From: an uncultured Spirochaetota bacterium
GTDB lineage: Bacteria; Spirochaetota; Brevinematia; Brevinematales; JAOACQ01
DNA: 64,000 bases
Reading direction: 5' to 3'
Assembly (NCBI GenBank): GCA_963783575.1
Contig: CAWAOD010000009.1
Span: 96,001-160,000 of the forward strand
In this document: positions 1-64,000 of the stretch, in pieces
How positions within the stretch are numbered: position 1 is the first letter of the stretch
Layout of the letters: each line of letters starts with the position of its first letter
Notes under the pieces: model-generated
Database searches by the model: none
What the model was told of the DNA's origin: nothing
The model's input: the letters and a program-made list of their open reading frames with translations, nothing else
Position numbers and translations under genes: made by a program

Positions 1-742
1 GTACACCGGTCAATATTACAAAATTATCATAGCGGTTTGTAAAATAAGAGACTATTCCTATGACCAGGCCAGTAAATAAGCAGGGCAGCCAGCCTTCTTT
101 AATGCCTTTCCATTTCCCTGTTATCCAGAGCATACACAATCCTATAAGGGTTGAAACCAGGGGAAGAAAATAAAAAAATATACTCCCGGCCTGAGAAAGT
201 GATATTTCATGGCCTTTACCCAGAAAACCGTTCGCAATATCGACAAACGCCACAATCGGCGCTCCCAGAAGGGCGTAAGTGCAGAGCGAATCATACCCAA
301 TGGCCGGAAGTGCGATAGCGACATATGTGGAATAACCCATGGCAATTAAAATCGGCGGCAGTAAAGAAACAGGTGTTGCTCCGACAGCGACCATAAGCGT
401 ACCGAACCCGATATTGATCATCATGATTTGTACGCCCCTGTTCTCACAGGCAATGGATTTAATGAAAATGATGATTCTTTTCAAGGCTCCGCATTTTTCC
501 ATATAAGCCATTTGCAGAAGCGATGTAGCCACGATAAGTGAAACAGGGAATGAACGTATGAAGCCCGATGCGGTTGATCTGAGGAGAACTTCTGCGGATG
601 TTTGAAAAACGAAAAATGCGGTAATACAGATAACCAGCCAGCCGATTATGCCGCTGAAATCCGCCGGTTTTTTCCAGATAATCAGGACACAAAGTAAAAC
701 TAAAATGGGAAGCAGGCTGAAAAATAGTAACCACAATGACAT
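1..742 (-). CDS. L-lactate permease family transporter, N-terminal part (runs off the window edge)
   Basis: Not in the ORF track because no stop lies in the window. ATG at 742 after GGAGG. Reads MSLWLLFFSLLPILVLLCVLIIWKKPAD...GFGTLMVAVGATPVSLLPPILIAMGYS...ALPAIGYD, a polytopic LctP-like pattern. Confidence 0.7.
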   Translation of the reverse strand, partial: MSLWLLFFSLLPILVLLCVLIIWKKPADFSGIIGWLVICITAFFVFQTSAEVLLRSTASGFIRSFPVSLIVATSLLQMAYMEKCGALKRIIIFIKSIACENRGVQIMMINIGFGTLMVAVGATPVSLLPPILIAMGYSTYVAIALPAIGYDSLCTYALLGAPIVAFVDIANGFLGKGHEISLSQAGSIFFYFLPLVSTLIGLCMLWITGKWKGIKEGWLPCLFTGLVIGIVSYFTNRYDNFVILTGV

Positions 743-843
743 GCTAACCTCCTAAATCAAATCTGAAGAGAAGTAAAGCAGTAATAGCCATAACTCTCTT
801 CAAACCGCACCTCGCTTCCTTCAAATATCTTCAAACCGGTTAA

Positions 844-1809
844 TTATTTTTGTATTAATTTTTGTATCTTGTATATTTTATTTATAATTTCTTTAGCGAT
901 TTTTAAAGCGGTAATATCAGCTTCAGGTTTATGAATCGGCTCCCTGTCCTCGTTAATGCATTCTATAAAATGAATTTGTTCCAGCCGGAGAGCGTTATCT
1001 TTATGTATGAAAACCCTTTCCACAACATTTTCCTGTTTATATTTTATCTCTTCTTTAAGCACAAGATAATCTTCCTGCGGCTGTCGGGTTATGGTAATTT
1101 CCTGCGTGTCATAATTTAACGAAACGTATGCACCTTCCTGGGAAATAGCCAGTGTTCTTGTTTTGTTTTCGGAAACACGGCTTGCCGTTATGTTAGCGAC
1201 AACCCCATTTTCAAAAAACAAAGAAGCATTTGCAACATCCTCAAAATCAGAATAAATCCTCTGCCCATGAGCGGCAATATCAACAACTTTAGATTGCGCT
1301 ATTGAGAGAACAATATCGATGTCATGGATCATTAAATCAAGAACCACACCGATATCTTTGATTCTGCTTCTAGGTCCCATCCTCTGGGCCTGGATAAGAT
1401 AAGGTTTGTTGACAATATGTTTGAGTTCCTGAACCGCGGCATTAAATCTTTCAACATGCCCCACCTGCATAAAAAGATTTTTCTTTTCGGCAAGTTCAAC
1501 AAGTTTCTCGGCAAAATACACTGTTTTTGTCATCGGTTTCTCAAGCAGGATATGTTTTCCCGCCATCATCGCCTCGGATGCGAATTTATAATGCAGATAG
1601 GTTGGAACCGCAATAATGATCGCATCAACCGATGATAAGAACTGTTGGAAATTCGTATAAGCTTTTACTCCGTATTGGGATGCAAGTTTTTTTACCAGAT
1701 CCTCATTAGAGTCGCAAATCGATACGAAGGCTACATTATTTACAGTTGATATGGTATTTATATGGTAACGGCCCATATGCCCAGTTCCAACAACTCCAAT
1801 TCTTAACAC
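844..1809 (-). CDS. Gfo/Idh/MocA oxidoreductase (GnnA-like UDP-sugar dehydrogenase)
   Basis: GVVGTGHMG Rossmann motif, EKPM, GHVERFN, DLMIHDID. Confidence 0.85.
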   Translation of the reverse strand: MLRIGVVGTGHMGRYHINTISTVNNVAFVSICDSNEDLVKKLASQYGVKAYTNFQQFLSSVDAIIIAVPTYLHYKFASEAMMAGKHILLEKPMTKTVYFAEKLVELAEKKNLFMQVGHVERFNAAVQELKHIVNKPYLIQAQRMGPRSRIKDIGVVLDLMIHDIDIVLSIAQSKVVDIAAHGQRIYSDFEDVANASLFFENGVVANITASRVSENKTRTLAISQEGAYVSLNYDTQEITITRQPQEDYLVLKEEIKYKQENVVERVFIHKDNALRLEQIHFIECINEDREPIHKPEADITALKIAKEIINKIYKIQKLIQK

Positions 1810-1831
1810 TTCAAGCTCCTGAATAAGTTTA

Positions 1832-2113
1832 TTATTTTATCCATATATCTTCAAGATCCTTATGGCTCATAAAATACCGGTATGCATATGAACAGCTTGC
1901 ATTAACTTTAAACCCGTTACTTTTTGCATAGTTTACCGCGAATGAAAGAATTTCATTTGCGATACCCTGATCTCTATATTCAGGCGGAACATAAGTATGA
2001 TAAAAATTTAATTCATTTTTACCCGTAATTTCATACTCCAGAACTGCTTCTTTTTCACCAAGCACACAGAAAAACTTTTTTTCGACAGAATTATGCTGAA
2101 TACTGATTTCCAT
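1832..2113 (-). CDS. Small GNAT acetyltransferase (YjdJ-like)
   Basis: HTYVPPEYRDQGIA...ASCSY; own promoter TTGATT-N17-TAGAAT upstream. Confidence 0.85.
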   Translation of the reverse strand: MEISIQHNSVEKKFFCVLGEKEAVLEYEITGKNELNFYHTYVPPEYRDQGIANEILSFAVNYAKSNGFKVNASCSYAYRYFMSHKDLEDIWIK

Positions 2114-2478
2114 ATTTCTCTCTATTAATTGCTAATAAATGAAGCTTAATAATTTACGCTATCATATAGATTCTAACATAATTCTTAAGTTTAATCAAAA
2201 AGATGACAATCTTAAAGATTTAATCCTCAATCCCGCTTTGTTTGTTTCAAACAAAAGCCAGTCAAGCAAAAAAGTGCCTTCATGAGCATAACAGCCTATC
2301 TTTTTCAGATACTTAAAAGCTGTTCTCGATTCACTCACAGGTAATTTTAACTTATAAAATTTGAATTGTTGATATTCTCAATTTGAAAGATTTTAGAAAA
2401 TAATATGCTATTCTTTGTAATTTAATGATATTAATTTATAATTTATAGGTTGAAAATCATAAATAGCGGGGAAATAAA

Positions 2479-3129
2479 ATGCAATTCAAAGCAATAATAT
2501 TCGACCTGGACGGGACACTTCTTGATACATTGGAAGATCTTGCAGAATCAATGAACAGCGTCCTTTTAAAAGCCGGGTTCAATACATATCCTGTGGAATC
2601 ATACAAATATTTTGTAGGAGGCGGAATGGAAACTCTTGTCGAACGAACTCTGCCTGAAGGCTTAAAAACCGGCGGCAGAATAAAAGAATTCTTAAATCTA
2701 ATGCGGGAAGAATATGGTAAAAGATGGTCGAATAAAACACATCCATATAATGGAATTCCGGAATTACTGGATGAGCTGGAAAACCGGGATTTGAAAAAAG
2801 CAGTGCTTTCAAACAAACCCGATGATTTTACGAAGGCCGTAGTGTCGAAGCTTCTGCCGGAATGGAAATTTGATGTCGTTAGAGGCCAGAAAAAAGGCGT
2901 CCGAAAAAACCCAATCCGGCCGGGGCTTTAGAGATTGCCTCTCAAATGGAAATTCCACCGGGTGATTTTATTTACCTTGGAGATACAAATACCGATATGC
3001 AGACAGCAATCACGGCAGGGATGTTTCCCGCCGGCGCTCTTTGGGGTTTCAGAACCGCCGGAGAAACTCCTGGCGGCCGGAGCAAAAGAACTTATTGAAA
3101 AACCTTCGGATTTGCTGAAATTTCTTTAA
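2479..3129 (+). CDS. HAD hydrolase (phosphoglycolate phosphatase-like), frameshifted
   Basis: DLDGTLLDT and SNK motifs; the YLGDTNTD motif lies in another frame after ~2930. Confidence 0.8.
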
Positions 3130-3134
3130 ACAAG

Positions 3135-4352
3135 TTAAGAATCTAACTTGTAAAATTCTCTTTCCAGTTTTTCGTAATAATCGATCGCTTTCCTGACATA
3201 AACCCTTTTTTCGGAATATGGCCGGTAAAAAAACGATCTTTTGAAGCCGTAAACAATAATGTCTTTAAGCTGTCCCGGCGTTATTGAAAAATGTGTAACG
3301 GCAAGCTTGATTTCATTGCTTACATTTGTATGCGAAATAAGCCTGTTGTCCGTACAGATCGAAATCGACAGCTTATTCTCAAGCATCTTTTTAAATGAAT
3401 GATTCTTAATATTCTGCAGTTTCGGTACGGTCTGGAGGTTGCTTGTAAGGCAAACTTCAATGGTAATGCGCTTGTCGGCGATATAATTAGTGAGGTTCCG
3501 GATATATTTCTTTTTGTCCTTATTTTCTTTTGAGAAAATCATATCCTCATCAAAAAGAAACAGACCATGTCCAATCCTGTCGGCATGAAGTTCAGTAATT
3601 GCAAGGAATATCGATTCCGGCCCAAAAGCCTCTCCGGCATGAACCGTTTTTTTAATAAAGTGCTTATGGATATAATCGTAAGAAAGCTTATGATCGTCAG
3701 CCGGGTATCCGAATTCGCTCCCGGCAAGATCAAAAGCCACAACCTGGATGTCGGAATTATTTTTTAATTCAACTATAGCTTTTGCGAGTTCCAGCGAAGC
3801 AAACTGGATTTTCTCAAGTGTTGATGAATATTTATGAAGTGAGAACAAATTTTTGTAATATTCCGAAAAATTCTCATTGCAATACCGCATAGCGCAGGCA
3901 ATAATCCCATAATCAAAAGGTGGTTCATCCGCAGGTATTTTGGAATTTATAGAGCTTCTGGCCGATCTTAAACCACTGTCGACAGCGGCCATAACGTCCT
4001 CGAATGAATTTTTCCCATTCATATGAAGCTGCGGAGCAAACCTGACTTCTATATATCTGACGCCTTCATCAAAATTGTCAACGGCAAGCTCATAAGAAAC
4101 CCTTTCCAGTGATTCCCTGTCCTGCAGTACTGCGGTTGTAAATGCAAAGCCCTGTAAATATTCCTCAAGCGAGGAATAGCTTTTCTTAAAGACTAGTTCA
4201 TTAAGCCCTTCTTCGGTATATGAAGGGAGGGTAACTCTCCTTTCCTTAGCCAGTTCGATCAATGTTGACAGTCTGAGTGACCCATCCAGGTGAACATGCA
4301 AATCCGTTTTCGGTATCCGCCTGATAAAGTCATCCGAAAAAAATCCCGGCAT
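3135..4352 (-). CDS. add: Adenosine deaminase family protein
   Basis: DLHVHLDGS, HAGEA, RIGHG and TDN motifs; likely start MPGFF. Confidence 0.88.
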   Translation of the reverse strand: MPGFFSDDFIRRIPKTDLHVHLDGSLRLSTLIELAKERRVTLPSYTEEGLNELVFKKSYSSLEEYLQGFAFTTAVLQDRESLERVSYELAVDNFDEGVRYIEVRFAPQLHMNGKNSFEDVMAAVDSGLRSARSSINSKIPADEPPFDYGIIACAMRYCNENFSEYYKNLFSLHKYSSTLEKIQFASLELAKAIVELKNNSDIQVVAFDLAGSEFGYPADDHKLSYDYIHKHFIKKTVHAGEAFGPESIFLAITELHADRIGHGLFLFDEDMIFSKENKDKKKYIRNLTNYIADKRITIEVCLTSNLQTVPKLQNIKNHSFKKMLENKLSISICTDNRLISHTNVSNEIKLAVTHFSITPGQLKDIIVYGFKRSFFYRPYSEKRVYVRKAIDYYEKLEREFYKLDS

Positions 4353-4402
4353 TGTAAACCCCCAATAATACAGAAATCTTGGATTCAATTTTATATAATA
4401 AC

Positions 4403-5086
4403 CTATTTTGAAGGAATATTTCCTTTTGCGGTGATTTTTACAGACACATTATATGTTTCATTGCTAACCTCGAATACAAATTTCGGTAGATTCAAGGCGG
4501 CCTGCAGTAAAATATCGTTTGAGGCGCCGGCAATAAACAGCGGCTTTGTTTCAACATAATTCAGTTGCGTAAGGACTTCCGAAGGGCCTTTTATATAAGC
4601 CAGATTTTTATCCATTATGATGTCCTCAATCTTATATCCTTCTTTCGGATTACCGGATATAATAGGCTGAATAAAAACTATTTTACTGACAATCCTGTCG
4701 ATTTTTACGCTTACCCTTTCTTTCTGAAGATTAATGATCAAGTCGGATTGAGGCTCATTAATGACAATCTCTATTTTATAATATTTTGTCCCTGGAATTG
4801 CATTTTCAAGATTAACCACAGGCTTAATGATTTTCGATATTGAGATATTTTTTAATTTTTCAATCCTGCCTTTAATTATAAATGAAGCAGCCGTATCCGA
4901 ACTTTCAAGCATTATTAGATCGGCCGGAAGATTTAAATATTGGATGGGGATTGTAAAGCTCTGTTCGATATATGATAAGGAATTGACATAAAACCATAGC
5001 AAAATTGCTATAAACAATGATATCAGCTTTATCTGCCATTCTTCAATTATAAAATTCAGGATCTTATTCCATACCCCAGATTTCAT
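4403..5086 (-). CDS. cdaR: YbbR/CdaR diadenylate cyclase regulator
   Basis: N-terminal TM helix KLISLFIAILLWFYV followed by two YbbR-like repeats; directly downstream of cdaA. Confidence 0.85.
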   Translation of the reverse strand: MKSGVWNKILNFIIEEWQIKLISLFIAILLWFYVNSLSYIEQSFTIPIQYLNLPADLIMLESSDTAASFIIKGRIEKLKNISISKIIKPVVNLENAIPGTKYYKIEIVINEPQSDLIINLQKERVSVKIDRIVSKIVFIQPIISGNPKEGYKIEDIIMDKNLAYIKGPSEVLTQLNYVETKPLFIAGASNDILLQAALNLPKFVFEVSNETYNVSVKITAKGNIPSK

Positions 5087-5834
5087 TGATTCTTTCTGTA
5101 AAATTCTCATAAGCTATTTCCTGTTCAATTTTTCCCTTATACGCGATGGAAACCTTCCCTGTTTCCTCCGAAACAATAATACTTATAGCATCGCTGTCGG
5201 TTGTAACGGCAATGCCGGCCCTGTGCCTTGTTCCCAGTCCGCTCTTGCTTTTCAGCATAGCTTCGACCTTCACCGAGGGAATGATTACCTGAGCCGCACT
5301 GATTCTGTCTCCCTGAATAAGGACAGCCCCGTCATGCAAAATGCTCCCCTTATAAAATATCGACAGTAGAAGTTCGGCTTTTACTGCGGAATCAAGCTGC
5401 ACAGCCTCATCCAGAAGCTGCTTAAGCCCCACTTTTCTTTCAAGTATTATAAGCCCTCCGATCCTTTTTTCACTCATTCTATAAATCGCTTCGGAAATTT
5501 CATTGAGGGTTTCCATGGAAACCTTCCCACTTATCCCGGCAATACCACTCTGCCCGATCCTGGATAGCACCCTCCTAATTTCCGGCTGAAACAAAACAAC
5601 AAGTAAAATAACAAAATAACTCACAACATATCTGAATATCCACGCTAGCGTTTTTAAATCTATGAATTTTGCAATAACATATATTACTACAACAACAAAA
5701 AAGCCTTTTATAATTGTAATGGAATTAGTATCCTCAAAAAGTTTATAGATAAAATATAAAAGATACGCCACACAAACAATATCTATTATATTTTTAATGA
5801 TCTGAATTACAGAAGAATCCAATAGATTTTCCAT
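5064..5834 (-). CDS. cdaA: Diadenylate cyclase CdaA/DacA
   Basis: Three TM helices, FQPEIR, HDGA and GTRHRA catalytic motifs. Confidence 0.95.
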   Translation of the reverse strand: MENLLDSSVIQIIKNIIDIVCVAYLLYFIYKLFEDTNSITIIKGFFVVVVIYVIAKFIDLKTLAWIFRYVVSYFVILLVVLFQPEIRRVLSRIGQSGIAGISGKVSMETLNEISEAIYRMSEKRIGGLIILERKVGLKQLLDEAVQLDSAVKAELLLSIFYKGSILHDGAVLIQGDRISAAQVIIPSVKVEAMLKSKSGLGTRHRAGIAVTTDSDAISIIVSEETGKVSIAYKGKIEQEIAYENFTERINEIWGME

Positions 5835-5843
5835 AAAATACCC

Positions 5844-6694
5844 TCACCATACCGCCGCAGACAAGTATCCCACAACCCTGGAAAAATCTCCCGATGTTTC
5901 GCCGGAATTTCTATAAACAAGCGTTTTTATATTATTCCTTTTAAGCATCAGAGCCAGTTCCAGAAATGTGCAGATCGGGCCTGCCCCGCAAGCCTCAACG
6001 CTTCCCTGTATCGCTTCTTCGATCAGCTTATTTGAATTCATCTGCTCCAGCATACCGATCAGCCTATTATCCAATTTTTTGGCTTCCTTATCATTATGAT
6101 AATGAGATAGATCGCTCGAAACAACAACAATATATTGCCGTTCATAATCTTTAAGCAGGCTGAATAGAATTTCCAGCCCAATTTAACATTCCTTACAGTC
6201 TGTTCACCCATAAGAATAGGAACGATCTTAAAATCACCGTTTAAAACCGTCTGTAAAAATGGAAGCTGAACTTCAAGGCTATGTTCCTTAACATGAGCCG
6301 TATTGACATAATCGAATGTACCCTTTCCAATATCGGCAAGGGATTTTATTAATTCAATATCAACCGGAATCTCACCGAGCGGCGTTTTAAATGACTTATA
6401 ATAGGAAAGCGCAAATCCCTCAAAAAATGTAAAATGGCTCGGCCCGATTAAAATAACCGTATCTATCGATTTTTGCTTTATCAGCGAATACGCGTAAGCG
6501 GCAATTTGCCCGGAGTAAACATATCCCGCATGGGGCACGATAATCCCGAAGTAATTGTCAACAGCATTTTTTTTAAAATAATCAACCGTTTCGTTTGGAA
6601 CATTCGAAATATAATTATTAATCATCCTTTTTAAATTAATAGTATCATCGGGATAAAACAAACTTGCAACGGCCGGTTTTCTGACTTCGTCCAT
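5844..6694 (-). CDS. amrB: AmmeMemoRadiSam system protein B (MEMO1 family), frameshifted
   Basis: RKPAVASLFYP, PHAGYVYSG, EHSLEVQLPFLQ; C-terminal ACGAGP...VVGY is in ORF 5844-6074. Confidence 0.88.
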
Positions 6695-6802
6695 ACATTG
6701 AACCTCTGCGCAATCGTTGCGCATGCAGAACTGTCGTTCTGCACTATCTTTATTTACTTGTAAAACTATCATGGAACATCCTGTTCCCTTTGTTGCTTGG
6801 AG

Positions 6803-7419
6803 TCAGTAGAAAGCAGTAAATTCCTTAAAACTGGAAACTTTTGTGCAATCCGTATTTAATTTCCCAAAGCCATATGCGGCAAAAATAAAATCTATGTCGG
6901 CTTCATCGGATGCTTCCTTGTCAGAGATTGTATCACCGATATAAACTGCATTTTGCAGATTGTGTTTTTCTACCAGTTTCTTTATCATTTCCGCTTTGGA
7001 AAGATTGCTCTTCCCAAAACAATCTGAACCGGTTATATACAAACTTAATTTCGAATGCTTTATAAAAGCATCCAGATACCAGTCATCGCAATTGCTGACA
7101 ATAAATATCCTGTAAAACTTTGACAGTGATTCAATGCCTTTTTCAACATAATCATATATTATTCCGCCGATATTTTCAATAAAACCCTTTTCATAATAAT
7201 TCATTTTTTCTATAATATCAGGATATTTTTTATAATTCCCGGATATAAAATATCAAGACATTTAACAAAGGGATTACCGATTACTTTTCTTAAATCTTCT
7301 TCTTTCACAATAATATTTATCCCGAGAGCTTGAAAACCTTTTGTCCAGGCTTCCGAACTGATTCTCAGCGAATTCCATAAAGTCCCGTCAAGATCAAAAA
7401 TAATCGAGTCGTACTTCAT
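6803..7419 (-). CDS. HAD hydrolase, frameshifted
   Basis: FDLDGTLW in ORF 7210-7419; SN, YIGD and YGFG in ORF 6803-7204. Confidence 0.8.
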
Positions 7420-7420
7420 A

Positions 7421-8176
7421 TCACTGCATTACCATACCGCCGTCGACATTCAGAACCTGGCCGGTAATATATTTTGCCCTTTCAGAAACCAGGAACATAA
7501 CCGCGTCGGCAACATCATCAGGCGATCCGTAAGCTTTCATGGGTATTGTTTCCTTTATCTTTTCGGATACTTCCTCAGACAGGGCTTCGGTCATATCCGA
7601 ACGGATATATCCGGGTGCGACGGCATTAACCCTAATCCCCCTTCCTGCCAATTCTTTCGCCGATGTTTTTGTCAAACCGATCAAACCGGCCTTTGAAGCC
7701 GAATAATTTGCCTGCCCGACATTACCCATTATCCCAACTACACTTGCTATATTTACGATACTGCCGCTATTCTGCTTGAGCATTTGTTTTGAAACATATT
7801 TTGTACAGAGAAAAGCGCCGGTTAAATTGATTGAAATCACTAAATCCCATGATGCTTTCGGCATTATCATCAATCTTGCATCCTTTGTTATACCTGCATT
7901 ATTAACCAGGATATCAATTTTTGAGTATTTTTTTACAATATCATCAATCACTTCTCGTGTTGATTCTTCGGAAGAAACGTCATGCCTTAAAGAAAAAGCT
8001 TCAACATGATATTTTTCGCTAATTTCATCAGCGGTTTTCCTCGCCATTTCCTCATTAATGTCTGTTATGATTATTTTCACACTTTCTTCAGCCAGTCTTT
8101 CGGCAATCGCGCGGCCTATACCACGGGCGCTTCCGGTAATTAAAGCAACTCTGCTTTTAAGTCCAAGTTCATCCAT
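7421..8176 (-). CDS. fabG: 3-oxoacyl-ACP reductase
   Basis: TGSARGIG, NNAG, GQANYSASK, GQVLNVDGG. Confidence 0.92.
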   Translation of the reverse strand: MDELGLKSRVALITGSARGIGRAIAERLAEESVKIIITDINEEMARKTADEISEKYHVEAFSLRHDVSSEESTREVIDDIVKKYSKIDILVNNAGITKDARLMIMPKASWDLVISINLTGAFLCTKYVSKQMLKQNSGSIVNIASVVGIMGNVGQANYSASKAGLIGLTKTSAKELAGRGIRVNAVAPGYIRSDMTEALSEEVSEKIKETIPMKAYGSPDDVADAVMFLVSERAKYITGQVLNVDGGMVMQ

Positions 8177-8191
8177 TTATTCCTCCTTCAA

Positions 8192-9334
8192 TCAGCCTGA
8201 GATTTCCCGGATAACCCGCAAAGTCTTTTCAATTTCTTCTTCCGTGTTGAAATATCCAATGCTTATTCTGACCGATCCTTCGGGAAATGTACCCAAAAAT
8301 TTATGCATTACCGGGGCGCAATGGAGCCCGGCCCTGACGGCAATATTTTCCGACTCTAGAATTGAGGCAGTTTCCACAGGTATAAGCCCGGCTAAATTAA
8401 AACTGATTATTCCAATCCCCTCATTGGGGTCTTCAGTTGTATATATTTTAATACCCTTTATTCTGCGCATTTCTTCATACATGATATTTTTTAAAAGTTT
8501 TTCTTTTTCCTGTATTTTCCCAATTCCGGTATCATTGATAAACCGAATCCCTTCAGCAAGCCCTGCTATCCCGGCGATATTTGGGGTTCCTGCCTCAAGC
8601 CTAAAAGGCATTTCTTCAGGGTGGCTTTCCGTTTCGGACTCCATTCCACTCCCGCCAACCCGGTAATAATCAAGGTTAACCCTGTCAGAAACATAAAGCC
8701 CGCCTGTTCCTGTCGGTCCGTAAAGAGCCTTGTGCCCTGTAAAAGCAAGAAGGTCTATCTTCATTTTTAATACATCAATTGGAATTATCCCTGCCGTCTG
8801 AGCCGCATCAACAAGAAAAAAAGCGCCGGAATTCGCATTCACAACATTCCCGATATCTTCAACGGGCTGGATCCATCCGGTAACATTAGAAGCATGGTTC
8901 AAAACAACAAGTTTGGTTTTTTTTGTCAATTTACTTTTTATCATACCCGGCAGGACTTTCCCCCCGGCCGGATCGATTCTGACAATTTTGATATTTTTTC
9001 TTAAAGAAAGAAGGCTGAGAGGCCGCGATAGCGAATTATGATCGAGTGATGTTGTAATTACCTCATCGCCGTCGAGTAGTACTCCCTGAAGAGCAATATT
9101 CAGTGAATCCGTGGCGTTATAAGTAAAAGCAATGTTCTTACTTACCGGCGCATTGAATAAATCGGCTAATGCCCTCCTTGTACTTTCCATCATCTGGTTT
9201 GCATGGATGGAAAGCATATGGCCGGAACGTCCCGGATTAGCGCCGTAATTGCGGTAAAACCTATCCATTTCTTTATATACTGACTCTGGTTTCGGGAAAC
9301 TTGTCGCTGAATTATCTAAATAAATCATATACAT
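8192..9334 (-). CDS. Class V aminotransferase, cysteine desulfurase family
   Basis: YLDNSATS, DAAQ, GHK PLP lysine, RAGLHCAP. Confidence 0.9.
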   Translation of the reverse strand: MYMIYLDNSATSFPKPESVYKEMDRFYRNYGANPGRSGHMLSIHANQMMESTRRALADLFNAPVSKNIAFTYNATDSLNIALQGVLLDGDEVITTSLDHNSLSRPLSLLSLRKNIKIVRIDPAGGKVLPGMIKSKLTKKTKLVVLNHASNVTGWIQPVEDIGNVVNANSGAFFLVDAAQTAGIIPIDVLKMKIDLLAFTGHKALYGPTGTGGLYVSDRVNLDYYRVGGSGMESETESHPEEMPFRLEAGTPNIAGIAGLAEGIRFINDTGIGKIQEKEKLLKNIMYEEMRRIKGIKIYTTEDPNEGIGIISFNLAGLIPVETASILESENIAVRAGLHCAPVMHKFLGTFPEGSVRISIGYFNTEEEIEKTLRVIREISG

Positions 9335-9461
9335 TATTTTAAAGCCAAATATTATGATGTCAATAAAAATGAATTAAATGATATTTGAATATTTTTGATA
9401 CTACAGCGGAATATTGAGTCTATAATAATATCTGTTTGATATGGGTTGAGCATCATGCTCA

Positions 9462-10475
9462 TTAAAATAAATTCATCTCTTCTTCTTTCATTTTATATCC
9501 CAGATGTTCATAAGCAAGCCTGGAGGCTAGCCGTCCGCGCGGGCCCCTTTTGATGAATCCGTTCTGAATAAGAAAAGGCTCATAAACATCCTCAATTGTT
9601 TCAACTTCTTCGCTGACAGCAGCTGCCAGCGCTGAGACACCGACAGGCCCGCCGTTATAGTGTTCGATGATTACTTTCATAATCCTTCTATCCATGGCAT
9701 CAAGACCTTTTTCATCTACCTCAAGTTTTAAAAGAGCATAATCGGCAAAGGATTTTTCTATTTCCATCTTATTTTCAACAAGCGCGTAATCGCTGACTCT
9801 TTTTAGAAGGCGGTTTGCTATCCTAGGTGTGCCGCGCGCCCTCTTGGCAATTTCTAGGATACCGTTTTTATCTATATTTACATCAAGTATTTTTGCGCTT
9901 CTATCGATTATACGCCTGAGGCTTTCAGAATCATAAAAATCAAGGCGCTCTATAATTCCGAACCTGGAACGCAAAGGGCCTGTAATTGAACCGATCCGCG
10001 TAGTCGCACCAATAAGAGTAAAATGCGGAAGTGTGATCCTCAGCGTCCTTGCACCTGTTCCTTCTCCGATGATTATATCAACCTTAAAGTCCTCCATGGC
10101 GGAATAAAGGACTTCTTCCAGAACTTTTTTCAACCTGTGGATTTCGTCAATAAAAAGTATATCCCCCTCTTCCAGTGTCGTAAGGATGGCCATAAGGTCT
10201 CCCTGCTTTTCTATTGCGGGGGCGGTAGTAATTTTTATTGTTTTACCGAGTTCGTTTGAAATAATTTTTGCCAGCGTTGTTTTTCCAAGGCCGGGTGGAC
10301 CGTAAAGTATTGTATGATCAAGAGTCGTTTCTCTAATTTTTGCAGCCGTTACAAAAACCTTAATATTCTCTTTCACTTTATCCTGCCCGACAAAATCTTC
10401 AAAAGTCTGAGGCCTGAGTGTATCGTCCATATCACCCTTAAGAAAATCGGATGTTGTCAGCTTCTCTTCTATCAT
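9462..10475 (-). CDS. ruvB: Holliday junction helicase RuvB
   Basis: LRP, GPPGLGKT, FIDEIHR, GATTR, RGTPRIA. Confidence 0.98.
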   Translation of the reverse strand: MIEEKLTTSDFLKGDMDDTLRPQTFEDFVGQDKVKENIKVFVTAAKIRETTLDHTILYGPPGLGKTTLAKIISNELGKTIKITTAPAIEKQGDLMAILTTLEEGDILFIDEIHRLKKVLEEVLYSAMEDFKVDIIIGEGTGARTLRITLPHFTLIGATTRIGSITGPLRSRFGIIERLDFYDSESLRRIIDRSAKILDVNIDKNGILEIAKRARGTPRIANRLLKRVSDYALVENKMEIEKSFADYALLKLEVDEKGLDAMDRRIMKVIIEHYNGGPVGVSALAAAVSEEVETIEDVYEPFLIQNGFIKRGPRGRLASRLAYEHLGYKMKEEEMNLF

Positions 10476-10640
10476 ATCAGCCTTCTTTAAAAATGATCTT
10501 TAGCTAATATTTCATTAAAAATAACATCAGCAATTCTGAACAATTCCTTTTATAAGAATTGTATCCTGATTTTAATGTATTTGAATCATAATCATTATAA
10601 AGTGGAACTTTCTTTTTAACAAAAAGTAAAGAAGAAAAAT

Positions 10641-10669
10641 TTGACTAATTCTTTAATATAGAATAAAAT
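10641..10669 (+). promoter_or_regulatory. sigma70 promoter of rpsT-HU
   Basis: TTGACT-N17-TAAAAT. Confidence 0.65.
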
Positions 10670-10701
10670 ATTTACTAATATGGATTGAAAAGGAGGAGAT
10701 T

Positions 10702-10986
10702 GTGCCATTAATTAAATCTGCCAAAAAGAGAATGAGGCAGGAAGGTAAACGTAAAGGAAGAAATAAGGCTTTGAAGAGTTTTATGAAAAATTTAAAGAAA
10801 AAGACCCTATCTATATTAAATGATGAAAATGCAAAAAAAGAAAATGTAATAACGGCTTTAAATTATTATAAATCTAAGCTGGATAAAGCCTGGGCTCAAG
10901 GCATAAATAAAAGGAATAAATCTTCCAGGTTAAAATCAAGAATTGATCTTTCTTTTGCAGTCAAGTTTCCTGTTGAAAAAAAGTAG
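10702..10986 (+). CDS. rpsT: 30S ribosomal protein S20
   Basis: KSAKKR...RNKALKS...KNKSSRLKSR-like pattern; strong RBS. Confidence 0.92.
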   Translation: MPLIKSAKKRMRQEGKRKGRNKALKSFMKNLKKKTLSILNDENAKKENVITALNYYKSKLDKAWAQGINKRNKSSRLKSRIDLSFAVKFPVEKK

Positions 10987-10996
10987 GAGGAATAAA

Positions 10997-11314
10997 ATGG
11001 GTAAAAGTAAAATGACGAAGTCCGATATAGTGGATGTTGTTTTTGAAGATTCGGAAATTAAAGAATACGGGATGTCAAGAAAAGAAGTTGGGGCAGTAAT
11101 TGCCAAATTTGTTGAAAAACTGAGGGAAGCTATAGAGAATCTGGATGAAGACGATAGAATAGAACTTAGAGGATTTGGGACATTTGGAATAAAGAAAAGA
11201 AAAGCAAGAATTGCCAGGAATCCGAAAACCGGCGAAGAAGTTAAAGTACCGGAAAGAAAGTCTCCATTTTTTAAAGCCGGAAGGGAAATGAAACAAACAA
11301 TTATGAATAGCTGA
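10997..11314 (+). CDS. HU/IHF family DNA-binding protein (Hbb-like)
   Basis: IELRGFGTF...RIARNPKTGE; AGGAGG RBS before ATG 10997. Confidence 0.93.
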   Translation: MGKSKMTKSDIVDVVFEDSEIKEYGMSRKEVGAVIAKFVEKLREAIENLDEDDRIELRGFGTFGIKKRKARIARNPKTGEEVKVPERKSPFFKAGREMKQTIMNS

Positions 11315-11362
11315 TTATGTTAGTAATTTTTTACTTTGAATTATAAGCATTGAATTCTTATT

Positions 11363-11392
11363 AAAAAGCCTGTTGATAGCAGGCTTTTTTTA
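11363..11392 (+). terminator. Intrinsic terminator
   Basis: AAAAAGCCTG-TTGATAG-CAGGCTTTTTTT. Confidence 0.85.
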
Positions 11393-11471
11393 TTTAAGAA
11401 TAAATTTATATCTTCCGATAAACAAAATAGTAAATTTTAACCTGATGCATAGATGTTAAAGAGAGTATTAT

Positions 11472-12650
11472 ATGATAACTGAAGAGATATATAGAGACGA
11501 AAAAGAAATAATAAAAGTCATTTCGATTATTTGCGCAAATCAGGCTATGGGTGTGTTTAAAGACAGGGACATTCAATTTAATGTGAGGTTTAAAGAATAT
11601 AGAAACGGACAAATTCAACTCGGTAATATCGAATCCTCGAAAGTCGGCTTGAATCTTGATTCATATATGATGAGGCCGATGGAAGCTGAAGTTAATCTTG
11701 GAGCCAGCATCTATTTATTTACGGCAATACCGGTTACGGCAAAGTCTATTTCTATGCCTGAAGAGATAAGGTCTCATCCGAAACGGAAAAATGTGAGAAT
11801 TAAAGTATCTGGTAATCCTTTCATTTCGAAAATGTATGCTTTGGTTTCAGTTAAGGTTGTCGATCCTACAATCCAGGATGAAGAATTGTCGAAAAAAATA
11901 CATCTTATAATGAATACAATAGAAAGTACTTTGGTTAGATCCGAAAATTACGATATAGCTAAAATATCTCTTTATGACGGAACGGAAAAAAGCACTGTTG
12001 CAAAATTAATCAAAAAATATCAGAAACCTTTTGTTGTTTTTGACACGACAAACCTTTCCATTAAAGATGAAACTATTCTCAGTTATGAGGAGTATGTGAA
12101 ATTTTTGAGTGAGGAAGGAGCCAATTTTAATGATATATTATCACAGCTTGATAAAATAAAAGAATTCTACCAGAAAAATAAGATTAAAAGTGAAGCGGTT
12201 GTTCCGCTGATTTTTGAGGAAGAAGTAATAGGTCAAATCCGTGTAGTTTCTTTAAAAGAACAAATCCTAAAGCCGAATGTAATGAGACTGAACACACTTT
12301 CATTGAACGCGGTGGACAACCTGTTTACAAAATGTTCTTTTGAAGTGGTTTCAAAAGAACCTCAGACAATGCTTGATATGGGCGTGAATGGCGCAAAATT
12401 TATGATTACGGAACCCGATTTATACAAATATGTAAGGCTAATGCGCCGTATTTATCTCCAGCTTTATTTCCCGGATGAAACTGTGATTAAAACCATGGCA
12501 ACAATAGTCAATGTTTATGACGATACCATCGACGGTTATAAAGTAATCGGTGTTAAATTTTCCATGAATATCGATTGGAAAGATAAAAATAAACTCGATG
12601 AATTTATTCAGAGTGTTGTCCGGCTTCAAAAAAACGACTATTTAGCCTGA
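11472..12650 (+). CDS. PilZ-type protein with a GAF-like insert (DUF1577-like)
   Basis: RKNVR (RxxxR) and distant DMGVNG; EAVVPLIF...VIGQIRV GAF-like segment; C-terminal IGVKF. Confidence 0.65.
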   Translation: MITEEIYRDEKEIIKVISIICANQAMGVFKDRDIQFNVRFKEYRNGQIQLGNIESSKVGLNLDSYMMRPMEAEVNLGASIYLFTAIPVTAKSISMPEEIRSHPKRKNVRIKVSGNPFISKMYALVSVKVVDPTIQDEELSKKIHLIMNTIESTLVRSENYDIAKISLYDGTEKSTVAKLIKKYQKPFVVFDTTNLSIKDETILSYEEYVKFLSEEGANFNDILSQLDKIKEFYQKNKIKSEAVVPLIFEEEVIGQIRVVSLKEQILKPNVMRLNTLSLNAVDNLFTKCSFEVVSKEPQTMLDMGVNGAKFMITEPDLYKYVRLMRRIYLQLYFPDETVIKTMATIVNVYDDTIDGYKVIGVKFSMNIDWKDKNKLDEFIQSVVRLQKNDYLA

Positions 12651-12660
12651 AATGCCCTAT

Positions 12661-13427
12661 CTATACCTGATGCTTATAATTGTAAGGAAAATCAAGAAAA
12701 ACCGTATCTATCTTATCCCCAAAAATCATTTTCGTTTCATTCATAAGGGCTTTTACTCCAAAAACCTCGGTTTGATAGTGCCCGGCAAAAATAAGATTTA
12801 AACCGTTTTCCCTGGCCGGATAATCGAACATGCTTTCCCCATTCCCTCTCCGGATATAATCGTAGAAACACCAAGATCAGTGGCCTGGCCAAGAATTGAC
12901 AGCTTCAACCCGCCTGAAGAAACGGCAATTTTCCCGATTAAATCATGGTTATTTTGCAAAAAATCTATCCGCCTTCCTATTTTATCTTTAATTTGGTTTA
13001 TTAATTCATTAAAATTCAGGGGGTTTTCAAATTTACCTATATATGCGGCTTCTCCAAAATCAGAATCCGGAATCGCGCCCAATGATTTTAAAATCTGAAT
13101 GTTATTACCGATTTGCGGATGTTTATCCAGAGGAAGGTGAGAAACGTAAAGGTTTATATTATTTCTCAAAAGAATATCAATCCGTTTTTTATCTATGCCG
13201 GTGATTTTTTTTAATCCGTTCCAGATAAGGCCATGATGGACTATAAGCATATCACACTTGAGTTCGACTGCTTTAACAAATATATCATATCCGCTGTCAA
13301 CCGAGAAAGCGATTCTCCCAATCAAATCACCGCCTTCAATCTGCAGGCCGTTAAAAGTAATATCGCTGTAATTTTCAGGCTTGAGAATGCCGTTAAGAAA
13401 ACCGGTTATCTCATTTCTTGAAACCAC
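12661..13427 (-). CDS. Nif3-like dinuclear metal centre protein, frameshifted
   Basis: NGLQIEG, HHG, SHLPLD; AGHYQTE in the shifted frame, which ends at TAG 12661. Confidence 0.88.
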
Positions 13428-13433
13428 AATAAA

Positions 13434-14450
13434 TTATTTCTCCATCTTTCTTCTCTTTTCATATGCGGGAAGTTTTTGATATAGATATACAGCCTTATTA
13501 TGTTCTTCAAGAGTGCTTGAAAAATAATGTGAGCCATCCGGTTTGGCAACAAAATAAAGATATCCGACATCGGTAGGAAAAATAGCCGCTAATATTGATG
13601 CTCTGCCTGGGTTTGCTATTGGCCCGGGCGGCATACCATAATACTTATATGTATTATACTTAGAATCGATATTAAAGTCTTTGAAACCAATGCTGCCGTT
13701 ATAAGTACCGGTAAGAGTCAGGGCATAAATCAATGTAGGATCAGCCTGAAGCCTCATCCCCTTTTTTAAACGGTTGTAATAAACCCCGGCAATGATCGGC
13801 TTTTCAAACTCCTGTTTAGCTTCTTTCTCAATAATAGAAGCCATTATCATCACATTATTCAGTGTTAGACCTTTTTGATGGATTTTAGTCAGAAAATCGT
13901 TGTCAATTATCCTGTTAAAATTATCCAGAAACAGCCTTATAATTTTTTTTTTCTCATAATTAAGGGGGATATAATAAGTATCCGGATACAGATACCCTTC
14001 AAGCGTAGGATTTTTTTTCAAATTAAATTCCGATATTAATTCCTTATCTTTACATGTTTCAAGAAACTCTTCTTCTGAAATAAGCCCGTTTTCAGACAAA
14101 ACGGAAGCAATCTGATAGATATTATATCCTTCAGGGATGGTGATTTTAATCGAAAATGTATCACCTGAAGCAAATTTATCAATCAAATCTATATACCTTT
14201 CCCCTTTTTTTATTTGATAAACGCCGAATTTAAAATTCATGTCCTTCCGCATCAGTTTTGCAAGAATCTGAAATCTTGTTGTGTTTTTAATTATATTCTC
14301 ACTTTTAAGTCTTTTAGTAATATTATGAAATGATTCGCCTTTCTTTATCTCAAATAGAACATTATCCTTATTTACCGTCAATTCCGTAGCACACCCAGCA
14401 ATTGAGAAGCATAAAAAGACAATAAACAAGACCTTCATAAATCCGAGCAT
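13434..14450 (-). CDS. mltG: Endolytic transglycosylase MltG
   Basis: ITIPEG, LEGYLYPDTY, ASIIEKE, LQADPT, PPGPIANPG. Confidence 0.95.
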   Translation of the reverse strand: MLGFMKVLFIVFLCFSIAGCATELTVNKDNVLFEIKKGESFHNITKRLKSENIIKNTTRFQILAKLMRKDMNFKFGVYQIKKGERYIDLIDKFASGDTFSIKITIPEGYNIYQIASVLSENGLISEEEFLETCKDKELISEFNLKKNPTLEGYLYPDTYYIPLNYEKKKIIRLFLDNFNRIIDNDFLTKIHQKGLTLNNVMIMASIIEKEAKQEFEKPIIAGVYYNRLKKGMRLQADPTLIYALTLTGTYNGSIGFKDFNIDSKYNTYKYYGMPPGPIANPGRASILAAIFPTDVGYLYFVAKPDGSHYFSSTLEEHNKAVYLYQKLPAYEKRRKMEK

Positions 14451-14472
14451 TATCGAAGACCTCCCCTATGAC

Positions 14473-14497
14473 AAAAAACCCCGCTTTTGCGGGGTTT
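14473..14497 (-). terminator. Intrinsic terminator after the RRM gene
   Basis: Minus strand AAACCCCGC-AAAA-GCGGGGTTTTTT. Confidence 0.85.
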
Positions 14498-14532
14498 ATA
14501 AATTAAACATTTTATTAAAAAGTTAATGCAAT

Positions 14533-14826
14533 TTATCTGTTGTAATCCCTTTTATCTCTGCTGTCCCTGTTATTATTCCAGCTTCTCTTCTCATCTCTCG
14601 GCCTGGCTTCATCAATCCTGAGAGGCCTGCCTAGAAAATCCTGTCCGTTTAAAGCATTCATGGCATTTTCGGCTTCCTGGGTAGTGCCCATTTCAACGAA
14701 ACCGAACCCTTTGCCTTCCATCACTTTTGCATACTTAACTTCACCGTACCCGGCAAACAATTCATTGAGCTGTTCTGTGGTGATACCATACTTTAAATTC
14801 CCTACATACAACTTACTACCTTGCAT
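14533..14826 (-). CDS. RRM RNA-binding protein
   Basis: LYVGNL (RNP2) and KGFGFVEM (RNP1). Confidence 0.95.
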   Translation of the reverse strand: MQGSKLYVGNLKYGITTEQLNELFAGYGEVKYAKVMEGKGFGFVEMGTTQEAENAMNALNGQDFLGRPLRIDEARPRDEKRSWNNNRDSRDKRDYNR

Positions 14827-14869
14827 TTATCTTACTCCTATAAAATATTTCAACAATAATAATTAATAA

Positions 14870-15223
14870 TTATTTGCCGGAAGTATGCATATGTTTTTTA
14901 CATTTTTCAGCATATGGAATGACTTCAAGACGTTCATCTTCAATTTCTGCTCCGCAAATAATGCACTTACCGAAAGTATTATCTTTAACCCTTTGTATAG
15001 CGCGCCTTATATCCTCAATAACTTTTTTTTGAGATGCAGATAAGCCTTCGTTTATGGTAGCAGAACTGAAAGCCTCTGCCCGGTCAACCAGATCACCGTC
15101 AATCTCAAACGGATTCTCTTCTTCGCTTGTTTCACTTTTTATATTATCAAGTATCTCATTTTCCATATCAATCAACTTTTGACGATAATACTTCAATTTT
15201 TCAGGATCCATACTATGCTCCAT
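14870..15223 (-). CDS. DksA/TraR family protein
   Basis: DLVDRA coiled-coil tip; FGKCIICG...ERLEVIPYAEKC. Confidence 0.88.
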   Translation of the reverse strand: MEHSMDPEKLKYYRQKLIDMENEILDNIKSETSEEENPFEIDGDLVDRAEAFSSATINEGLSASQKKVIEDIRRAIQRVKDNTFGKCIICGAEIEDERLEVIPYAEKCKKHMHTSGK

Positions 15224-15471
15224 TAAATATTATCAACAACATTAACAACTTTATGCCCGTTCCTGTCAAAAAACCGGACATAACCATCTTTAATGGCAAA
15301 AATAGTATAATCGGTACCTAAACCGACATTCAGGCCTTTATGAAATTTCGTTCCCCTTTGCCTGACTATTATATTCCCTGCAACAACAAATTGATTAGAA
15401 TATTTTTTCACGCCAAGTCTTTTTGAATGACTATCCCGCCCATTTTTCGCAGTACTCCCGCTAGCCATCAT
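15223..15471 (-). CDS. rpmA: 50S ribosomal protein L27
   Basis: [14 protein letters not shown]...IIVRQRGT. Confidence 0.97.
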
Positions 15472-15778
15472 TTGCCTCCATAATTACTTTTATATTATTT
15501 GAAAATTGCTTTTCCAGGACTATTAGACTTAAAGACATGGAATCAAATAGCAGTTTATCTTTTTCATTATAATCCGTAACTTTTGCTGAATAATATCCCA
15601 CATCTTTTTTAATATCAATCCTGGCTTTACAAAGTTCCTTCTCGCTTAAAACCCAGCTTTCCATAAGAACCGAAACGGAAGAACAAACAATATCGCTTCC
15701 TTTCCTATCAAACAGTGCATGGCCGAAAGCCTCAATAAATAAGAATTTATCGGCCGCTTTTAATTTAATATTAATCAT
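15461..15778 (-). CDS. prp: Ribosomal-processing cysteine protease Prp family
   Basis: GHA...DIVCSSVS; lies between rplU and rpmA. Confidence 0.88.
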
Positions 15779-15799
15779 TAAAATCCAATTAACTTATAT

Positions 15800-16204
15800 T
15801 TATTCGGATTTTCCAGCATTATCAATAGCATCTGCATTAACGTTCTTTTCTGTTTCTTCCGCAGTTTTCGCTGTTTTAGCTTTAGCCGTGCCTAAACTGA
15901 TCCCTGTAACTTCAATTTTTGTGTATTTTTGCCTGTGCCCGGTTTTCCTTCTATAACTCGCTTTTTGTTTATACTTAAAAACATCAAGTTTTTCGCCCTT
16001 GATCAATGGGTCAATAACTTTACCTTCAACAACAGCTTTTTCAACATAAGGCATTCCAATGTGAATGTCTTTGTCTGTTCTAAAAAGTGTAACAGTATTG
16101 AATTTTATTTTTCCGCCGGCTTTTGCCTGCATCAGATCGATTTGTATTTCGCTCCCTTTTTCAACTTTATACTGTTTACTGCCTATTTCAACTATTGCAT
16201 ACAT
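15800..16204 (-). CDS. rplU: 50S ribosomal protein L21
   Basis: MYAIVEIGSKQYKV...GHRQKYT; extra C-terminal tail. Confidence 0.97.
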   Translation of the reverse strand: MYAIVEIGSKQYKVEKGSEIQIDLMQAKAGGKIKFNTVTLFRTDKDIHIGMPYVEKAVVEGKVIDPLIKGEKLDVFKYKQKASYRRKTGHRQKYTKIEVTGISLGTAKAKTAKTAEETEKNVNADAIDNAGKSE

Positions 16205-16341
16205 GACTTTCTCCTTTAACTAATAAATTAAAGCCTATAAAAATACGTTATAAAACCATAGGGCATCGCTAAGCGCTCTTACAAAGCAAGAGTTTATAGT
16301 GATGCCCCTCAATATCTACCAATATAAAATCAAAGTCTAAT

Positions 16342-16370
16342 ATAATAAAACCATACTTTGATTTTGTCAA
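16342..16370 (-). promoter_or_regulatory. sigma70 promoter of the rplU operon
   Basis: TTGACA-N17-TATTAT. Confidence 0.7.
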
Positions 16371-16465
16371 ATAATAAGTATTGATTACAAATAAATCAAT
16401 ATTAATTCATGATTTTGATAATTAAAATAACTGCGTTTATATTGTTGATAAGATATGAAATGCAA

Positions 16466-17212
16466 TTATTGAAAAGTATTTGTGGGAGATTTTACTTTAA
16501 GAATTTTCCCGCTTTTTATATTTTCTACCAGGTAATTTTCTTCATCCAGTTTTTTTCTAATTACCACATCTGTAATAATAACAATTCCACCATTCCTGTA
16601 AACCAATTCTGCCCTGTTATTTTTAAAGTTTTGAAGAAAAAAATCCTCGTTGTTTATTTTTGAGTCAACCGGTTTAATATTATTACTGATAATATTGCCG
16701 GCAGGCTTTTCATATTTAAAATTAAATTCCGCATTGGTTAAAATTCCAATGGTGTTTGAAAATCCTAAATATGATAGTCTTATAATGGCTGTATTATTTG
16801 AGAAAACTGAATTTAGACCTTTAATTTTAAAATTATTACCGAAATTAAATTCCTCCAATTGCATTTTATTTATTTCAGTTCCCGGGCAATTTGAGATAAT
16901 CATATCTGTCAGCTCGGGAATTTTTGAAAATTGCCTGACAAATTCGATTTTCACTTTTTGCCCGATCAAAACAAAATCTTTAAGACCGGCATTTTTAAGT
17001 CTAATACATAATTCATTGTTGGAATAAAAGATGGAATCATTTATATTAATTGAATTTGTCAAATTTATTTTTTCATCTATTAATTCATTTAAATGGATTA
17101 TTCTTGAGGACGTATAAACTATTTCTTTTAAATGATAAATCTGATCTCCGAAAATTAACTGTATAAAAAACATCAAAACAAACTCATTTATTATAAAAAC
17201 CTTCATACTCAT
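16466..17212 (-). CDS. Exported protein, divergent FlgA-like (P-ring chaperone)
   Basis: Signal-like N-terminus; C-terminal ELVYRNGGIVI...YLVENIKSGKILKV resembles the FlgA C-terminal domain. Confidence 0.5.
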   Translation of the reverse strand: MSMKVFIINEFVLMFFIQLIFGDQIYHLKEIVYTSSRIIHLNELIDEKINLTNSININDSIFYSNNELCIRLKNAGLKDFVLIGQKVKIEFVRQFSKIPELTDMIISNCPGTEINKMQLEEFNFGNNFKIKGLNSVFSNNTAIIRLSYLGFSNTIGILTNAEFNFKYEKPAGNIISNNIKPVDSKINNEDFFLQNFKNNRAELVYRNGGIVIITDVVIRKKLDEENYLVENIKSGKILKVKSPTNTFQ

Positions 17213-17419
17213 ACCATCAATATCCTTATTACTAAGTTAATTATTTAATAATTAAGCTTCCGATCTTCATTATCGGAATAAATATGGTTTTGAAAAGAAA
17301 GATGCACAAACATTAAAATGCATTGTGCAATATGAACTGTGCAAATTGTCAATAAATATTATTTGAAATAAATTTATTTCAATATATAACAATAAAATAA
17401 GCTTTTTATTGAGATAGGT

Positions 17420-17434
17420 TGGCATATAAATTGC
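17420..17434 (+). promoter_or_regulatory. sigma54 -24/-12 promoter
   Basis: TGGCATATAAATTGC = TGGCAY-N5-TTGC with correct GG-N10-GC spacing. Confidence 0.65.
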
Positions 17435-17444
17435 CCTATAAAAG

Positions 17445-17512
17445 CAAAGCCCCCTTAAAATATATTATTTTTTTGAAACCCTTCCCTACCCCCGGGAAGG
17501 GTTTCGCTATTA
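17445..17512 (+). ncRNA. Candidate sigma54-dependent small RNA
   Basis: About 65 nt between the sigma54 promoter and hairpin GAAACCCTTCCC-TACCCCC-GGGAAGGGTTTC; no plus-strand gene follows. Confidence 0.45.
17475..17505. terminator. 12-bp hairpin; terminator-like for the converging 17524-18894 gene and 3' end of the sRNA candidate
   Basis: GAAACCCTTCCC / GGGAAGGGTTTC. Confidence 0.65.
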
Positions 17513-17523
17513 TGGGACTTCTT

Positions 17524-18894
17524 TTAATCTTGTTTATAACGGATTTCATTACCAGCGCTCAAAAAACCACTCTTCACAGTATTATTGCTGTAAAAAGTAA
17601 TCGGTTGCTTATCGCCCGAAATAAAAAAAACGGGTTTATTATCTACAATAAATTCTGTATCAACTGACAGAATTCCTCTTGCAATTTCACCGTTTTCATA
17701 AAACTCAAGCGTATAATCATGCGTTCGTACGGAACTATTATTATCAAATCCAATAATCTCTCCGCCTTTGAAATAAATTTTTCTGTCATTAATCAATATT
17801 TCCGTATCCTTTTCCTTTGATCTGCAATATTTTAAAAATCCTTCCCGATAAAAACAAACCTCAAAATGTGAATCGATAATAATTCTATTTTTCCCGCAAA
17901 TCCATTCGATATCTTTCCGTAAAAAACCCTTCTTGATATTACCATTATCATAGAATTCAATTATGGAATCCGATTTAAAAATTAAATTTTTATTCCCTAA
18001 ATTTACATATGTATCATTATCAAGTATACCATTCATTAGAAATCCATTTAAATAAAAATTAATAACACTGTTATTTTTAAATTGAAATTCCAAACCATTA
18101 ATGAGAATTATTTTCTTACTTATTAAGAAAATCCGGGATATAAAGCCGTTTTTATGAAAATAAACTGTTTCACCGGAGGTTAATTCAAAGGGAATCCCTC
18201 CGGCATTTACATTAGTAATGAAAACGAGTATCCCGCTCCTGATCTCACCGCTATCATATAATGAAATTCTTTTAAAAATAAATTTATTATCATTTAAATT
18301 AAATTCTTCGGGTTTTGATAAAATCATGCCAAAACGTAATCCTCCTTTTTCGTCAATTAATCTGTATCGTCTATAATAAATCTTCCTGCCGTATAAATTC
18401 ACAGTTAATCCTGTAAATAACTGTCCGGGCAGATCAAATAAACCAAGTCCCTTTGTTATAAGTCTTATTATCAAATCAATCGAAAATACAAGTAAAGAGA
18501 TCGTAAATAAGATTATAAATGCCTGACGGTATCGAGAAAGGCCTGTTTCCTGCCTTTTCAAAAGAAAACCGTTATGAGATAGTTCTACAATATCACCGGG
18601 TTTTAAAAGGTTTTTTTTCATATTTTTATCGTAAATAACAGTCCATTTGGAAAAAGAACCGGTTTTGACAATACCCTCGGGATAAAAAATTATTTCCCTC
18701 CCGCTTTTAAAATAAAAACTGCCTATTTTCTCTTCCTTAGATAATATACCGCCGAAAGTGTTATCTGAATTTGTAAAAATACTATTAGAAATAAAATGTA
18801 TTTGATACCCTCTTATATTAAAAACTGCATCATCGGAATAAAGTAAAGAAATTAAATTAACAATTAATAAAATGATAAAAATTAATTTTTTCAA
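17524..18894 (-). CDS. Membrane protein with ~33-aa beta repeats (MORN/YwqK-like)
   Basis: Signal peptide, internal TM helix, repeated I-x-FY-x-NG-x-I-x-x-G-x-L. Confidence 0.65.
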   Translation of the reverse strand: MKKLIFIILLIVNLISLLYSDDAVFNIRGYQIHFISNSIFTNSDNTFGGILSKEEKIGSFYFKSGREIIFYPEGIVKTGSFSKWTVIYDKNMKKNLLKPGDIVELSHNGFLLKRQETGLSRYRQAFIILFTISLLVFSIDLIIRLITKGLGLFDLPGQLFTGLTVNLYGRKIYYRRYRLIDEKGGLRFGMILSKPEEFNLNDNKFIFKRISLYDSGEIRSGILVFITNVNAGGIPFELTSGETVYFHKNGFISRIFLISKKIILINGLEFQFKNNSVINFYLNGFLMNGILDNDTYVNLGNKNLIFKSDSIIEFYDNGNIKKGFLRKDIEWICGKNRIIIDSHFEVCFYREGFLKYCRSKEKDTEILINDRKIYFKGGEIIGFDNNSSVRTHDYTLEFYENGEIARGILSVDTEFIVDNKPVFFISGDKQPITFYSNNTVKSGFLSAGNEIRYKQD

Positions 18895-19094
18895 AATGAC
18901 CCTCCGTATTTTTCATTTTTCATTACTGATTCTAATAAAGATAAGATATTTAATCAAATTATAGAATCGCAACAAATTCTGAATATTTTTCAATTGATCA
19001 GGCAATTTAAATTTTTTTAGTTTTTTGTTATAAAGGATTATTTGAAGAAAAAGAAAATTTTTGGAAATTAGAATGCCATTCAAGATTTAATAAT

Positions 19095-19124
19095 GGGCAC
19101 TTCATGAAATTCTTGAACTGCCCA
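19095..19124 (-). terminator. Hairpin after the J-domain gene
   Basis: GGGCA-C-TTCA...TGAA-C-TGCCC. Confidence 0.45.
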
Positions 19125-19126
19125 AA

Positions 19127-19801
19127 TCATATTTTAATTATACTGCGGATTAATTGTTTAACCTTAAGGCTCTTTTCGATATCATAAATTTCACGAATCA
19201 CTTTTTTAACCCTTAATTCTTTGCGATTTTTCAGACCTTCTATAATCTCTATCTTAACTGAATCATCAATGCTGGAATACAGCAGCCGGAGGAGATCAAA
19301 TACTGCATAATGCTTGTTCCTGGCCAGAATTGCCCTCACGGCATTTATCTGGACATAAATATTCCTGGAGAAAATAACCATTTTTAAAAGCTCATCCAAA
19401 GGTATCTCCATAATGGCCGTATCCATAACATTCCTATGTTTTACAATATTTTTTCCTCTCAGAAATATTTTTACAAATGATACCGAATATAGCCATTCCC
19501 TGAGTTCCCTGAACTTGAACACAAGGATTTGCGATGTTTGTTTTTTTGCTGCAAGAGATTTGTCATAATCCATTTTCTTTTCCGGGTGAATCAATGTGTT
19601 ATAAGCCGCAGTAATCTCTTCAAATATTTTTGAATTTCCAGTATTGTTATTTTTAAAATCAGACTGTACAGATGATTTTCTTCCGGCGGCAGAATCTTTC
19701 AGATCGGGATGGAATCTTTTGACAAGCTTTCTGTATGCCGCTTTTATTTCTTTTTTATTGCTGCCTTTTGATACGCCCAGAATGTCATAATAAGTTTTCA
19801 T
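19127..19801 (-). CDS. J-domain protein with helical (HEAT-like) C-terminus
   Basis: YYDILGV...IKAAYRKL...HPD; no Zn finger or G/F region. Confidence 0.88.
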   Translation of the reverse strand: MKTYYDILGVSKGSNKKEIKAAYRKLVKRFHPDLKDSAAGRKSSVQSDFKNNNTGNSKIFEEITAAYNTLIHPEKKMDYDKSLAAKKQTSQILVFKFRELREWLYSVSFVKIFLRGKNIVKHRNVMDTAIMEIPLDELLKMVIFSRNIYVQINAVRAILARNKHYAVFDLLRLLYSSIDDSVKIEIIEGLKNRKELRVKKVIREIYDIEKSLKVKQLIRSIIKI

Positions 19802-21546
19802 GCAATCATTTCACCGTAACTATATGTCCCGGCAGTAAGTTCAGTCATCATAAATTCAAGCCTTTCTATCGATTTCTCTATTCCTTCCGGATTCATATCC
19901 CTGACCGATAAGTCTATCATATAAATAATCTCATCGATTTCTTCCTGGATTAAACCTTTTTTATAAGCAGGAGGAATGGAGTTGGCAATTTTTGTTATAA
20001 TGCTTTCGGCCCTTGTTTTAAGTTTCAAGACGGAATTAAGATTGCCGCGGAGTTTTATTTCACCCTCGTATCTTTTCATATGCTCCTGCTGAATCTTTAA
20101 AAGCTCTTCTTCGGACATTCTGGACTGTTCAACGATCGTTATTCCCTGCACATTTTGAGTATCCACATCCATTGCACTGACATTCAAAATACCGTTCACA
20201 TCCAGTTCAAAGTTTACTTCAATCCTGGGATCACCCTTTTCGGTATTCCTGATTCCCTCAAGGCGGAATTTACCAAGCGATACATTGTTCTTACAGTACA
20301 TACTTTCGCCCTGCATTATATGGATATCTACACTTTTCTGGCCACTGACGACAGTAGTAAAAATCCTTTTTGCCGAAGTTGGAATAGGGCTGTTTCTCTC
20401 AATAATGGGAACAAAATAACCGCTTTCGACCTCTATGCCAAGTGATATCGGATTAACATCAACCAAAACCACCCCGCTAACATCTCCCTGAACAATACCG
20501 CCCTGTAATGCAGCACCCCTCGCTACTACTTCATCCGGATTTATTGAACAATCAGGGCTTTTACCGAAAAGCTTCCCAACACTTTCCCTAACCATCGGTA
20601 TTCTGGACGATCCTCCGACCAGAATAACCCTGTCGATTTCATTGATATTAAAGTCGGCATCCGAAACCGCCTGTCTGCATAAATCTATGCTTCTCTGGAT
20701 ATAATCAGCTATCATTGATTCAAATTCCGGTCTTGTTAACTCAAAATCAATGTTTTTAGGTCCATTCTGATCCGCTGTAATAAAAGGCACCTTGATCCTC
20801 GCAGATTTTTCAGAAGAAAGTTCGATTTTTGCTTTTTCAACCGCATCATAAATTTTCACAATGGCAAGAGGGTCCTCATTCAGATCGATGCCGGTTTCAT
20901 CCTTAAACCTTCCTATAACAGAATCCATAATCCGCTTATTAAAATCCTCTCCGCCGAGATTATTATCTCCGGCAGTTGAAATCACTTCAAATATTCCATC
21001 GGCGACATTCAGTACCGAAACATCAAGCGTTCCCCCGCCAAGATCATAAATAACAATATTCAGGTCTTCCTGAGAATTTACAACATATGCCAGGGATGCC
21101 GCAGTAGGTTCGTTGATTATCCTGAGGACATTCAATCCCGCAAGCTTACCGGCGTTTTTTGTGGCCTGCCTTTGATTATCATTGAAATAAGCCGGCACGG
21201 TAATTATGGCATCTTTGACTTTCTCCCCGAGGAATTCTTCCGCCTGGTCTTTTAATTTTTTAAGTATGAATGATGAAATTTCTTCCGGTGAATATTCCTT
21301 GTCATTTATTTTGACTTTAAAATCGGTCCCCATCTTTCTCTTAATCCTTTTAACTGTAAATTCGGGATTGGTATATTCCAGGCTTCTTGCCGCTTCTCCC
21401 GCAAGGATAACATCATCAGCAAAAGAAACTACTGAAGGCATAGTTCTTTTTCCGTTTTTATCAGGTATAATTTCCGCATCTTCTTTATTCAAGTAAGCGA
21501 CAGCAGAATAAGTTGTTCCCAGGTCAATACCGATTACTTTTCCCAT
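19798..21546 (-). CDS. Hsp70/DnaK paralogue
   Basis: GIDLGTT, TVPAYFND, IINEPTAA, DLGGGT, LVGGSSRIP; 582 aa with a divergent lid. Confidence 0.93.
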   Translation of the reverse strand: MGKVIGIDLGTTYSAVAYLNKEDAEIIPDKNGKRTMPSVVSFADDVILAGEAARSLEYTNPEFTVKRIKRKMGTDFKVKINDKEYSPEEISSFILKKLKDQAEEFLGEKVKDAIITVPAYFNDNQRQATKNAGKLAGLNVLRIINEPTAASLAYVVNSQEDLNIVIYDLGGGTLDVSVLNVADGIFEVISTAGDNNLGGEDFNKRIMDSVIGRFKDETGIDLNEDPLAIVKIYDAVEKAKIELSSEKSARIKVPFITADQNGPKNIDFELTRPEFESMIADYIQRSIDLCRQAVSDADFNINEIDRVILVGGSSRIPMVRESVGKLFGKSPDCSINPDEVVARGAALQGGIVQGDVSGVVLVDVNPISLGIEVESGYFVPIIERNSPIPTSAKRIFTTVVSGQKSVDIHIMQGESMYCKNNVSLGKFRLEGIRNTEKGDPRIEVNFELDVNGILNVSAMDVDTQNVQGITIVEQSRMSEEELLKIQQEHMKRYEGEIKLRGNLNSVLKLKTRAESIITKIANSIPPAYKKGLIQEEIDEIIYMIDLSVRDMNPEGIEKSIERLEFMMTELTAGTYSYGEMIA

Positions 21547-21764
21547 AGTATCCCTCCGACATTACATTACATCATATTTTTCGGATTTTTACCCTCATTA
21601 GTTAAGCGTCGGTAATTTGATTATTGAACACAATAAAACGGCTGGCACACTAATTGATGCATTTCAATAGTTTATATTTAATTATTTTAGTAGGAGTTTA
21701 TCCGGCATTAATTTCTAGTGATTCCTTAACAGCCTAAAATAGAAAAATAGTTTTCAAAAAATAA

Positions 21765-21818
21765 TTGACACTTAAAAGATAATATATTATAATTAGTTAT
21801 ATCGGGATGTGACTATAT
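21765..21818 (+). promoter_or_regulatory. sigma70 promoter and operator of the ArsR gene
   Basis: TTGACA-N17-TATAAT followed by TAGTTATATCGGGATGTGACTA. Confidence 0.75.
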
Positions 21819-22116
21819 GACAAAAAATTTATTTCCTCAAAATATTTCAGACTTTTTTAAGGCGCTTGGAAACGATAAGAGGCAGGAAATTTTATTGACT
21901 TTGTTTGCTGATTATGGTGAGCATAATATAAATGAAGTTTCAAAAAGAGTCCAAATAGCACAATCAACAGCCTCAGAGCATCTATCCTTTCTTAAAAGAG
22001 CGGGAATATTGGTTTCCAGAAAGGTCAATAAAGAGGTTTTTTACAAAGTGAATACAGAAGGCATAATTAAGATGCTTGATGAAATAAAATCAATTTTAAA
22101 CTGCTGTATGCCATAA
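21817..22116 (+). CDS. ArsR/SmtB transcriptional repressor
   Basis: FKALGNDKRQEIL...QSTASEHLSFLKRAG; C-terminal CC. Confidence 0.93.
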   Translation: MTKNLFPQNISDFFKALGNDKRQEILLTLFADYGEHNINEVSKRVQIAQSTASEHLSFLKRAGILVSRKVNKEVFYKVNTEGIIKMLDEIKSILNCCMP

Positions 22117-22185
22117 TATTTTTTTTAACAATTTATCGTTATATCCCGATATAACTATTTATTATAAAAGCCAGGAGAAATATTT

Positions 22186-23037
22186 ATGGGAAAGAAAATA
22201 TTTTTGAAAGTTGTAATATCAGTCTTGAGCATAATGTTTTTTATACACGCAATCAGCATTGCTATGGGTATTAAATTTGCAACAGGACCGCTTCAAAAGA
22301 GAAAACTATTGGTAAAGGATGGGGAATTTTTGAAGTATAAATGGAATTTTGGAACCGAAAAATCGGACGACGACTATTTTGTATACAGGACCGACAATAT
22401 TTCCAACACACTCACCCTTTATTGGTTTTGTAAGGATGTAAAGGGCAAGGTTGTTGTCCCGGATCATTATACAAACTATAACAGGCGTGTAAAGGTATCT
22501 TTGGATAAGGCTTCCATTCTGTATTTTACACGCGATAATACAAAAGAAACTATTGCCAATAATGAAAAGGGAGTGATTGCAGAAAGTCTTAACATTGACT
22601 ATAGTACTGGTGAGGCTGAATATTTGAGCAAATCCTGGGATGGAAACCAGACGACTTGTCAAAAGACAAGAGTGAAAATAAAACCGGATTATCCCGTTTG
22701 GGAGTTAAGTTCTATTGCATTTGTGGCAAGCCGTTTTATGGATATCAAAAAACCGGGAGTTCTTTTACTAGTACAGCCTGGAATCATAAAAGAAGCTGTA
22801 CCGGTTTCTTTTATTTATAAAGGAAAGGAAGATATAACAACCATTGCCGGAAAATTCCACACTTTGAAATATAATTTTCAAATTGCAGATCCTTTTATGG
22901 GTAAGCTGTTGGAAAATTATGTAAAGTATTCCTCAATCTGGATAGAGGATTCTGAAAGGGCGCTGCTGATTAAAGTAACTTATCCCGGTGCTACGAGTGA
23001 AATTGAAGAGATCGGAATATGGAAGGACGCAAAATAA
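22186..23037 (+). CDS. Exported hypothetical protein (DUF3108-like beta fold)
   Basis: N-terminal signal/TM; GKEDITTIAGKFHT...IWI pattern. Confidence 0.55.
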   Translation: MGKKIFLKVVISVLSIMFFIHAISIAMGIKFATGPLQKRKLLVKDGEFLKYKWNFGTEKSDDDYFVYRTDNISNTLTLYWFCKDVKGKVVVPDHYTNYNRRVKVSLDKASILYFTRDNTKETIANNEKGVIAESLNIDYSTGEAEYLSKSWDGNQTTCQKTRVKIKPDYPVWELSSIAFVASRFMDIKKPGVLLLVQPGIIKEAVPVSFIYKGKEDITTIAGKFHTLKYNFQIADPFMGKLLENYVKYSSIWIEDSERALLIKVTYPGATSEIEEIGIWKDAK

Positions 23038-23079
23038 GAACAGTTTATTACTTTATGCATTGATCATCACTATTATAAT

Positions 23080-23877
23080 TTACTTTAAAAGCATTATTAA
23101 ACCAAAGCCGACAACCAGAACGATAAAAATAATGCCGTAGACCTTCTCCAGAGTCTGAACATTTATCTTGGCTAATATCCTTGGCCCAAGAAACCCGCCG
23201 ATTACCGAGCCGCTTCCGAGTAGCAACAGCAACATAAGATTGAATTGGCCGACTATCAAATGCCCGGCAAGGCCGGAAACTGCATTAAAAAAAACCACCA
23301 ATACCGATGTTCCTACTACAGCAGTTACCGGTAAACCCAAAATATACAATCCGGCTACAATAGATGCCGTTCCACTTGTCCCAAACAGGCCTGCCATAAT
23401 TCCGGATAATATTCCAAAAAATGAGCATAATGCAATTCTTGAACCTGAAAGCGGTTTTGAAACTTTTTTCCCGCTACTAAGATTATTAAGCCTGTTTTTA
23501 CTTGTGAGAATCATTGGGATGGTCAAAGCTAAAGCATAGATTCCAAAAAGTTTCTGTAAAATAACTGCCGGGACAAGATGCGATATATATGCGCCCGCAA
23601 GTGCTCCAGCAAGCCCTGCTATCCCGAAAATAACACCTATCGGCATATTAATATTACCCTTGCGGTAGTGTTCAATAGATCCGACAATTACGGTGGGGAT
23701 AGTCGCAGCAAGAGAAGTAGAAACTGCAAGTTGTGGCGGTACATGAAATAAAAGAATCAATATCGGAACATAAAAAAAGCCTCCGCCTCCGCCGAATATA
23801 GTTACCAGAAGACCGATAGCAAGGCCGACTAATGGCAGCCAGAGATAACTTGAATTATAGGTTAAGTTCATTATCAT
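23080..23877 (-). CDS. TauE/SafE (TSUP) sulfite exporter family
   Basis: FGGGGGFFYVP, AVSTSLA, AVVGTS; multiple TM helices. Confidence 0.92.
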   Translation of the reverse strand: MIMNLTYNSSYLWLPLVGLAIGLLVTIFGGGGGFFYVPILILLFHVPPQLAVSTSLAATIPTVIVGSIEHYRKGNINMPIGVIFGIAGLAGALAGAYISHLVPAVILQKLFGIYALALTIPMILTSKNRLNNLSSGKKVSKPLSGSRIALCSFFGILSGIMAGLFGTSGTASIVAGLYILGLPVTAVVGTSVLVVFFNAVSGLAGHLIVGQFNLMLLLLLGSGSVIGGFLGPRILAKINVQTLEKVYGIIFIVLVVGFGLIMLLK

Positions 23878-24395
23878 TATGTGTAAGCCTCTTTATCTTT
23901 ACTTTCAATAGTTTTTATATCGCTTATTGCATTACTATGTATTTTGTTTATTATTGCATTTAATCCCCGCTGAAACAGGGAAAAGTCTTCCTTTGAAATC
24001 TTTTGTAGCCATATTCCAAAGAAATTTTCCCATCCAAGGAGTTTTTTAATAATTTCTTCACCCGCCGGCAAGAGCCGAACTATAACACGCCGACGATCTA
24101 ACGGATCTTCGCTGCGGTCAACTAACCCTTCATGTACCAGCTTATCAACGAGATGACTGGCTGTAGGTTCGCCAATCCTGAGTTGTTTGGCGATTTTTAT
24201 TACTGAAGATGTTTTATTGTGGGCGATTATAAATACTGTTCTCAATTGAGGCAGTGTTAGTTGAAGATCCAACCAGGCCGGTACTGAAGCCGTTAGGATA
24301 TCATGTAGTAAAACCCGGAGCAGTTCAATAACATCAGACACCTGGGAATTGTCGAACGGTAATTTTTCTTGTCTTTTCATAAATAAATTCTCCAT
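23877..24395 (-). CDS. MarR family regulator
   Basis: LTLPQLR...PTASHLVDKLV..GLVDR.EDPLDRR. Confidence 0.93.
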   Translation of the reverse strand: MENLFMKRQEKLPFDNSQVSDVIELLRVLLHDILTASVPAWLDLQLTLPQLRTVFIIAHNKTSSVIKIAKQLRIGEPTASHLVDKLVHEGLVDRSEDPLDRRRVIVRLLPAGEEIIKKLLGWENFFGIWLQKISKEDFSLFQRGLNAIINKIHSNAISDIKTIESKDKEAYT

Positions 24396-24400
24396 AAATC

Positions 24401-24453
24401 AGTTCGATATCATCGATATATTTTATGATAACGAACTATCCTTAAATTGTCAA
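24401..24453 (-). promoter_or_regulatory. marR promoter with inverted-repeat operator
   Basis: TTGACA-N17-TATCAT; AGTTCGATATCAT-N11-ATGATAACGAACT (one mismatch) overlaps the -10. Confidence 0.72.
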
Positions 24454-24549
24454 GCAATATTTGTAAGTCCGGCAGTATCGATGTAATTCATTAGCTTGGA
24501 GAAAGGCAAACGGCATAGAACTGTGGGATCAATTGATCCACTGATACTA

Positions 24550-25374
24550 CTAATTTAAAGCTAAAATATTTTTAATATTTAATTCAAAAACATGCTCTTT
24601 AACATTTTCAGATAGATTTAATTGATCTATCTTTTTTAATTGTTCTCCGATTTTTTCAAAAGGCATATCTGAGCCAAAAACCACATGCTCAAAGCCAAAT
24701 AAGTTTATAGCTTCTTGAATATTTTTTCCTTGACTCACATAACCGCCGGATGTATCAAAATAAATATTTTTAAGATAGCTTATATGTTCATAAAATATTT
24801 TTATTCCTAATAAATGTGCCACAATAAATGTCACATCCTGGTTATTTTTTATGAATTGAACAAAGTGATGAGTTTCTTTCTTTGAATACAAATGTATAAA
24901 TATTGGCAAATGATATGATTTAGCTACTTCAACTAATTTATTGAATTCAGGGCTTTCTATTTTAAAAGGATTCCATGCTTGATGAAGTTTTATTCCTTTC
25001 ACATTATAATTTCTAATATTTCTTTCAATATTGTTCATATGTTCAAAATCAATTGGATTAACCCATAAGAATTGAATTAAAATCTTAGAAATTTTTGATA
25101 AATCAAATTTATTTGATAAATCAAATACGAATTTATTGCCATCACCATTATCTTTTATTAAATTTCGATAAGCAAATCTATTTATTTTATTAAGAAAATA
25201 ATTGCTATCCGGAGTTTTTCTAACCGGTAATTTAGGTGCATCCGGTAAGTTTAAATTATTCTTAATGCTTGGGCAAATTAATATTTTTTCTATACTATAT
25301 TTTTTTACTATCTCCAATATAGAGTTAATATCTGCATATTCTCTTGCTGCATGGGCATGCGCATCAATAATCAT
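24550..25374 (-). CDS. Amidohydrolase_2 family protein
   Basis: IIDAHAH, GIKLH, IVAH, YFDTS, VFGSDMP. Confidence 0.9.
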   Translation of the reverse strand: MIIDAHAHAAREYADINSILEIVKKYSIEKILICPSIKNNLNLPDAPKLPVRKTPDSNYFLNKINRFAYRNLIKDNGDGNKFVFDLSNKFDLSKISKILIQFLWVNPIDFEHMNNIERNIRNYNVKGIKLHQAWNPFKIESPEFNKLVEVAKSYHLPIFIHLYSKKETHHFVQFIKNNQDVTFIVAHLLGIKIFYEHISYLKNIYFDTSGGYVSQGKNIQEAINLFGFEHVVFGSDMPFEKIGEQLKKIDQLNLSENVKEHVFELNIKNILALN

Positions 25375-25397
25375 TTAATATACTCCTTTAAAACAAT

Positions 25398-25546
25398 TTG
25401 CATAAGGCTATACTGCATTTGTAAAGCTTAGCGCCTCACCTTTTTGAGAGCCAGAGCTTTACAACCGATTCCAATTTAAACTCCTTTCTCTTTTTATAAA
25501 ATCTTAAACGGGCGAACCCATTTGTTCAATTCTGGCCGATGCTCAT
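25398..25546. repeat. Degenerate attC-like intergenic repeat, copy B
   Basis: CATTTGTAAAGCTTAGCGCC hairpin plus CTCCTTTCTCTTTTTAT...AAACGGGCGAACCC, shared with the 28.9 and 32.3 kb copies. Confidence 0.65.
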
Positions 25547-25547
25547 A

Positions 25548-26045
25548 TTATATATTTAGATCTTCTATTTTAGCAATATTTTGTGTTATTATTGGTTTAA
25601 AACCTAATGCTTTCCACGTTTTTTCAGCTTCAGAATTATTTATGACATAATTTAAAGTAAAAGAATTAATCTGTCTATAATACACTACAATTTCCTTCAA
25701 AAGTGATTTACATATACCTTGTTTTCTATATTCAGAATCAACCCATACATCATCAATTTTTACTGATTTATCTATTGTAAAATTATCATGCTTATTCAAA
25801 TATGCTGTTATCATTCCAACAATTTTATTATTTTTTAAATTTATAGCAATTAGTATTCTAACATTACCATCTTCCAATTAATTTTTAAAATACACATTTA
25901 AATTATTTCTCCATTCAGGAGTATATTTTAAAATATTATCATTAGAATTCTCCATGTGATTTTGTAACAAAAGACGCATTCTAACTAAATCAGGAATATG
26001 ATCAATATCAGCATTAATAATTTTAAATTTAATATTCATATTCAT
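25548..26045 (-). pseudogene. GNAT acetyltransferase with an in-frame TAA
   Basis: MNMNIKFKIINADIDHIPDL...YFKN*LEDGNV...WVDSEYRKQGIC; stop at 25878-25880. Confidence 0.75.
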
Positions 26046-26087
26046 TATTCACTCCCCCTCTTTAATAAATAGATACATATATTATGC

Positions 26088-26115
26088 GTACAACGCTGTT
26101 TTATATACGAAGTCC
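26088..26115. repeat. attC-like core-site remnant
   Basis: GTACAAC...TATATACGAAGT; same motif as 33767-33789. Confidence 0.5.
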
Positions 26116-26213
26116 ATGATCGTTTTTATTTATAATTTTAATTTCGCCACAATCTATTTTCATATTCAATATCAAAAACTGGGGAATTTGCAGTTATATA
26201 TTTTAACACTGTT

Positions 26214-26405
26214 TTACCTTATTATTCCATGTTCAGAATTAGAAGGAATATAAATAGCATCACCTGTCTTAACTTTTTGCTTTTCATTGTCAACCGTCAT
26301 TAAACCTTCACCTTTAATTATAATGTGACATTGTTCTGGTAAATGCTTATGTAGAGGTTGTTCTTTTCCTGATAAATTTTCACGGTCCGACCTCAAGACA
26401 AACAT
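26214..26405 (-). pseudogene. Cupin domain fragment
   Basis: HKH.PEQCHIIIKGEG...GDAIYIPSNSEHG; N-terminus missing. Confidence 0.7.
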
Positions 26406-27717
26406 AACACATATGACACTAGAACATGGTAAAACTTTTTATTTTAAAAACATTGTTTCATTATAGAACTAAACATAAAAGTTTTCAAATCAATTTGATC
26501 CTAAGGTTCTTTTCAAACTAGGCCTCAAAGCCTGCTTTGAAACCTTAGAGAACATTGGTGATAAAAATTCGACTATCTGGAAAAAGACAAAGTCAGATAT
26601 AATAATAAGATAATGGGCTTTAAGTAAAACCAATGCACATTAGGTAAATAAAATTTTTTGGAATTGGATGGAAAGGAAAATAACCATTTAAACTAGACTT
26701 TTTCTACAAGGCCGTAAAATGAAGTGCAAAATGCCAGTCTATTTATATTCGTATGGAATATAAAATTGTTTTAAATCGCTAATCATATTTATTTCAACAT
26801 CTTTATTATAAATAGCACAAAATCGGTCTTTCATCGCTTTATGGTCATCAGATTTGCATTGTATAAACACTTGTTTTAATGAAGGCAATTTTGATAAAAT
26901 ATCTTTATCAACTAATCTATTAAAAAAAGGAAAAGAATAACCAATAACAACCAATATTTCTGTTTTATTAATACAGCCTTCAATTTGCGGGTATATAATC
27001 TTTTTATAAATATTGTCTTCCCAGGCATAATTTATGTGAGGAGTAATTTTAGTTCGTTTTTGATTATAAAAACTATATAAATATAGTATTTCTGTAACAA
27101 TGCTTGAAACTTCAACATTTCTATAATTTAGTGAATATCGATCTAAATATTTATTATCATCATAAACTTCACAAATACCATTTAAATGTATTATTGAAAA
27201 TTTATTACAATTAATTTCAATTTTATAATCTCTTGATATAGGAATTGATTGAAGTTTAAAGTATTGCTCCTGGGTAATTAAATTTGAATAAAAATTAGCA
27301 AACGATTTTTCAAATTGAGTATCATAATTCCATGTTAATATTCTTATGTTATCTGGTAGTATAATTTCATTATTTTCTTTATTTAAGATTGAAGCAAAAA
27401 ATAAATCATAGCGATAATCTAAACGTTCTATTTCTTGTTGTCCAATTATAAAACATGATAATATGGACTTTAGCTTTGCGAGTTCATTTGGCTTATTATT
27501 TAAAAATAGTTTTTTAGCAAATGTATCAATAGAAAAATGTTTTTTTGATTCATTAATTAACCATTCTAAATCATTGATGAACATTTTTTTTACTGTACGA
27601 GCTGTTATATTTTCATAAAATATTTCATCTTCATTAATTACTGTTGAATTAACTATTTTTAAAAACTCAGTCATTAAAGATGGAAAATTTTCGACAAGTG
27701 GAAGTGTATTACAACTA

Positions 27718-28850
27718 GTGCTTAATTGCGTAAGTTAACGATAGTATTTCTTAATTGAGAACCTTTCACTTCCCGTTTTCTCCACACAAAAGGTTTTGCG
27801 GTTTCAGTGTATGCTTTAACAAATGCATCTATTGCTTCTCTCAATTCTTCCGTGTTTTTAAAACTGGCGCCTCTAAGAGCTTTTCGGCTCATAATACCAA
27901 ACCATATTTCCACCTGATTTAACCAACTTGCCGAAGTAGGCGTGTAATGAAAAAAAACATTCTTATTCCGGGATAACCATTCATCGTTCTTTTTGTGAAT
28001 ACAATAATTGTCTAAAATTACATGAATTTCTTTATCTTTTGAAACATCTACCACCACTCTATCCATAAACTCAAGAAATTCAATACGTCTTTTGTATTCA
28101 GTAGTTTGGGTGTGTATTAACCCTGTAGCTACTTCCAGCGCAGCAAATAGGTTCAGCGTTCCATTTCTTTTATATGTACTTTTGTATCCTCTTACAATTT
28201 TTCCATTATCCGTCTCTACATAGCCGGTTGTCCTTTCCAACGCTTGAATACCAGGTTTTTCGTCTACAGATATAACCAATGCATTCATCGGCGGATTTAA
28301 ATACAACCCAATAATATTTGTGGCTTTTGTCGAAAATTCAGGATCAGTGCTGACACACCAACTTCGCTGTCGGGATAAGCAAATTCCTTCTTTTCTTAAA
28401 ACCCTCCATACCGCATGCGTTGATGTGTTTAAATGTTTTGCTAAAGCCGGACCATCCCAAATTGCCTGCCCGATAGGCGGTGTTTTTTCCAGAGTTTCTA
28501 AAACTTTGTCCCTGAAATTCTGCCCATATATTTTTGGCTTTCCTGACCTGGGCAGATCATACAATCCATCAATTCCTTTTTGCTGAAATCTTTTTTTCCA
28601 ATCAATAACCGTATTTGGTCTTATGTGAAGGTCAGCCGCAATCTCAGATACATTTTGTCCTTTCAGGCTATTGACAATTATTTTCGCCCTCTCTACAAGT
28701 CGCGCTTCCATAGTTCGGCTTCTCACCCAACTATCAAGAATAATTTCATCCGCTTTGGTGCATGTTATAACTTGCGTTTTCTTAGACATACAACCTCCTT
28801 TTTTATGTCTAAGATTATAATTAATAACGCTTATTATTGCAATTAAGCAC
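27718..28850 (-). mobile_element. IS630 family insertion sequence
   Basis: 12-bp terminal IR GTGCTTAATTGC/GCAATTAAGCAC; TA on both sides (27716-17 and 28851-52) in a CTAG context. Confidence 0.95.
27722..28789 (-). CDS. IS630 transposase
   Basis: HTH; SVDEK, ILDN, SWLNQVEIWF DDE motifs. Confidence 0.96.
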   Translation of the reverse strand: MSKKTQVITCTKADEIILDSWVRSRTMEARLVERAKIIVNSLKGQNVSEIAADLHIRPNTVIDWKKRFQQKGIDGLYDLPRSGKPKIYGQNFRDKVLETLEKTPPIGQAIWDGPALAKHLNTSTHAVWRVLRKEGICLSRQRSWCVSTDPEFSTKATNIIGLYLNPPMNALVISVDEKPGIQALERTTGYVETDNGKIVRGYKSTYKRNGTLNLFAALEVATGLIHTQTTEYKRRIEFLEFMDRVVVDVSKDKEIHVILDNYCIHKKNDEWLSRNKNVFFHYTPTSASWLNQVEIWFGIMSRKALRGASFKNTEELREAIDAFVKAYTETAKPFVWRKREVKGSQLRNTIVNLRN

Positions 28851-28908
28851 TAGCTCCAGCTCCAGTCAAAAAAGTAATATTCATAAAAAATCCAAATTTA
28901 TATAAAAA

Positions 28909-28997
28909 TTGAACCCCTTCCTCTTTTTACTAAAAACAAAAACGGGCGAACCCGAGGAGCTGGAAAAACTTTTTCTTCTTCTCCGTTTACGTCCTGA
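28909..28997. repeat. attC-like repeat copy C, left part (continues at 31560-31600 after the IS21)
   Basis: TTGAACCCCTTCCTCTTTTTAC...AACGGGCGAACCCGAGGAGC plus hairpin arm GCTGGAAAAACTTTT. Confidence 0.65.
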
Positions 28998-29112
28998 TGG
29001 AAATGATAAACTAATTTACCAGGGTAGCAATAAATGAAATTCCCATACCTGTCACAAACAGATTTCCCATAGAGAAGCTTGAAGATTACCTTTAATGAAA
29101 ATTCATTAAAGG

Positions 29113-30675
29113 ATGGCAGGAATGGTGAAAAATATTATGTATCAGGACATAAAAAAACTGAAACTTTTGGGGAAAAGTAAAAATGGTGTATCCCGGGAAC
29201 TGTCAATAGATATTAAGACAGTCCGGAAATATTGGACTATGAACGATGCTGAATACCAGAAAAGCCTGATGGAATTCTCTTTCCGTGAAAAAGAATTCGA
29301 AGGAATAAAAACAGATATATTGAAAGTATATGCAAAGAATGATTACATCCGGCTGAATATGTCTGCTTTGTATGACTATTTATTGGAGGTAAAAGGCAAA
29401 CTACCGGCGAATGAAAATACGATGAGGAATTTCGTACATTACCTGATTGAAAGCGGGCAGCTTACCTTGAATGAAAAGCGACGGTATTACACAAAAGTGC
29501 CTGACATGCCATATGGAAAGCAGCTCCAGCTTGATTTCGGTCAATATACCGACAGATATGGCAGAAGGTATTACATATTTGCCGCGGTGTTATCCGCCAG
29601 TCGTTTTAAGTATGCGGCCCTCCAGGAGAGGCCATTCCGGACAGAAGACCTGATCAATCATCTGTTGGACTGTTTCGCATATATGGGCGGGATACCGCAT
29701 GAACTTGTCATCGATCAGGACTGCACGATGGTTGCGAGTGAGAACTCAGGCGATATCATCTACACGAAAGACTTTCAGTATTTCATCGGGGAAATGGGTC
29801 TTAAAATGTATGTGTGCCGACCTGCTGACCCGGAAAGTAAGGGAAAGATTGAAAACGTAGTCAAATTCATCAAGCACGGTTTCTTCTCAGTCCGGGAGTT
29901 CAACAGTTTAATGGAAGCGGAAGAAAGCCTGATGAAATGGCTGGAAAGAAAAGCCAACGGGAGAATATCCCAGGCTACAATGAAAATACCACTGATAGAG
30001 ATTGAAACGGAAAGACCATATCTCCAATCTGTCAGGAATTCGATATTCCGTAAAGACAGGATAGGAGCAAGGGAAGAGCGCAGTGTAAGCGATAAATGCC
30101 GGATCGCAGTTGATGCAAGCCAGTATGATATTCCCGAAAAATACAGGAACGGTTCGGTGGACATCTACAAGACGGGCAGTCGGCTTTTTGTCTTTGACAG
30201 GATAACGGGAGAGCAAATCGCCGAATACCGGCTTTCAGTGATTCCGGGGCAGATTGTAACCAACAGGGCAATGATCCGGGAAATGGGAAAGAGTGTGCAG
30301 TTATTGAAAGAAGAAGTAAGCGGGTACTTTGATATTCCCGGCTGGAAGGATTTTCTTGAATGTAATTTCAGGAAGTTCAATCGTTATGTAAGGGACCAAT
30401 GTCTTTCCGGAAGAAAATACTTCAGGGACAAGATAATTGATACCGGGAAGCTTACACAAGCGATCTCAAACTGCCTGGAGAGTGATAGTTATTCCATGAA
30501 GGATTTGTGGGATAATTACCTGAACTGTTTTATAACAGAAAAGGCAGAAATACCCTTGAATGTTGAAAAGATTGTCAGGCCTTCAGTGAATCCTGAACAC
30601 TATCTTGAAGTAGCTAAATCAGACATCGGGAAATACCAGAGTTTCTGTGACTCCATCGGGGGCCGGCAATGTTGA
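29113..30675 (+). CDS. istA: IS21 transposase IstA
   Basis: TVRKY HTH, QLDFG, VIDQ, ESKGKIE. Confidence 0.95.
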   Translation: MAGMVKNIMYQDIKKLKLLGKSKNGVSRELSIDIKTVRKYWTMNDAEYQKSLMEFSFREKEFEGIKTDILKVYAKNDYIRLNMSALYDYLLEVKGKLPANENTMRNFVHYLIESGQLTLNEKRRYYTKVPDMPYGKQLQLDFGQYTDRYGRRYYIFAAVLSASRFKYAALQERPFRTEDLINHLLDCFAYMGGIPHELVIDQDCTMVASENSGDIIYTKDFQYFIGEMGLKMYVCRPADPESKGKIENVVKFIKHGFFSVREFNSLMEAEESLMKWLERKANGRISQATMKIPLIEIETERPYLQSVRNSIFRKDRIGAREERSVSDKCRIAVDASQYDIPEKYRNGSVDIYKTGSRLFVFDRITGEQIAEYRLSVIPGQIVTNRAMIREMGKSVQLLKEEVSGYFDIPGWKDFLECNFRKFNRYVRDQCLSGRKYFRDKIIDTGKLTQAISNCLESDSYSMKDLWDNYLNCFITEKAEIPLNVEKIVRPSVNPEHYLEVAKSDIGKYQSFCDSIGGRQC

Positions 30676-31418
30676 AGATAAGAGAACAAATCATAACTGC
30701 GCTTACAACTCTCGGGTTGAAGGGTATGATAAAACGGATTGATGAGGAAATTGGTGAGGCTGAAAAGGCAAAAGAGTCTTATCTGAGTTTTCTGCAGAGG
30801 CTGCTTTCTCTGGAATTGAATTATAGAGTGGAAAAACGTTTTCAGCGGAATATGGCAGGAGCACACTTCCCGGTCCGCAAAGATGTGGAAGGTTTTAATT
30901 TTGAAAAAGTGAATGGAATATCTAAAATGGATGTTTCACAGCTATTGGATTTCTGCTGGATTGATAATCATCATAACCTGTTGTTCTTTGGGTCTCCGGG
31001 GCTGGGGAAAACGCATCTGGCAATTAGTATCGGAATCCGGGCAGTTGAAAAGGGATATATTGTCTGCTTTGAAAGGATGACTACTCTCATTAAGTTTCTG
31101 AAAACGGCGGACATCCAGAGAAGCTCTGCTTTCAGGCTGAACCGGATGATGAAGTCACACTTATTAATCATTGATGAGATAGGTTACACACCTATCGAAA
31201 AGAAGGAGGCAAATCTATTCTTTAGTCTTGTAAGTGAATTGTATGAAAAGACATCAATTGTGATAACATCGAATAAGGGATTTCAGGATTGGGCTGAAAT
31301 GATGGGAGACCCGATTATGACAACCGCTCTTCTGGATAGGCTTTTACATCATTCAAATATTTATAACTTGAGCGGAGAATCTTACAGAATACAAAATTTG
31401 AATAAGGAGGTTGAGTAA
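30669..31418 (+). CDS. istB: IS21 helper ATPase IstB
   Basis: GSPGLGKTHLA, IIDEIGY, ALLDRLLHH, GESYR. Confidence 0.97.
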   Translation: MLKIREQIITALTTLGLKGMIKRIDEEIGEAEKAKESYLSFLQRLLSLELNYRVEKRFQRNMAGAHFPVRKDVEGFNFEKVNGISKMDVSQLLDFCWIDNHHNLLFFGSPGLGKTHLAISIGIRAVEKGYIVCFERMTTLIKFLKTADIQRSSAFRLNRMMKSHLLIIDEIGYTPIEKKEANLFFSLVSELYEKTSIVITSNKGFQDWAEMMGDPIMTTALLDRLLHHSNIYNLSGESYRIQNLNKEVE

Positions 31419-31628
31419 CCATTCTTTGCCTCCTCACTATGGGAAATACTCACGTGGAAGGTATGGGGAAAACTCTTGTGAAGCATATGGGAAATACTCT
31501 TGTGGAAGGGGTGGGAAATTACCCGAGCGCAGATATGGGAAAAACTCTTGACATTTCCACCTGAATGGAAAAGTTTTTTCGAGCACCGGAGCGTTATAGC
31601 AGCGGTCGTACGAAGGTTTCGCGGCGTA

Positions 31629-31919
31629 TTACTTAGCTGCATGTATTATTTTTAATACTTCGTCTTTTTCAAAATATTTTTTATTTGTATATTTATGAAG
31701 TATGCTTGAAATTAATGTTTGATATGGAATACCTTCATCTTCAGCAATCATTTTTATTTTTTCCAAATCAAAATTATTTAATCTTAAAGTAACAGCTTTT
31801 TTCTTTCCACTTGTCTTTAAAATTGTTTCGATTTTCTTTTTTTTATCTAATGAAATTGGTTTATATTCCAATGCTTCGTTTTCAATTATTTGTTCTGAAT
31901 TATCTAATTTATATTTCAT
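31629..31919 (-). CDS. BrnA/CopG-like antitoxin
   Basis: KKAVTLRL...GIPYQTLISSILH; overlaps the toxin stop codon. Confidence 0.82.
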   Translation of the reverse strand: MKYKLDNSEQIIENEALEYKPISLDKKKKIETILKTSGKKKAVTLRLNNFDLEKIKMIAEDEGIPYQTLISSILHKYTNKKYFEKDEVLKIIHAAK

Positions 31920-32182
31920 TTTTCTTTCTCCTTATAAATCTTATGAAATTTTCTACTGGGATAAACAATTTTTATTATAATATTATTATTCTTATCAATA
32001 ACAAAAGGAACTGCATAAGTATATTTTTTATAATATATAATAAAAAGCTGTTGATTAGTTTTTTTTGGGTGTTCTAAAATATCTAAATAATTTTGATCCA
32101 GTATGATTTGAGCTACTTCATCAACATCAATATCTCGTTCAAATTTTAATTTAATTGCTTTATTTTCATCATAAACAATCAT
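31916..32182 (-). CDS. BrnT-like toxin
   Basis: YDENKA...ER.IDVDEV...ILEHP...NQ...YAVPFV...VYPSRK. Confidence 0.8.
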   Translation of the reverse strand: MIVYDENKAIKLKFERDIDVDEVAQIILDQNYLDILEHPKKTNQQLFIIYYKKYTYAVPFVIDKNNNIIIKIVYPSRKFHKIYKEKEK

Positions 32183-32258
32183 AATAAATAATAATTATTG
32201 AAAAAATAAATGTCAATATAATGTATGTATAATGTAATCGAAATTCCGCAAATCTTTC

Positions 32259-32555
32259 GTACAACGGTGCAACTGTACGGCATTTGCAAGCCTTAGCGCC
32301 AGCCCTGCACGCTTAGGCTTGCAAATGTGGTGAGCCCGTAAATAATGACTTCTATTTTAATAATCATCAAAGTCAGATTGAACTCCTTTCTCTTTTTATT
32401 AAAATCAAAAACGGGTGAACCCGGGGAGCGCAACATAGAGCCGCTGAGTCTGCCGCAAAACCCGGATTTTTATCAATTTTGCCGTTTTAACTCTATATAT
32501 TCCAACTAGAAATATTTTAGAAACCCTGCTTTTGCGACAGATTCCGTTGTTATGC
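32259..32555. repeat. Long branched attC-like element, copy A
   Basis: GTACAAC ... GTTATGC boundaries; 13-bp perfect hairpin 32281-32327; 15-bp imperfect stem 32446-32460/32530-32544. Confidence 0.7.
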
Positions 32556-32585
32556 GATGGCCGGGCCGAAACATAGGTAATCAAA

Positions 32586-33269
32586 TTATTCTTTTAATTC
32601 ATCCATTATTATACTATTATAAGATAAAGTTGAAATAATTAATAACGGCAATATTGTCAACATTATATAAAGCATTACAAAGAGACTTTTTGAAATAATA
32701 TTTGGATCATTTACACCATATGAAAAGCCAAATACTTCGGTTATAATTGAATGTAAAAATACTATCAAAAATATTACCAATAATATTAGCCAAGGCTTTG
32801 AAATTATATTTCTAATTTTATAAGGAATTTTTCTCCATAATCTTAATCGACTATTTATTAACATTGCATAGATACTTATAATTATAGCACATCCAAATTG
32901 AGCTGCGCCACCACCACTCAAATATTGTAATATTGATAATAAAAGTAAAATCATCCAGGAATATTTAAAATAAATAAAATTTGCTGAATAAATAATAACT
33001 ATTGTGCTAATAATAATTGCGATTATTCCTGTAATCAGATAATTTGGAATTATTGTAAAAGCTGGCGCATAACCGAATTCCCAAAATCTATTTGATTCAC
33101 CAATAGCATAAATCATGAGTTTCCCAGCAACAGAATGAAGTTCAATAGCTTTATTTCCTTGAAATACTTCAAATAAACCATGAACTATTCCTGATATGCC
33201 ACAAATTATACTAACTAACATTACTGCAATCTTTATTGCATTTGTAAATCTTTGGTTTGTATTATTCAT
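32586..33269 (-). CDS. Hypothetical polytopic membrane protein
   Basis: About six hydrophobic segments; HGLFEVFQGN and PAFTIIPNYLITG. Confidence 0.7.
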   Translation of the reverse strand: MNNTNQRFTNAIKIAVMLVSIICGISGIVHGLFEVFQGNKAIELHSVAGKLMIYAIGESNRFWEFGYAPAFTIIPNYLITGIIAIIISTIVIIYSANFIYFKYSWMILLLLSILQYLSGGGAAQFGCAIIISIYAMLINSRLRLWRKIPYKIRNIISKPWLILLVIFLIVFLHSIITEVFGFSYGVNDPNIISKSLFVMLYIMLTILPLLIISTLSYNSIIMDELKE

Positions 33270-33722
33270 ATTAACTCCATTTTATGATGATAATTATTTT
33301 CAAAATTTAAAGCTTTAGACAAATTTGGAAAAATTCTATATAAATCATTCTTTGCCCAAACTATGATATTATTGTTTTCAAATTCTTTTCTTAATTTATC
33401 TGAGATAAAACCTGGGAAAGTAATTAATGGTTGCTGTGTTGGAAATGCTTTTTGATACAATTTCATAATATCCATATAATTTTTAAATCTTTGCTCAGTT
33501 TCAGGTGGGGTCGATTTAACTTCAATACATAAATGATCCCATTGTTCATTGTTTCGACCTCTAGGGTAATAATCAACCATAATATCAGCTTCAACAATTT
33601 TTCCTTCACCCATTAAATGAAGGCTACTAACTCCTCTAGTTGTATTTTTAAAACGTGAATCATCAATCATAAATAGTTGATTCAAATGTATTATTGAAAG
33701 CTATTTTATCTTTTATTTCCAT
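33266..33722 (-). CDS. PD-(D/E)xK restriction endonuclease-like protein (N-terminal frameshift)
   Basis: EADIMV...CIEVKS...NIIVWAKNDL; RBS-preceded ATG at 33722 is out of frame with ORF 33266-33685. Confidence 0.55.
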
Positions 33723-33766
33723 AATTACCTTCATTATATTTTTTAAACGGCGTCTGATGCAATTAT

Positions 33767-33828
33767 GTCTAACTCGATATATACGAAGTTCATATATTAC
33801 CCCAAATCCCGGGTATTAAATGAACTTC
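33767..33828. repeat. Array-proximal core site plus hairpin (attC/attI-like remnant)
   Basis: GTCTAAC (GTTAGAC on minus), TATATACGAAGT, stem GAAGTTCAT/ATGAACTTC. Confidence 0.55.
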
Positions 33829-33865
33829 TTTACCAACTTGCCGGGCAACGGCTTGAAATAATTTC

Positions 33866-33895
33866 ATTATAGCATTTTAATTTGCTGATTGTCAA
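33866..33895 (-). promoter_or_regulatory. Strong sigma70 promoter facing the cassette array
   Basis: TTGACA-N18-TATAAT with extended TG. Confidence 0.75.
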
Positions 33896-34051
33896 TCAGG
33901 GTCAGGATAGAATCATAACACCTACCGTTATCGAATTATTATATGGAAAATTCAGAGTTATTTTTGAGTTTAAAATGTTTTTCATATACAATCTCCTGGT
34001 ATTAATTATAAAAATCCATTAGATAATACAAAGAATCTCCGGAGGCTAAAA

Positions 34052-35835
34052 ATGAAAATTATTTTTATATCCATCTTTCTTTTTCTTTCAGTGTCCGTTT
34101 ATTCCGCCGACTGGCCTATATACAAGGGCAACCTTTACTTTACCGGCAATAATGACCAGATCATAGTAAAGAACAATAGCCTGAAGTGGCTTTTTATGGC
34201 ATCCAATTATATCTTTAACCCGGTTGTTTCCGACGGCAAAATCTATTTTTCCGATTTGGATAAAATTGTCTATTCCGTGGATGAAGAAACCGGTAAAATA
34301 AAATGGAAATTGGATTTAAAAGACATATCCAGCCATTTTAGCGGAAATGCAGGAGTTCCCGGAAAAGTTAAATATCCGATCATCAGGGGAAATTCCATTT
34401 TCCTTTCAGATGCCACGGCAATATACTGCCTTGATAAAAATACCGGTAGAGTACTTTGGGCTAGGTCCGGTCTTCAGGAAAACGAAAAATAAACAGCTGT
34501 GATAGACGGTATTTATGCCGACCCTATTCTATCGGGAGATAATCTTTATTATGGCACCAGGAAGAATTTTATCGCACGTGAAATATTTAACGGGCATGTT
34601 ATCTGGTCCAGCCAGGAGATAGAAAGCTATAGCGGATTTCCCACGTATTACGATGATAAAATACTGGCACAGTCCAGGGATTATAAAAACAACTCTTACT
34701 TTGTCCTATGCCTGGACCGGTATACCGGAAAGATTCTTTGGAAGAAACAGATCGATAACCCTCTACAGATATTTTCACCGGTTGTATATCAAGGTAAAGT
34801 TTTTATCCCATCGGGAAAAAAGCTTTACAGCCTTTCTTTAAGTGACGGTTCAATAATCTGGCAGAAGGAGTACGGGGATTATATTACCTCAAACCCAAGC
34901 TTTACAGACAGGGAAGTGCTTCTGACGATCGGGAATCAAAAAATTGCCGTATTAACGCCCGATAACGGTTCCGTCAGCTATGAACTGGATTTCGGAGCCG
35001 GTCCGAACCTTATTATGTGACTGTGAATGATCAGATTTACACTGCTTTTAATTATAATAAAAATATCGGCGGTAAGGATATAACCTTCACATCCGTCAGG
35101 GCTTACACCTTCGGCGACAATAAGCCAATCTGGGAATTTCTGCCGCCTTTCCCCGGCGGCGCATCACAGCCGATTGCCTCCCGCGGTACTTTGTTCATTC
35201 CTGCAGGTAATTATCTTTATGCAATAGGTACTTATTATGAACGGCCGATTGTTTATGGAAATGACGGCAGCTCAATCCTGGAGCCGGAGGCCGGTTCCCC
35301 GGGCAAATCATCATCTTTCGCTGCTGTTCAGGAATCGTCCGGCGGTTCATCAACCTCGTCCCTGCCCTCATCAGGATTGAATGATAATTTTGTAAAAAAC
35401 CCTGTTTCCAGCCAATCCTCTTTCACCGAAAAAGAAAAAGAACTACCGAAAGCTCCGGAAAAGCCTGTGAACCTGGAAGAAACCAAACCTGGTGAAAGTG
35501 TTATAGTTCATAATATTTATTTTGAGTTTGATAAAGCCTATCTCAGGCGTGAGTCCATAGCAACATTGGATGATATTGTCAATCAGCTTAAGAAAAACAC
35601 AGCAATTAAGCTTGAAATCCAGGGACACACCGACAACACTGGAACCGTGGAATATAACAAAAAGCTATCCGATCGCCGGGCCGACGCAGTAATGGAATAT
35701 TTGATTAAGAATGGCATCAGCCCCGAACGGCTCCACTCCATGGGATTCGGCGAAACCAAACCGGTTGCCGATAACAAAACTGAAGAGGGAAGAAGTAAGA
35801 ACAGAAGGACGGAATTTTTGATTCTGGAAAAGTAA
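34052..35835 (+). CDS. PQQ/BamB-like beta-propeller fused to an OmpA-C domain (split into three ORFs)
   Basis: Signal + DWPIYKGN, repeated GKxxW blades, C-terminal IYFEFDK...GHTD...NRRTEF; in-frame TAA at 34490 and frameshift near 35000. Confidence 0.82.
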
Positions 35836-35952
35836 ACCGCCACCCGGCAGAATATTTCTCATTATTGAGAAAAAATACAATAAACCATCGATTTTTGACG
35901 TGATTCCCAAGAAATGATATTATATTTGATTAAAATAATGGAAGGACAAAAT

Positions 35953-36705
35953 ATGCAACCATTAATCACAGAAAAAGAATACGAAATCCATTACCATGAA
36001 ACGGATTTTAGAAGAAAGGTGTGGATTTATAGATTGATGAATTATTTTGACGATATAGTCCTTGAACAGAGTAATTTAATAGGTTTCGGTCTTGATTTTT
36101 TTGAAAAGAACAGTTTGATCTGGGTTCTATTAAACTGGGATATAAAAATAATAAAATTACCGTCATACCAGGATAAAGTGCTTGTAAGAACCTTTCCGTA
36201 TTCTATGAAAAAATGCTATGGATACAGGAAATATGAGATCAGGAATTCGATTGGAGAAAATATTGTAACTGCCGATACTGCCTGGATATTTCTGGACAGA
36301 AACACCATGCGTCCCTTGAGAGTTCCGGAAAATATTTGTACGGCTTACGGGATTGTTAAGGATGAAGGAGAAAGCCTGGCAATGGATAAAATCAACTCTC
36401 CGGATAGGGATGATATGGAGAAAGATTTTTTTGTGCGATACAGCGATATTGACGGAAACCAGCATGTTAATAATGTCAGCTATGTTGAATGGGCACTGGA
36501 AACGGTGCCCATGGATTTATTGCTGAATTATGATCCTTTAAACATAAAGATCAGTTATAAGAAAGAATCAAAATATGGAGACGCCGTCCGATCAATTTCA
36601 GAAATAAACATTAACGGATCATCTGCGGATTGCCGGCACAAAATTACAGATAAAAACGGCGTCGATTTGTGTTTACTTCAGACCATTTGGGAAAAGTCAG
36701 CTTAA
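35953..36705 (+). CDS. Acyl-ACP thioesterase
   Basis: VRYSDIDGNQHVNNVSY; double hotdog fold. Confidence 0.93.
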   Translation: MQPLITEKEYEIHYHETDFRRKVWIYRLMNYFDDIVLEQSNLIGFGLDFFEKNSLIWVLLNWDIKIIKLPSYQDKVLVRTFPYSMKKCYGYRKYEIRNSIGENIVTADTAWIFLDRNTMRPLRVPENICTAYGIVKDEGESLAMDKINSPDRDDMEKDFFVRYSDIDGNQHVNNVSYVEWALETVPMDLLLNYDPLNIKISYKKESKYGDAVRSISEININGSSADCRHKITDKNGVDLCLLQTIWEKSA

Positions 36706-36856
36706 TTTACTAAGTACGTTTATAATGTTCAGCAGAACCTGCCCTGCGGTATCGATAGGCTCAATACCTTTTCAATCAAAAAAAGGATCAAGCGTCACGC
36801 TTGTCAAAATACCTGTTAAAAATTACTTGAGTGCAGTATATAACTTGTCGAAAATA

Positions 36857-36899
36857 TATTAAAAGATAAAAATCATTTCATGATTTTTATCTTTTAATA
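36857..36899. repeat. Perfect 20-bp inverted repeat
   Basis: TATTAAAAGATAAAAATCAT-TTC-ATGATTTTTATCTTTTAATA. Confidence 0.85.
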
Positions 36900-36971
36900 A
36901 GTAGTTTTGAATAGCGTAAGTTCGGGATAGACAAAACTACACTCTGGTTGGTAAAACCATTGGGGTTAATT

Positions 36972-38006
36972 ATGCGGATTATAAAATGGATCGCATTACT
37001 CTTACTGAATTTTTACCTTTTTAACTTTCTTTTCCCGGCTCCGATTGATCTTAAAAATATCATAACAATCGACGGTTTTCAGGATAATCCAATTCTTGGA
37101 ATGGGAATTGTAACAGGCTTAAAAGGTACCGGGGACGACAAAGGAACACAGACAAAAGAGATTGCCGCAAGAATTTTTAAACATTTCGGATTTAATGTAA
37201 ATCCGGATGATATAAATCCTAAAAATTCTGCAGCAGTATTGGTCAGCGCTGTTGTTTCACCGTCATCTTCGGTAGGTTCCAGACTTGATGTAAAAATATC
37301 CTCTATCTGTAATGCAAAATCTCTTGAAGGCGGCGAATTGATCGTTACACCTCTTTTCGGAGGTGAAAACAGAGAGGATATATATGCGATAGCCCAGGGC
37401 AGCATTATAGTTGATAAAACCTCAAAAGGAGTTACAGGCTACATACCGATGGGCGGAATATTACAAAAGGAAATTGAACATCTAATTGTCAGCAGTAACA
37501 GGGTATTTTCAATTGGAGTTTTAGACACGCTTCATTTTACATCTATAAGCAAAGTAGCCGATGCCATAAGGGCAAAATATCCCGATTCCATAAAATCCAT
37601 AACTCAAAATAAAATCAAATTATCGCTGCCGCCCGATATCGAATTCTTCCAGTTTATCAATGACATTTACCAGTTAAAAGCCGATGTGGAAGACAGTCCC
37701 AGTGTGATAATTGATTCCAAAAAAGGCATAATTGTTTCCGGCGGAAATGTAATTGTAACGGATGCGGCAATTTCTCTCAAAGGAATGAAATTAGTAGTCG
37801 GAAACGGAGGTTCTGCGCCATCCTGGGGTGGAAACGGAGCCTCTCAACAATCCGGGAATAACGTCCAGTACTTTAAAACTACAACAACAGTATCGGATCT
37901 TGTGGATGGGTTGAACAAAACAGGGGCGTCAATCGATGATATGATCGAACTGCTTCAGCTTATGTATAAAAACGGTAATCTGAAAGCAAAATTAATTGTT
38001 TTATAA
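36972..38006 (+). CDS. flgI: Flagellar P-ring protein FlgI
   Basis: GIVTGLKGTGD, KNSAAVLV, AKSLEGG.L..TPL, YAIAQG. Confidence 0.92.
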   Translation: MRIIKWIALLLLNFYLFNFLFPAPIDLKNIITIDGFQDNPILGMGIVTGLKGTGDDKGTQTKEIAARIFKHFGFNVNPDDINPKNSAAVLVSAVVSPSSSVGSRLDVKISSICNAKSLEGGELIVTPLFGGENREDIYAIAQGSIIVDKTSKGVTGYIPMGGILQKEIEHLIVSSNRVFSIGVLDTLHFTSISKVADAIRAKYPDSIKSITQNKIKLSLPPDIEFFQFINDIYQLKADVEDSPSVIIDSKKGIIVSGGNVIVTDAAISLKGMKLVVGNGGSAPSWGGNGASQQSGNNVQYFKTTTTVSDLVDGLNKTGASIDDMIELLQLMYKNGNLKAKLIVL

Positions 38007-38038
38007 AAAAAGGCCGGGCATATTGCCCCGGCCTTTTT
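38006..38038. terminator. Bidirectional terminator
   Basis: AAAAAGGCCGGGCA-TAT-TGCCCCGGCCTTTTT. Confidence 0.85.
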
Positions 38039-38056
38039 AATTAAGTAACTAACTAT

Positions 38057-38545
38057 TCACAAATTTTGTAGCTCGTTCAATTTGCTTTGAGCTTCGTCTT
38101 TTAAGGCTTTTGGAGCAGTCGGACTTGTTACGATTTCTTTTAACCGGCTTTGAGCATTATCCCTCGCATTATCTATTAAAGCATTGATATCGGCATCACT
38201 CATTCCTGATTTTACAACTTTCTCCTTGTCGGTATGGATAAATTTTATAACTAGTATATAAGCTTTTGCCGTTTTCAATTTTGTGGAAGAATCGCTTGCA
38301 GTCTTTTCATCATCAAGAGATTCCCTGAGAACAGACATTACATTAGCGAAAGCTGTATCATTCATCCTGTCATATGCGGGTTTCGGAGTTTCCTTTTTTA
38401 CCGTATTTGTAGCCGCGGGCTGCGCAGATGTTTCAGTTTTAACTTCATTCTTTGGCTGAGGTTTAACCTGTTCTTTCGGTCCGCATGAAACAATCAGAAA
38501 CGATGCCGTTATACTTAAAATAGCTAAGGTTAAAATTCTAAACAT
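38057..38545 (-). CDS. Hypothetical lipoprotein
   Basis: Lipobox-like LIVS-C, P/K/T-rich linker, helical domain. Confidence 0.75.
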   Translation of the reverse strand: MFRILTLAILSITASFLIVSCGPKEQVKPQPKNEVKTETSAQPAATNTVKKETPKPAYDRMNDTAFANVMSVLRESLDDEKTASDSSTKLKTAKAYILVIKFIHTDKEKVVKSGMSDADINALIDNARDNAQSRLKEIVTSPTAPKALKDEAQSKLNELQNL

Positions 38546-38580
38546 ATAATACCTCCATGATTTAATTGTAATTATTAATA

Positions 38581-39135
38581 TTACCAGTGTATGGCTTCAA
38601 TTGTTTCCCAGGCGGCTTTTACAGTCTGATCCCTGTGATGCCTGTTATCCAGTACAATATTCAGCAGTACCGGGAAGCTTTTTGAGCTGCCGTTTTTCAG
38701 TAAAATTCTTACCAAGCCCTCAGCAATAACATCATCATAATACATAACCTGATCATCTTCCTTAAAATCCGGGTTTGTATAAAAATACTCAAGCAGATTA
38801 TCAATAATATCAATAACCCTGTCATTTGTATAATTATCGCTGAATGATTTTAAGGCCTTCTTTTTATCTTCATAAATACCATTTTTTACTAAAGTCCTAT
38901 AAGCTTTAGCGATCTCATCATCACCGGATAAATTTTTTAATTCATGAGCGGCTTTTGTATTTGATTCATTATCCGTATTAATACCGCTGTTGTCAGTAGA
39001 AGGGCTCTGGCAAAAAGCTGATATATTAAACAAAAAGATGGCACTAATGGGTAGAAATAAAAGTCTAAGAATTAAATTATTGATATTTCTTTTCATTTTA
39101 AAAGCTACCATTTGATTTTTTTCATTGCATCCCAA
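38581..39135 (-). CDS. Exported HEAT-repeat-like protein (paralogue of the next gene)
   Basis: DDVIAEGLV...FPVLLNIV...HRDQTVKAAWETIEAIHW. Confidence 0.7.
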   Translation of the reverse strand: MGCNEKNQMVAFKMKRNINNLILRLLFLPISAIFLFNISAFCQSPSTDNSGINTDNESNTKAAHELKNLSGDDEIAKAYRTLVKNGIYEDKKKALKSFSDNYTNDRVIDIIDNLLEYFYTNPDFKEDDQVMYYDDVIAEGLVRILLKNGSSKSFPVLLNIVLDNRHHRDQTVKAAWETIEAIHW

Positions 39136-39848
39136 CCGGCCTTTACCGTATCATCACGATGCTGATCCGGATTCATTACAGTCTGCAGTAGTACCGGAAA
39201 AGCCCTTGGATCGCCTATATCCCCAAGCGTTACAATAATAGCTTCTGCCACTCTGTCATCATCAAAGCGTTTTGTATCCTGTTCGTTAAATTTCGCTCTG
39301 GTTACACCATATTGATTTTTTAATAAATCAAGTAATTTAGGAACGATTAAATTCGCATTGCCCAATATCGGTAATGCCCTAGCCGCAGCGATCCTTGGGT
39401 TCACTGATTCGTCCCTTTCAATCACTGTCAATAGTGTCGGAACAAAATTTGAGTTGGAGCTTTGAGCAATCGCATTTATAGCCATCACCCTGGCGTCAGG
39501 TGAAACTGCAGTGATTTTCTGCGCGGTTTTATTAGCATTCCTTATATCTTCCATTACAATTTCCTGTAATAAATCATATTTCTGCGAAGGAACATTTGTA
39601 ACCTTGGTTATCAACAATACAATTTTAAACTGCGTGTCAAAACTAGCCTGTTTCCCTACTGAATCGTAAAATTCACTTTTCAAAAATGGTAATACTGCAT
39701 CAGGAAGTTTTAATTCTTCCGGAATTGCCTTAATCGGCACATTCGGTCCTAACAGCGCATTTAATGCATCATTATCAGCAGCATAAGCTGAAACAGAGAT
39801 GGCTAATAAGAAGAAACAGACAGACAGCAGCAAATAACTCTTCTTCAT
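39105..39848 (-). CDS. Exported HEAT-repeat protein
   Basis: Signal peptide AYA; RIAAARAL, LGDIGDPRAFPVLL...MKKIKW. Confidence 0.8.
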   Translation of the reverse strand: MKKSYLLLSVCFFLLAISVSAYAADNDALNALLGPNVPIKAIPEELKLPDAVLPFLKSEFYDSVGKQASFDTQFKIVLLITKVTNVPSQKYDLLQEIVMEDIRNANKTAQKITAVSPDARVMAINAIAQSSNSNFVPTLLTVIERDESVNPRIAAARALPILGNANLIVPKLLDLLKNQYGVTRAKFNEQDTKRFDDDRVAEAIIVTLGDIGDPRAFPVLLQTVMNPDQHRDDTVKAGWDAMKKIKW

Positions 39849-40097
39849 ATATTACTCCTTATATGAATTTACATTCTCATATATAATCTTAAATAAAGTA
39901 GCGCCATATTTGATTTATTATAAAATAAAAACAATCATAATTAAAGTCAAGATATAAAGTTATAAATACATATTTTAAATTGAATTCAAGTCATTTTAAC
40001 TTAATCTCAACAAATGTCAAGTAAAAAAAGTTAATTTTACCTTATTTTGGCAATGTTAATTTATATAAAGGCAATATCGGAAAATAAATACCCAAAA

Positions 40098-40937
40098 TTA
40101 AATATTTTCCAATTCCATTACGGCCTCATCAACAATCCCATCCGGCGTAGATGCCCCGGCTGTAACACCGATCGTTTTAACTCCCATTAGTAAATTTCTG
40201 TCCAGTTCGGATATTCTTTCGATATGGAAACTGGAAACAATTTCGCTGCATAATTCGAAAAGCCTTTTAGTGTTGGAACTGTTTTTCCCGCCGAGGATTA
40301 TCATTCTTTCAACTTTACCCGCCGTTTCCAGGGCTGAACTTTGACGCCTTCTTGTTGACGGGCAGATGGTATTATGAATATGAACCGACTCACAGTGCCG
40401 TATAAAATGATCGCTAATTTCAAGGAATCTCTTTAAAGACATGGTCGTCTGGGATATCAGGGCACATTTTTCTTTTGGAAAAGCAAATTTATCTGGATTG
40501 AAACTATTATGACCAATAATAGTGACATTTTTTGAAAAATCCTGCGTCGATGCTATTACTTCAGGATGTTCCGGCTCACCTACAAAAAATACGGGAACCT
40601 TATTATCTATTTCCTTTTTTATTATTTTAGAAATATTCCTCACATAAACACAGGTTGCATCTATTACATTGAAACCTTTTCTGACCGCATCATCGATAAC
40701 GCTGTGAGGAAGGCCATGCGCCCTAACAACACCTACACCGCTGCCGATGCCGAATATGGAATCCTTTATTATCACGCCCTTTTTTTTATATTCACAGATG
40801 ATATCCTGGTTATGTATTATTTCGCCGATGGAAAATATCTTTCTGCCCGGATTAGCCTCAATTGCGGCATCCAGCTTGTCCAACGCTATACGGACACCAT
40901 GACAGAAACCGTACTCTTTTGACACTATTACTTTCAT
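40098..40937 (-). CDS. ispH: 4-hydroxy-3-methylbut-2-enyl diphosphate reductase
   Basis: GFCHGV, DATC, TICPST, SSNT, TAGASTP. Confidence 0.96.
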   Translation of the reverse strand: MKVIVSKEYGFCHGVRIALDKLDAAIEANPGRKIFSIGEIIHNQDIICEYKKKGVIIKDSIFGIGSGVGVVRAHGLPHSVIDDAVRKGFNVIDATCVYVRNISKIIKKEIDNKVPVFFVGEPEHPEVIASTQDFSKNVTIIGHNSFNPDKFAFPKEKCALISQTTMSLKRFLEISDHFIRHCESVHIHNTICPSTRRRQSSALETAGKVERMIILGGKNSSNTKRLFELCSEIVSSFHIERISELDRNLLMGVKTIGVTAGASTPDGIVDEAVMELENI

Positions 40938-40949
40938 TATATGCCTTAC

Positions 40950-41798
40950 TTATAACTTTTCCCTGAATTCCTTACTTTTTTTGAGATAATCGACAAGTTC
41001 CTTACGTTTATTATTCCTTATCAGATGGATTAAAGTGTCGATCTCCCTGGAAAAATCAATCAGGGCCCTTTCCACATTATCGGCATTATGTAGAATAATA
41101 TCGGCCCACATATCCGGGTTTGACTGCGCAATTCTTGTAATGTCCAGCAGGCCTTTCCCGTATAAACCGAAAAATCTGACTTCCGACCATCCGTCTTTTT
41201 CAAGGTACCGGGATGTTGCAAATGCTATCAAATGCGGAACATGACTTGTAGAAGCCACTATTTCATCATGAAAATCGGCCGAAACTAAAACAATCTGTGC
41301 TCCAAGAGTTTTCCAGAAATCCCGCACTTCTTCCATGACGCCTTCCTCGGTTTCACCGATTACTGCGACTATTTTTTTCTGGAACAAATCCGCCCTCGCA
41401 TATTCCAGGCCGGACTTTTCACTTCCAGCCATCGGATGCGTGCTGACAAAATGGATGCCCCTGTTATTGATCTTATTAATCCCGGCGATGACCGGCCTTT
41501 TAACGCTCCCGACATCCATAACAATCACATTTTCAGACAAGTTGTTTATATACTTAAAAAATATATCTGAAACCGTCTCAATAGGTGTACCAATTATGAA
41601 AATGTCAAGTTCTCCGACTATTTCGGAATTTTCATCAGCGATTTTATCAATCATCCCAAGTCTTTTTGCCATTTCCAGTTTTTCTTTATCCCGGCCGAAA
41701 CCGATAATTTTAGAACCCGGTATTAAAGCTTTGACCGCAAGAGCTATAGATCCGCCGATTAAACCAAGGCCATATATTCCTACAATTTTTTTATCCAT
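40950..41798 (-). CDS. tyrA: Prephenate/arogenate dehydrogenase
   Basis: GLGLIGGS, DVGSVK, HPMAGSE, SHVPH. Confidence 0.94.
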   Translation of the reverse strand: MDKKIVGIYGLGLIGGSIALAVKALIPGSKIIGFGRDKEKLEMAKRLGMIDKIADENSEIVGELDIFIIGTPIETVSDIFFKYINNLSENVIVMDVGSVKRPVIAGINKINNRGIHFVSTHPMAGSEKSGLEYARADLFQKKIVAVIGETEEGVMEEVRDFWKTLGAQIVLVSADFHDEIVASTSHVPHLIAFATSRYLEKDGWSEVRFFGLYGKGLLDITRIAQSNPDMWADIILHNADNVERALIDFSREIDTLIHLIRNNKRKELVDYLKKSKEFREKL

Positions 41799-41812
41799 AA
41801 CCGCCCCAAATA

Positions 41813-42841
41813 TTATCCGAATAAATTTTTTCCAACTCCGATAACCGGAGCAATTTTTTTAATCTCATACATCATTGTAACAAATTTTTTAGGCTTTAAA
41901 GACTGAGCCCCATCAGAAAATGCCTTTTCCGGTTCATGATGAACCTCCACCATAATTCCATCCGCTCCCGCAACAATACCTGCAAGAGCCATCGGTATAA
42001 CATACTGCCATTTACCTGAAGCATGGCTCGGATCGACTATAATCGGCAAATGAGATCTTTCTTTTATAACCGGAATGGCTATCAAATCCAGGGTATTTCT
42101 TGTCGCTGTTTCAAATGTTCTGATTCCTCTCTCGCAGAGTATCACTTCCTTATTACCTTCCGACATTATATATTCGGCCGACATAAGCCATTCTTCAATA
42201 GTCTGGGACATCCCCCTTTTTAAAACGACTGGGTGCTTCAATTTTCCTACTTCCTTCAATAACGCAAAATTTTGAGCATTCCGAGTCCCGATTTGAAGGA
42301 CATCAACGTACTCCGCAATCAATTCAACAGTGGACGTATCCATCACTTCAGATATTGTCGGCATTCCGAATTCAATTCCAGCCTTTTTTAAAAGTTTTAA
42401 TCCGTCTTCACCCATCCCCTGAAATACGTAAGGGGAAGTTCTCGGCTTAAATGCTCCGCCTCTTAGAAAATTTGCTCCGGCATCTTTGACAGTTTTAGAG
42501 ATAGTCATCATCTGTTCTTCACTTTCTATACTGCAGGGTCCCGCTATAATAGCGATATTGCCCCCACCGACCTTTACTCCTTTAACATTGATAACAGTAT
42601 CATCAGGATGAAAGTCCCTGCTGGCAATTTTATAAGGTTTTGAAACCTGTACAATCGACTCTACACTTGCAAGCGATTCAAGCGGCGTATCAGCAAGCCT
42701 GGTTTTATCCCCGATTACACCTATTATTGTCTGCTGTTCGCCCATGGAAATGTTTGTCTTTAAACCGGCTTTTTCAATCATTCCGACAATATGGTCAATC
42801 TCTTCCTTTGTAACGGTTGGTTTCAGAACTATTATCATCAT
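41813..42841 (-). CDS. aroF: DAHP synthase, type I-beta with ACT domain
   Basis: IAGPCS, GGAFKPRTSPY, CERGIRTF, DPSH. Confidence 0.96.
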   Translation of the reverse strand: MMIIVLKPTVTKEEIDHIVGMIEKAGLKTNISMGEQQTIIGVIGDKTRLADTPLESLASVESIVQVSKPYKIASRDFHPDDTVINVKGVKVGGGNIAIIAGPCSIESEEQMMTISKTVKDAGANFLRGGAFKPRTSPYVFQGMGEDGLKLLKKAGIEFGMPTISEVMDTSTVELIAEYVDVLQIGTRNAQNFALLKEVGKLKHPVVLKRGMSQTIEEWLMSAEYIMSEGNKEVILCERGIRTFETATRNTLDLIAIPVIKERSHLPIIVDPSHASGKWQYVIPMALAGIVAGADGIMVEVHHEPEKAFSDGAQSLKPKKFVTMMYEIKKIAPVIGVGKNLFG

Positions 42842-43059
42842 TGGCTCCCCGATTTTCTAAATTATTTCTTAAATAAATTATTATTCTATTACTCAATTCC
42901 AGACTTTTAATAGAACTATAATTATAAAAAATAAAATGAAAAATTACAACAAACGGTTACCCCCGAGTTATGTTTGGTCACAAAACCGAAGATAATATTT
43001 TGTTTTTTTTATAAAATAAACTATAATATTTTGTGGTAAATTTTTTATGGGGTGTATTT

Positions 43060-44967
43060 ATGGCTGTTATTGAAAAAAGCGGATCTTTAAACAAAAAAAA
43101 TGATGCGGGCGAATTCAATATTTATACTATAATCATAGCTTTAATAATACTATTTCTGTCAATCATCCCTTTTATAAGGAATTATAAGTATAATGACATT
43201 CATCTGGCCTGGCTCAATCATGATTATGGTAAAAATCTGATGACCTCAACCGAAGAAGGTTCTGTTTTTATGACCGAGGGCGGTGATAACCAGGTTTTTT
43301 CGACTCTATATTTTATGTATGCCGAAAAACTAAGGCCGGATCTTGCCCCTTATGATCAGAAAGGGAATATTTTTAAGAGAATTTACGGTGATATGAGGTA
43401 TATAGATCCAAAAACCCTTGAAAGGAGAATGCAGCTTGTGGATTCGCACCTCTTCGCGGGAGAAGAGCCTTTTTATGTAAACATCCGTGACAGAGCCGAT
43501 CCATATTTTATACCTTACTGGCAGGGCAGAAGGCCGGTTTATTTGACATGGGAGAGGCCTGAACCCTGGACATTAAGCCTTGGCGTCGGCAGCCCGCCTA
43601 TTATAGGTCAAAAACAAAATTCAATAGAAGATAATTATGGCGATTATTACTATAAAAGATATGGAATAATGTACAAAGTGCAGAATATACAATACGAGCT
43701 TGTGGATTATCTTGAATTAAAAAAGGAAATATCAGTATCCGACGCCGAGTCGCAGCTTTCTTCATGGCTGCACAGGACTGTCGATTTAAAGTTCACAATC
43801 GATAAAATAAATGAAATGGTTCGTGAAGGTTATCTAAGGCTGGCGGGAGACAGGGTAATATTCATAAAAATGTATGATCCGCCGCATAAAGGCGACTATT
43901 TTGACAAATTCCTGCTGCGCTGGCACGATGCACCCAACGCCATGTACTGGGATGTTCTTACAAGGGAAATAATTATAAATTATGATTATCAAATGGGTGA
44001 AATATACAGGGGAAAGGTAGGCGAACTCCAGGATATTAAGAGCAGGGAAAAAAGACCCGAAATTCTTGCCGAAATTGATAAAAGGATTAAAGAAAATTGG
44101 ACACTGGCTAAAAGCTTTTATAACGACTCCCTTATATATGGGTTTGACTCAATATCAACACTTCATAACCTTGCTGTGGTATATATGAGAAACGGCCTTG
44201 AAAACCTCGATGAAAAAGCACGGGAACTTCTTACTAGAGCCTTAACTCTATACGCAAACTCCTGGGGAACCTATTCACTGATGTTCAGCCTTCTAATCAA
44301 CGATATGTTCAAAAACCCGGCCGATGAATCCAGGAATATGAAGGAAATCGACATGTGGATGAACCAGCTTAAAGTTAATTTAACACATTACCGCTCTGCA
44401 GGCGGTGATTATACAAAAAACAGCGTTTGGGGAAACTTCTCAGGTTTGGATAATTTTATCAACCAGCTCAGACAGGTCCCTTTATCTCAGCTTAACGGCA
44501 TGGTCGATGAACTTTCCAGGCAGATCAAAGTTTCACCTAAAAATATAGATAATAACCTTAGCCAGCAGGCTTTAACCCTTCTCTACTCCAGGGGCATTCC
44601 ATTCGGATACCAGCCATATATTAAAAAAGCCGATGAATTATTAGATCAGTTGTTAATGATAAAAAAAGACGACCAGAATTTTATTATTTGGGCTTTCAGT
44701 ATCTGCCTTCAGATACAAAAGCTGGATAAAGCTTATGAAATAGGCAAAGATATGGAAAGATTAAATAAGGATATCCCCGATCCTTCATTTTATTATTCGA
44801 TGGGAATGATAAGCTATAATCTTAAGAAACCGGTTGATACGGTAACTTATCTTAATAAATTCCTGGACAAAATAAAAACAGACAGAAAAGCACAGATTCA
44901 ATTGAGAGAACCGGTACAGAATGCTAATAATGTACTGTCACAGTTAAAAAAAGCGGGGTTAAAATAA
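43060..44967 (+). CDS. Single-TM protein resembling the DUF2723/TMEM260 periplasmic C-terminal region with TPR-like helices (copy 1)
   Basis: DYGKNLM...VFMTEGGDNQVFSTLY...RPDL motif directly after one TM helix. Confidence 0.6.
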   Translation: MAVIEKSGSLNKKNDAGEFNIYTIIIALIILFLSIIPFIRNYKYNDIHLAWLNHDYGKNLMTSTEEGSVFMTEGGDNQVFSTLYFMYAEKLRPDLAPYDQKGNIFKRIYGDMRYIDPKTLERRMQLVDSHLFAGEEPFYVNIRDRADPYFIPYWQGRRPVYLTWERPEPWTLSLGVGSPPIIGQKQNSIEDNYGDYYYKRYGIMYKVQNIQYELVDYLELKKEISVSDAESQLSSWLHRTVDLKFTIDKINEMVREGYLRLAGDRVIFIKMYDPPHKGDYFDKFLLRWHDAPNAMYWDVLTREIIINYDYQMGEIYRGKVGELQDIKSREKRPEILAEIDKRIKENWTLAKSFYNDSLIYGFDSISTLHNLAVVYMRNGLENLDEKARELLTRALTLYANSWGTYSLMFSLLINDMFKNPADESRNMKEIDMWMNQLKVNLTHYRSAGGDYTKNSVWGNFSGLDNFINQLRQVPLSQLNGMVDELSRQIKVSPKNIDNNLSQQALTLLYSRGIPFGYQPYIKKADELLDQLLMIKKDDQNFIIWAFSICLQIQKLDKAYEIGKDMERLNKDIPDPSFYYSMGMISYNLKKPVDTVTYLNKFLDKIKTDRKAQIQLREPVQNANNVLSQLKKAGLK

Positions 44968-45001
44968 ATATTCTATAATAAATTTTAGATAGGGAGCGTT
45001 T

Positions 45002-46917
45002 ATGAATATTATAGAAAAAAACAGGTCCCTGAACAAAAAAGATGACGCCGGTGAAATCAATATTTAACTATAATTATAGGTGTAGTGATACTAATCCTTT
45101 CGATCATTCCTTTCATAAGGAATTATAAGTATAATGACATCCATCTGAACTGGGTTACTCATGATTATGGTAAAAACCTTATGTCATCAACCGAGGAAGA
45201 CTCTGTTTTTATGACCGAAGGTGATGATAACCAGGTTTTTTCGACGCTTTATTTTATGTATGCCGAAAAACTCAGACCTGATCTTACTCCTTACGATCAG
45301 ATGGGGAATATTTTTAAACTGATCTATGGCGATATCAGGGTTGTAGGCCAGCTTTACCCTCAAATAGTCAGTCCCAGAAAAAAGCTTGTGGATTCTCACC
45401 TTTTTGCCGGTGAAGAGCCTTTTTATAAGGACCCCCGGGATAATGCCGATCCCTATTTTATTCCTTACTGGGAGGGCAGAAAACCTGTATACCTCACATG
45501 GGAAAGGCCGGATCCCTGGAGCCTAAGCCTTGGAACAGGCAATCCTCCCGTTACCGTTCAACAGCAAAATTCAATTGAAGATAATTACGGTGATTATTAT
45601 TACAAAAGATATGGAATTATGTATAAAGTGCAGAATATTCAGTATGAACTTGTGGATTATCTTAAGTTAAAAAAGGAAATATCAATTTCCGATGCGCAAT
45701 CTCAACTTTCAGCATGGCTGCATCATTCTGTCGGCTTAAAGTTCACCCTTGAAAAAATACAAGAAATGACAAAGCAAGGGTATCTAAGCCTGGAAGGAGA
45801 CAGGGTAATTTTCATAAAAATGTATGATCAGCCCCATAATGGCGATTATTTTGAAAAATTTCCCCTGCGTTGGCATGATGCACCCAACGCTAAATACTGG
45901 GATATGATGACAAGGGGAATAATCAGCAATTATGATTTTCAGATGGGCGAACTTTACAGGCAGAAAATCAACGAATTGCAGGATATAAAAAGCCGGGAAA
46001 AAAGACCGGAGATTCTTACCGGGATTGATAAAAGTATTAAAGAAAACTGGGCGCTTGCAAAAAGTTTTTATGACGACGCCCTTATATATGGTTATGATTC
46101 CATATTCATTCTGAATAATCTGGCCCTGGCATATATGAGGAACGGTCTGGAAAACCTCGATGATAAAGCCAGGGAGCTTCTTACCAGGGCATTGAAATTT
46201 TACACAAATTCATGGGGAACCTATCCATTGATGTTCAGCCTACTTATAAACGAAATTTTTAAAAACCCGGCCAATGAATCGGTGAACATGAAGGAAATCG
46301 ACATGTGGATGAACCAGCTTAAATCTACCCTTACCCACTACCGTTCTTCGGGCGATGATTATACAAAAAACAGCAACTGGGGGAACTTCACCGGTTTGGA
46401 TAATTTTATCAATCAATTAAAACAGGTCCCATTATCACAGCTTAACGGCATGGTTGACGAACTTTCCAGGCAGATAAAAGTTTCGCCAATGAATATAGAC
46501 AACTACCTGAGTCAGCAGGCTTTAGCCCTCCTCTATTCCAGAGGAATCCAATTCGGCTACCAGCCATATATTAAAAAAGCCGATGATTTATTTAACCAGT
46601 TATTACTAATAAAAAAAGACGATCAGAATTTTATTATCTGGGCTTTCAGCATCTGCCTACAGATGCAGAAATTGGACAAAGCTTATGAAATAGGCAAAGA
46701 TTTGGAAAAAGTTAATTCGGAAATTCCCGACCCTTCTTTTTATTATACGATGGGAATGATTAGCTATAATAATAAAAGAAAGGCAGACACATTATTATAT
46801 CTTGATAAATTCCTGGATAAAATCAAAACCGTCAGAAAAGCTCAGATCCAATTGAGAGAACCGATACAGAATGCCAACAATGTCCTGTCACAGTTAAAAA
46901 ACCCTGATTTAAAATAA
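45002..46917 (+). CDS. Tandem paralogue of the preceding gene (copy 2), with a 1-bp deletion near 45065
   Basis: Colinear over the full length; AAT ATT TA- ACT ATA versus AAT ATT TAT ACT ATA in copy 1. Confidence 0.7.
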
Positions 46918-46931
46918 TATCTTATATAGAA

Positions 46932-46962
46932 AAGGGCTGCCTTAAATTTGAGGCAGCCCTTA
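46932..46962. terminator. Terminator between converging genes
   Basis: AAGGGCTGCCT-TAAATTTG-AGGCAGCCCTT. Confidence 0.85.
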
Positions 46963-46971
46963 AATTGTATC

Positions 46972-48495
46972 TTATTTCTTTAAGTTCTTTTCGGTATATG
47001 TAATCTTATTCAGTGCGTTCATATAAGCCCTGGCGCTTGCAATGAGGATATCGGTGCTTGCCGCATGACCGGAATAAACCAGGTCGTTATACTTTAAGCT
47101 TAAATTCACCTCACCCATCGCATCCTTTCCGATAGAAACTGAGGCTATGTTATAATCCTCAAGGATTACCTGTATTCCTACAATCCTATCGATCGCTTTA
47201 TAAATAGCGTCAACCGGACCATTGCCTGTTGAAGATTCACGGGTCAATCTTCCCGCTTTCTTTATCTCGACAGTTGCCGTAGGTATTGCGTTATTGCCGC
47301 TCATAATCTGCACATTGGAAATAAAATATGTATCCGGAATGTTAATTCCAACATTGTCTTCTAATATTATGAATAGTTCATCGTCATAAACAGCCTTTTT
47401 CTTGTCGGCAATTTCGGTGAATTTTTCAAAAACCTTGTCAAAATCTTCCTTATTCAATTCATATCCCAATTCTTTAAGCCTGGCCAGCAGTCCATGTTTC
47501 CCCGAATGCCTGCCCAAGACGATTTCAGAGCTAGGCCTGCCTATCTGCTGTGGGGTCATAATTTCATAAGTACTTCTCTCTTTTAAAACACCGTCCTGAT
47601 GAATCCCGGCTTCATGGGAAAAAGCGTTTTTCCCGACAATGGCCTTATTCGGCTGCACCTGGATGCCGGTTATGGCTGTGAGGAGTTTACTGGCCTTGTA
47701 AATTTCCTGGGTATTGATATCGGTTGTATATTTCAAAATATCCTTCCGGATTGCCAGTGCCATTATGAATTCTTCAAAAGAAGCATTCCCGGCTCTTTCA
47801 CCTATGCCGTTTACAGAAACCTCAACCTGCCTGACTCCCGCTTCAACCGCGGCAATAGAGTTCGCAACGGCAAGCCCAAGATCGTTATGGCAGTGCACGC
47901 TTATGACAGCTTTGTCAATATTCGCGACTTTCCGCCGTATTGTGGAAATTATCTTTGTAAATTCGCTTGGTACGGTATAACCTACGGTATCCGGAATATT
48001 GACAGTTGAAGCCCCGGCTTCGATTACTGCTTCCACAACCTCGCAGAGGTATTCAAGTTCGGTTCTTGTTGCGTCTTCTGCGGAAAATTCCACATCATCC
48101 GCAAATTGTCTTGCGTATTTCACGGCGTGAACGGCCGCTTTTAATACTTCATCCTTCGTTTTTTTCAGCTTAAATTCCCTGTGAATCGGGGAGGTCGCAA
48201 TGAAAGTGTGAATCCTCATCCTATCTGCTCCCTTGAGCGCTTTTGCCGCAGCATCAATATCGCCGTCCACTGCCCTCGCTAAAGAGGCGATCACCGGCTT
48301 ACGGACTTCATTGACAATCATACGGATCGCATCGAACTGAACAGGCGATGAAACGGCAAAACCGGCCTCGATAATATTTACGTTCAGCAGCTCAAGCTGT
48401 TTTGCAAACCTCAGCTTGTCGGCCTGACTCATACTTGCGCCGGGCGACTGTTCCCCGTCCCTTAAAGTCGTATCAAAAATAACTATATTATTCAT
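46972..48495 (-). CDS. leuA: 2-isopropylmalate synthase
   Basis: DTTLRDGEQSPG, HCHNDLG, HEAGIHQDG, GNGPVDA regulatory domain. Confidence 0.96.
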   Translation of the reverse strand: MNNIVIFDTTLRDGEQSPGASMSQADKLRFAKQLELLNVNIIEAGFAVSSPVQFDAIRMIVNEVRKPVIASLARAVDGDIDAAAKALKGADRMRIHTFIATSPIHREFKLKKTKDEVLKAAVHAVKYARQFADDVEFSAEDATRTELEYLCEVVEAVIEAGASTVNIPDTVGYTVPSEFTKIISTIRRKVANIDKAVISVHCHNDLGLAVANSIAAVEAGVRQVEVSVNGIGERAGNASFEEFIMALAIRKDILKYTTDINTQEIYKASKLLTAITGIQVQPNKAIVGKNAFSHEAGIHQDGVLKERSTYEIMTPQQIGRPSSEIVLGRHSGKHGLLARLKELGYELNKEDFDKVFEKFTEIADKKKAVYDDELFIILEDNVGINIPDTYFISNVQIMSGNNAIPTATVEIKKAGRLTRESSTGNGPVDAIYKAIDRIVGIQVILEDYNIASVSIGKDAMGEVNLSLKYNDLVYSGHAASTDILIASARAYMNALNKITYTEKNLKK

Positions 48496-48733
48496 AAAAT
48501 TCTCCTTCATATTATATATACTGAAAACCTTTAAGCAAAACTAACACTTTATACAACAATAAAAACTCAATTTATTTGGGCTGCCGCCCTAGAATATTTG
48601 ATAAAAGAAGTGTAAAACTTGAGAAGCCGTTTATATTCTGACTATTCCTGTTAAATCGGTGAAAAGCCCCATGAAAGCTCTCCTGAAATTTGATGCATTA
48701 TTATAATTATTATCGAAAAATAAATCAAATAGT

Positions 48734-49147
48734 TTATGTTTTTTTGTTCCATTCAACTTCCACCAGAACACCGATACCCCCGCGGCTGCTCCAGTTTGCA
48801 ATAATTTTTATCCAGCGGGGTTTTACAGCCAAAACAAAATCATCCAGGATTTTATTCGCGGCATGCTCCTGGAATATCCCCAGGTTCCTGTACCCGGTCA
48901 GGTAAAGCTTCAAACTTTTTTCCTCCACAAGATATTCCCCCGGGATATATCTTATTATAAGTTCGGCAAAATCGGGGAGTCCCGTTTTCGGACATACAGT
49001 TGACAATTCGGCCGTTTTCAATTCGACAATATAATCCCTGTCCGGATACATATTTTTTATTACTTCCAGATCAGGTTCGATCCTTATTTCACGGATATCA
49101 TCCTGCCTATCATTATAACCGGATGTATCCCACGCTTGACTTTTCAT
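48734..49147 (-). CDS. queF: preQ1 synthase (short form)
   Basis: CPKTGLPDFA, EEKSLKLYL, RGGI. Confidence 0.94.
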   Translation of the reverse strand: MKSQAWDTSGYNDRQDDIREIRIEPDLEVIKNMYPDRDYIVELKTAELSTVCPKTGLPDFAELIIRYIPGEYLVEEKSLKLYLTGYRNLGIFQEHAANKILDDFVLAVKPRWIKIIANWSSRGGIGVLVEVEWNKKT

Positions 49148-49169
49148 ATATAATCCTTCTTTATATTAT

Positions 49170-50102
49170 TTAATATTTTGCCGGTAATAAATACCCGTCC
49201 TGCCTGATTTTTTCGCGGATGCCTTTAAAATGGAAACAGTAGCCGTTGTAACGGACGGTTGCTATGGCTTTATCTACCTGTCCCGAACCAATCAGGGCTT
49301 TTATCTTCTCATAGAACGCCCAGGATTTCAAATATTCTTCATCAAACAAACGGTCGGAAAGCCAGTAAAATGATTTTCCTATCATAGCCATCATTTTAAC
49401 GGAAAAAGTGGGGTATTTCCTGTAAAAAACAACGGAAGCCTGCCCTTCGACAAACCTGTCATTAAAAAATTCCAGGATATTTTCCCTGCCGAAATCTCCT
49501 TCATAATGCCGGACAAAAGCCTCCTTAATAAGCCGTTTCGGCTTAAGGCCTATCTTTATCAGTCTGAGTCCAAGATCCAGGTCTTCCCAGCCTTTTTTAA
49601 ATATTTTATCGTCAAAATACCCTGCTTTTTCAACAAATTTTTTTAAAACCGAAACATTTGCCGTATCGAAGAAAGAACGTGAATAATGCCAGTAGTTGAA
49701 AGGAGCGCTGTAAGCCTCTTTAAGGTCAATGATCCTGACAAGCTGTCCCTGAACTATCCGGCGGGGGTATTTTGTATGATAATAAACATGTGTTTCCACC
49801 AATTCCGGCGGTGAAATAACATCACTGTCGATAAAAAGAAGGACATCGCCGGTGGAATTTTTTATGCCTGTGTTTCTGGCCCCGGCCGGTCCGGCATTTT
49901 CCTGGCGGATATATTTGATTTTACCCGGCGATGCGGCTCCAAGCTCTTTCATTATTTCAGGAGTATTATCGGTCGAACCGTCATCTACAACAACTATTTC
50001 ATAATTGGAATAAGTCTGGTTTAAAAGGCTTCCTGCCGAATACTTTAATATGAAACCACGATTGTAAGCCGGCATTATTATCGAAACTTTATATTCAGGC
50101 AT
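49170..50102 (-). CDS. GT2 glycosyltransferase
   Basis: SIIMPAYN, VDDGSTD, FIDSD, WEDLD. Confidence 0.93.
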   Translation of the reverse strand: MPEYKVSIIMPAYNRGFILKYSAGSLLNQTYSNYEIVVVDDGSTDNTPEIMKELGAASPGKIKYIRQENAGPAGARNTGIKNSTGDVLLFIDSDVISPPELVETHVYYHTKYPRRIVQGQLVRIIDLKEAYSAPFNYWHYSRSFFDTANVSVLKKFVEKAGYFDDKIFKKGWEDLDLGLRLIKIGLKPKRLIKEAFVRHYEGDFGRENILEFFNDRFVEGQASVVFYRKYPTFSVKMMAMIGKSFYWLSDRLFDEEYLKSWAFYEKIKALIGSGQVDKAIATVRYNGYCFHFKGIREKIRQDGYLLPAKY

Positions 50103-51354
50103 TGGATTTATTCTCCTGTTCTATAGATAATTGATTTTGACTTTTATATCCGATATTCCGGTTCTGCGATAATCCTGCGGCAATCCAGATAAACAAAGCA
50201 ATCGGAACTGTATATAATACGGCGTCAAAAATGGAATTGACAAGAAAAGCCCCAAGCAGAACAACCCCATTGAGAGTGTTCGGTGTCCAGGAACCGGAAT
50301 TATTTTTAATTAATTTGATAATAAGAAAAATTATAAAACCGAAAAACGATAGAAATCCAAGAAGTCCGGTCTCAGCAAGGATTGAAAGATAATTATTATG
50401 AATATAAGGAACTTTTACATAATCGCTGCTGCCGGAATAATTTTTTTCGAAATCATACTGAAAATTTAAAAGTCCAATTCCCCATAAAGGGTTATTCCTG
50501 AAAAAGCTATCAATGCCGGCTTTGTACTGAAGCATTCTTCCAGGGACATTCAACGAATTCATTGGATTTTTTAATGTATTTCCAATTTTTTTATTGGGTA
50601 GAAATATAAGAATAATTCCCAGAATAAGTATTACAACAAGAATTCTGTATCTTTTTGTAATTATCACGGTTACCAGCACTGACACTCCAATAAAAATCAT
50701 AGCCGAACGAGTTAATGTTAATACCGCCGTATAGATTGATATGAGTAGCGCCAAACTGAACAATGTTTTCTCCCATATCTTCATATTATTAAAATTGAAT
50801 GAAAGAAAAGAAAGAACGAAAGTCATAACAATGGCTATTAAATTACCACCGACCGCGGGATGTTCGAAGATCGATATGAGCGGTTTATCTGAAAGCCATG
50901 GATGGATTGACATAATTTTAAGGGTTCCAATATAAATCGTTCTTTGGATAATATAGTAATGAATCAGCGCAAATCCGCACCAAATTATCAAAGAAACGGC
51001 AATCTCCACTATCATTTTCTTATAAAACACCTCATCCATTAAAATATTCTTAAAATAAAAATAAACAATAAAATAAAGAATAAAAACAGCTGCTCCGCTG
51101 AATGCTTCCGTTTTATGCTTTGCAAAAACCGAGCTGATAATAGATGCAACTAGAAATGCGGCCAGAAAATAATCGGCATATCCCCAAGAAAGACTTTCCC
51201 ATTTATTTGCAATAATTAAAAATATTATATAAAGCAATAATGATGCATACAAAAAAATCTGAAACGGAGTCGCTAGAAGGCTTACACAGAGCATCGCCAA
51301 TAGAAAAAATCTATTAAAAAGCAGAACAGGGTTTCTTTTCAGAGTAAGTGTCAT
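50095..51354 (-). CDS. O-antigen ligase/Wzy_C family protein
   Basis: TLTRSA, PLWGIG, HNNYLSILAETGLLG. Confidence 0.88.
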   Translation of the reverse strand: MTLTLKRNPVLLFNRFFLLAMLCVSLLATPFQIFLYASLLLYIIFLIIANKWESLSWGYADYFLAAFLVASIISSVFAKHKTEAFSGAAVFILYFIVYFYFKNILMDEVFYKKMIVEIAVSLIIWCGFALIHYYIIQRTIYIGTLKIMSIHPWLSDKPLISIFEHPAVGGNLIAIVMTFVLSFLSFNFNNMKIWEKTLFSLALLISIYTAVLTLTRSAMIFIGVSVLVTVIITKRYRILVVILILGIILIFLPNKKIGNTLKNPMNSLNVPGRMLQYKAGIDSFFRNNPLWGIGLLNFQYDFEKNYSGSSDYVKVPYIHNNYLSILAETGLLGFLSFFGFIIFLIIKLIKNNSGSWTPNTLNGVVLLGAFLVNSIFDAVLYTVPIALFIWIAAGLSQNRNIGYKSQNQLSIEQENKSNA

Positions 51355-51409
51355 AAAAAGACCTCTTTTTTATTTTATAATATGGAAAGAAAAAAAGGAA
51401 ATAATTGTA

Positions 51410-51461
51410 TTTTCATAATCTTTAGATTTTTCATAATCTTTAGATTTTTCAAATCTTTGAT
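51410..51461. repeat. 18-bp tandem repeat in a divergent promoter region
   Basis: TTTTCATAATCTTTAGAT x2 plus a degenerate third copy. Confidence 0.75.
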
Positions 51462-51537
51462 TATTTAAAATCATCATCTATTTGATTTTTTTTTAATATA
51501 GCATTAAATTATTGTTAGGTAAAATAAAGGAGTTAAC

Positions 51538-52074
51538 ATGATTAAGAATAAATTGCTGGATATTTTAGCTTATTTTCAAAAAAATAAAAGAAAATGGATA
51601 TTAATGACAGTAGACAAACTGTTTTTTGAAGCTCAAACCGACCGTTATTTTCTGATATTGAAAGCTTCAGGCAAATACAGGAATGAAACTGTTTTCATTA
51701 CCATCGGCAATATGTTTGATGAGAGTGTCCTCACGAATCTTTTTTTTAAAAACGAAAGCACCAAAAAGATGTTTCAGAAACTTGGCATAGGTATTAAGAA
51801 AATCAGGATATTAAAAAAAGTTAATTCCGAAGATTCGGCGGAATGCATATTGAAAATAGGAATGGCAATAAGAAGAATTAAAATTTCAACTGTCGATGCC
51901 GTACGTATGGCTTCGGAATACAATAAAAATATCGAAGTACCGCAGGATATTGTTAAAGCCGATAAATTCGATCTTGCAGAGTATTCAAATATGTACTCCA
52001 GGGTATATAACAATATTTTTTCCACCAAATTCATCGAAAGAGATTTTTACAACAGCAATGAGGTGATTATGTGA
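51538..52074 (+). CDS. Divergent bifunctional nuclease (DUF151)-like protein
   Basis: ITIGNMF...STVDAVRMA...IEVPQDIV resembles the RPSDAIALA region. Confidence 0.45.
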   Translation: MIKNKLLDILAYFQKNKRKWILMTVDKLFFEAQTDRYFLILKASGKYRNETVFITIGNMFDESVLTNLFFKNESTKKMFQKLGIGIKKIRILKKVNSEDSAECILKIGMAIRRIKISTVDAVRMASEYNKNIEVPQDIVKADKFDLAEYSNMYSRVYNNIFSTKFIERDFYNSNEVIM

Positions 52075-53576
52075 AACGCCTGTTTGCCGGTTTGTGTCTG
52101 ATATTTGCCTTATCCATAAACATTTTTCCTCAAAGCACAAATTCCACAGTGAATACTTCATTGGCGAAAACTTCATTGGTGAATACTTCACCAGAGATCA
52201 GAAACTACATTTCTCAATGTGAGTTTATGCTTTTTTCTCCCTCGTTGGAGAATATTATAACAACATCAAAGTCAGTCCTTAAGCGCTTTTACGGAAGAAA
52301 TTATAATGAAATGCTTGAGAAGATAAGCACTGATTCAAAAAGCCTGTATGGTCTTGATATCCTGGATTTGAAAAATTTGGAATCGGCAGGGATAAATATT
52401 AAACTGCCTATTGCTTATGTTCATATTTCAAATCAAACCGGCTATCTATTAATACCGATAATCTCTAAAAAAATCATAGAAAATTTTATTAAAAAGACAT
52501 TAAGTGAACCTATGCCATATAAATTCATGGGAAATTACATATGTCTTTCGGAAAAAAATACGGCTCTTGATATCTTAGAGAATACGAACCGTCTTGCCCA
52601 GAATGAAGGATATAATTTAGCTTCCCAGAAACTGAATTTTGCCTGGGACAGGAATTTCGCCTGGATTGAAAGCCGTTATTTGAGTGATGTATCATCATCA
52701 CTGGGGGTTTCCTCCAATATTAAAATACCATACGGATTTACAGCGTTAATTTTAGATTATCAGGAATCTAAAATTTCCGTTAAAACTTATTCCGGTATTA
52801 TTGATCCGAAACAAACTGATTATATAATAAATATGAGAAATGTTTCGGCTTCTGAAAAATATAATATTTTTGACTATATCTGGGGAAGTCCTGCGATAAT
52901 TGCAAATATTTACCTTAATGTGCCGATGGCTTATAAGTATTATAATTATATAGATACAATCAATATTCTAGGAATTAAAGGTTTTGTAGCAGAGATGCTG
53001 CAAAAATACAATATTAATATTGAAAGAGATCTTATAAATAATACTGATGGAAGACTGAAAATGGTAGTTGACAAATTTGATACCATTCAGAATGATTATC
53101 TGGTATACGGTTCATTGGGTATTAAAGATACATCGGTCGCTGGCAGTTTTATGGATTCTGTAAAGACGGCAATTTTACAGACAGATGGAAAATTATATTC
53201 TTTTGAAATGTTTACAAAACCATTTTATCATTATCAATCGACAAATTATTCAATCTACTATGGAGTGATCGAAAATGAATTTGTCTTCTCAACAGACAAA
53301 GACAGCCTTGTTCAACTGGTAAAAAACCTTTATGAAAATAAAGGCGGATATGCAGCAAAACTTCCGGAATTTTTTCGGTTGTCAATCAACGATAAAAAAC
53401 TAGGTTACTTTATATCCATAGATATACAAAGTCTATTCAGCAATATTAAAACGAGTGTTGAAATCAACAAAGACTTTCTGGTCGGTATAAAAGAAATCGA
53501 CATATATGGAAATCCAGATCTTGACGGTACACCATATGGATGGAACACTACTATAGATATTAATTATTATCAATAA
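52071..53576 (+). CDS. Exported hypothetical protein
   Basis: 501-aa ORF with a signal peptide; overlaps the previous stop codon. Confidence 0.7.
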   Translation: MKRLFAGLCLIFALSINIFPQSTNSTVNTSLAKTSLVNTSPEIRNYISQCEFMLFSPSLENIITTSKSVLKRFYGRNYNEMLEKISTDSKSLYGLDILDLKNLESAGINIKLPIAYVHISNQTGYLLIPIISKKIIENFIKKTLSEPMPYKFMGNYICLSEKNTALDILENTNRLAQNEGYNLASQKLNFAWDRNFAWIESRYLSDVSSSLGVSSNIKIPYGFTALILDYQESKISVKTYSGIIDPKQTDYIINMRNVSASEKYNIFDYIWGSPAIIANIYLNVPMAYKYYNYIDTINILGIKGFVAEMLQKYNINIERDLINNTDGRLKMVVDKFDTIQNDYLVYGSLGIKDTSVAGSFMDSVKTAILQTDGKLYSFEMFTKPFYHYQSTNYSIYYGVIENEFVFSTDKDSLVQLVKNLYENKGGYAAKLPEFFRLSINDKKLGYFISIDIQSLFSNIKTSVEINKDFLVGIKEIDIYGNPDLDGTPYGWNTTIDINYYQ

Positions 53577-53698
53577 CAGTCGATTAGTTAGCTAGTCAAT
53601 TAGTTGGTTAGCCAAATTATAGAAAGCATGAGTTCGCAAAGCAAAATCATATTAATTGAATAATTTATTGACTAATCGACTAACAGGCTAACTAACTG
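53577..53698. repeat. Inverted arrays of degenerate octamers
   Basis: CAGTCGAT TAGTTAGC TAGTCAAT TAGTTGGT TAGCCAAA ... ATTGACTA ATCGACTA ACAGGCTA ACTAACTG. Confidence 0.8.
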
Positions 53699-53846
53699 CT
53701 TGGCAGACTGAAAAGATTTATATTGTGAGCCTTGACTTATTATAATTTTGTTTTATCATTTATGGATTAAATAATTTATTATCAAAAATGTTATCCGATG
53801 CGGGCATATTTAATTTTCTACTGAAATATTCACAACGGAGTAAGTA

Positions 53847-54332
53847 ATGGAAAAACAATTCGTAAGTTTTGAGATCGCTCACAATAAATATTGTATAGAT
53901 ATTATGGATGTCAAAGAAGTAGTCAAAGAAAATAATATAACCGTGCTGCCGGATTCTCCTTTTTTTGTTGAAGGAATTATGAATTTAAGGGGTATAGTTA
54001 TCCCGGTAGTATCTGTTAAAAAGAAACTGGGTTTAAAAGACAAAGATGAACCCGGAAATAATACCACTGGTGTTAAAGGCAGATCTAACAAACTTATTAT
54101 AGTAATGATTGAAGGAGTTTTAATTGGTTTCCTTGTTGATAGCCTGGATAGGGTATTTTCTATCGACAACACACAGATCCAAGCATCGGAAAGACTGTCA
54201 GACAGCAGTATTGATAAAACATTGATAAATGGTGTTGTAAAGCTGGAAGAGCAGCTTTACCTGATCCTTGATATTAAAAAACTTCTTGATTTTGAAGAAA
54301 AAACTTTCATAAAGAAAGAAATTATAGAATAA
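53847..54332 (+). CDS. cheW: Chemotaxis adaptor CheW
   Basis: IDIMDVKEV, VEGIMNLRGIVIPV, GFLVD. Confidence 0.95.
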   Translation: MEKQFVSFEIAHNKYCIDIMDVKEVVKENNITVLPDSPFFVEGIMNLRGIVIPVVSVKKKLGLKDKDEPGNNTTGVKGRSNKLIIVMIEGVLIGFLVDSLDRVFSIDNTQIQASERLSDSSIDKTLINGVVKLEEQLYLILDIKKLLDFEEKTFIKKEIIE

Positions 54333-54576
54333 AAATATTATAAGATAAATAAGCATCATCAGAATTATTAAATAAATGAATTTCAAGTTAAATCTTTTTG
54401 TAGTTGTTTTTTTTTGGGAAATATGATAATATTAACTAGTCTTTGAATTAATATAGCTGAAATGCGAGTCTGGCCTGCCTACGCCGGTATCTCCGGCAGG
54501 TAGACGGCAGACAGGCCGAATGGATCAATAACCGAGCGGCATGCTTGTAAAAATTACCCAAAGGAGGATTTAATAT

Positions 54577-55632
54577 ATGAGAAAAGCTAGTTTATTAACA
54601 TTAGTTTTATTGTTTACCGGTATTTTGGCTGGATATTCCCAGCAAACAACTGCACCGGATCAACCCGCAAACCAGAATACCAATCAGGCTGTACAGACAG
54701 TCTCTAATGATAATAATTCCAATGTTCAGGAACAAGCGGCGGAAACATCTTCAAATACAAATGCCGCGCCGATTATTACTGAAGAAAAAGAGGTTTCCCC
54801 GGTTGGAGGTGTTACTTACAGTGATGGCACAACAACATATGCATCCGGCGATGTTCAGTTTGAAATCCAGGCTGTTGAAGATATTTCCGGTGTTAAGCAA
54901 ATTGAAGCAATGCTTGATGATTCGTCTTTTTCAGTATATGAAAAACCAATCGGATTCGATTCCGAGGGACAGCATGTAATTGCATATAAAGCAGAAAATA
55001 ATGTCGGTAATGTTTCCCCGGTTAAATATTATGAATTTACTTTGGATAAAACGCCCCCGGATGCGGTATTAACATCCGACCAGAAAGCAATTCAAATCGG
55101 TGGTGTAGATTTTGTCAATTCCAATTATAACTTCAGTATTACAGCTCAGGACAGGCTTTCCGGTGTAAAAAGCATTGAATACAGCGTTGATGGCGGTGAA
55201 TATCAGGCGTATTCAGCTGTTTTTGCTATTCCCGGTCCAAATGGAATGCATAAAATCGAATATAAATCAACAGACAATGTTGGTAATGAATCAAAAGTAA
55301 AAGCATATGACTTTAGCCTTGACATAAATCCTCCAACGGTGCAGATTGATACAACACCCGCTCCATTCGTTAAAGACGGTGTTAATTATATTTCAGGATC
55401 CTCCCTGATAGTAATTACAGCAAGCGATGCTGAAACAGGAATATCTTCCATAAAATATACAATTGACGGCGGAGATGAAATTAATTATTCTTACCCATTT
55501 AAGCTGACAGGCGGCCAGCACACTATAAAAGCTAAAGCAACCGACCTTCTTGGAAATGTAAGCGATGAAGTTTCACTTATTGTTACAGTTGATGTTAACG
55601 TACCGGAAACAGAAATTAAGGCTACAAAATAA
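54577..55632 (+). CDS. Exported protein with three Ig-like (OmpL47-type) repeats
   Basis: Signal peptide, Q/N/T linker, 3x D..SG...I.Y..DG...G.H.I...A.D..GN.S. Confidence 0.8.
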   Translation: MRKASLLTLVLLFTGILAGYSQQTTAPDQPANQNTNQAVQTVSNDNNSNVQEQAAETSSNTNAAPIITEEKEVSPVGGVTYSDGTTTYASGDVQFEIQAVEDISGVKQIEAMLDDSSFSVYEKPIGFDSEGQHVIAYKAENNVGNVSPVKYYEFTLDKTPPDAVLTSDQKAIQIGGVDFVNSNYNFSITAQDRLSGVKSIEYSVDGGEYQAYSAVFAIPGPNGMHKIEYKSTDNVGNESKVKAYDFSLDINPPTVQIDTTPAPFVKDGVNYISGSSLIVITASDAETGISSIKYTIDGGDEINYSYPFKLTGGQHTIKAKATDLLGNVSDEVSLIVTVDVNVPETEIKATK

Positions 55633-55646
55633 TAATCATCAATAAT

Positions 55647-55679
55647 AAAAAAGCGGGGTTAATTACCCCGCTTTTTTTT
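55647..55679 (+). terminator. Intrinsic terminator
   Basis: AAAAAAGCGGGGT-TAATT-ACCCCGCTTTTTTTT. Confidence 0.9.
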
Positions 55680-55791
55680 AAATCAACTTCATACAAAAAA
55701 TAAAACAATCATAAAACCTCAATCTTGAAAGCAACTTGATTTTAATTTACTTACATGATAAAATCTTCTACTTTAATTTTAGGAGGATGTT

Positions 55792-56544
55792 ATGTCAGGT
55801 CATAATAAATGGGCTAATATAAAGCAAAGGAAGGGTGCTCAGGATGCAAAACGGAGCAACATGTTTTCAAAAATTGCAAAAGAAATTATTTTAGCAGCAA
55901 GGCATGGCGGCGGTAATCCCGATACAAATGCAACGCTGCGGGCCATTATTGAAAAAGCAAAACAAGCCAATATGCCCAAGGATAATATAGAAAAAAATAT
56001 TAAAAGGGGAACAGGAGAAATTGAGGGCATAATTTATGAGGAATTGACATACGAAGGTTACGGACCGGGCGGAGTCGCAGTTATAATGGATATTACAACC
56101 GATAATAAAAACCGATCCGCCGCCGAAATCAGGAAGATTTTCTCCAAACATAACGGCAACCTCGGCGAAGCCGGTTGTGTCGGCTGGATGTTTGATAAAA
56201 AAGGCTATATAGGCGTGGATGGCACAAAACATTCCGAAGATGAAATTATGGAAATCGCTCTTGATTTAGGCGCTGATGATGTTAAAAAGTCAGATGATGA
56301 AATTGAGGTTTACACATCTGTAGAATCTTACATAAGTGTACTTGAGGGTTTAAAGAACAAAAATATAAATGTTTTATCTTCTGAAGTAACAAGAATCCCT
56401 CAAAATACGGTAAAGCTTGAAAAGGATAAAGCTATGACACTTCTCAGACTTATGGATGAACTTGAAGGTCATGACGATGTCCAGAATGTCGCTAGTAATG
56501 CGGAAATTGACGACAGTGTGATGGAAGAATTTGCCAATTCATAA
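55792..56544 (+). CDS. yebC: YebC/PmpR family protein
   Basis: MSGHNKWANIK, YEGYGPGG, TDNKNR, DDVQNV. Confidence 0.96.
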   Translation: MSGHNKWANIKQRKGAQDAKRSNMFSKIAKEIILAARHGGGNPDTNATLRAIIEKAKQANMPKDNIEKNIKRGTGEIEGIIYEELTYEGYGPGGVAVIMDITTDNKNRSAAEIRKIFSKHNGNLGEAGCVGWMFDKKGYIGVDGTKHSEDEIMEIALDLGADDVKKSDDEIEVYTSVESYISVLEGLKNKNINVLSSEVTRIPQNTVKLEKDKAMTLLRLMDELEGHDDVQNVASNAEIDDSVMEEFANS

Positions 56545-56569
56545 ATACCCATCATTTCAAAATAAACGG

Positions 56570-58038
56570 ATGATGAATGGATTTTCAGATAAAATTTATA
56601 ATACTTTTGAAAAGAAATACTGGTTATCGTTTTCAATAGTGCTTCTTTTATCAATATTTAACTTATTCTATTTCCTTGACAGCCTTCCGGTACAAAACTG
56701 GGATGAGGCAAGAAACGGTATCACAGCTTATGAAATGATCATTCATAAAGATTTTATAAAAACAACCTACCTGGGTGAAACGGATTACTGGAATACAAAA
56801 CCGCCCTTATTATTCTGGGCAATAAGCCTTTCTTATAAAGTATTCGGTTTTACACCGTTCGCTCTTAGGTTTCCATCGGCTTTTTCCGGATTGATCTCTA
56901 TTGCTCTGACAATGCTAATATCAAAAAAAAGCTTTGGAAAAACAGCGTCATTTTTATCGGGTATTATAATTTCAACAACATACGGCTTTATACACTTTCA
57001 TGCCGCCAGAAAAGGAGACTACGATTCATTATTCACGCTGATTGTTTTAATCTGCATGGCATTTTTGATGATTGCAGATAAAAATAAAATCTATTTCTTT
57101 CTATGCGCGCTTTTTACCGGCATAGGGTTTTTAGCCAAGAGTTTCGCAATAATACAGATCCTCGGGATTATAGTTTTTTATGTCTGGCTTTCGGGATTAT
57201 ACAAAAAGATTAAAATTCCGGATTATATCATATTTGCAATTTTATTAATGATTCCAGTATTAATTTGGGGAATACTCCGGTTTTCAACAGACGGTTTCAC
57301 ATTTTTCAGTAAAATGATTGATAACGACCTGATTATGAGAACCACTCAGATAGCCGATAATCTGCCTACTTTTTCCCTCTGGTATTTCGGTTCGGTTATA
57401 TCGCACTTTTTTCCATGGTCGTTTTCCTGATATTTATTCCGTTTTATAAAAACTCAATAAATACAATGACTTCGGAAAAGAAAACCGGAATAAAACTTGA
57501 GTTGAATAATATTTTTTCAAATCCTCTTTACATTTTATGGATTTTGATTCCTTTTACTTTTTTCAGTCTTGTCACAACAAAAGTTGATTGGTACATGATA
57601 CCTTTATTTCCGCCTCTATCAATCCTCTGCGGCTGGTATCTTACGGATCATATCAATGCAAAAAAAACTTTCCTTACAGGAAAAAAAATACTGGTTTTAT
57701 TAGTTTTTTTTGTTATGCTCTTTGAAGCCGTTTCGGTAATTGTAATAAATTCACAGGATAAGGAATCATACCAGAAAATCTTTAAAATTCTTAAATCTTA
57801 CCCGCCTTCATCGGTATATTTTGTTGATCGCGGAAGGAACCAGGCAGAAATATTCCTGGCGAAGGTTGTGTACCGTTATAATGTTAAAAAGACGGATGAT
57901 ATAAATACTGCAATAAGTCAGTCTGAGACCGGAGATTTTATCTTTACGGCAGATGAAAAAAATAATTATAGTAATATGGAAAATAATTTTAAAATCTTAA
58001 GCAGAGCAGATGGTTATCTTTTAGGCATAAAAGAATAA
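56570..58038 (+). CDS. ArnT/PMT-family (GT-C) glycosyltransferase, frameshifted
   Basis: WDEAR, KPPLLFW, RFPSA; K..WYMIP..P in the second frame. Confidence 0.82.
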
Positions 58039-58058
58039 TCCGGATTGAGGAAAATTAA

Positions 58059-59254
58059 TGGAAGAAAAAAAAATTTTATTCACCAGCAACTGTTACGGAG
58101 AGGACAGAAGCGCCGCTTTGATAGCGAGTGAATTAAAAAAAATGCTGAATCAAAATAAAGAAAATTACAGAATAATGGGCGCATCACTGATAAGCGGAGG
58201 AGAGGATTACATCAAAGAAGGTATAGATATACTGTTTTCTTCAGTTGTACCGCCATCCGGCGGCTTCCCAACACGAAGCATATCAGGTTTTCTATCGGAT
58301 ATTTTTTCAGGCTCGGTCTCAAACACTTTGAAATTCATCAAAAAAATAAAAGAAACCGGACAGATTGACCTTGCTGTTGTTGTCGGAGATGTTCCCCTTC
58401 TCTGGCTCACAAAGCGAGGTTTGCAAAAAAACACACCGACACTTTTTTTAGCCCCTGCAAAATCGGATTATATAAAACCCCATTATAAAATTGAAGAATG
58501 GTATATAAAAAAAACCGCCGATTATATCTTTGCTCATGATCAATTTACCGCTGATAATCTGTCTTCAAAAGGCCTAAACGCAAAATTTCTCGGCAATCCA
58601 ATGATGGACGGTCTGGTTCCGGAGCCGACTATTACGGATAACCTCAGGAAAATCCTGAAAAAAAACATACCGGTAATAGGAATCCTCCCGGGCAGCAGGG
58701 AAGAGGCCTATGATAATCTAGTTTTGATTTTAAAAACCACAGAAAAAATATATTCCGAAAAAGAAACTGAATTCATTGCAGCTATTCCCAAAACGCTTGA
58801 AAATTCTTCAATAGCAAAAAAAGCGGGAAAAGCAGGCTGGTCGTTTAACGCAAATATTGAGTTCATCTCTTTGCAAAAAAATAATGTGAGGGTTTTCCTT
58901 TTAGGAGGCGCTTTCCCGGCCGTGCTGGAAATGTCGGATGTAATTATTGGCCTTGCAGGCACAGCAAACGAGCAAGCTGTCGGAATGGGAAAACCGGTTG
59001 TTTCTTTTACCGGGACAGGCCCCCAGACAACCCGGCAGAGAATTGAAGAGCAGGAAAGGCTTTTGGGCGGCGCGATGAAATTTGTCAGAAATTATCCCGG
59101 CGGGGTTGTTAAAGAAGTTTTAAACCTTCTCAATAATAAAGAAGAGTTGGATAGAAGGGTAAGCATAGGAATAGATAGGATGGGAATGCCCGGAGGGGCA
59201 AGAAATATCGCGGAGTTTGTTTTAAAACATTATATTCAAGGTAGAGTGGTTTGA
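58059..59254 (+). CDS. Lipid-A-disaccharide synthase-related protein
   Basis: SNCYGED, PSGGF, GNPMMD, LPGSR, AGTANEQAVGMGKP. Confidence 0.85.
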
Positions 59255-59279
59255 CAAAGTTTTACCGGAATAGTATAAT
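59251..59279 (+). promoter_or_regulatory. Perfect sigma70 promoter
   Basis: TTGACA-N17-TATAAT. Confidence 0.75.
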
Positions 59280-59318
59280 TTATTATTCCATGATAGTGTA
59301 AAACGGAGGAACAAATGG

Positions 59319-59513
59319 ATGCGAAACATTTCCCAGTTTATAGTATCCTGTCCCGTATTAAAAGGCTGCCATTCTTACGGTAAAACAATAGATATGGATA
59401 ATATCAGAGAAGCTATAGAATTGTGTATTGAAGATGAAAATATTCAACTAGATAATAAATTTATTGGATTCAGGGGTATTGAGGTTGCAAATCATGAGAT
59501 TGCCTGTCATTAA
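59319..59513 (+). pseudogene. HicB-like antitoxin remnant
   Basis: SCPVLKGCHSYGKT...NIREAIELC with apparent internal deletions. Confidence 0.7.
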
Positions 59514-59813
59514 ATGGAAAATTTGTAATTATTCAGCCATCATAATTAAAATAGAAAAATTTACTGGAAGAAAAGAAGGCACGAAGAATGTGTTATGACG
59601 ACCGAATATAAAACCTGTTTTATCGATACAAATATTTTGATCTATCACACTTTTTCTATACTGGGTCATTATGATAAATGCCTTTTAATTCTGGAGGACT
59701 GCTCAGTAGGAAAAATTCAAGCATTTTTTTCTTTACATAAATATAGATCAACATGATATAAATTTCAATAAGAAATAGCTGCATCAAAAGACAGTGAATA
59801 GGAGCATTGAAAA

Positions 59814-60605
59814 ATGAATCATGATATTCTTGTTGAACAATTCTGCACTCCTCATCAACAGGAGGAGACCGATTTTGACAAAGAGGTTTTTGCTGATGCA
59901 AAAATCCTGGATATTAAGTTTGAAAATCGTATATTGAAAGGTTATTCTATGGGTATTGGGAAGAATATATTACTGGTTCATGGATGGAGTTCCCGTGCCA
60001 GCCACATGGCACTGCTTGCCCGATACCTTGTAAATAACCAATTTCATGTCCTAGTTTTTGACGGACCAGCTCATGGGGACTCCAGGAGAAAAGAACAGAA
60101 AGATATGTCCAATATGTTTGAGTTCGGCAGGGCTATTTCATGTGTTGCAAAAAACATGGGCAATATTTATGCTGTGATCGGCCATTCCCTCGGAGCAACA
60201 GCCGCGGCATTTACTTTAGCGGGAACAGGACTTCTAAACAATTACCAGATTGCAACGGAAAAACTTATTTTAATTAGTGCTCCTGAAAGCATATCAAGGA
60301 TCATTGAAAATTTCAGCCGGAATAGGAATGAAATGGATAAAATGACAGAACTGACACAAAGTCTGGAGCAAGCATTTAACTTCAAAGTATCAGATTACAG
60401 CCTGTCATCAGCATTAAAATATCTGAATACCAGTATTTTAATCATTCATGATAAGCTTGATGTGGAAATACCAGTTTCTGATGCGCTGATGTTGAAAGAA
60501 GCAAATGAAAGATTCAAACTGATCTTGACTAAAGGCTCTGGTCATCAAAAGATACTTATTAACCGGGATATGCTCCGTGCTGTGAAAGAATTTTTGTTAA
60601 CATAA
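59814..60605 (+). CDS. Alpha/beta hydrolase
   Basis: HGWSS, DGPAHG, GHSLG, HDKLD, GH. Confidence 0.9.
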   Translation: MNHDILVEQFCTPHQQEETDFDKEVFADAKILDIKFENRILKGYSMGIGKNILLVHGWSSRASHMALLARYLVNNQFHVLVFDGPAHGDSRRKEQKDMSNMFEFGRAISCVAKNMGNIYAVIGHSLGATAAAFTLAGTGLLNNYQIATEKLILISAPESISRIIENFSRNRNEMDKMTELTQSLEQAFNFKVSDYSLSSALKYLNTSILIIHDKLDVEIPVSDALMLKEANERFKLILTKGSGHQKILINRDMLRAVKEFLLT

Positions 60606-60899
60606 ACAATGAATACAGTGGAAATAATTACTTAAATTGAAAGAAGTAAAATATTGTGTCAGCTCAAAATTTGGGGAAAATAGGAGTTAAAGAATAATTA
60701 TATTGACAACCTGAATCGGTCGGTTTGATAAAGCCATTCAGGAGTATTATAATTAATTGTAGCGGAGGAAATATAAATGGATTGTTCTTAATGGAGCAGA
60801 TGTGAAGCAGGAAGAATGGTACCTTCAATAACAATAATATTGACACATCAGTTTTGATTGAATATTTTAAAGGTAATTATAGCGAATTTCAGTGTTCAA

Positions 60900-61601
60900 T
60901 TATTTCCTGCCCCTCGGGCAGACTGAAACGCAAATCCCGCATAAACTGATATCCTTTCCGAAATTTTTTCTCGATAACCTTCGGTTATTCTCCCGGCATT
61001 TAAATGGATCGAAGAATTCGTTCCTGTCGATATTTACATTCCAAAGCCTGCCGCTGGCGGCCTTCGCAGGGCAGCAATCCACACAAACTGAACATGATCC
61101 GCACATGCTTTCCTCTACCGGCTCATTTGCCGGTATGACCGGGACGCCGATAAGGATGGACGCAAGTCTTACCCTTGGACCGAATCTCTTGGAGACAAAT
61201 AAAGCTGTTTTACCTATCCAGCCAAGACCGGCCCGTGTTGCCGCCATTTTATGTGAAAAATCAAGCCTAAGCGTCTGAAAATATTCATCGCCGAGCTCGC
61301 TGTCCTCAACAGTGGACTGAATGCCGCGGGATGAGATTCCTTCCGTTTTTAATAGAGAACAAATTTTGTCAATACAGGTATTCAATTCTCTGTTTATATC
61401 ATTATAATGATTATAATATTCTAAAGTCGGCCCACCATAAATTGAATCGATAATTTCATCATCCAGTTTTCTGATTATTGCAATACCGGATTGAAAATCT
61501 TTATAATCCGGCGGCAGAAGGCCTTTTAGATCGGCAAAACCGAATTCATAATAAAGGTCTGGAAGTTCAGACAATAAAATTCTTTCAATAACTTTCTGCA
61601 T
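60900..61601 (-). CDS. QueG-like 4Fe-4S protein
   Basis: SHKMAATRAGLGWIGK, GPRVRL, CGSCSVCVDCCP, CGICVSVCP; likely start MQKVIE. Confidence 0.85.
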   Translation of the reverse strand: MQKVIERILLSELPDLYYEFGFADLKGLLPPDYKDFQSGIAIIRKLDDEIIDSIYGGPTLEYYNHYNDINRELNTCIDKICSLLKTEGISSRGIQSTVEDSELGDEYFQTLRLDFSHKMAATRAGLGWIGKTALFVSKRFGPRVRLASILIGVPVIPANEPVEESMCGSCSVCVDCCPAKAASGRLWNVNIDRNEFFDPFKCRENNRRLSRKNFGKDISLCGICVSVCPRGRK

Positions 61602-61716
61602 ATTTCCATCCATAACAAACTTAACAAGTCCGGAGTTTTGTATGTCCAGACCTACACTTATCAAAATTCCCTTAAATTGATTGTTAATGTTCTGGCCGAT
61701 GCCAGAATATTCACAA

Positions 61717-62672
61717 TCAATAGGGGTCCCACTCAACATCCGCAAAATCCTCGGGTTTTGTCCTTTCCCAGCGGTCATGCAAAAGCGAAAACCACTGGTC
61801 GGGATACATCCGTATATACTCTTCATACCGGCTGTTTATCCAGGCCATTACACTTTCGCAGTCTTTCTCCATATCCCCGGTATTCTCAAATTTAACGGCG
61901 TCCTCGAAAGTAATTAAATATTTCCCGTCCGGCTGCCGTATTGAAAAAGCCATCATCAGCGGAGCCCATATTTCAGATGAAGCTTTGCCGGCCCATCTGC
62001 AACTGCGCTCTGCATTCCGAAAAAAGGCACAAAGATCGGTTTGAAATAATAGGTTTGATCAGCCATCGTACCTATAATGCCGCCGCTTTTCAAATGCCTT
62101 ATAATCCTTATAAGGTCTCCCACCTCATTGTAAAAACACTTAACCTGTCCCCCTTTTTCACGGATTTTCCTCAGCCAGGCATCGGTATAAGGATTGAATT
62201 GCCTGTTTATTATTACACCGGCATTATTACCCAATTTAGCGGCTATACTGCAGAGATATTCCCAGTTTCCAAGATGCGCCGAAACGACGATAAGGCCCTT
62301 TCCTTCGCTTAAAGCTTTATCCATTTTCTCATAGCCATCCATTTCGATAAAATCATGATAATTATCCTTTTTGAGCGATCCGATCTTTAAATACTCAATC
62401 ATGCCTATTGCAGCATTAACCAGAAGCCTGCGGATAATTTTATCCTTTTCCTCCGGAATCAAGGGTTTATTCTTAAATATTATATCAAGGTTCCTATACG
62501 CTATATATTTATAATTGCCGGTAAAATAATAAAGAATCTTTGCTAAAAAACCAATAACACTTCTTGCTGTCTTTATCGGCAGTAAACTTAATAACTTACC
62601 TGCCGGTACTAGAAGACAATATTCCAGAATATATGAAATTTTTTGTACAAACCGGACTCTTCTTCTTCCCAA
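61717..62672 (-). CDS. Lipid A late acyltransferase (LpxL/HtrB family), frameshifted
   Basis: AHLGNWE, ADQ, VPFFG; YPDQWF...RW in the second frame. Confidence 0.88.
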
Positions 62673-62693
62673 AACATCCCTCCGAAAAATAAG

Positions 62694-63572
62694 CTATAAA
62701 TTGCCATTATTGTAAATCAGGGCAAAATCTTCATACCTGATTCGCAAACCCTTACCGGCAAATGTTTTGTAAGGCTTACCTGCAATTTTTCCATCCAATA
62801 TATTTTCAACACAAAATATAAGCGACCGGATAATTTTTTTATCAACAGGATTTTTCCCATGACCGGAAAAAATTTGTTCAAATTTGCCGGAAATTGAATC
62901 CAGATATTTCAAACTATTCAAATATATGCTTAACGGCATCGATTCTTCCAGATGAAGCCATACTTCTCCGCTGATAACAGTATCGCCTGAAAATAAAATC
63001 CCTGATGCTGAATCAATGAGTGCAATACATCCTGCGGTATGGCCAGGTAAAGCAATAGCCTCTATTATCCTACCGCCCAGATCAAATATATCGCCGTTTT
63101 TCAACGGTAATATTTTTGTCGGTATATCATCAAATGAAGCATTTATCCAGGCATCTTTTGAAAAACCCGCCGGTAATCCTTTACCGGAAAAATGACGGAT
63201 CATATCACTTCTATTTTTTTTAGAAAAACAACTATCCAGTAATTTCATATCTTCAGTTGCAATATATACTTCCTGGAAAAGATAATCCCCTCCAGCATGA
63301 TCGGGATGGACATGTGTATTGACTACAACAATCTGAAGGTTAGTAATTGAGGTTATTATTTCTACAAGATTGCCGATGCCCCAGCCTGTATCTACAAGAA
63401 GACATTTTTTACTTCCGCAGACAAGATAGGAGATGACGCTTTTATGGTCATCGATTATCCAGATATCATCGGAAATTTTTTTTGTTTCAAAACAATGTTC
63501 GTTAATTCCCGACAAGTTTTTATCCTCCGTATAAAGCCATTTATTATCAATTAATTCAGCGCTAATATGCAT
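62694..63572 (-). CDS. MBL-fold metallo-hydrolase
   Basis: THVHPDHAGG, PGHTAG, FSGD, GHG. Confidence 0.92.
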   Translation of the reverse strand: MHISAELIDNKWLYTEDKNLSGINEHCFETKKISDDIWIIDDHKSVISYLVCGSKKCLLVDTGWGIGNLVEIITSITNLQIVVVNTHVHPDHAGGDYLFQEVYIATEDMKLLDSCFSKKNRSDMIRHFSGKGLPAGFSKDAWINASFDDIPTKILPLKNGDIFDLGGRIIEAIALPGHTAGCIALIDSASGILFSGDTVISGEVWLHLEESMPLSIYLNSLKYLDSISGKFEQIFSGHGKNPVDKKIIRSLIFCVENILDGKIAGKPYKTFAGKGLRIRYEDFALIYNNGNL

Positions 63573-63631
63573 GCTTGATCCACTGCAATATATATTGTAT
63601 TGAATTTAATATCGATCAAGCGGAACGCTTG

Positions 63632-64000
63632 TTATTGATGATAGTCCTTTAGAAAATCCGCCAGCCTTTCGGCGACAATTTTCATTTCTTCAACTGGCGG
63701 CAGGAATACAACGCGGAAGTGATCCGGTTCAGGCCAGTTAAATCCCATTCCACGGACTAGCATAACCTTTTTCTGACGCAGAAAATCCAGGACAAATTTC
63801 TCATCATCCCTGATATTGAATCTTTTTATATCAATCTTCGGAAATAAATAGAGTGCGCCTTTGGGTTTATTGCATGACAAGCCTGGTATATCATTGAAAA
63901 GACTGTAGGAAAAATCTCTCTGTTCCTTCAGCCTTCCGCCCGGTTTTATTAATTCCGTAAGGCTTTGATGTCCGCCAAGAGCCGTTTGTATCGTAAGCTG
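63632..64000 (-). CDS. Class I/II aminotransferase (AlaA-like), C-terminal part
   Basis: IQTALGGHQ...PGGRL...KPKGALYLFPKID...GFNWPEPDHFRVVFLP. Confidence 0.88.
   Translation of the reverse strand, partial: QLTIQTALGGHQSLTELIKPGGRLKEQRDFSYSLFNDIPGLSCNKPKGALYLFPKIDIKRFNIRDDEKFVLDFLRQKKVMLVRGMGFNWPEPDHFRVVFLPPVEEMKIVAERLADFLKDYHQ

Follow-up and report, generated by a model that had tools for sequence, protein, structure and literature searches.

The segment at 24.5-33.9 kb of the window (the whole 64,000-nucleotide stretch of Spirochaetota DNA analyzed here) is very probably a recombinase-less and largely decayed integron-like gene-capture array; the enzyme that put its cassettes in and took them out was probably the product of a recombinase gene at another place in the genome. 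This likely partner, a distant recombinase, does not have the segment that integron integrases are thought to require. The array opens with a leader carrying a promoter-like sequence and an attI-like hairpin, followed by cassettes with attC-like sites of 200-300 nt between them. An IS21-family element splits one of these sites, an IS630-family element splits one cargo gene, and other attC-like sites of the window were lost by deletions; one cassette (a BrnT/BrnA-like pair) and one attC-like site are left whole, and the remainder consists of remnants. Much of a preliminary description of this locus is borne out. The only candidate recombinase lies on another contig; all non-IS ORFs from 24550 to 33685 in the window's ORF listing are on the minus strand; GC content is 0.26-0.29 at 25-28 kb and 32-34 kb, versus 0.36-0.39 in most contigs; and the four GTT-type core sites that had been pointed out are all in place (GTTAGAC 33773-33767, GTTGTAC 32265-32259, GTTGTAC 26094-26088, and a degenerate CTTATGC 25406-25400). 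From the leader onward, the parts are as follows.

33866..33895, minus strand: leader promoter-like site, TTGACA (33895-33890), 18-nt spacer, TGc-TATAAT (33871-33866, with TG at 33874-33873), facing the cassettes
33836..33852, minus strand: small conserved leader hairpin GCCGTTGCCCGGC, just downstream of the -10 and aligned in leader copies
33767..33830, minus strand: attI-like docking site, with a three-box region, hairpin ATATATGAAC/TTCGTATATAT (33797-33777), CGA, then GTTAGAC (33773-33767)
32586..33766, minus strand: first cassette-like unit, with ORFs of 139 aa (33685-33266) and 227 aa (33269-32586, membrane-like)
32259..32555, minus strand: whole attC-like site of about 290 nt (nhmmer E 8e-53 for 32255-32434)
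31605..32264, minus strand: intact cassette of 660 nt, with BrnT-like toxin (32182-31916) and BrnA/CopG-like antitoxin (31919-31629)
31560..31604, minus strand: 5' part of a second attC-like site (CGCTGCTATAACGCTCCGGTGCTCGAAAAAACTTTTCCATTCAGG), cut by the IS21-family element
28998..31559, plus strand: IS21-family element, istA (29113-30675) and istB (30669-31418), Pfam rve and IstB_IS21
28910..28997, minus strand: continuation of the second site to ..AAAAAGAGGAAGGGGTTCAAT (nhmmer E 3e-20, model positions 43-136)
26739..28884, minus strand: SIR2_2-like gene, ATG at 28884 (MNITFLTGAGAS..), split by the IS630-family element and continuing in frame to 26739
About 27716-28853, transposase 28789-27722: IS630-family element with inverted repeats GTGCTTAATTGC, TA duplicated, Pfam DDE_3/HTH
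26406..26738, minus strand: spacer of two dispersed repeats with blastn matches on contigs C5, C4, C9, and C15
26214..26405, minus strand: truncated cupin gene, 63 aa (Pfam Cupin_2 E 1.1e-12, profile positions 8-56 of 70)
26088..26115, minus strand: solo half-site ACTTCGTATATA-aaacagc-GTTGTAC (L'-R' only), read from the sequence
25548..26045, minus strand: GNAT acetyltransferase gene (Pfam Acetyltransf_1 E 1e-10) with an in-frame TAA (25880-25878)
25400..25540, minus strand: degraded attC-like remnant (nhmmer E 1.5e-5 for 25472-25519)
24550..25374, minus strand: last AT-rich gene, amidohydrolase/TatD-like, 274 aa (Pfam Amidohydro_2 E 4e-17)

The TTGACA-N18-TATAAT motif, of consensus sigma-70 type, that had been described as facing the first gene is exact, with a TG before the -10 in addition. 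It is the sole 12/12 match within 24400-34100, a range in which promoter-like matches overall (56) are no more numerous than in shuffles (50.9), and both hexamers are kept in 12 of the 13 leader copies of the genome. This leader promoter would transcribe the cassettes. The small hairpin downstream of it, which reads CCGTTGAyCGG in other leader copies, may serve either as an operator or as a hairpin at the 5' end of the RNA. The leader aligns at 12 or more loci of the genome, and the copies part ways right after the GTT. The same attI-like architecture is found directly behind a recombinase gene on contig C5 (L001 2215-2285) and in at least nine other leaders, with compensatory changes in the hairpin among copies (CGCAATGCG vs GAACTTCG). 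One of the two repeat families noticed earlier, ACTTCGTATATA...GTT at 33790-33767 and 26115-26088, is real; its 33.8-kb copy is part of this shared leader, and its 26.1-kb copy is the solo half-site, for which no complementary 3' partner was found downstream (best 14/21). The array does not consist of attC-like sites alone; at its head stands a full leader of promoter-like sequence and attI-like site, one of at least 12 in the genome.

Among about five units in the window, only the BrnT/BrnA-like cassette has matched ends (5' GTTGTACGAAAGATTTGCGG, 3' ..CCTTCGTACGAC; 16/21 matched, the top match in 9.5 kb and at the expected place), and it carries the A/C mark at position 11 of the end repeat. 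It also has its own promoter-like site (32216-32188, 11/12 match), and Pfam places its genes in PF04365 (E 0.0015), PF12441 (E 2.4e-6), and PF14384 (E 0.002). The ends of the first unit do not form a matched pair: complementarity between its 3' end and the GTTAGAC side reaches 14/21 at best, no more than background; its two ORFs belong to no known family in Pfam, PADLOC, or NCBIfam. The successive elements of the whole attC-like site are R'' (GCATAACAAC), the L'' stem, which is bulged, a 5' module that has diverged, GGGTTCACCCGTTTTT, an SD and 24-codon mini-ORF (about 32364-32290), the long hairpin CATTTGCAAGCCTAAGCG/CGCTAAGGCTTGCAAATG (32326-32281), L', ACC, and R' GTTGTAC (32265-32259); its L stem is weak, with 8 pairs and two bulges. 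The IS21 element sits within the second site, flanked by a 5-bp duplication TCAGG (31564-31560, 28997-28993; junctions read in sequence), and its ends are 98-100% identical to at least eight other copies in the genome (blastn). The 3' third of that site, comprising the mini-ORF, long hairpin, L', and R', is absent. The remnant at 25400..25540 no longer has the 5' arm or the first hairpin arm, and mutation has left its R' as CTTATGC. The spacer at 26406..26738 retains no attC-like site, and its repeat ACGGCCTTGTAGAAAAAGTC (26716-26695) is the diverged end of an element found at other places right beside the AAC of attC-like sites; downstream of the amidohydrolase/TatD-like gene, no attC-like site was found. 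As for the cargo of toxin-antitoxin, GNAT, and defence genes proposed earlier, Pfam supports the BrnT/BrnA-like pair and the GNAT gene, whereas defence is weakly supported: PADLOC returned 0 matches for six window proteins, and the SIR2_2 assignment is an Atlas lead only (scores 0.95-0.96, 28/30 matches in that set), with nothing for this gene in Pfam, PADLOC, or NCBIfam.

A profile of 259 columns built from 13 genomic copies of the repeat has 28 matches in the genome (nhmmer, counted at E<=0.01), which group into about nine loci; 14 of the matches run end to end. Arrays lie on contigs C4, C5, C9, C10, C12, C13, and C16, and there the repeats again bound genes. The four window matches are 25472-25519 (E 1.5e-5), 28906-28997 (3e-20), 31522-31608 (6e-12), and 32255-32434 (8e-53). 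What had been read as a hairpin plus a separate box recurs at all three places named, as three 53-nt copies (25474-25526, 28908-28960, 32377-32429), and a further repeat has copies at 25408-25435 and 32273-32300, but these are pieces of one long site that is whole at about 32555-32259, IS21-split and truncated at 31604-31560 plus 28997-28910, and degraded at about 25540-25400. The site is indeed long and multi-stemmed, a repeat of ~260-290 nt built like an oversized attC on the plan RYYYAAC, L stem, branched center, L stem, GTTRRRY. Its stem consists of a cassette-specific ~20 bp ending in AAC/GTT, an internal loop of 1 nt vs 3-4 nt, and an L stem of 7-11 bp. The L stem is perfect over 7-11 bp in 15 of 16 sites, in at least eight different sequences, and covaries. 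The long inner hairpin has compensatory changes in 9 of 18 pairs and an overall covariation of 0.152 vs 0.098 in shuffles (0/500 as high), measured on a structure derived from the very alignment tested, in which most consensus-fold pairs are invariant within the genome. The consensus fold closes R and L around the multibranch center. Folded as single DNA sequences, the sites show strong structure on both strands (z about -5), but the MFE structures leave the R and L stems open.

The decisive integron property, a cassette 5' end that pairs with its own 3' end, is observed here: the 5' end (GTT...) is the reverse complement of the cassette's own 3' end (...AAC), and not of the end of the neighboring site. 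Ten of the 16 site 5' arms have such a partner 465-1344 nt upstream, matched at 16-20 of 22 positions and starting with GTT (nine) or GAT (one), whereas the best control matches in the 10 kb on the other side reach only 13-15. For the first site on contig C5, this partner is the GTTAAAC of the attI-like site that follows the recombinase. At position 11 of the end repeat, A stands opposite C in all 21 array cassettes, the window's included, and 8 pairs at 6 recombinase loci in other phyla carry this mark too. The recombinase would cut between the G and the TT of folded bottom-strand sites, with the strand marked by the asymmetry of the loop and by an invariant G.T wobble of the bottom strand at position 11; such a mark would replace the extrahelical bases read by the insertion of IntI.

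The candidate recombinase on contig C5 stands beside the largest array, co-oriented with its cassettes and with the attI-like site directly behind the gene. It is a tyrosine recombinase of the IntI/XerA clade whose catalytic residues (R, K, HxxR, H, Y) are present. Among NCBIfam families it matches NF040815 ("tyrosine recombinase/integron integrase") best; the scores of intact relatives are 237.7, 236, and 215.8 bits, the cut-off being 220. The IntI-specific insertion, about 42 residues of VchIntIA, is missing, and an extra N-terminal domain of ~75-80 aa matches no Pfam family in five homologs; the model of a relative's enzyme (pLDDT 86.5) finds VchIntIA (2a3v) as its best fold match, E 4e-16. 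That insertion is held to be needed for attC recombination, and because it is absent we can only infer that folded single strands are recognized. Intact copies of 346-365 aa in two related genomes (G011 and G005) lie upstream of attC-like matches and are co-oriented with them. In G011, two contigs (C6 and C7) carry the recombinase and attI in copies that differ at 2 of 1945 nt, and they cease to match exactly after the GTT, where C6 has an additional cassette and its site (about 1.43 kb) before the cassette that comes first in C7; on sequence grounds, this difference is a natural insertion event at the attI GTT. The suggested comparison of gene content with relatives gave a cassette-sized difference there; at the window locus flanking synteny is not conserved. 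The C5 recombinase, or its intact form, would act in trans on all leaders.

There is a substantial chance, if somewhat short of even, that the system is real but extinct in this genome, the recombinase being a genuine pseudogene and every array, this one included, a frozen relic that IS elements are breaking down. The C5 gene, for which the reads examined gave no cover, has two single-base frameshifts in this assembly, neighboring genes have in-frame stops, an IS end lies directly against the AAC at 8 sites, and in the window IS21 and IS630 have inserted, genes are truncated, and sites are gone. Both frameshifts, however, fall at short homopolymer runs, and a conserved chromosomal gene next to the array is broken as well, so assembly error is possible; moreover, 13 sites are still full length and 85-95% identical, and 10 cassettes keep their matched ends. 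Far less credible is the view that an ordinary integron left these sites behind, its canonical IntI lost or unassembled, with the insertion-less C5 enzyme an Xer-like bystander. The RYYYAAC/GTTRRRY ends and R/L stems do resemble attC, the assembly is 89.85% complete, and CALINs, defined as attC clusters without an integron integrase, are common in the account of Cury et al. (2016, PMC4889954) as available to us. Yet the search for IntI elsewhere found no genome over the TIGR02249 cut-off among 35 of the order, the window's own included. The insertion-less recombinase is found immediately upstream of an attI-like site with cassettes in each of three genomes (its own, G011 in several copies, and G005), adjoins the cassette-sized difference at its attI GTT, and belongs to a family that accompanies the same end design in other phyla. 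Gene capture, as the preliminary description had it, is supported by boundary logic, covariation, the linked recombinase, and the G011 insertion; strict CALIN status is not established because the lineage has no canonical IntI and the linked recombinase has no IntI insertion. Least plausible of all, and very improbable, are intergenic structured elements with no recombination role (REP/MITE-like, or a small RNA/peptide module with terminator-like GGGTTCGCCCGTTTTT) that resemble attC by chance: they would account for the SD and 23-25-codon ORF in 13 of 13 copies examined, the strong two-stranded fold, a center at 89% mean column identity, and the terminator-like hairpin called at 25523-25506, but complementary gene ends of ~20 nt with a fixed position-11 mismatch are unexpected of a spreading repeat, homology between copies stops at AAC and GTT, the elements are tied to a recombinase and docking site, and a search of 22000-36000 against Rfam gave nothing at E<=1.

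A cassette array probably served by an insertion-less recombinase shares much with sedentary chromosomal integrons such as the Vibrio cholerae superintegron (IntI4/VchIntIA, PDB 2a3v): co-oriented and mostly promoterless cassettes, among them a toxin-antitoxin cassette with its own promoter, RYYYAAC...GTTRRRY ends with R and L stems, a cassette 5' end that belongs with its own 3' R'', a docking site adjoining a tyrosine recombinase, sites near-identical within the genome, and a recombinase model whose best fold match is VchIntIA itself. Classical attC sites measure 57-141 nt. Here, in contrast, sites reach 200-300 nt, the R stem is ~20 bp rather than 7, the 1/3-4-nt loop and fixed wobble stand where no extrahelical bases were identified, at least 12 leaders per genome have no adjacent recombinase, and the enzyme lacks the IntI insertion and has the added N-terminal domain.

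The IntI of Treponema carries the IntI domain. The reverse integrons of that genus belong to the same phylum, Spirochaetota, and have, like the system here, an integrase co-oriented with the cassettes (Wu et al. 2013, PMC3607928; orientation after Cury 2016, PMC4889954). As far as the available parts of Wu et al. (2013, PMC3607928) describe them, a chromosomal array outlives intI loss in one species, attC sites span 63-132 bp, against 200-300 nt here, and there is one array per genome, against several. With CALINs, the window array shares its decay, the lack of a nearby recombinase gene, and being one of several in the genome; unlike them, it keeps a promoter-like sequence and an attI-like site, and its sites probably exceed the sizes usual for attC. 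Its cognate enzyme would fail an IntI call under the two-profile rule, as given in the accessible part of the preprint of Ghaly (2022). The best match of the recombinase family is the XerA-like NF040815, and an "integron-like subgroup" of tyrosine recombinases has been described (Smyshlyaev et al. 2021, PMC8138268); in the NF040815 entry and the portion of that paper available to us, members without the insertion are not connected with arrays of cassettes, with attI-like sites, or with long attC-like sites.

By means of the SD and mini-ORF inside it, each site would keep ribosomes in motion over the long spacers. Integrons are known to have short translated ORFs in or close to their recombination sites, such as ORF-11 in attI1 and attC-internal ORFs. 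Compared with these, the ORF here differs in lying within a conserved module, in every one of the 13 copies examined, and is alike in that an SD and short ORF inside the site end just upstream of the next cassette.

The locus at window positions 24550..33895 is a satellite copy, mostly in ruins, of a variant integron system. The preliminary description had read it as an integron-like platform for gene capture, and this reading is supported by the anatomy of the sites, by covariation, by the logic of the cassette ends and by one insertion-like polymorphism in a relative. As described, the genes are AT-rich and co-oriented: all open reading frames of 24550-33685 outside insertion sequences (IS) lie on the minus strand, and the GC content of the region is 0.26-0.29, against ~0.36-0.39 for most contigs of the genome. 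The composition profile shows further low-GC stretches of the window at 16000-19000 (0.28-0.29) and 51000-54000 (0.29-0.33). The core sites GTTAGAC (33773-33767), GTTGTAC (32265-32259 and 26094-26088) and CTTATGC (25406-25400) are where they had been placed. Two families of short spacer repeats had also been proposed. The first was recovered (three copies of 53 nt, and a pair at 25408-25435 and 32273-32300), but its members are parts of one long site, not two short ones. A blastn search of the spacers against the whole genome, which the preliminary description had suggested, found this repeat (at 25.4, 28.9 and 32.3 kb) to be dispersed and clustered. The second family is present at both of its places but consists of two different things, an attI-like site at 33.8 kb and a solo L'-R' half-site at 26.1 kb. 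An Rfam search of window 22000-36000 at E<=1 returned no family. By anatomy, the window has a whole site, a split one and a remnant, and no recombinase gene.

Features of the window array in cassette order, from the leader at ~33.9 kb toward 24.5 kb (minus strand)
First after the leader, before the whole site: two ORFs (139 and 227 aa) without known family
~32555-32259, minus strand: whole attC-like copy
After the whole site: BrnT/BrnA-like gene pair (weak Pfam matches), genes overlapping by 4 nt
31604-31560 (5' part) and 28997-28910 (middle): attC-like copy split by an IS21-family element, 3' third missing
After the split site: gene starting MNITFLTGAGAS.., possibly SIR2_2-like, split by an IS630-family element with TA duplication
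After that gene: spacer of dispersed repeats, including a diverged IS end (26716-26695)
Next: truncated cupin gene, followed by the solo half-site
Next: GNAT gene with in-frame TAA (25878-25880)
~25540-25400: degraded attC-like remnant
Last in the array: amidohydrolase-like gene

Seventeen copies aligned with their flanks define a unit of ~260 nt between AAC and GTT. On its 5' side are RYYYAAC, a single A, the L'' stem (GCGGCTATA), small hairpins and then GGGTTCGCCCGTTTTT; the 3' side comprises a Shine-Dalgarno sequence with an ORF of 23-25 codons, which may have a role in the system, a long hairpin, the L' stem, ACC and GTTRRRY. A profile built from 13 copies has 28 matches in the 4.9-Mb assembly, 14 of them end to end and four in the window. 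The sites had been described as longer than classical attC, and at 200-300 nt they do fall outside the classical range. In an RNAalifold consensus of 12 full copies, AAC/GTT and the L stems close around a multibranch centre, with 97.2% of cells paired and a covariation of 0.152 against 0.098 in shuffled alignments (0 of 500 as high), the structure having been drawn from the same alignment. In the long hairpin, 9 of 18 pairs vary in a compensatory way, and most other pairs of the consensus fold are invariant. The copies have the attC plan of imperfect inverted repeats, R''-L''...L'-R', with conserved AAC/GTT and a single-strand fold. For the L stem, comparison across genomes is the better test: of 16 sites from this genome and a relative, G011, 15 have a perfect block of 7-11 bp, in at least eight different sequences, and the exception is the whole site of the window, with ~8 pairs and two bulges. 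Single sites fold strongly on both strands (DNA parameters, z ~ -5), but the single-sequence optimum is without the closing stems. A public contig of 291 nt carries the attC-like core with other flanks, breaking off at about AAC and about GTT; with its 10 differences, it could belong to a different organism. Public sequence matches on the contig that bears the largest array, C5 (two sources, both contigs), are mainly to IS elements and leave the recombinase gene uncovered.

The leader module (window 33.77-33.90 kb) is present at at least 12 loci of the genome, and its promoter-like hexamers are kept in 12 of 13 copies. The TTGACA-N18-TATAAT promoter reported to face the first gene is indeed there (33895-33866, with TG before the -10) and is the only 12/12 match in 24400-34100, where promoter-like matches overall show no excess (56, against 50.9 in shuffles). 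By its consensus match and extended -10, this is a putative Pc-like promoter that may drive the cassettes. A small hairpin, CCGTTGAyCGG (window 33836-33852), follows closely on the -10 in almost every leader copy and could be a candidate operator for a regulator of cassette expression. Farther on, a region of three boxes contains the hairpin ATATACGC-AAT-GCGTATAT, for which the window has the compensated form ATATATGAAC/TTCGTATATAT, and the leader ends in GTTRRRY, beyond which the copies diverge. The same boxes, there without the promoter, recur directly behind the C5 recombinase gene, and the copy at 33.8 kb is therefore an attI-like site. The attI-like site of the window has no recombinase alongside.

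In integrons, what follows G|TT of an attC is already part of the next cassette and pairs with the R'' of that cassette itself. We took the 22 nt ending in AAC from each of 16 sites with a 5' arm and sought the reverse complement up to 10 kb upstream. Partners were found for 10 of the 16 arms, at 465-1344 nt upstream and with 16-20 of 22 positions matching, against best matches of 13-15 for the same arms on the control side; nine partners start with GTT and one with GAT. An insertion-sequence end abuts AAC in four of the six arms without a partner. The partner of the first C5 site is GTTAAAC, 3' of the recombinase gene, so that an attI-like site adjoins the recombinase there and pairs with the R'' of the first cassette. 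For the BrnT/BrnA-like cassette of the window, the 5' end (from 32265) and the 3' arm ending at 31605 match in 16 of 21 positions, which is the top match and falls where it was expected; the four remaining GTT sites of the window gave background matches only (14-15). At position 11 of the end repeat, the 5' side has A and the 3' arm has C in all 21 array cassettes, that of the window included, so that the top strand is mismatched here and the bottom strand has a G.T wobble. Integrons are marked by extrahelical bases in the L box and by recombination of the bottom strand; the internal loop of the attC-like sites is asymmetric, and the bottom strand may be the one recognized here. Scanning the whole genome for GTT...AAC end pairs at 17 of 22 proved unspecific (300 pairs, against 424 in a reversed-sequence control), and the end-pair evidence used is that of the targeted 16-arm test and of the lists at 18-19 of 22 that carry the motif. 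A 1519-nt cassette found in two arrays was considered as a case of single-cassette movement, but it sits within a 4.1-kb segmental duplication (97.4% identical) and therefore gives no evidence of such movement.

The preliminary description had proposed a search for intI elsewhere. Canonical IntI (TIGR02249 above 265 bits) is found in none of 35 genomes of the order, but a tyrosine recombinase without the IntI insertion stands beside the C5 array. Its gene is the best TIGR02249 match in the genome (C5:457467-458178, below cut-off), immediately upstream of the largest array and in the same orientation; in this assembly it is spread over three frames by two shifts of one base each, which both fall on short homopolymer runs. 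The catalytic residues are kept, and the enzyme may be active and act in trans. The family that it fits best is NF040815, "tyrosine recombinase/integron integrase", with 175.6 bits for the 205-aa piece of the broken gene and 237.7, 236 and 215.8 bits for intact relatives (cut-off 220). TIGR02249 gives the intact relatives 212-214 bits against 265, in two stretches, and the array-linked proteins match only model positions 2-180 and 234-315. Some 42 residues of VchIntIA (PDB 2a3v), between its positions 170 and 244, are without counterpart, and the IntI-specific domain around patch III is thus absent. An AlphaFold model of the G011 homologue (pLDDT 86.5) finds its best structural match in VchIntIA (E 4e-16), followed by XerA. 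The extra 75-80 N-terminal residues match no Pfam family in five homologues; a HARP-like domain was discarded, having matched weakly (E 0.0027) in the fragment from the window's genome only and in none of the five intact homologues at E<=0.01. In a tree of 36 rows by a quick method (one of them, a wrong-frame ORF on a branch of length 10, discounted), canonical IntIs form one clade (support 100) with the insertion-less family outside, and a branch with support 100 splits both from the genome's own XerC/D-like proteins; the order of branching between canonical IntI and the insertion-less family is tentative, with support of 82-83. Among the weak TIGR02249 matches are also five copies of an adjacent pair of tyrosine recombinase genes (~447-454 aa and 348-369 aa), at C5:3.1-4.9k, 14.7-16.5k and 30.6-32.4k and at C15:6.5-8.3k and 26.3-28.0k, which may belong to a multi-recombinase mobile element.

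Homologues of the recombinase at E<=1e-30 occur in nine of 41 related genomes, the window's own included, several of them intact (346-365 aa), and DNA matches to the attC-like site in three of the 41. In G011 and G005 these matches lie downstream of the recombinase in the same orientation. G011, in which the recombinase gene is present four times, has sites of the same build but of lesser length, with 144-215 nt separating AAC from GTT. Two of its contigs, C6 and C7, have the recombinase and attI in common over 1945 nt with two mismatches and diverge right after GTT; there C6 carries an additional cassette plus site of ~1.43 kb, followed by what is the first cassette in C7. The two contigs may be strain variants of a single locus. 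The difference between them is what insertion at attI would leave. Around the window array itself, the only gene common to G011, G006 and G008 is the PQQ/OmpA-like gene to its right, and synteny of the left flank is not conserved in the relatives compared. A BrnT-like protein search in five relatives gave one weak match, outside any array context examined. Farther afield, 79 loci from other genomes encoding relatives of the recombinase were scanned for end pairs, and six of them, from an unclassified bacterial MAG, Ignavibacteriota, Firmicutes (two), Flavobacteriales and Patescibacteria, hold eight pairs of the GTT...AAC design with the position-11 transition; 10 other pairs are without the transition.

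Integrons are defined and sought by an integrase with one particular insertion and by short attC hairpins. The system described here has the full cassette logic (matched ends, an attI-like site, and in a relative an insertion-like difference at GTT) without the IntI insertion, its sites exceed classical attC two- to fourfold in length, and its docking stations are scattered round the chromosome. We regard it as an even call that these features mark a second, phylum-spanning lineage of integrons, in which an insertion-less integrase reads sites of 200-300 nt and serves a dozen promoter-attI stations in trans. The integrase of such a lineage would never have had the IntI insertion, or would have done without it; it would read the site through a cassette-specific stem of ~20 bp, the bottom strand being marked by the fixed G.T wobble and the asymmetric loop; and one enzyme would act in trans on a dozen scattered docking stations of promoter plus attI. 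The design also occurs next to members of this recombinase family in Ignavibacteriota, Firmicutes, Flavobacteriales and Patescibacteria. If there is such a lineage, an entire class of gene-capture platforms escapes current integron finders, which require an IntI domain and short attC sites. Should the enzyme be active, it would offer a natural test of single-strand site recognition and strand choice without the I2 element of IntI, it would bear on the rise of integron integrases from Xer-like ancestors, and integron surveys across bacteria would under-count gene-capture platforms. In the literature, CALINs are sets of at least two attC sites, found by a covariance model of attC, that lie more than 4 kb from any integron integrase (Cury 2016, PMC4889954), IntI is defined by its additional domain (Ghaly 2022 preprint), Treponema attC sites measure 63-132 bp (Wu 2013, PMC3607928), and an integron-like subgroup has been noted in which the insertion is "not fully conserved" (Smyshlyaev 2021, PMC8138268). 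The literature searched contains no account of insertion-less recombinases with cassette arrays, nor of attC sites of 200-300 nt.

The window itself is a picture of array death, with insertion sequences in the recombination sites and a putative toxin-antitoxin pair as the sole whole surviving cassette, the only one in the array with intact ends. This cassette has a promoter-like site of its own (32216-32188, TTGACA-17-TATTAT, 11/12). Its putative toxin matches PF04365 at E 0.0015 and 19.3 bits, under the gathering score of 34.5, and its putative antitoxin matches PF12441 (28.7 bits vs 28) and PF14384 (18.9 bits vs 26.1). The cargo had been described as toxin-antitoxin, GNAT and defence genes; GNAT is represented, and toxin-antitoxin putatively so, by the weak Pfam matches of the BrnT/BrnA-like pair, but for defence PADLOC found no family for six cargo proteins, and SIR2_2 for the MNITFLTGAGAS.. 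gene is a lead only, from an Atlas look-up. NCBIfam gave nothing for five of seven proteins. The PQQ/OmpA-like gene, a single ORF of 600-660 aa in relatives, has an in-frame TAA (34493-34495) and a frameshift at ~35000 in the window. The breaks in this and the GNAT gene are either real pseudogenes or assembly errors, which bears on the reality of the recombinase frameshifts.

The IS21-family element (window 28998-31559) lies inside an attC-like site with a 5-bp duplication, TCAGG, and another copy, on C10:70.6-73.2 kb, has at its flank a piece of the corresponding module from a second such site (model positions 52-98), which hints at a preference for targets inside attC-like sites. One of its ends (31438-31550) has tandem repeats of 24 nt (TATGGGAAATACTC..), with inverted copies at the other end (29037-29075), that could be putative multiple terminal binding sites. 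An element ending ..GACTTTTTCTACAGGCTC abuts the AAC of eight attC-like sites (C4:21.6k; C5:476.3k and 479.1k; C9:388.0k; C10:77.5k and 82.6k; C16:116.0k and 118.8k), and a diverged copy of its other end is at window 26716-26695. The end-pair scan also came upon a perfect inverted repeat at C6:13.9-17.3 kb of the window's own genome, with ~1.7 kb per arm and 22/22 matches throughout.
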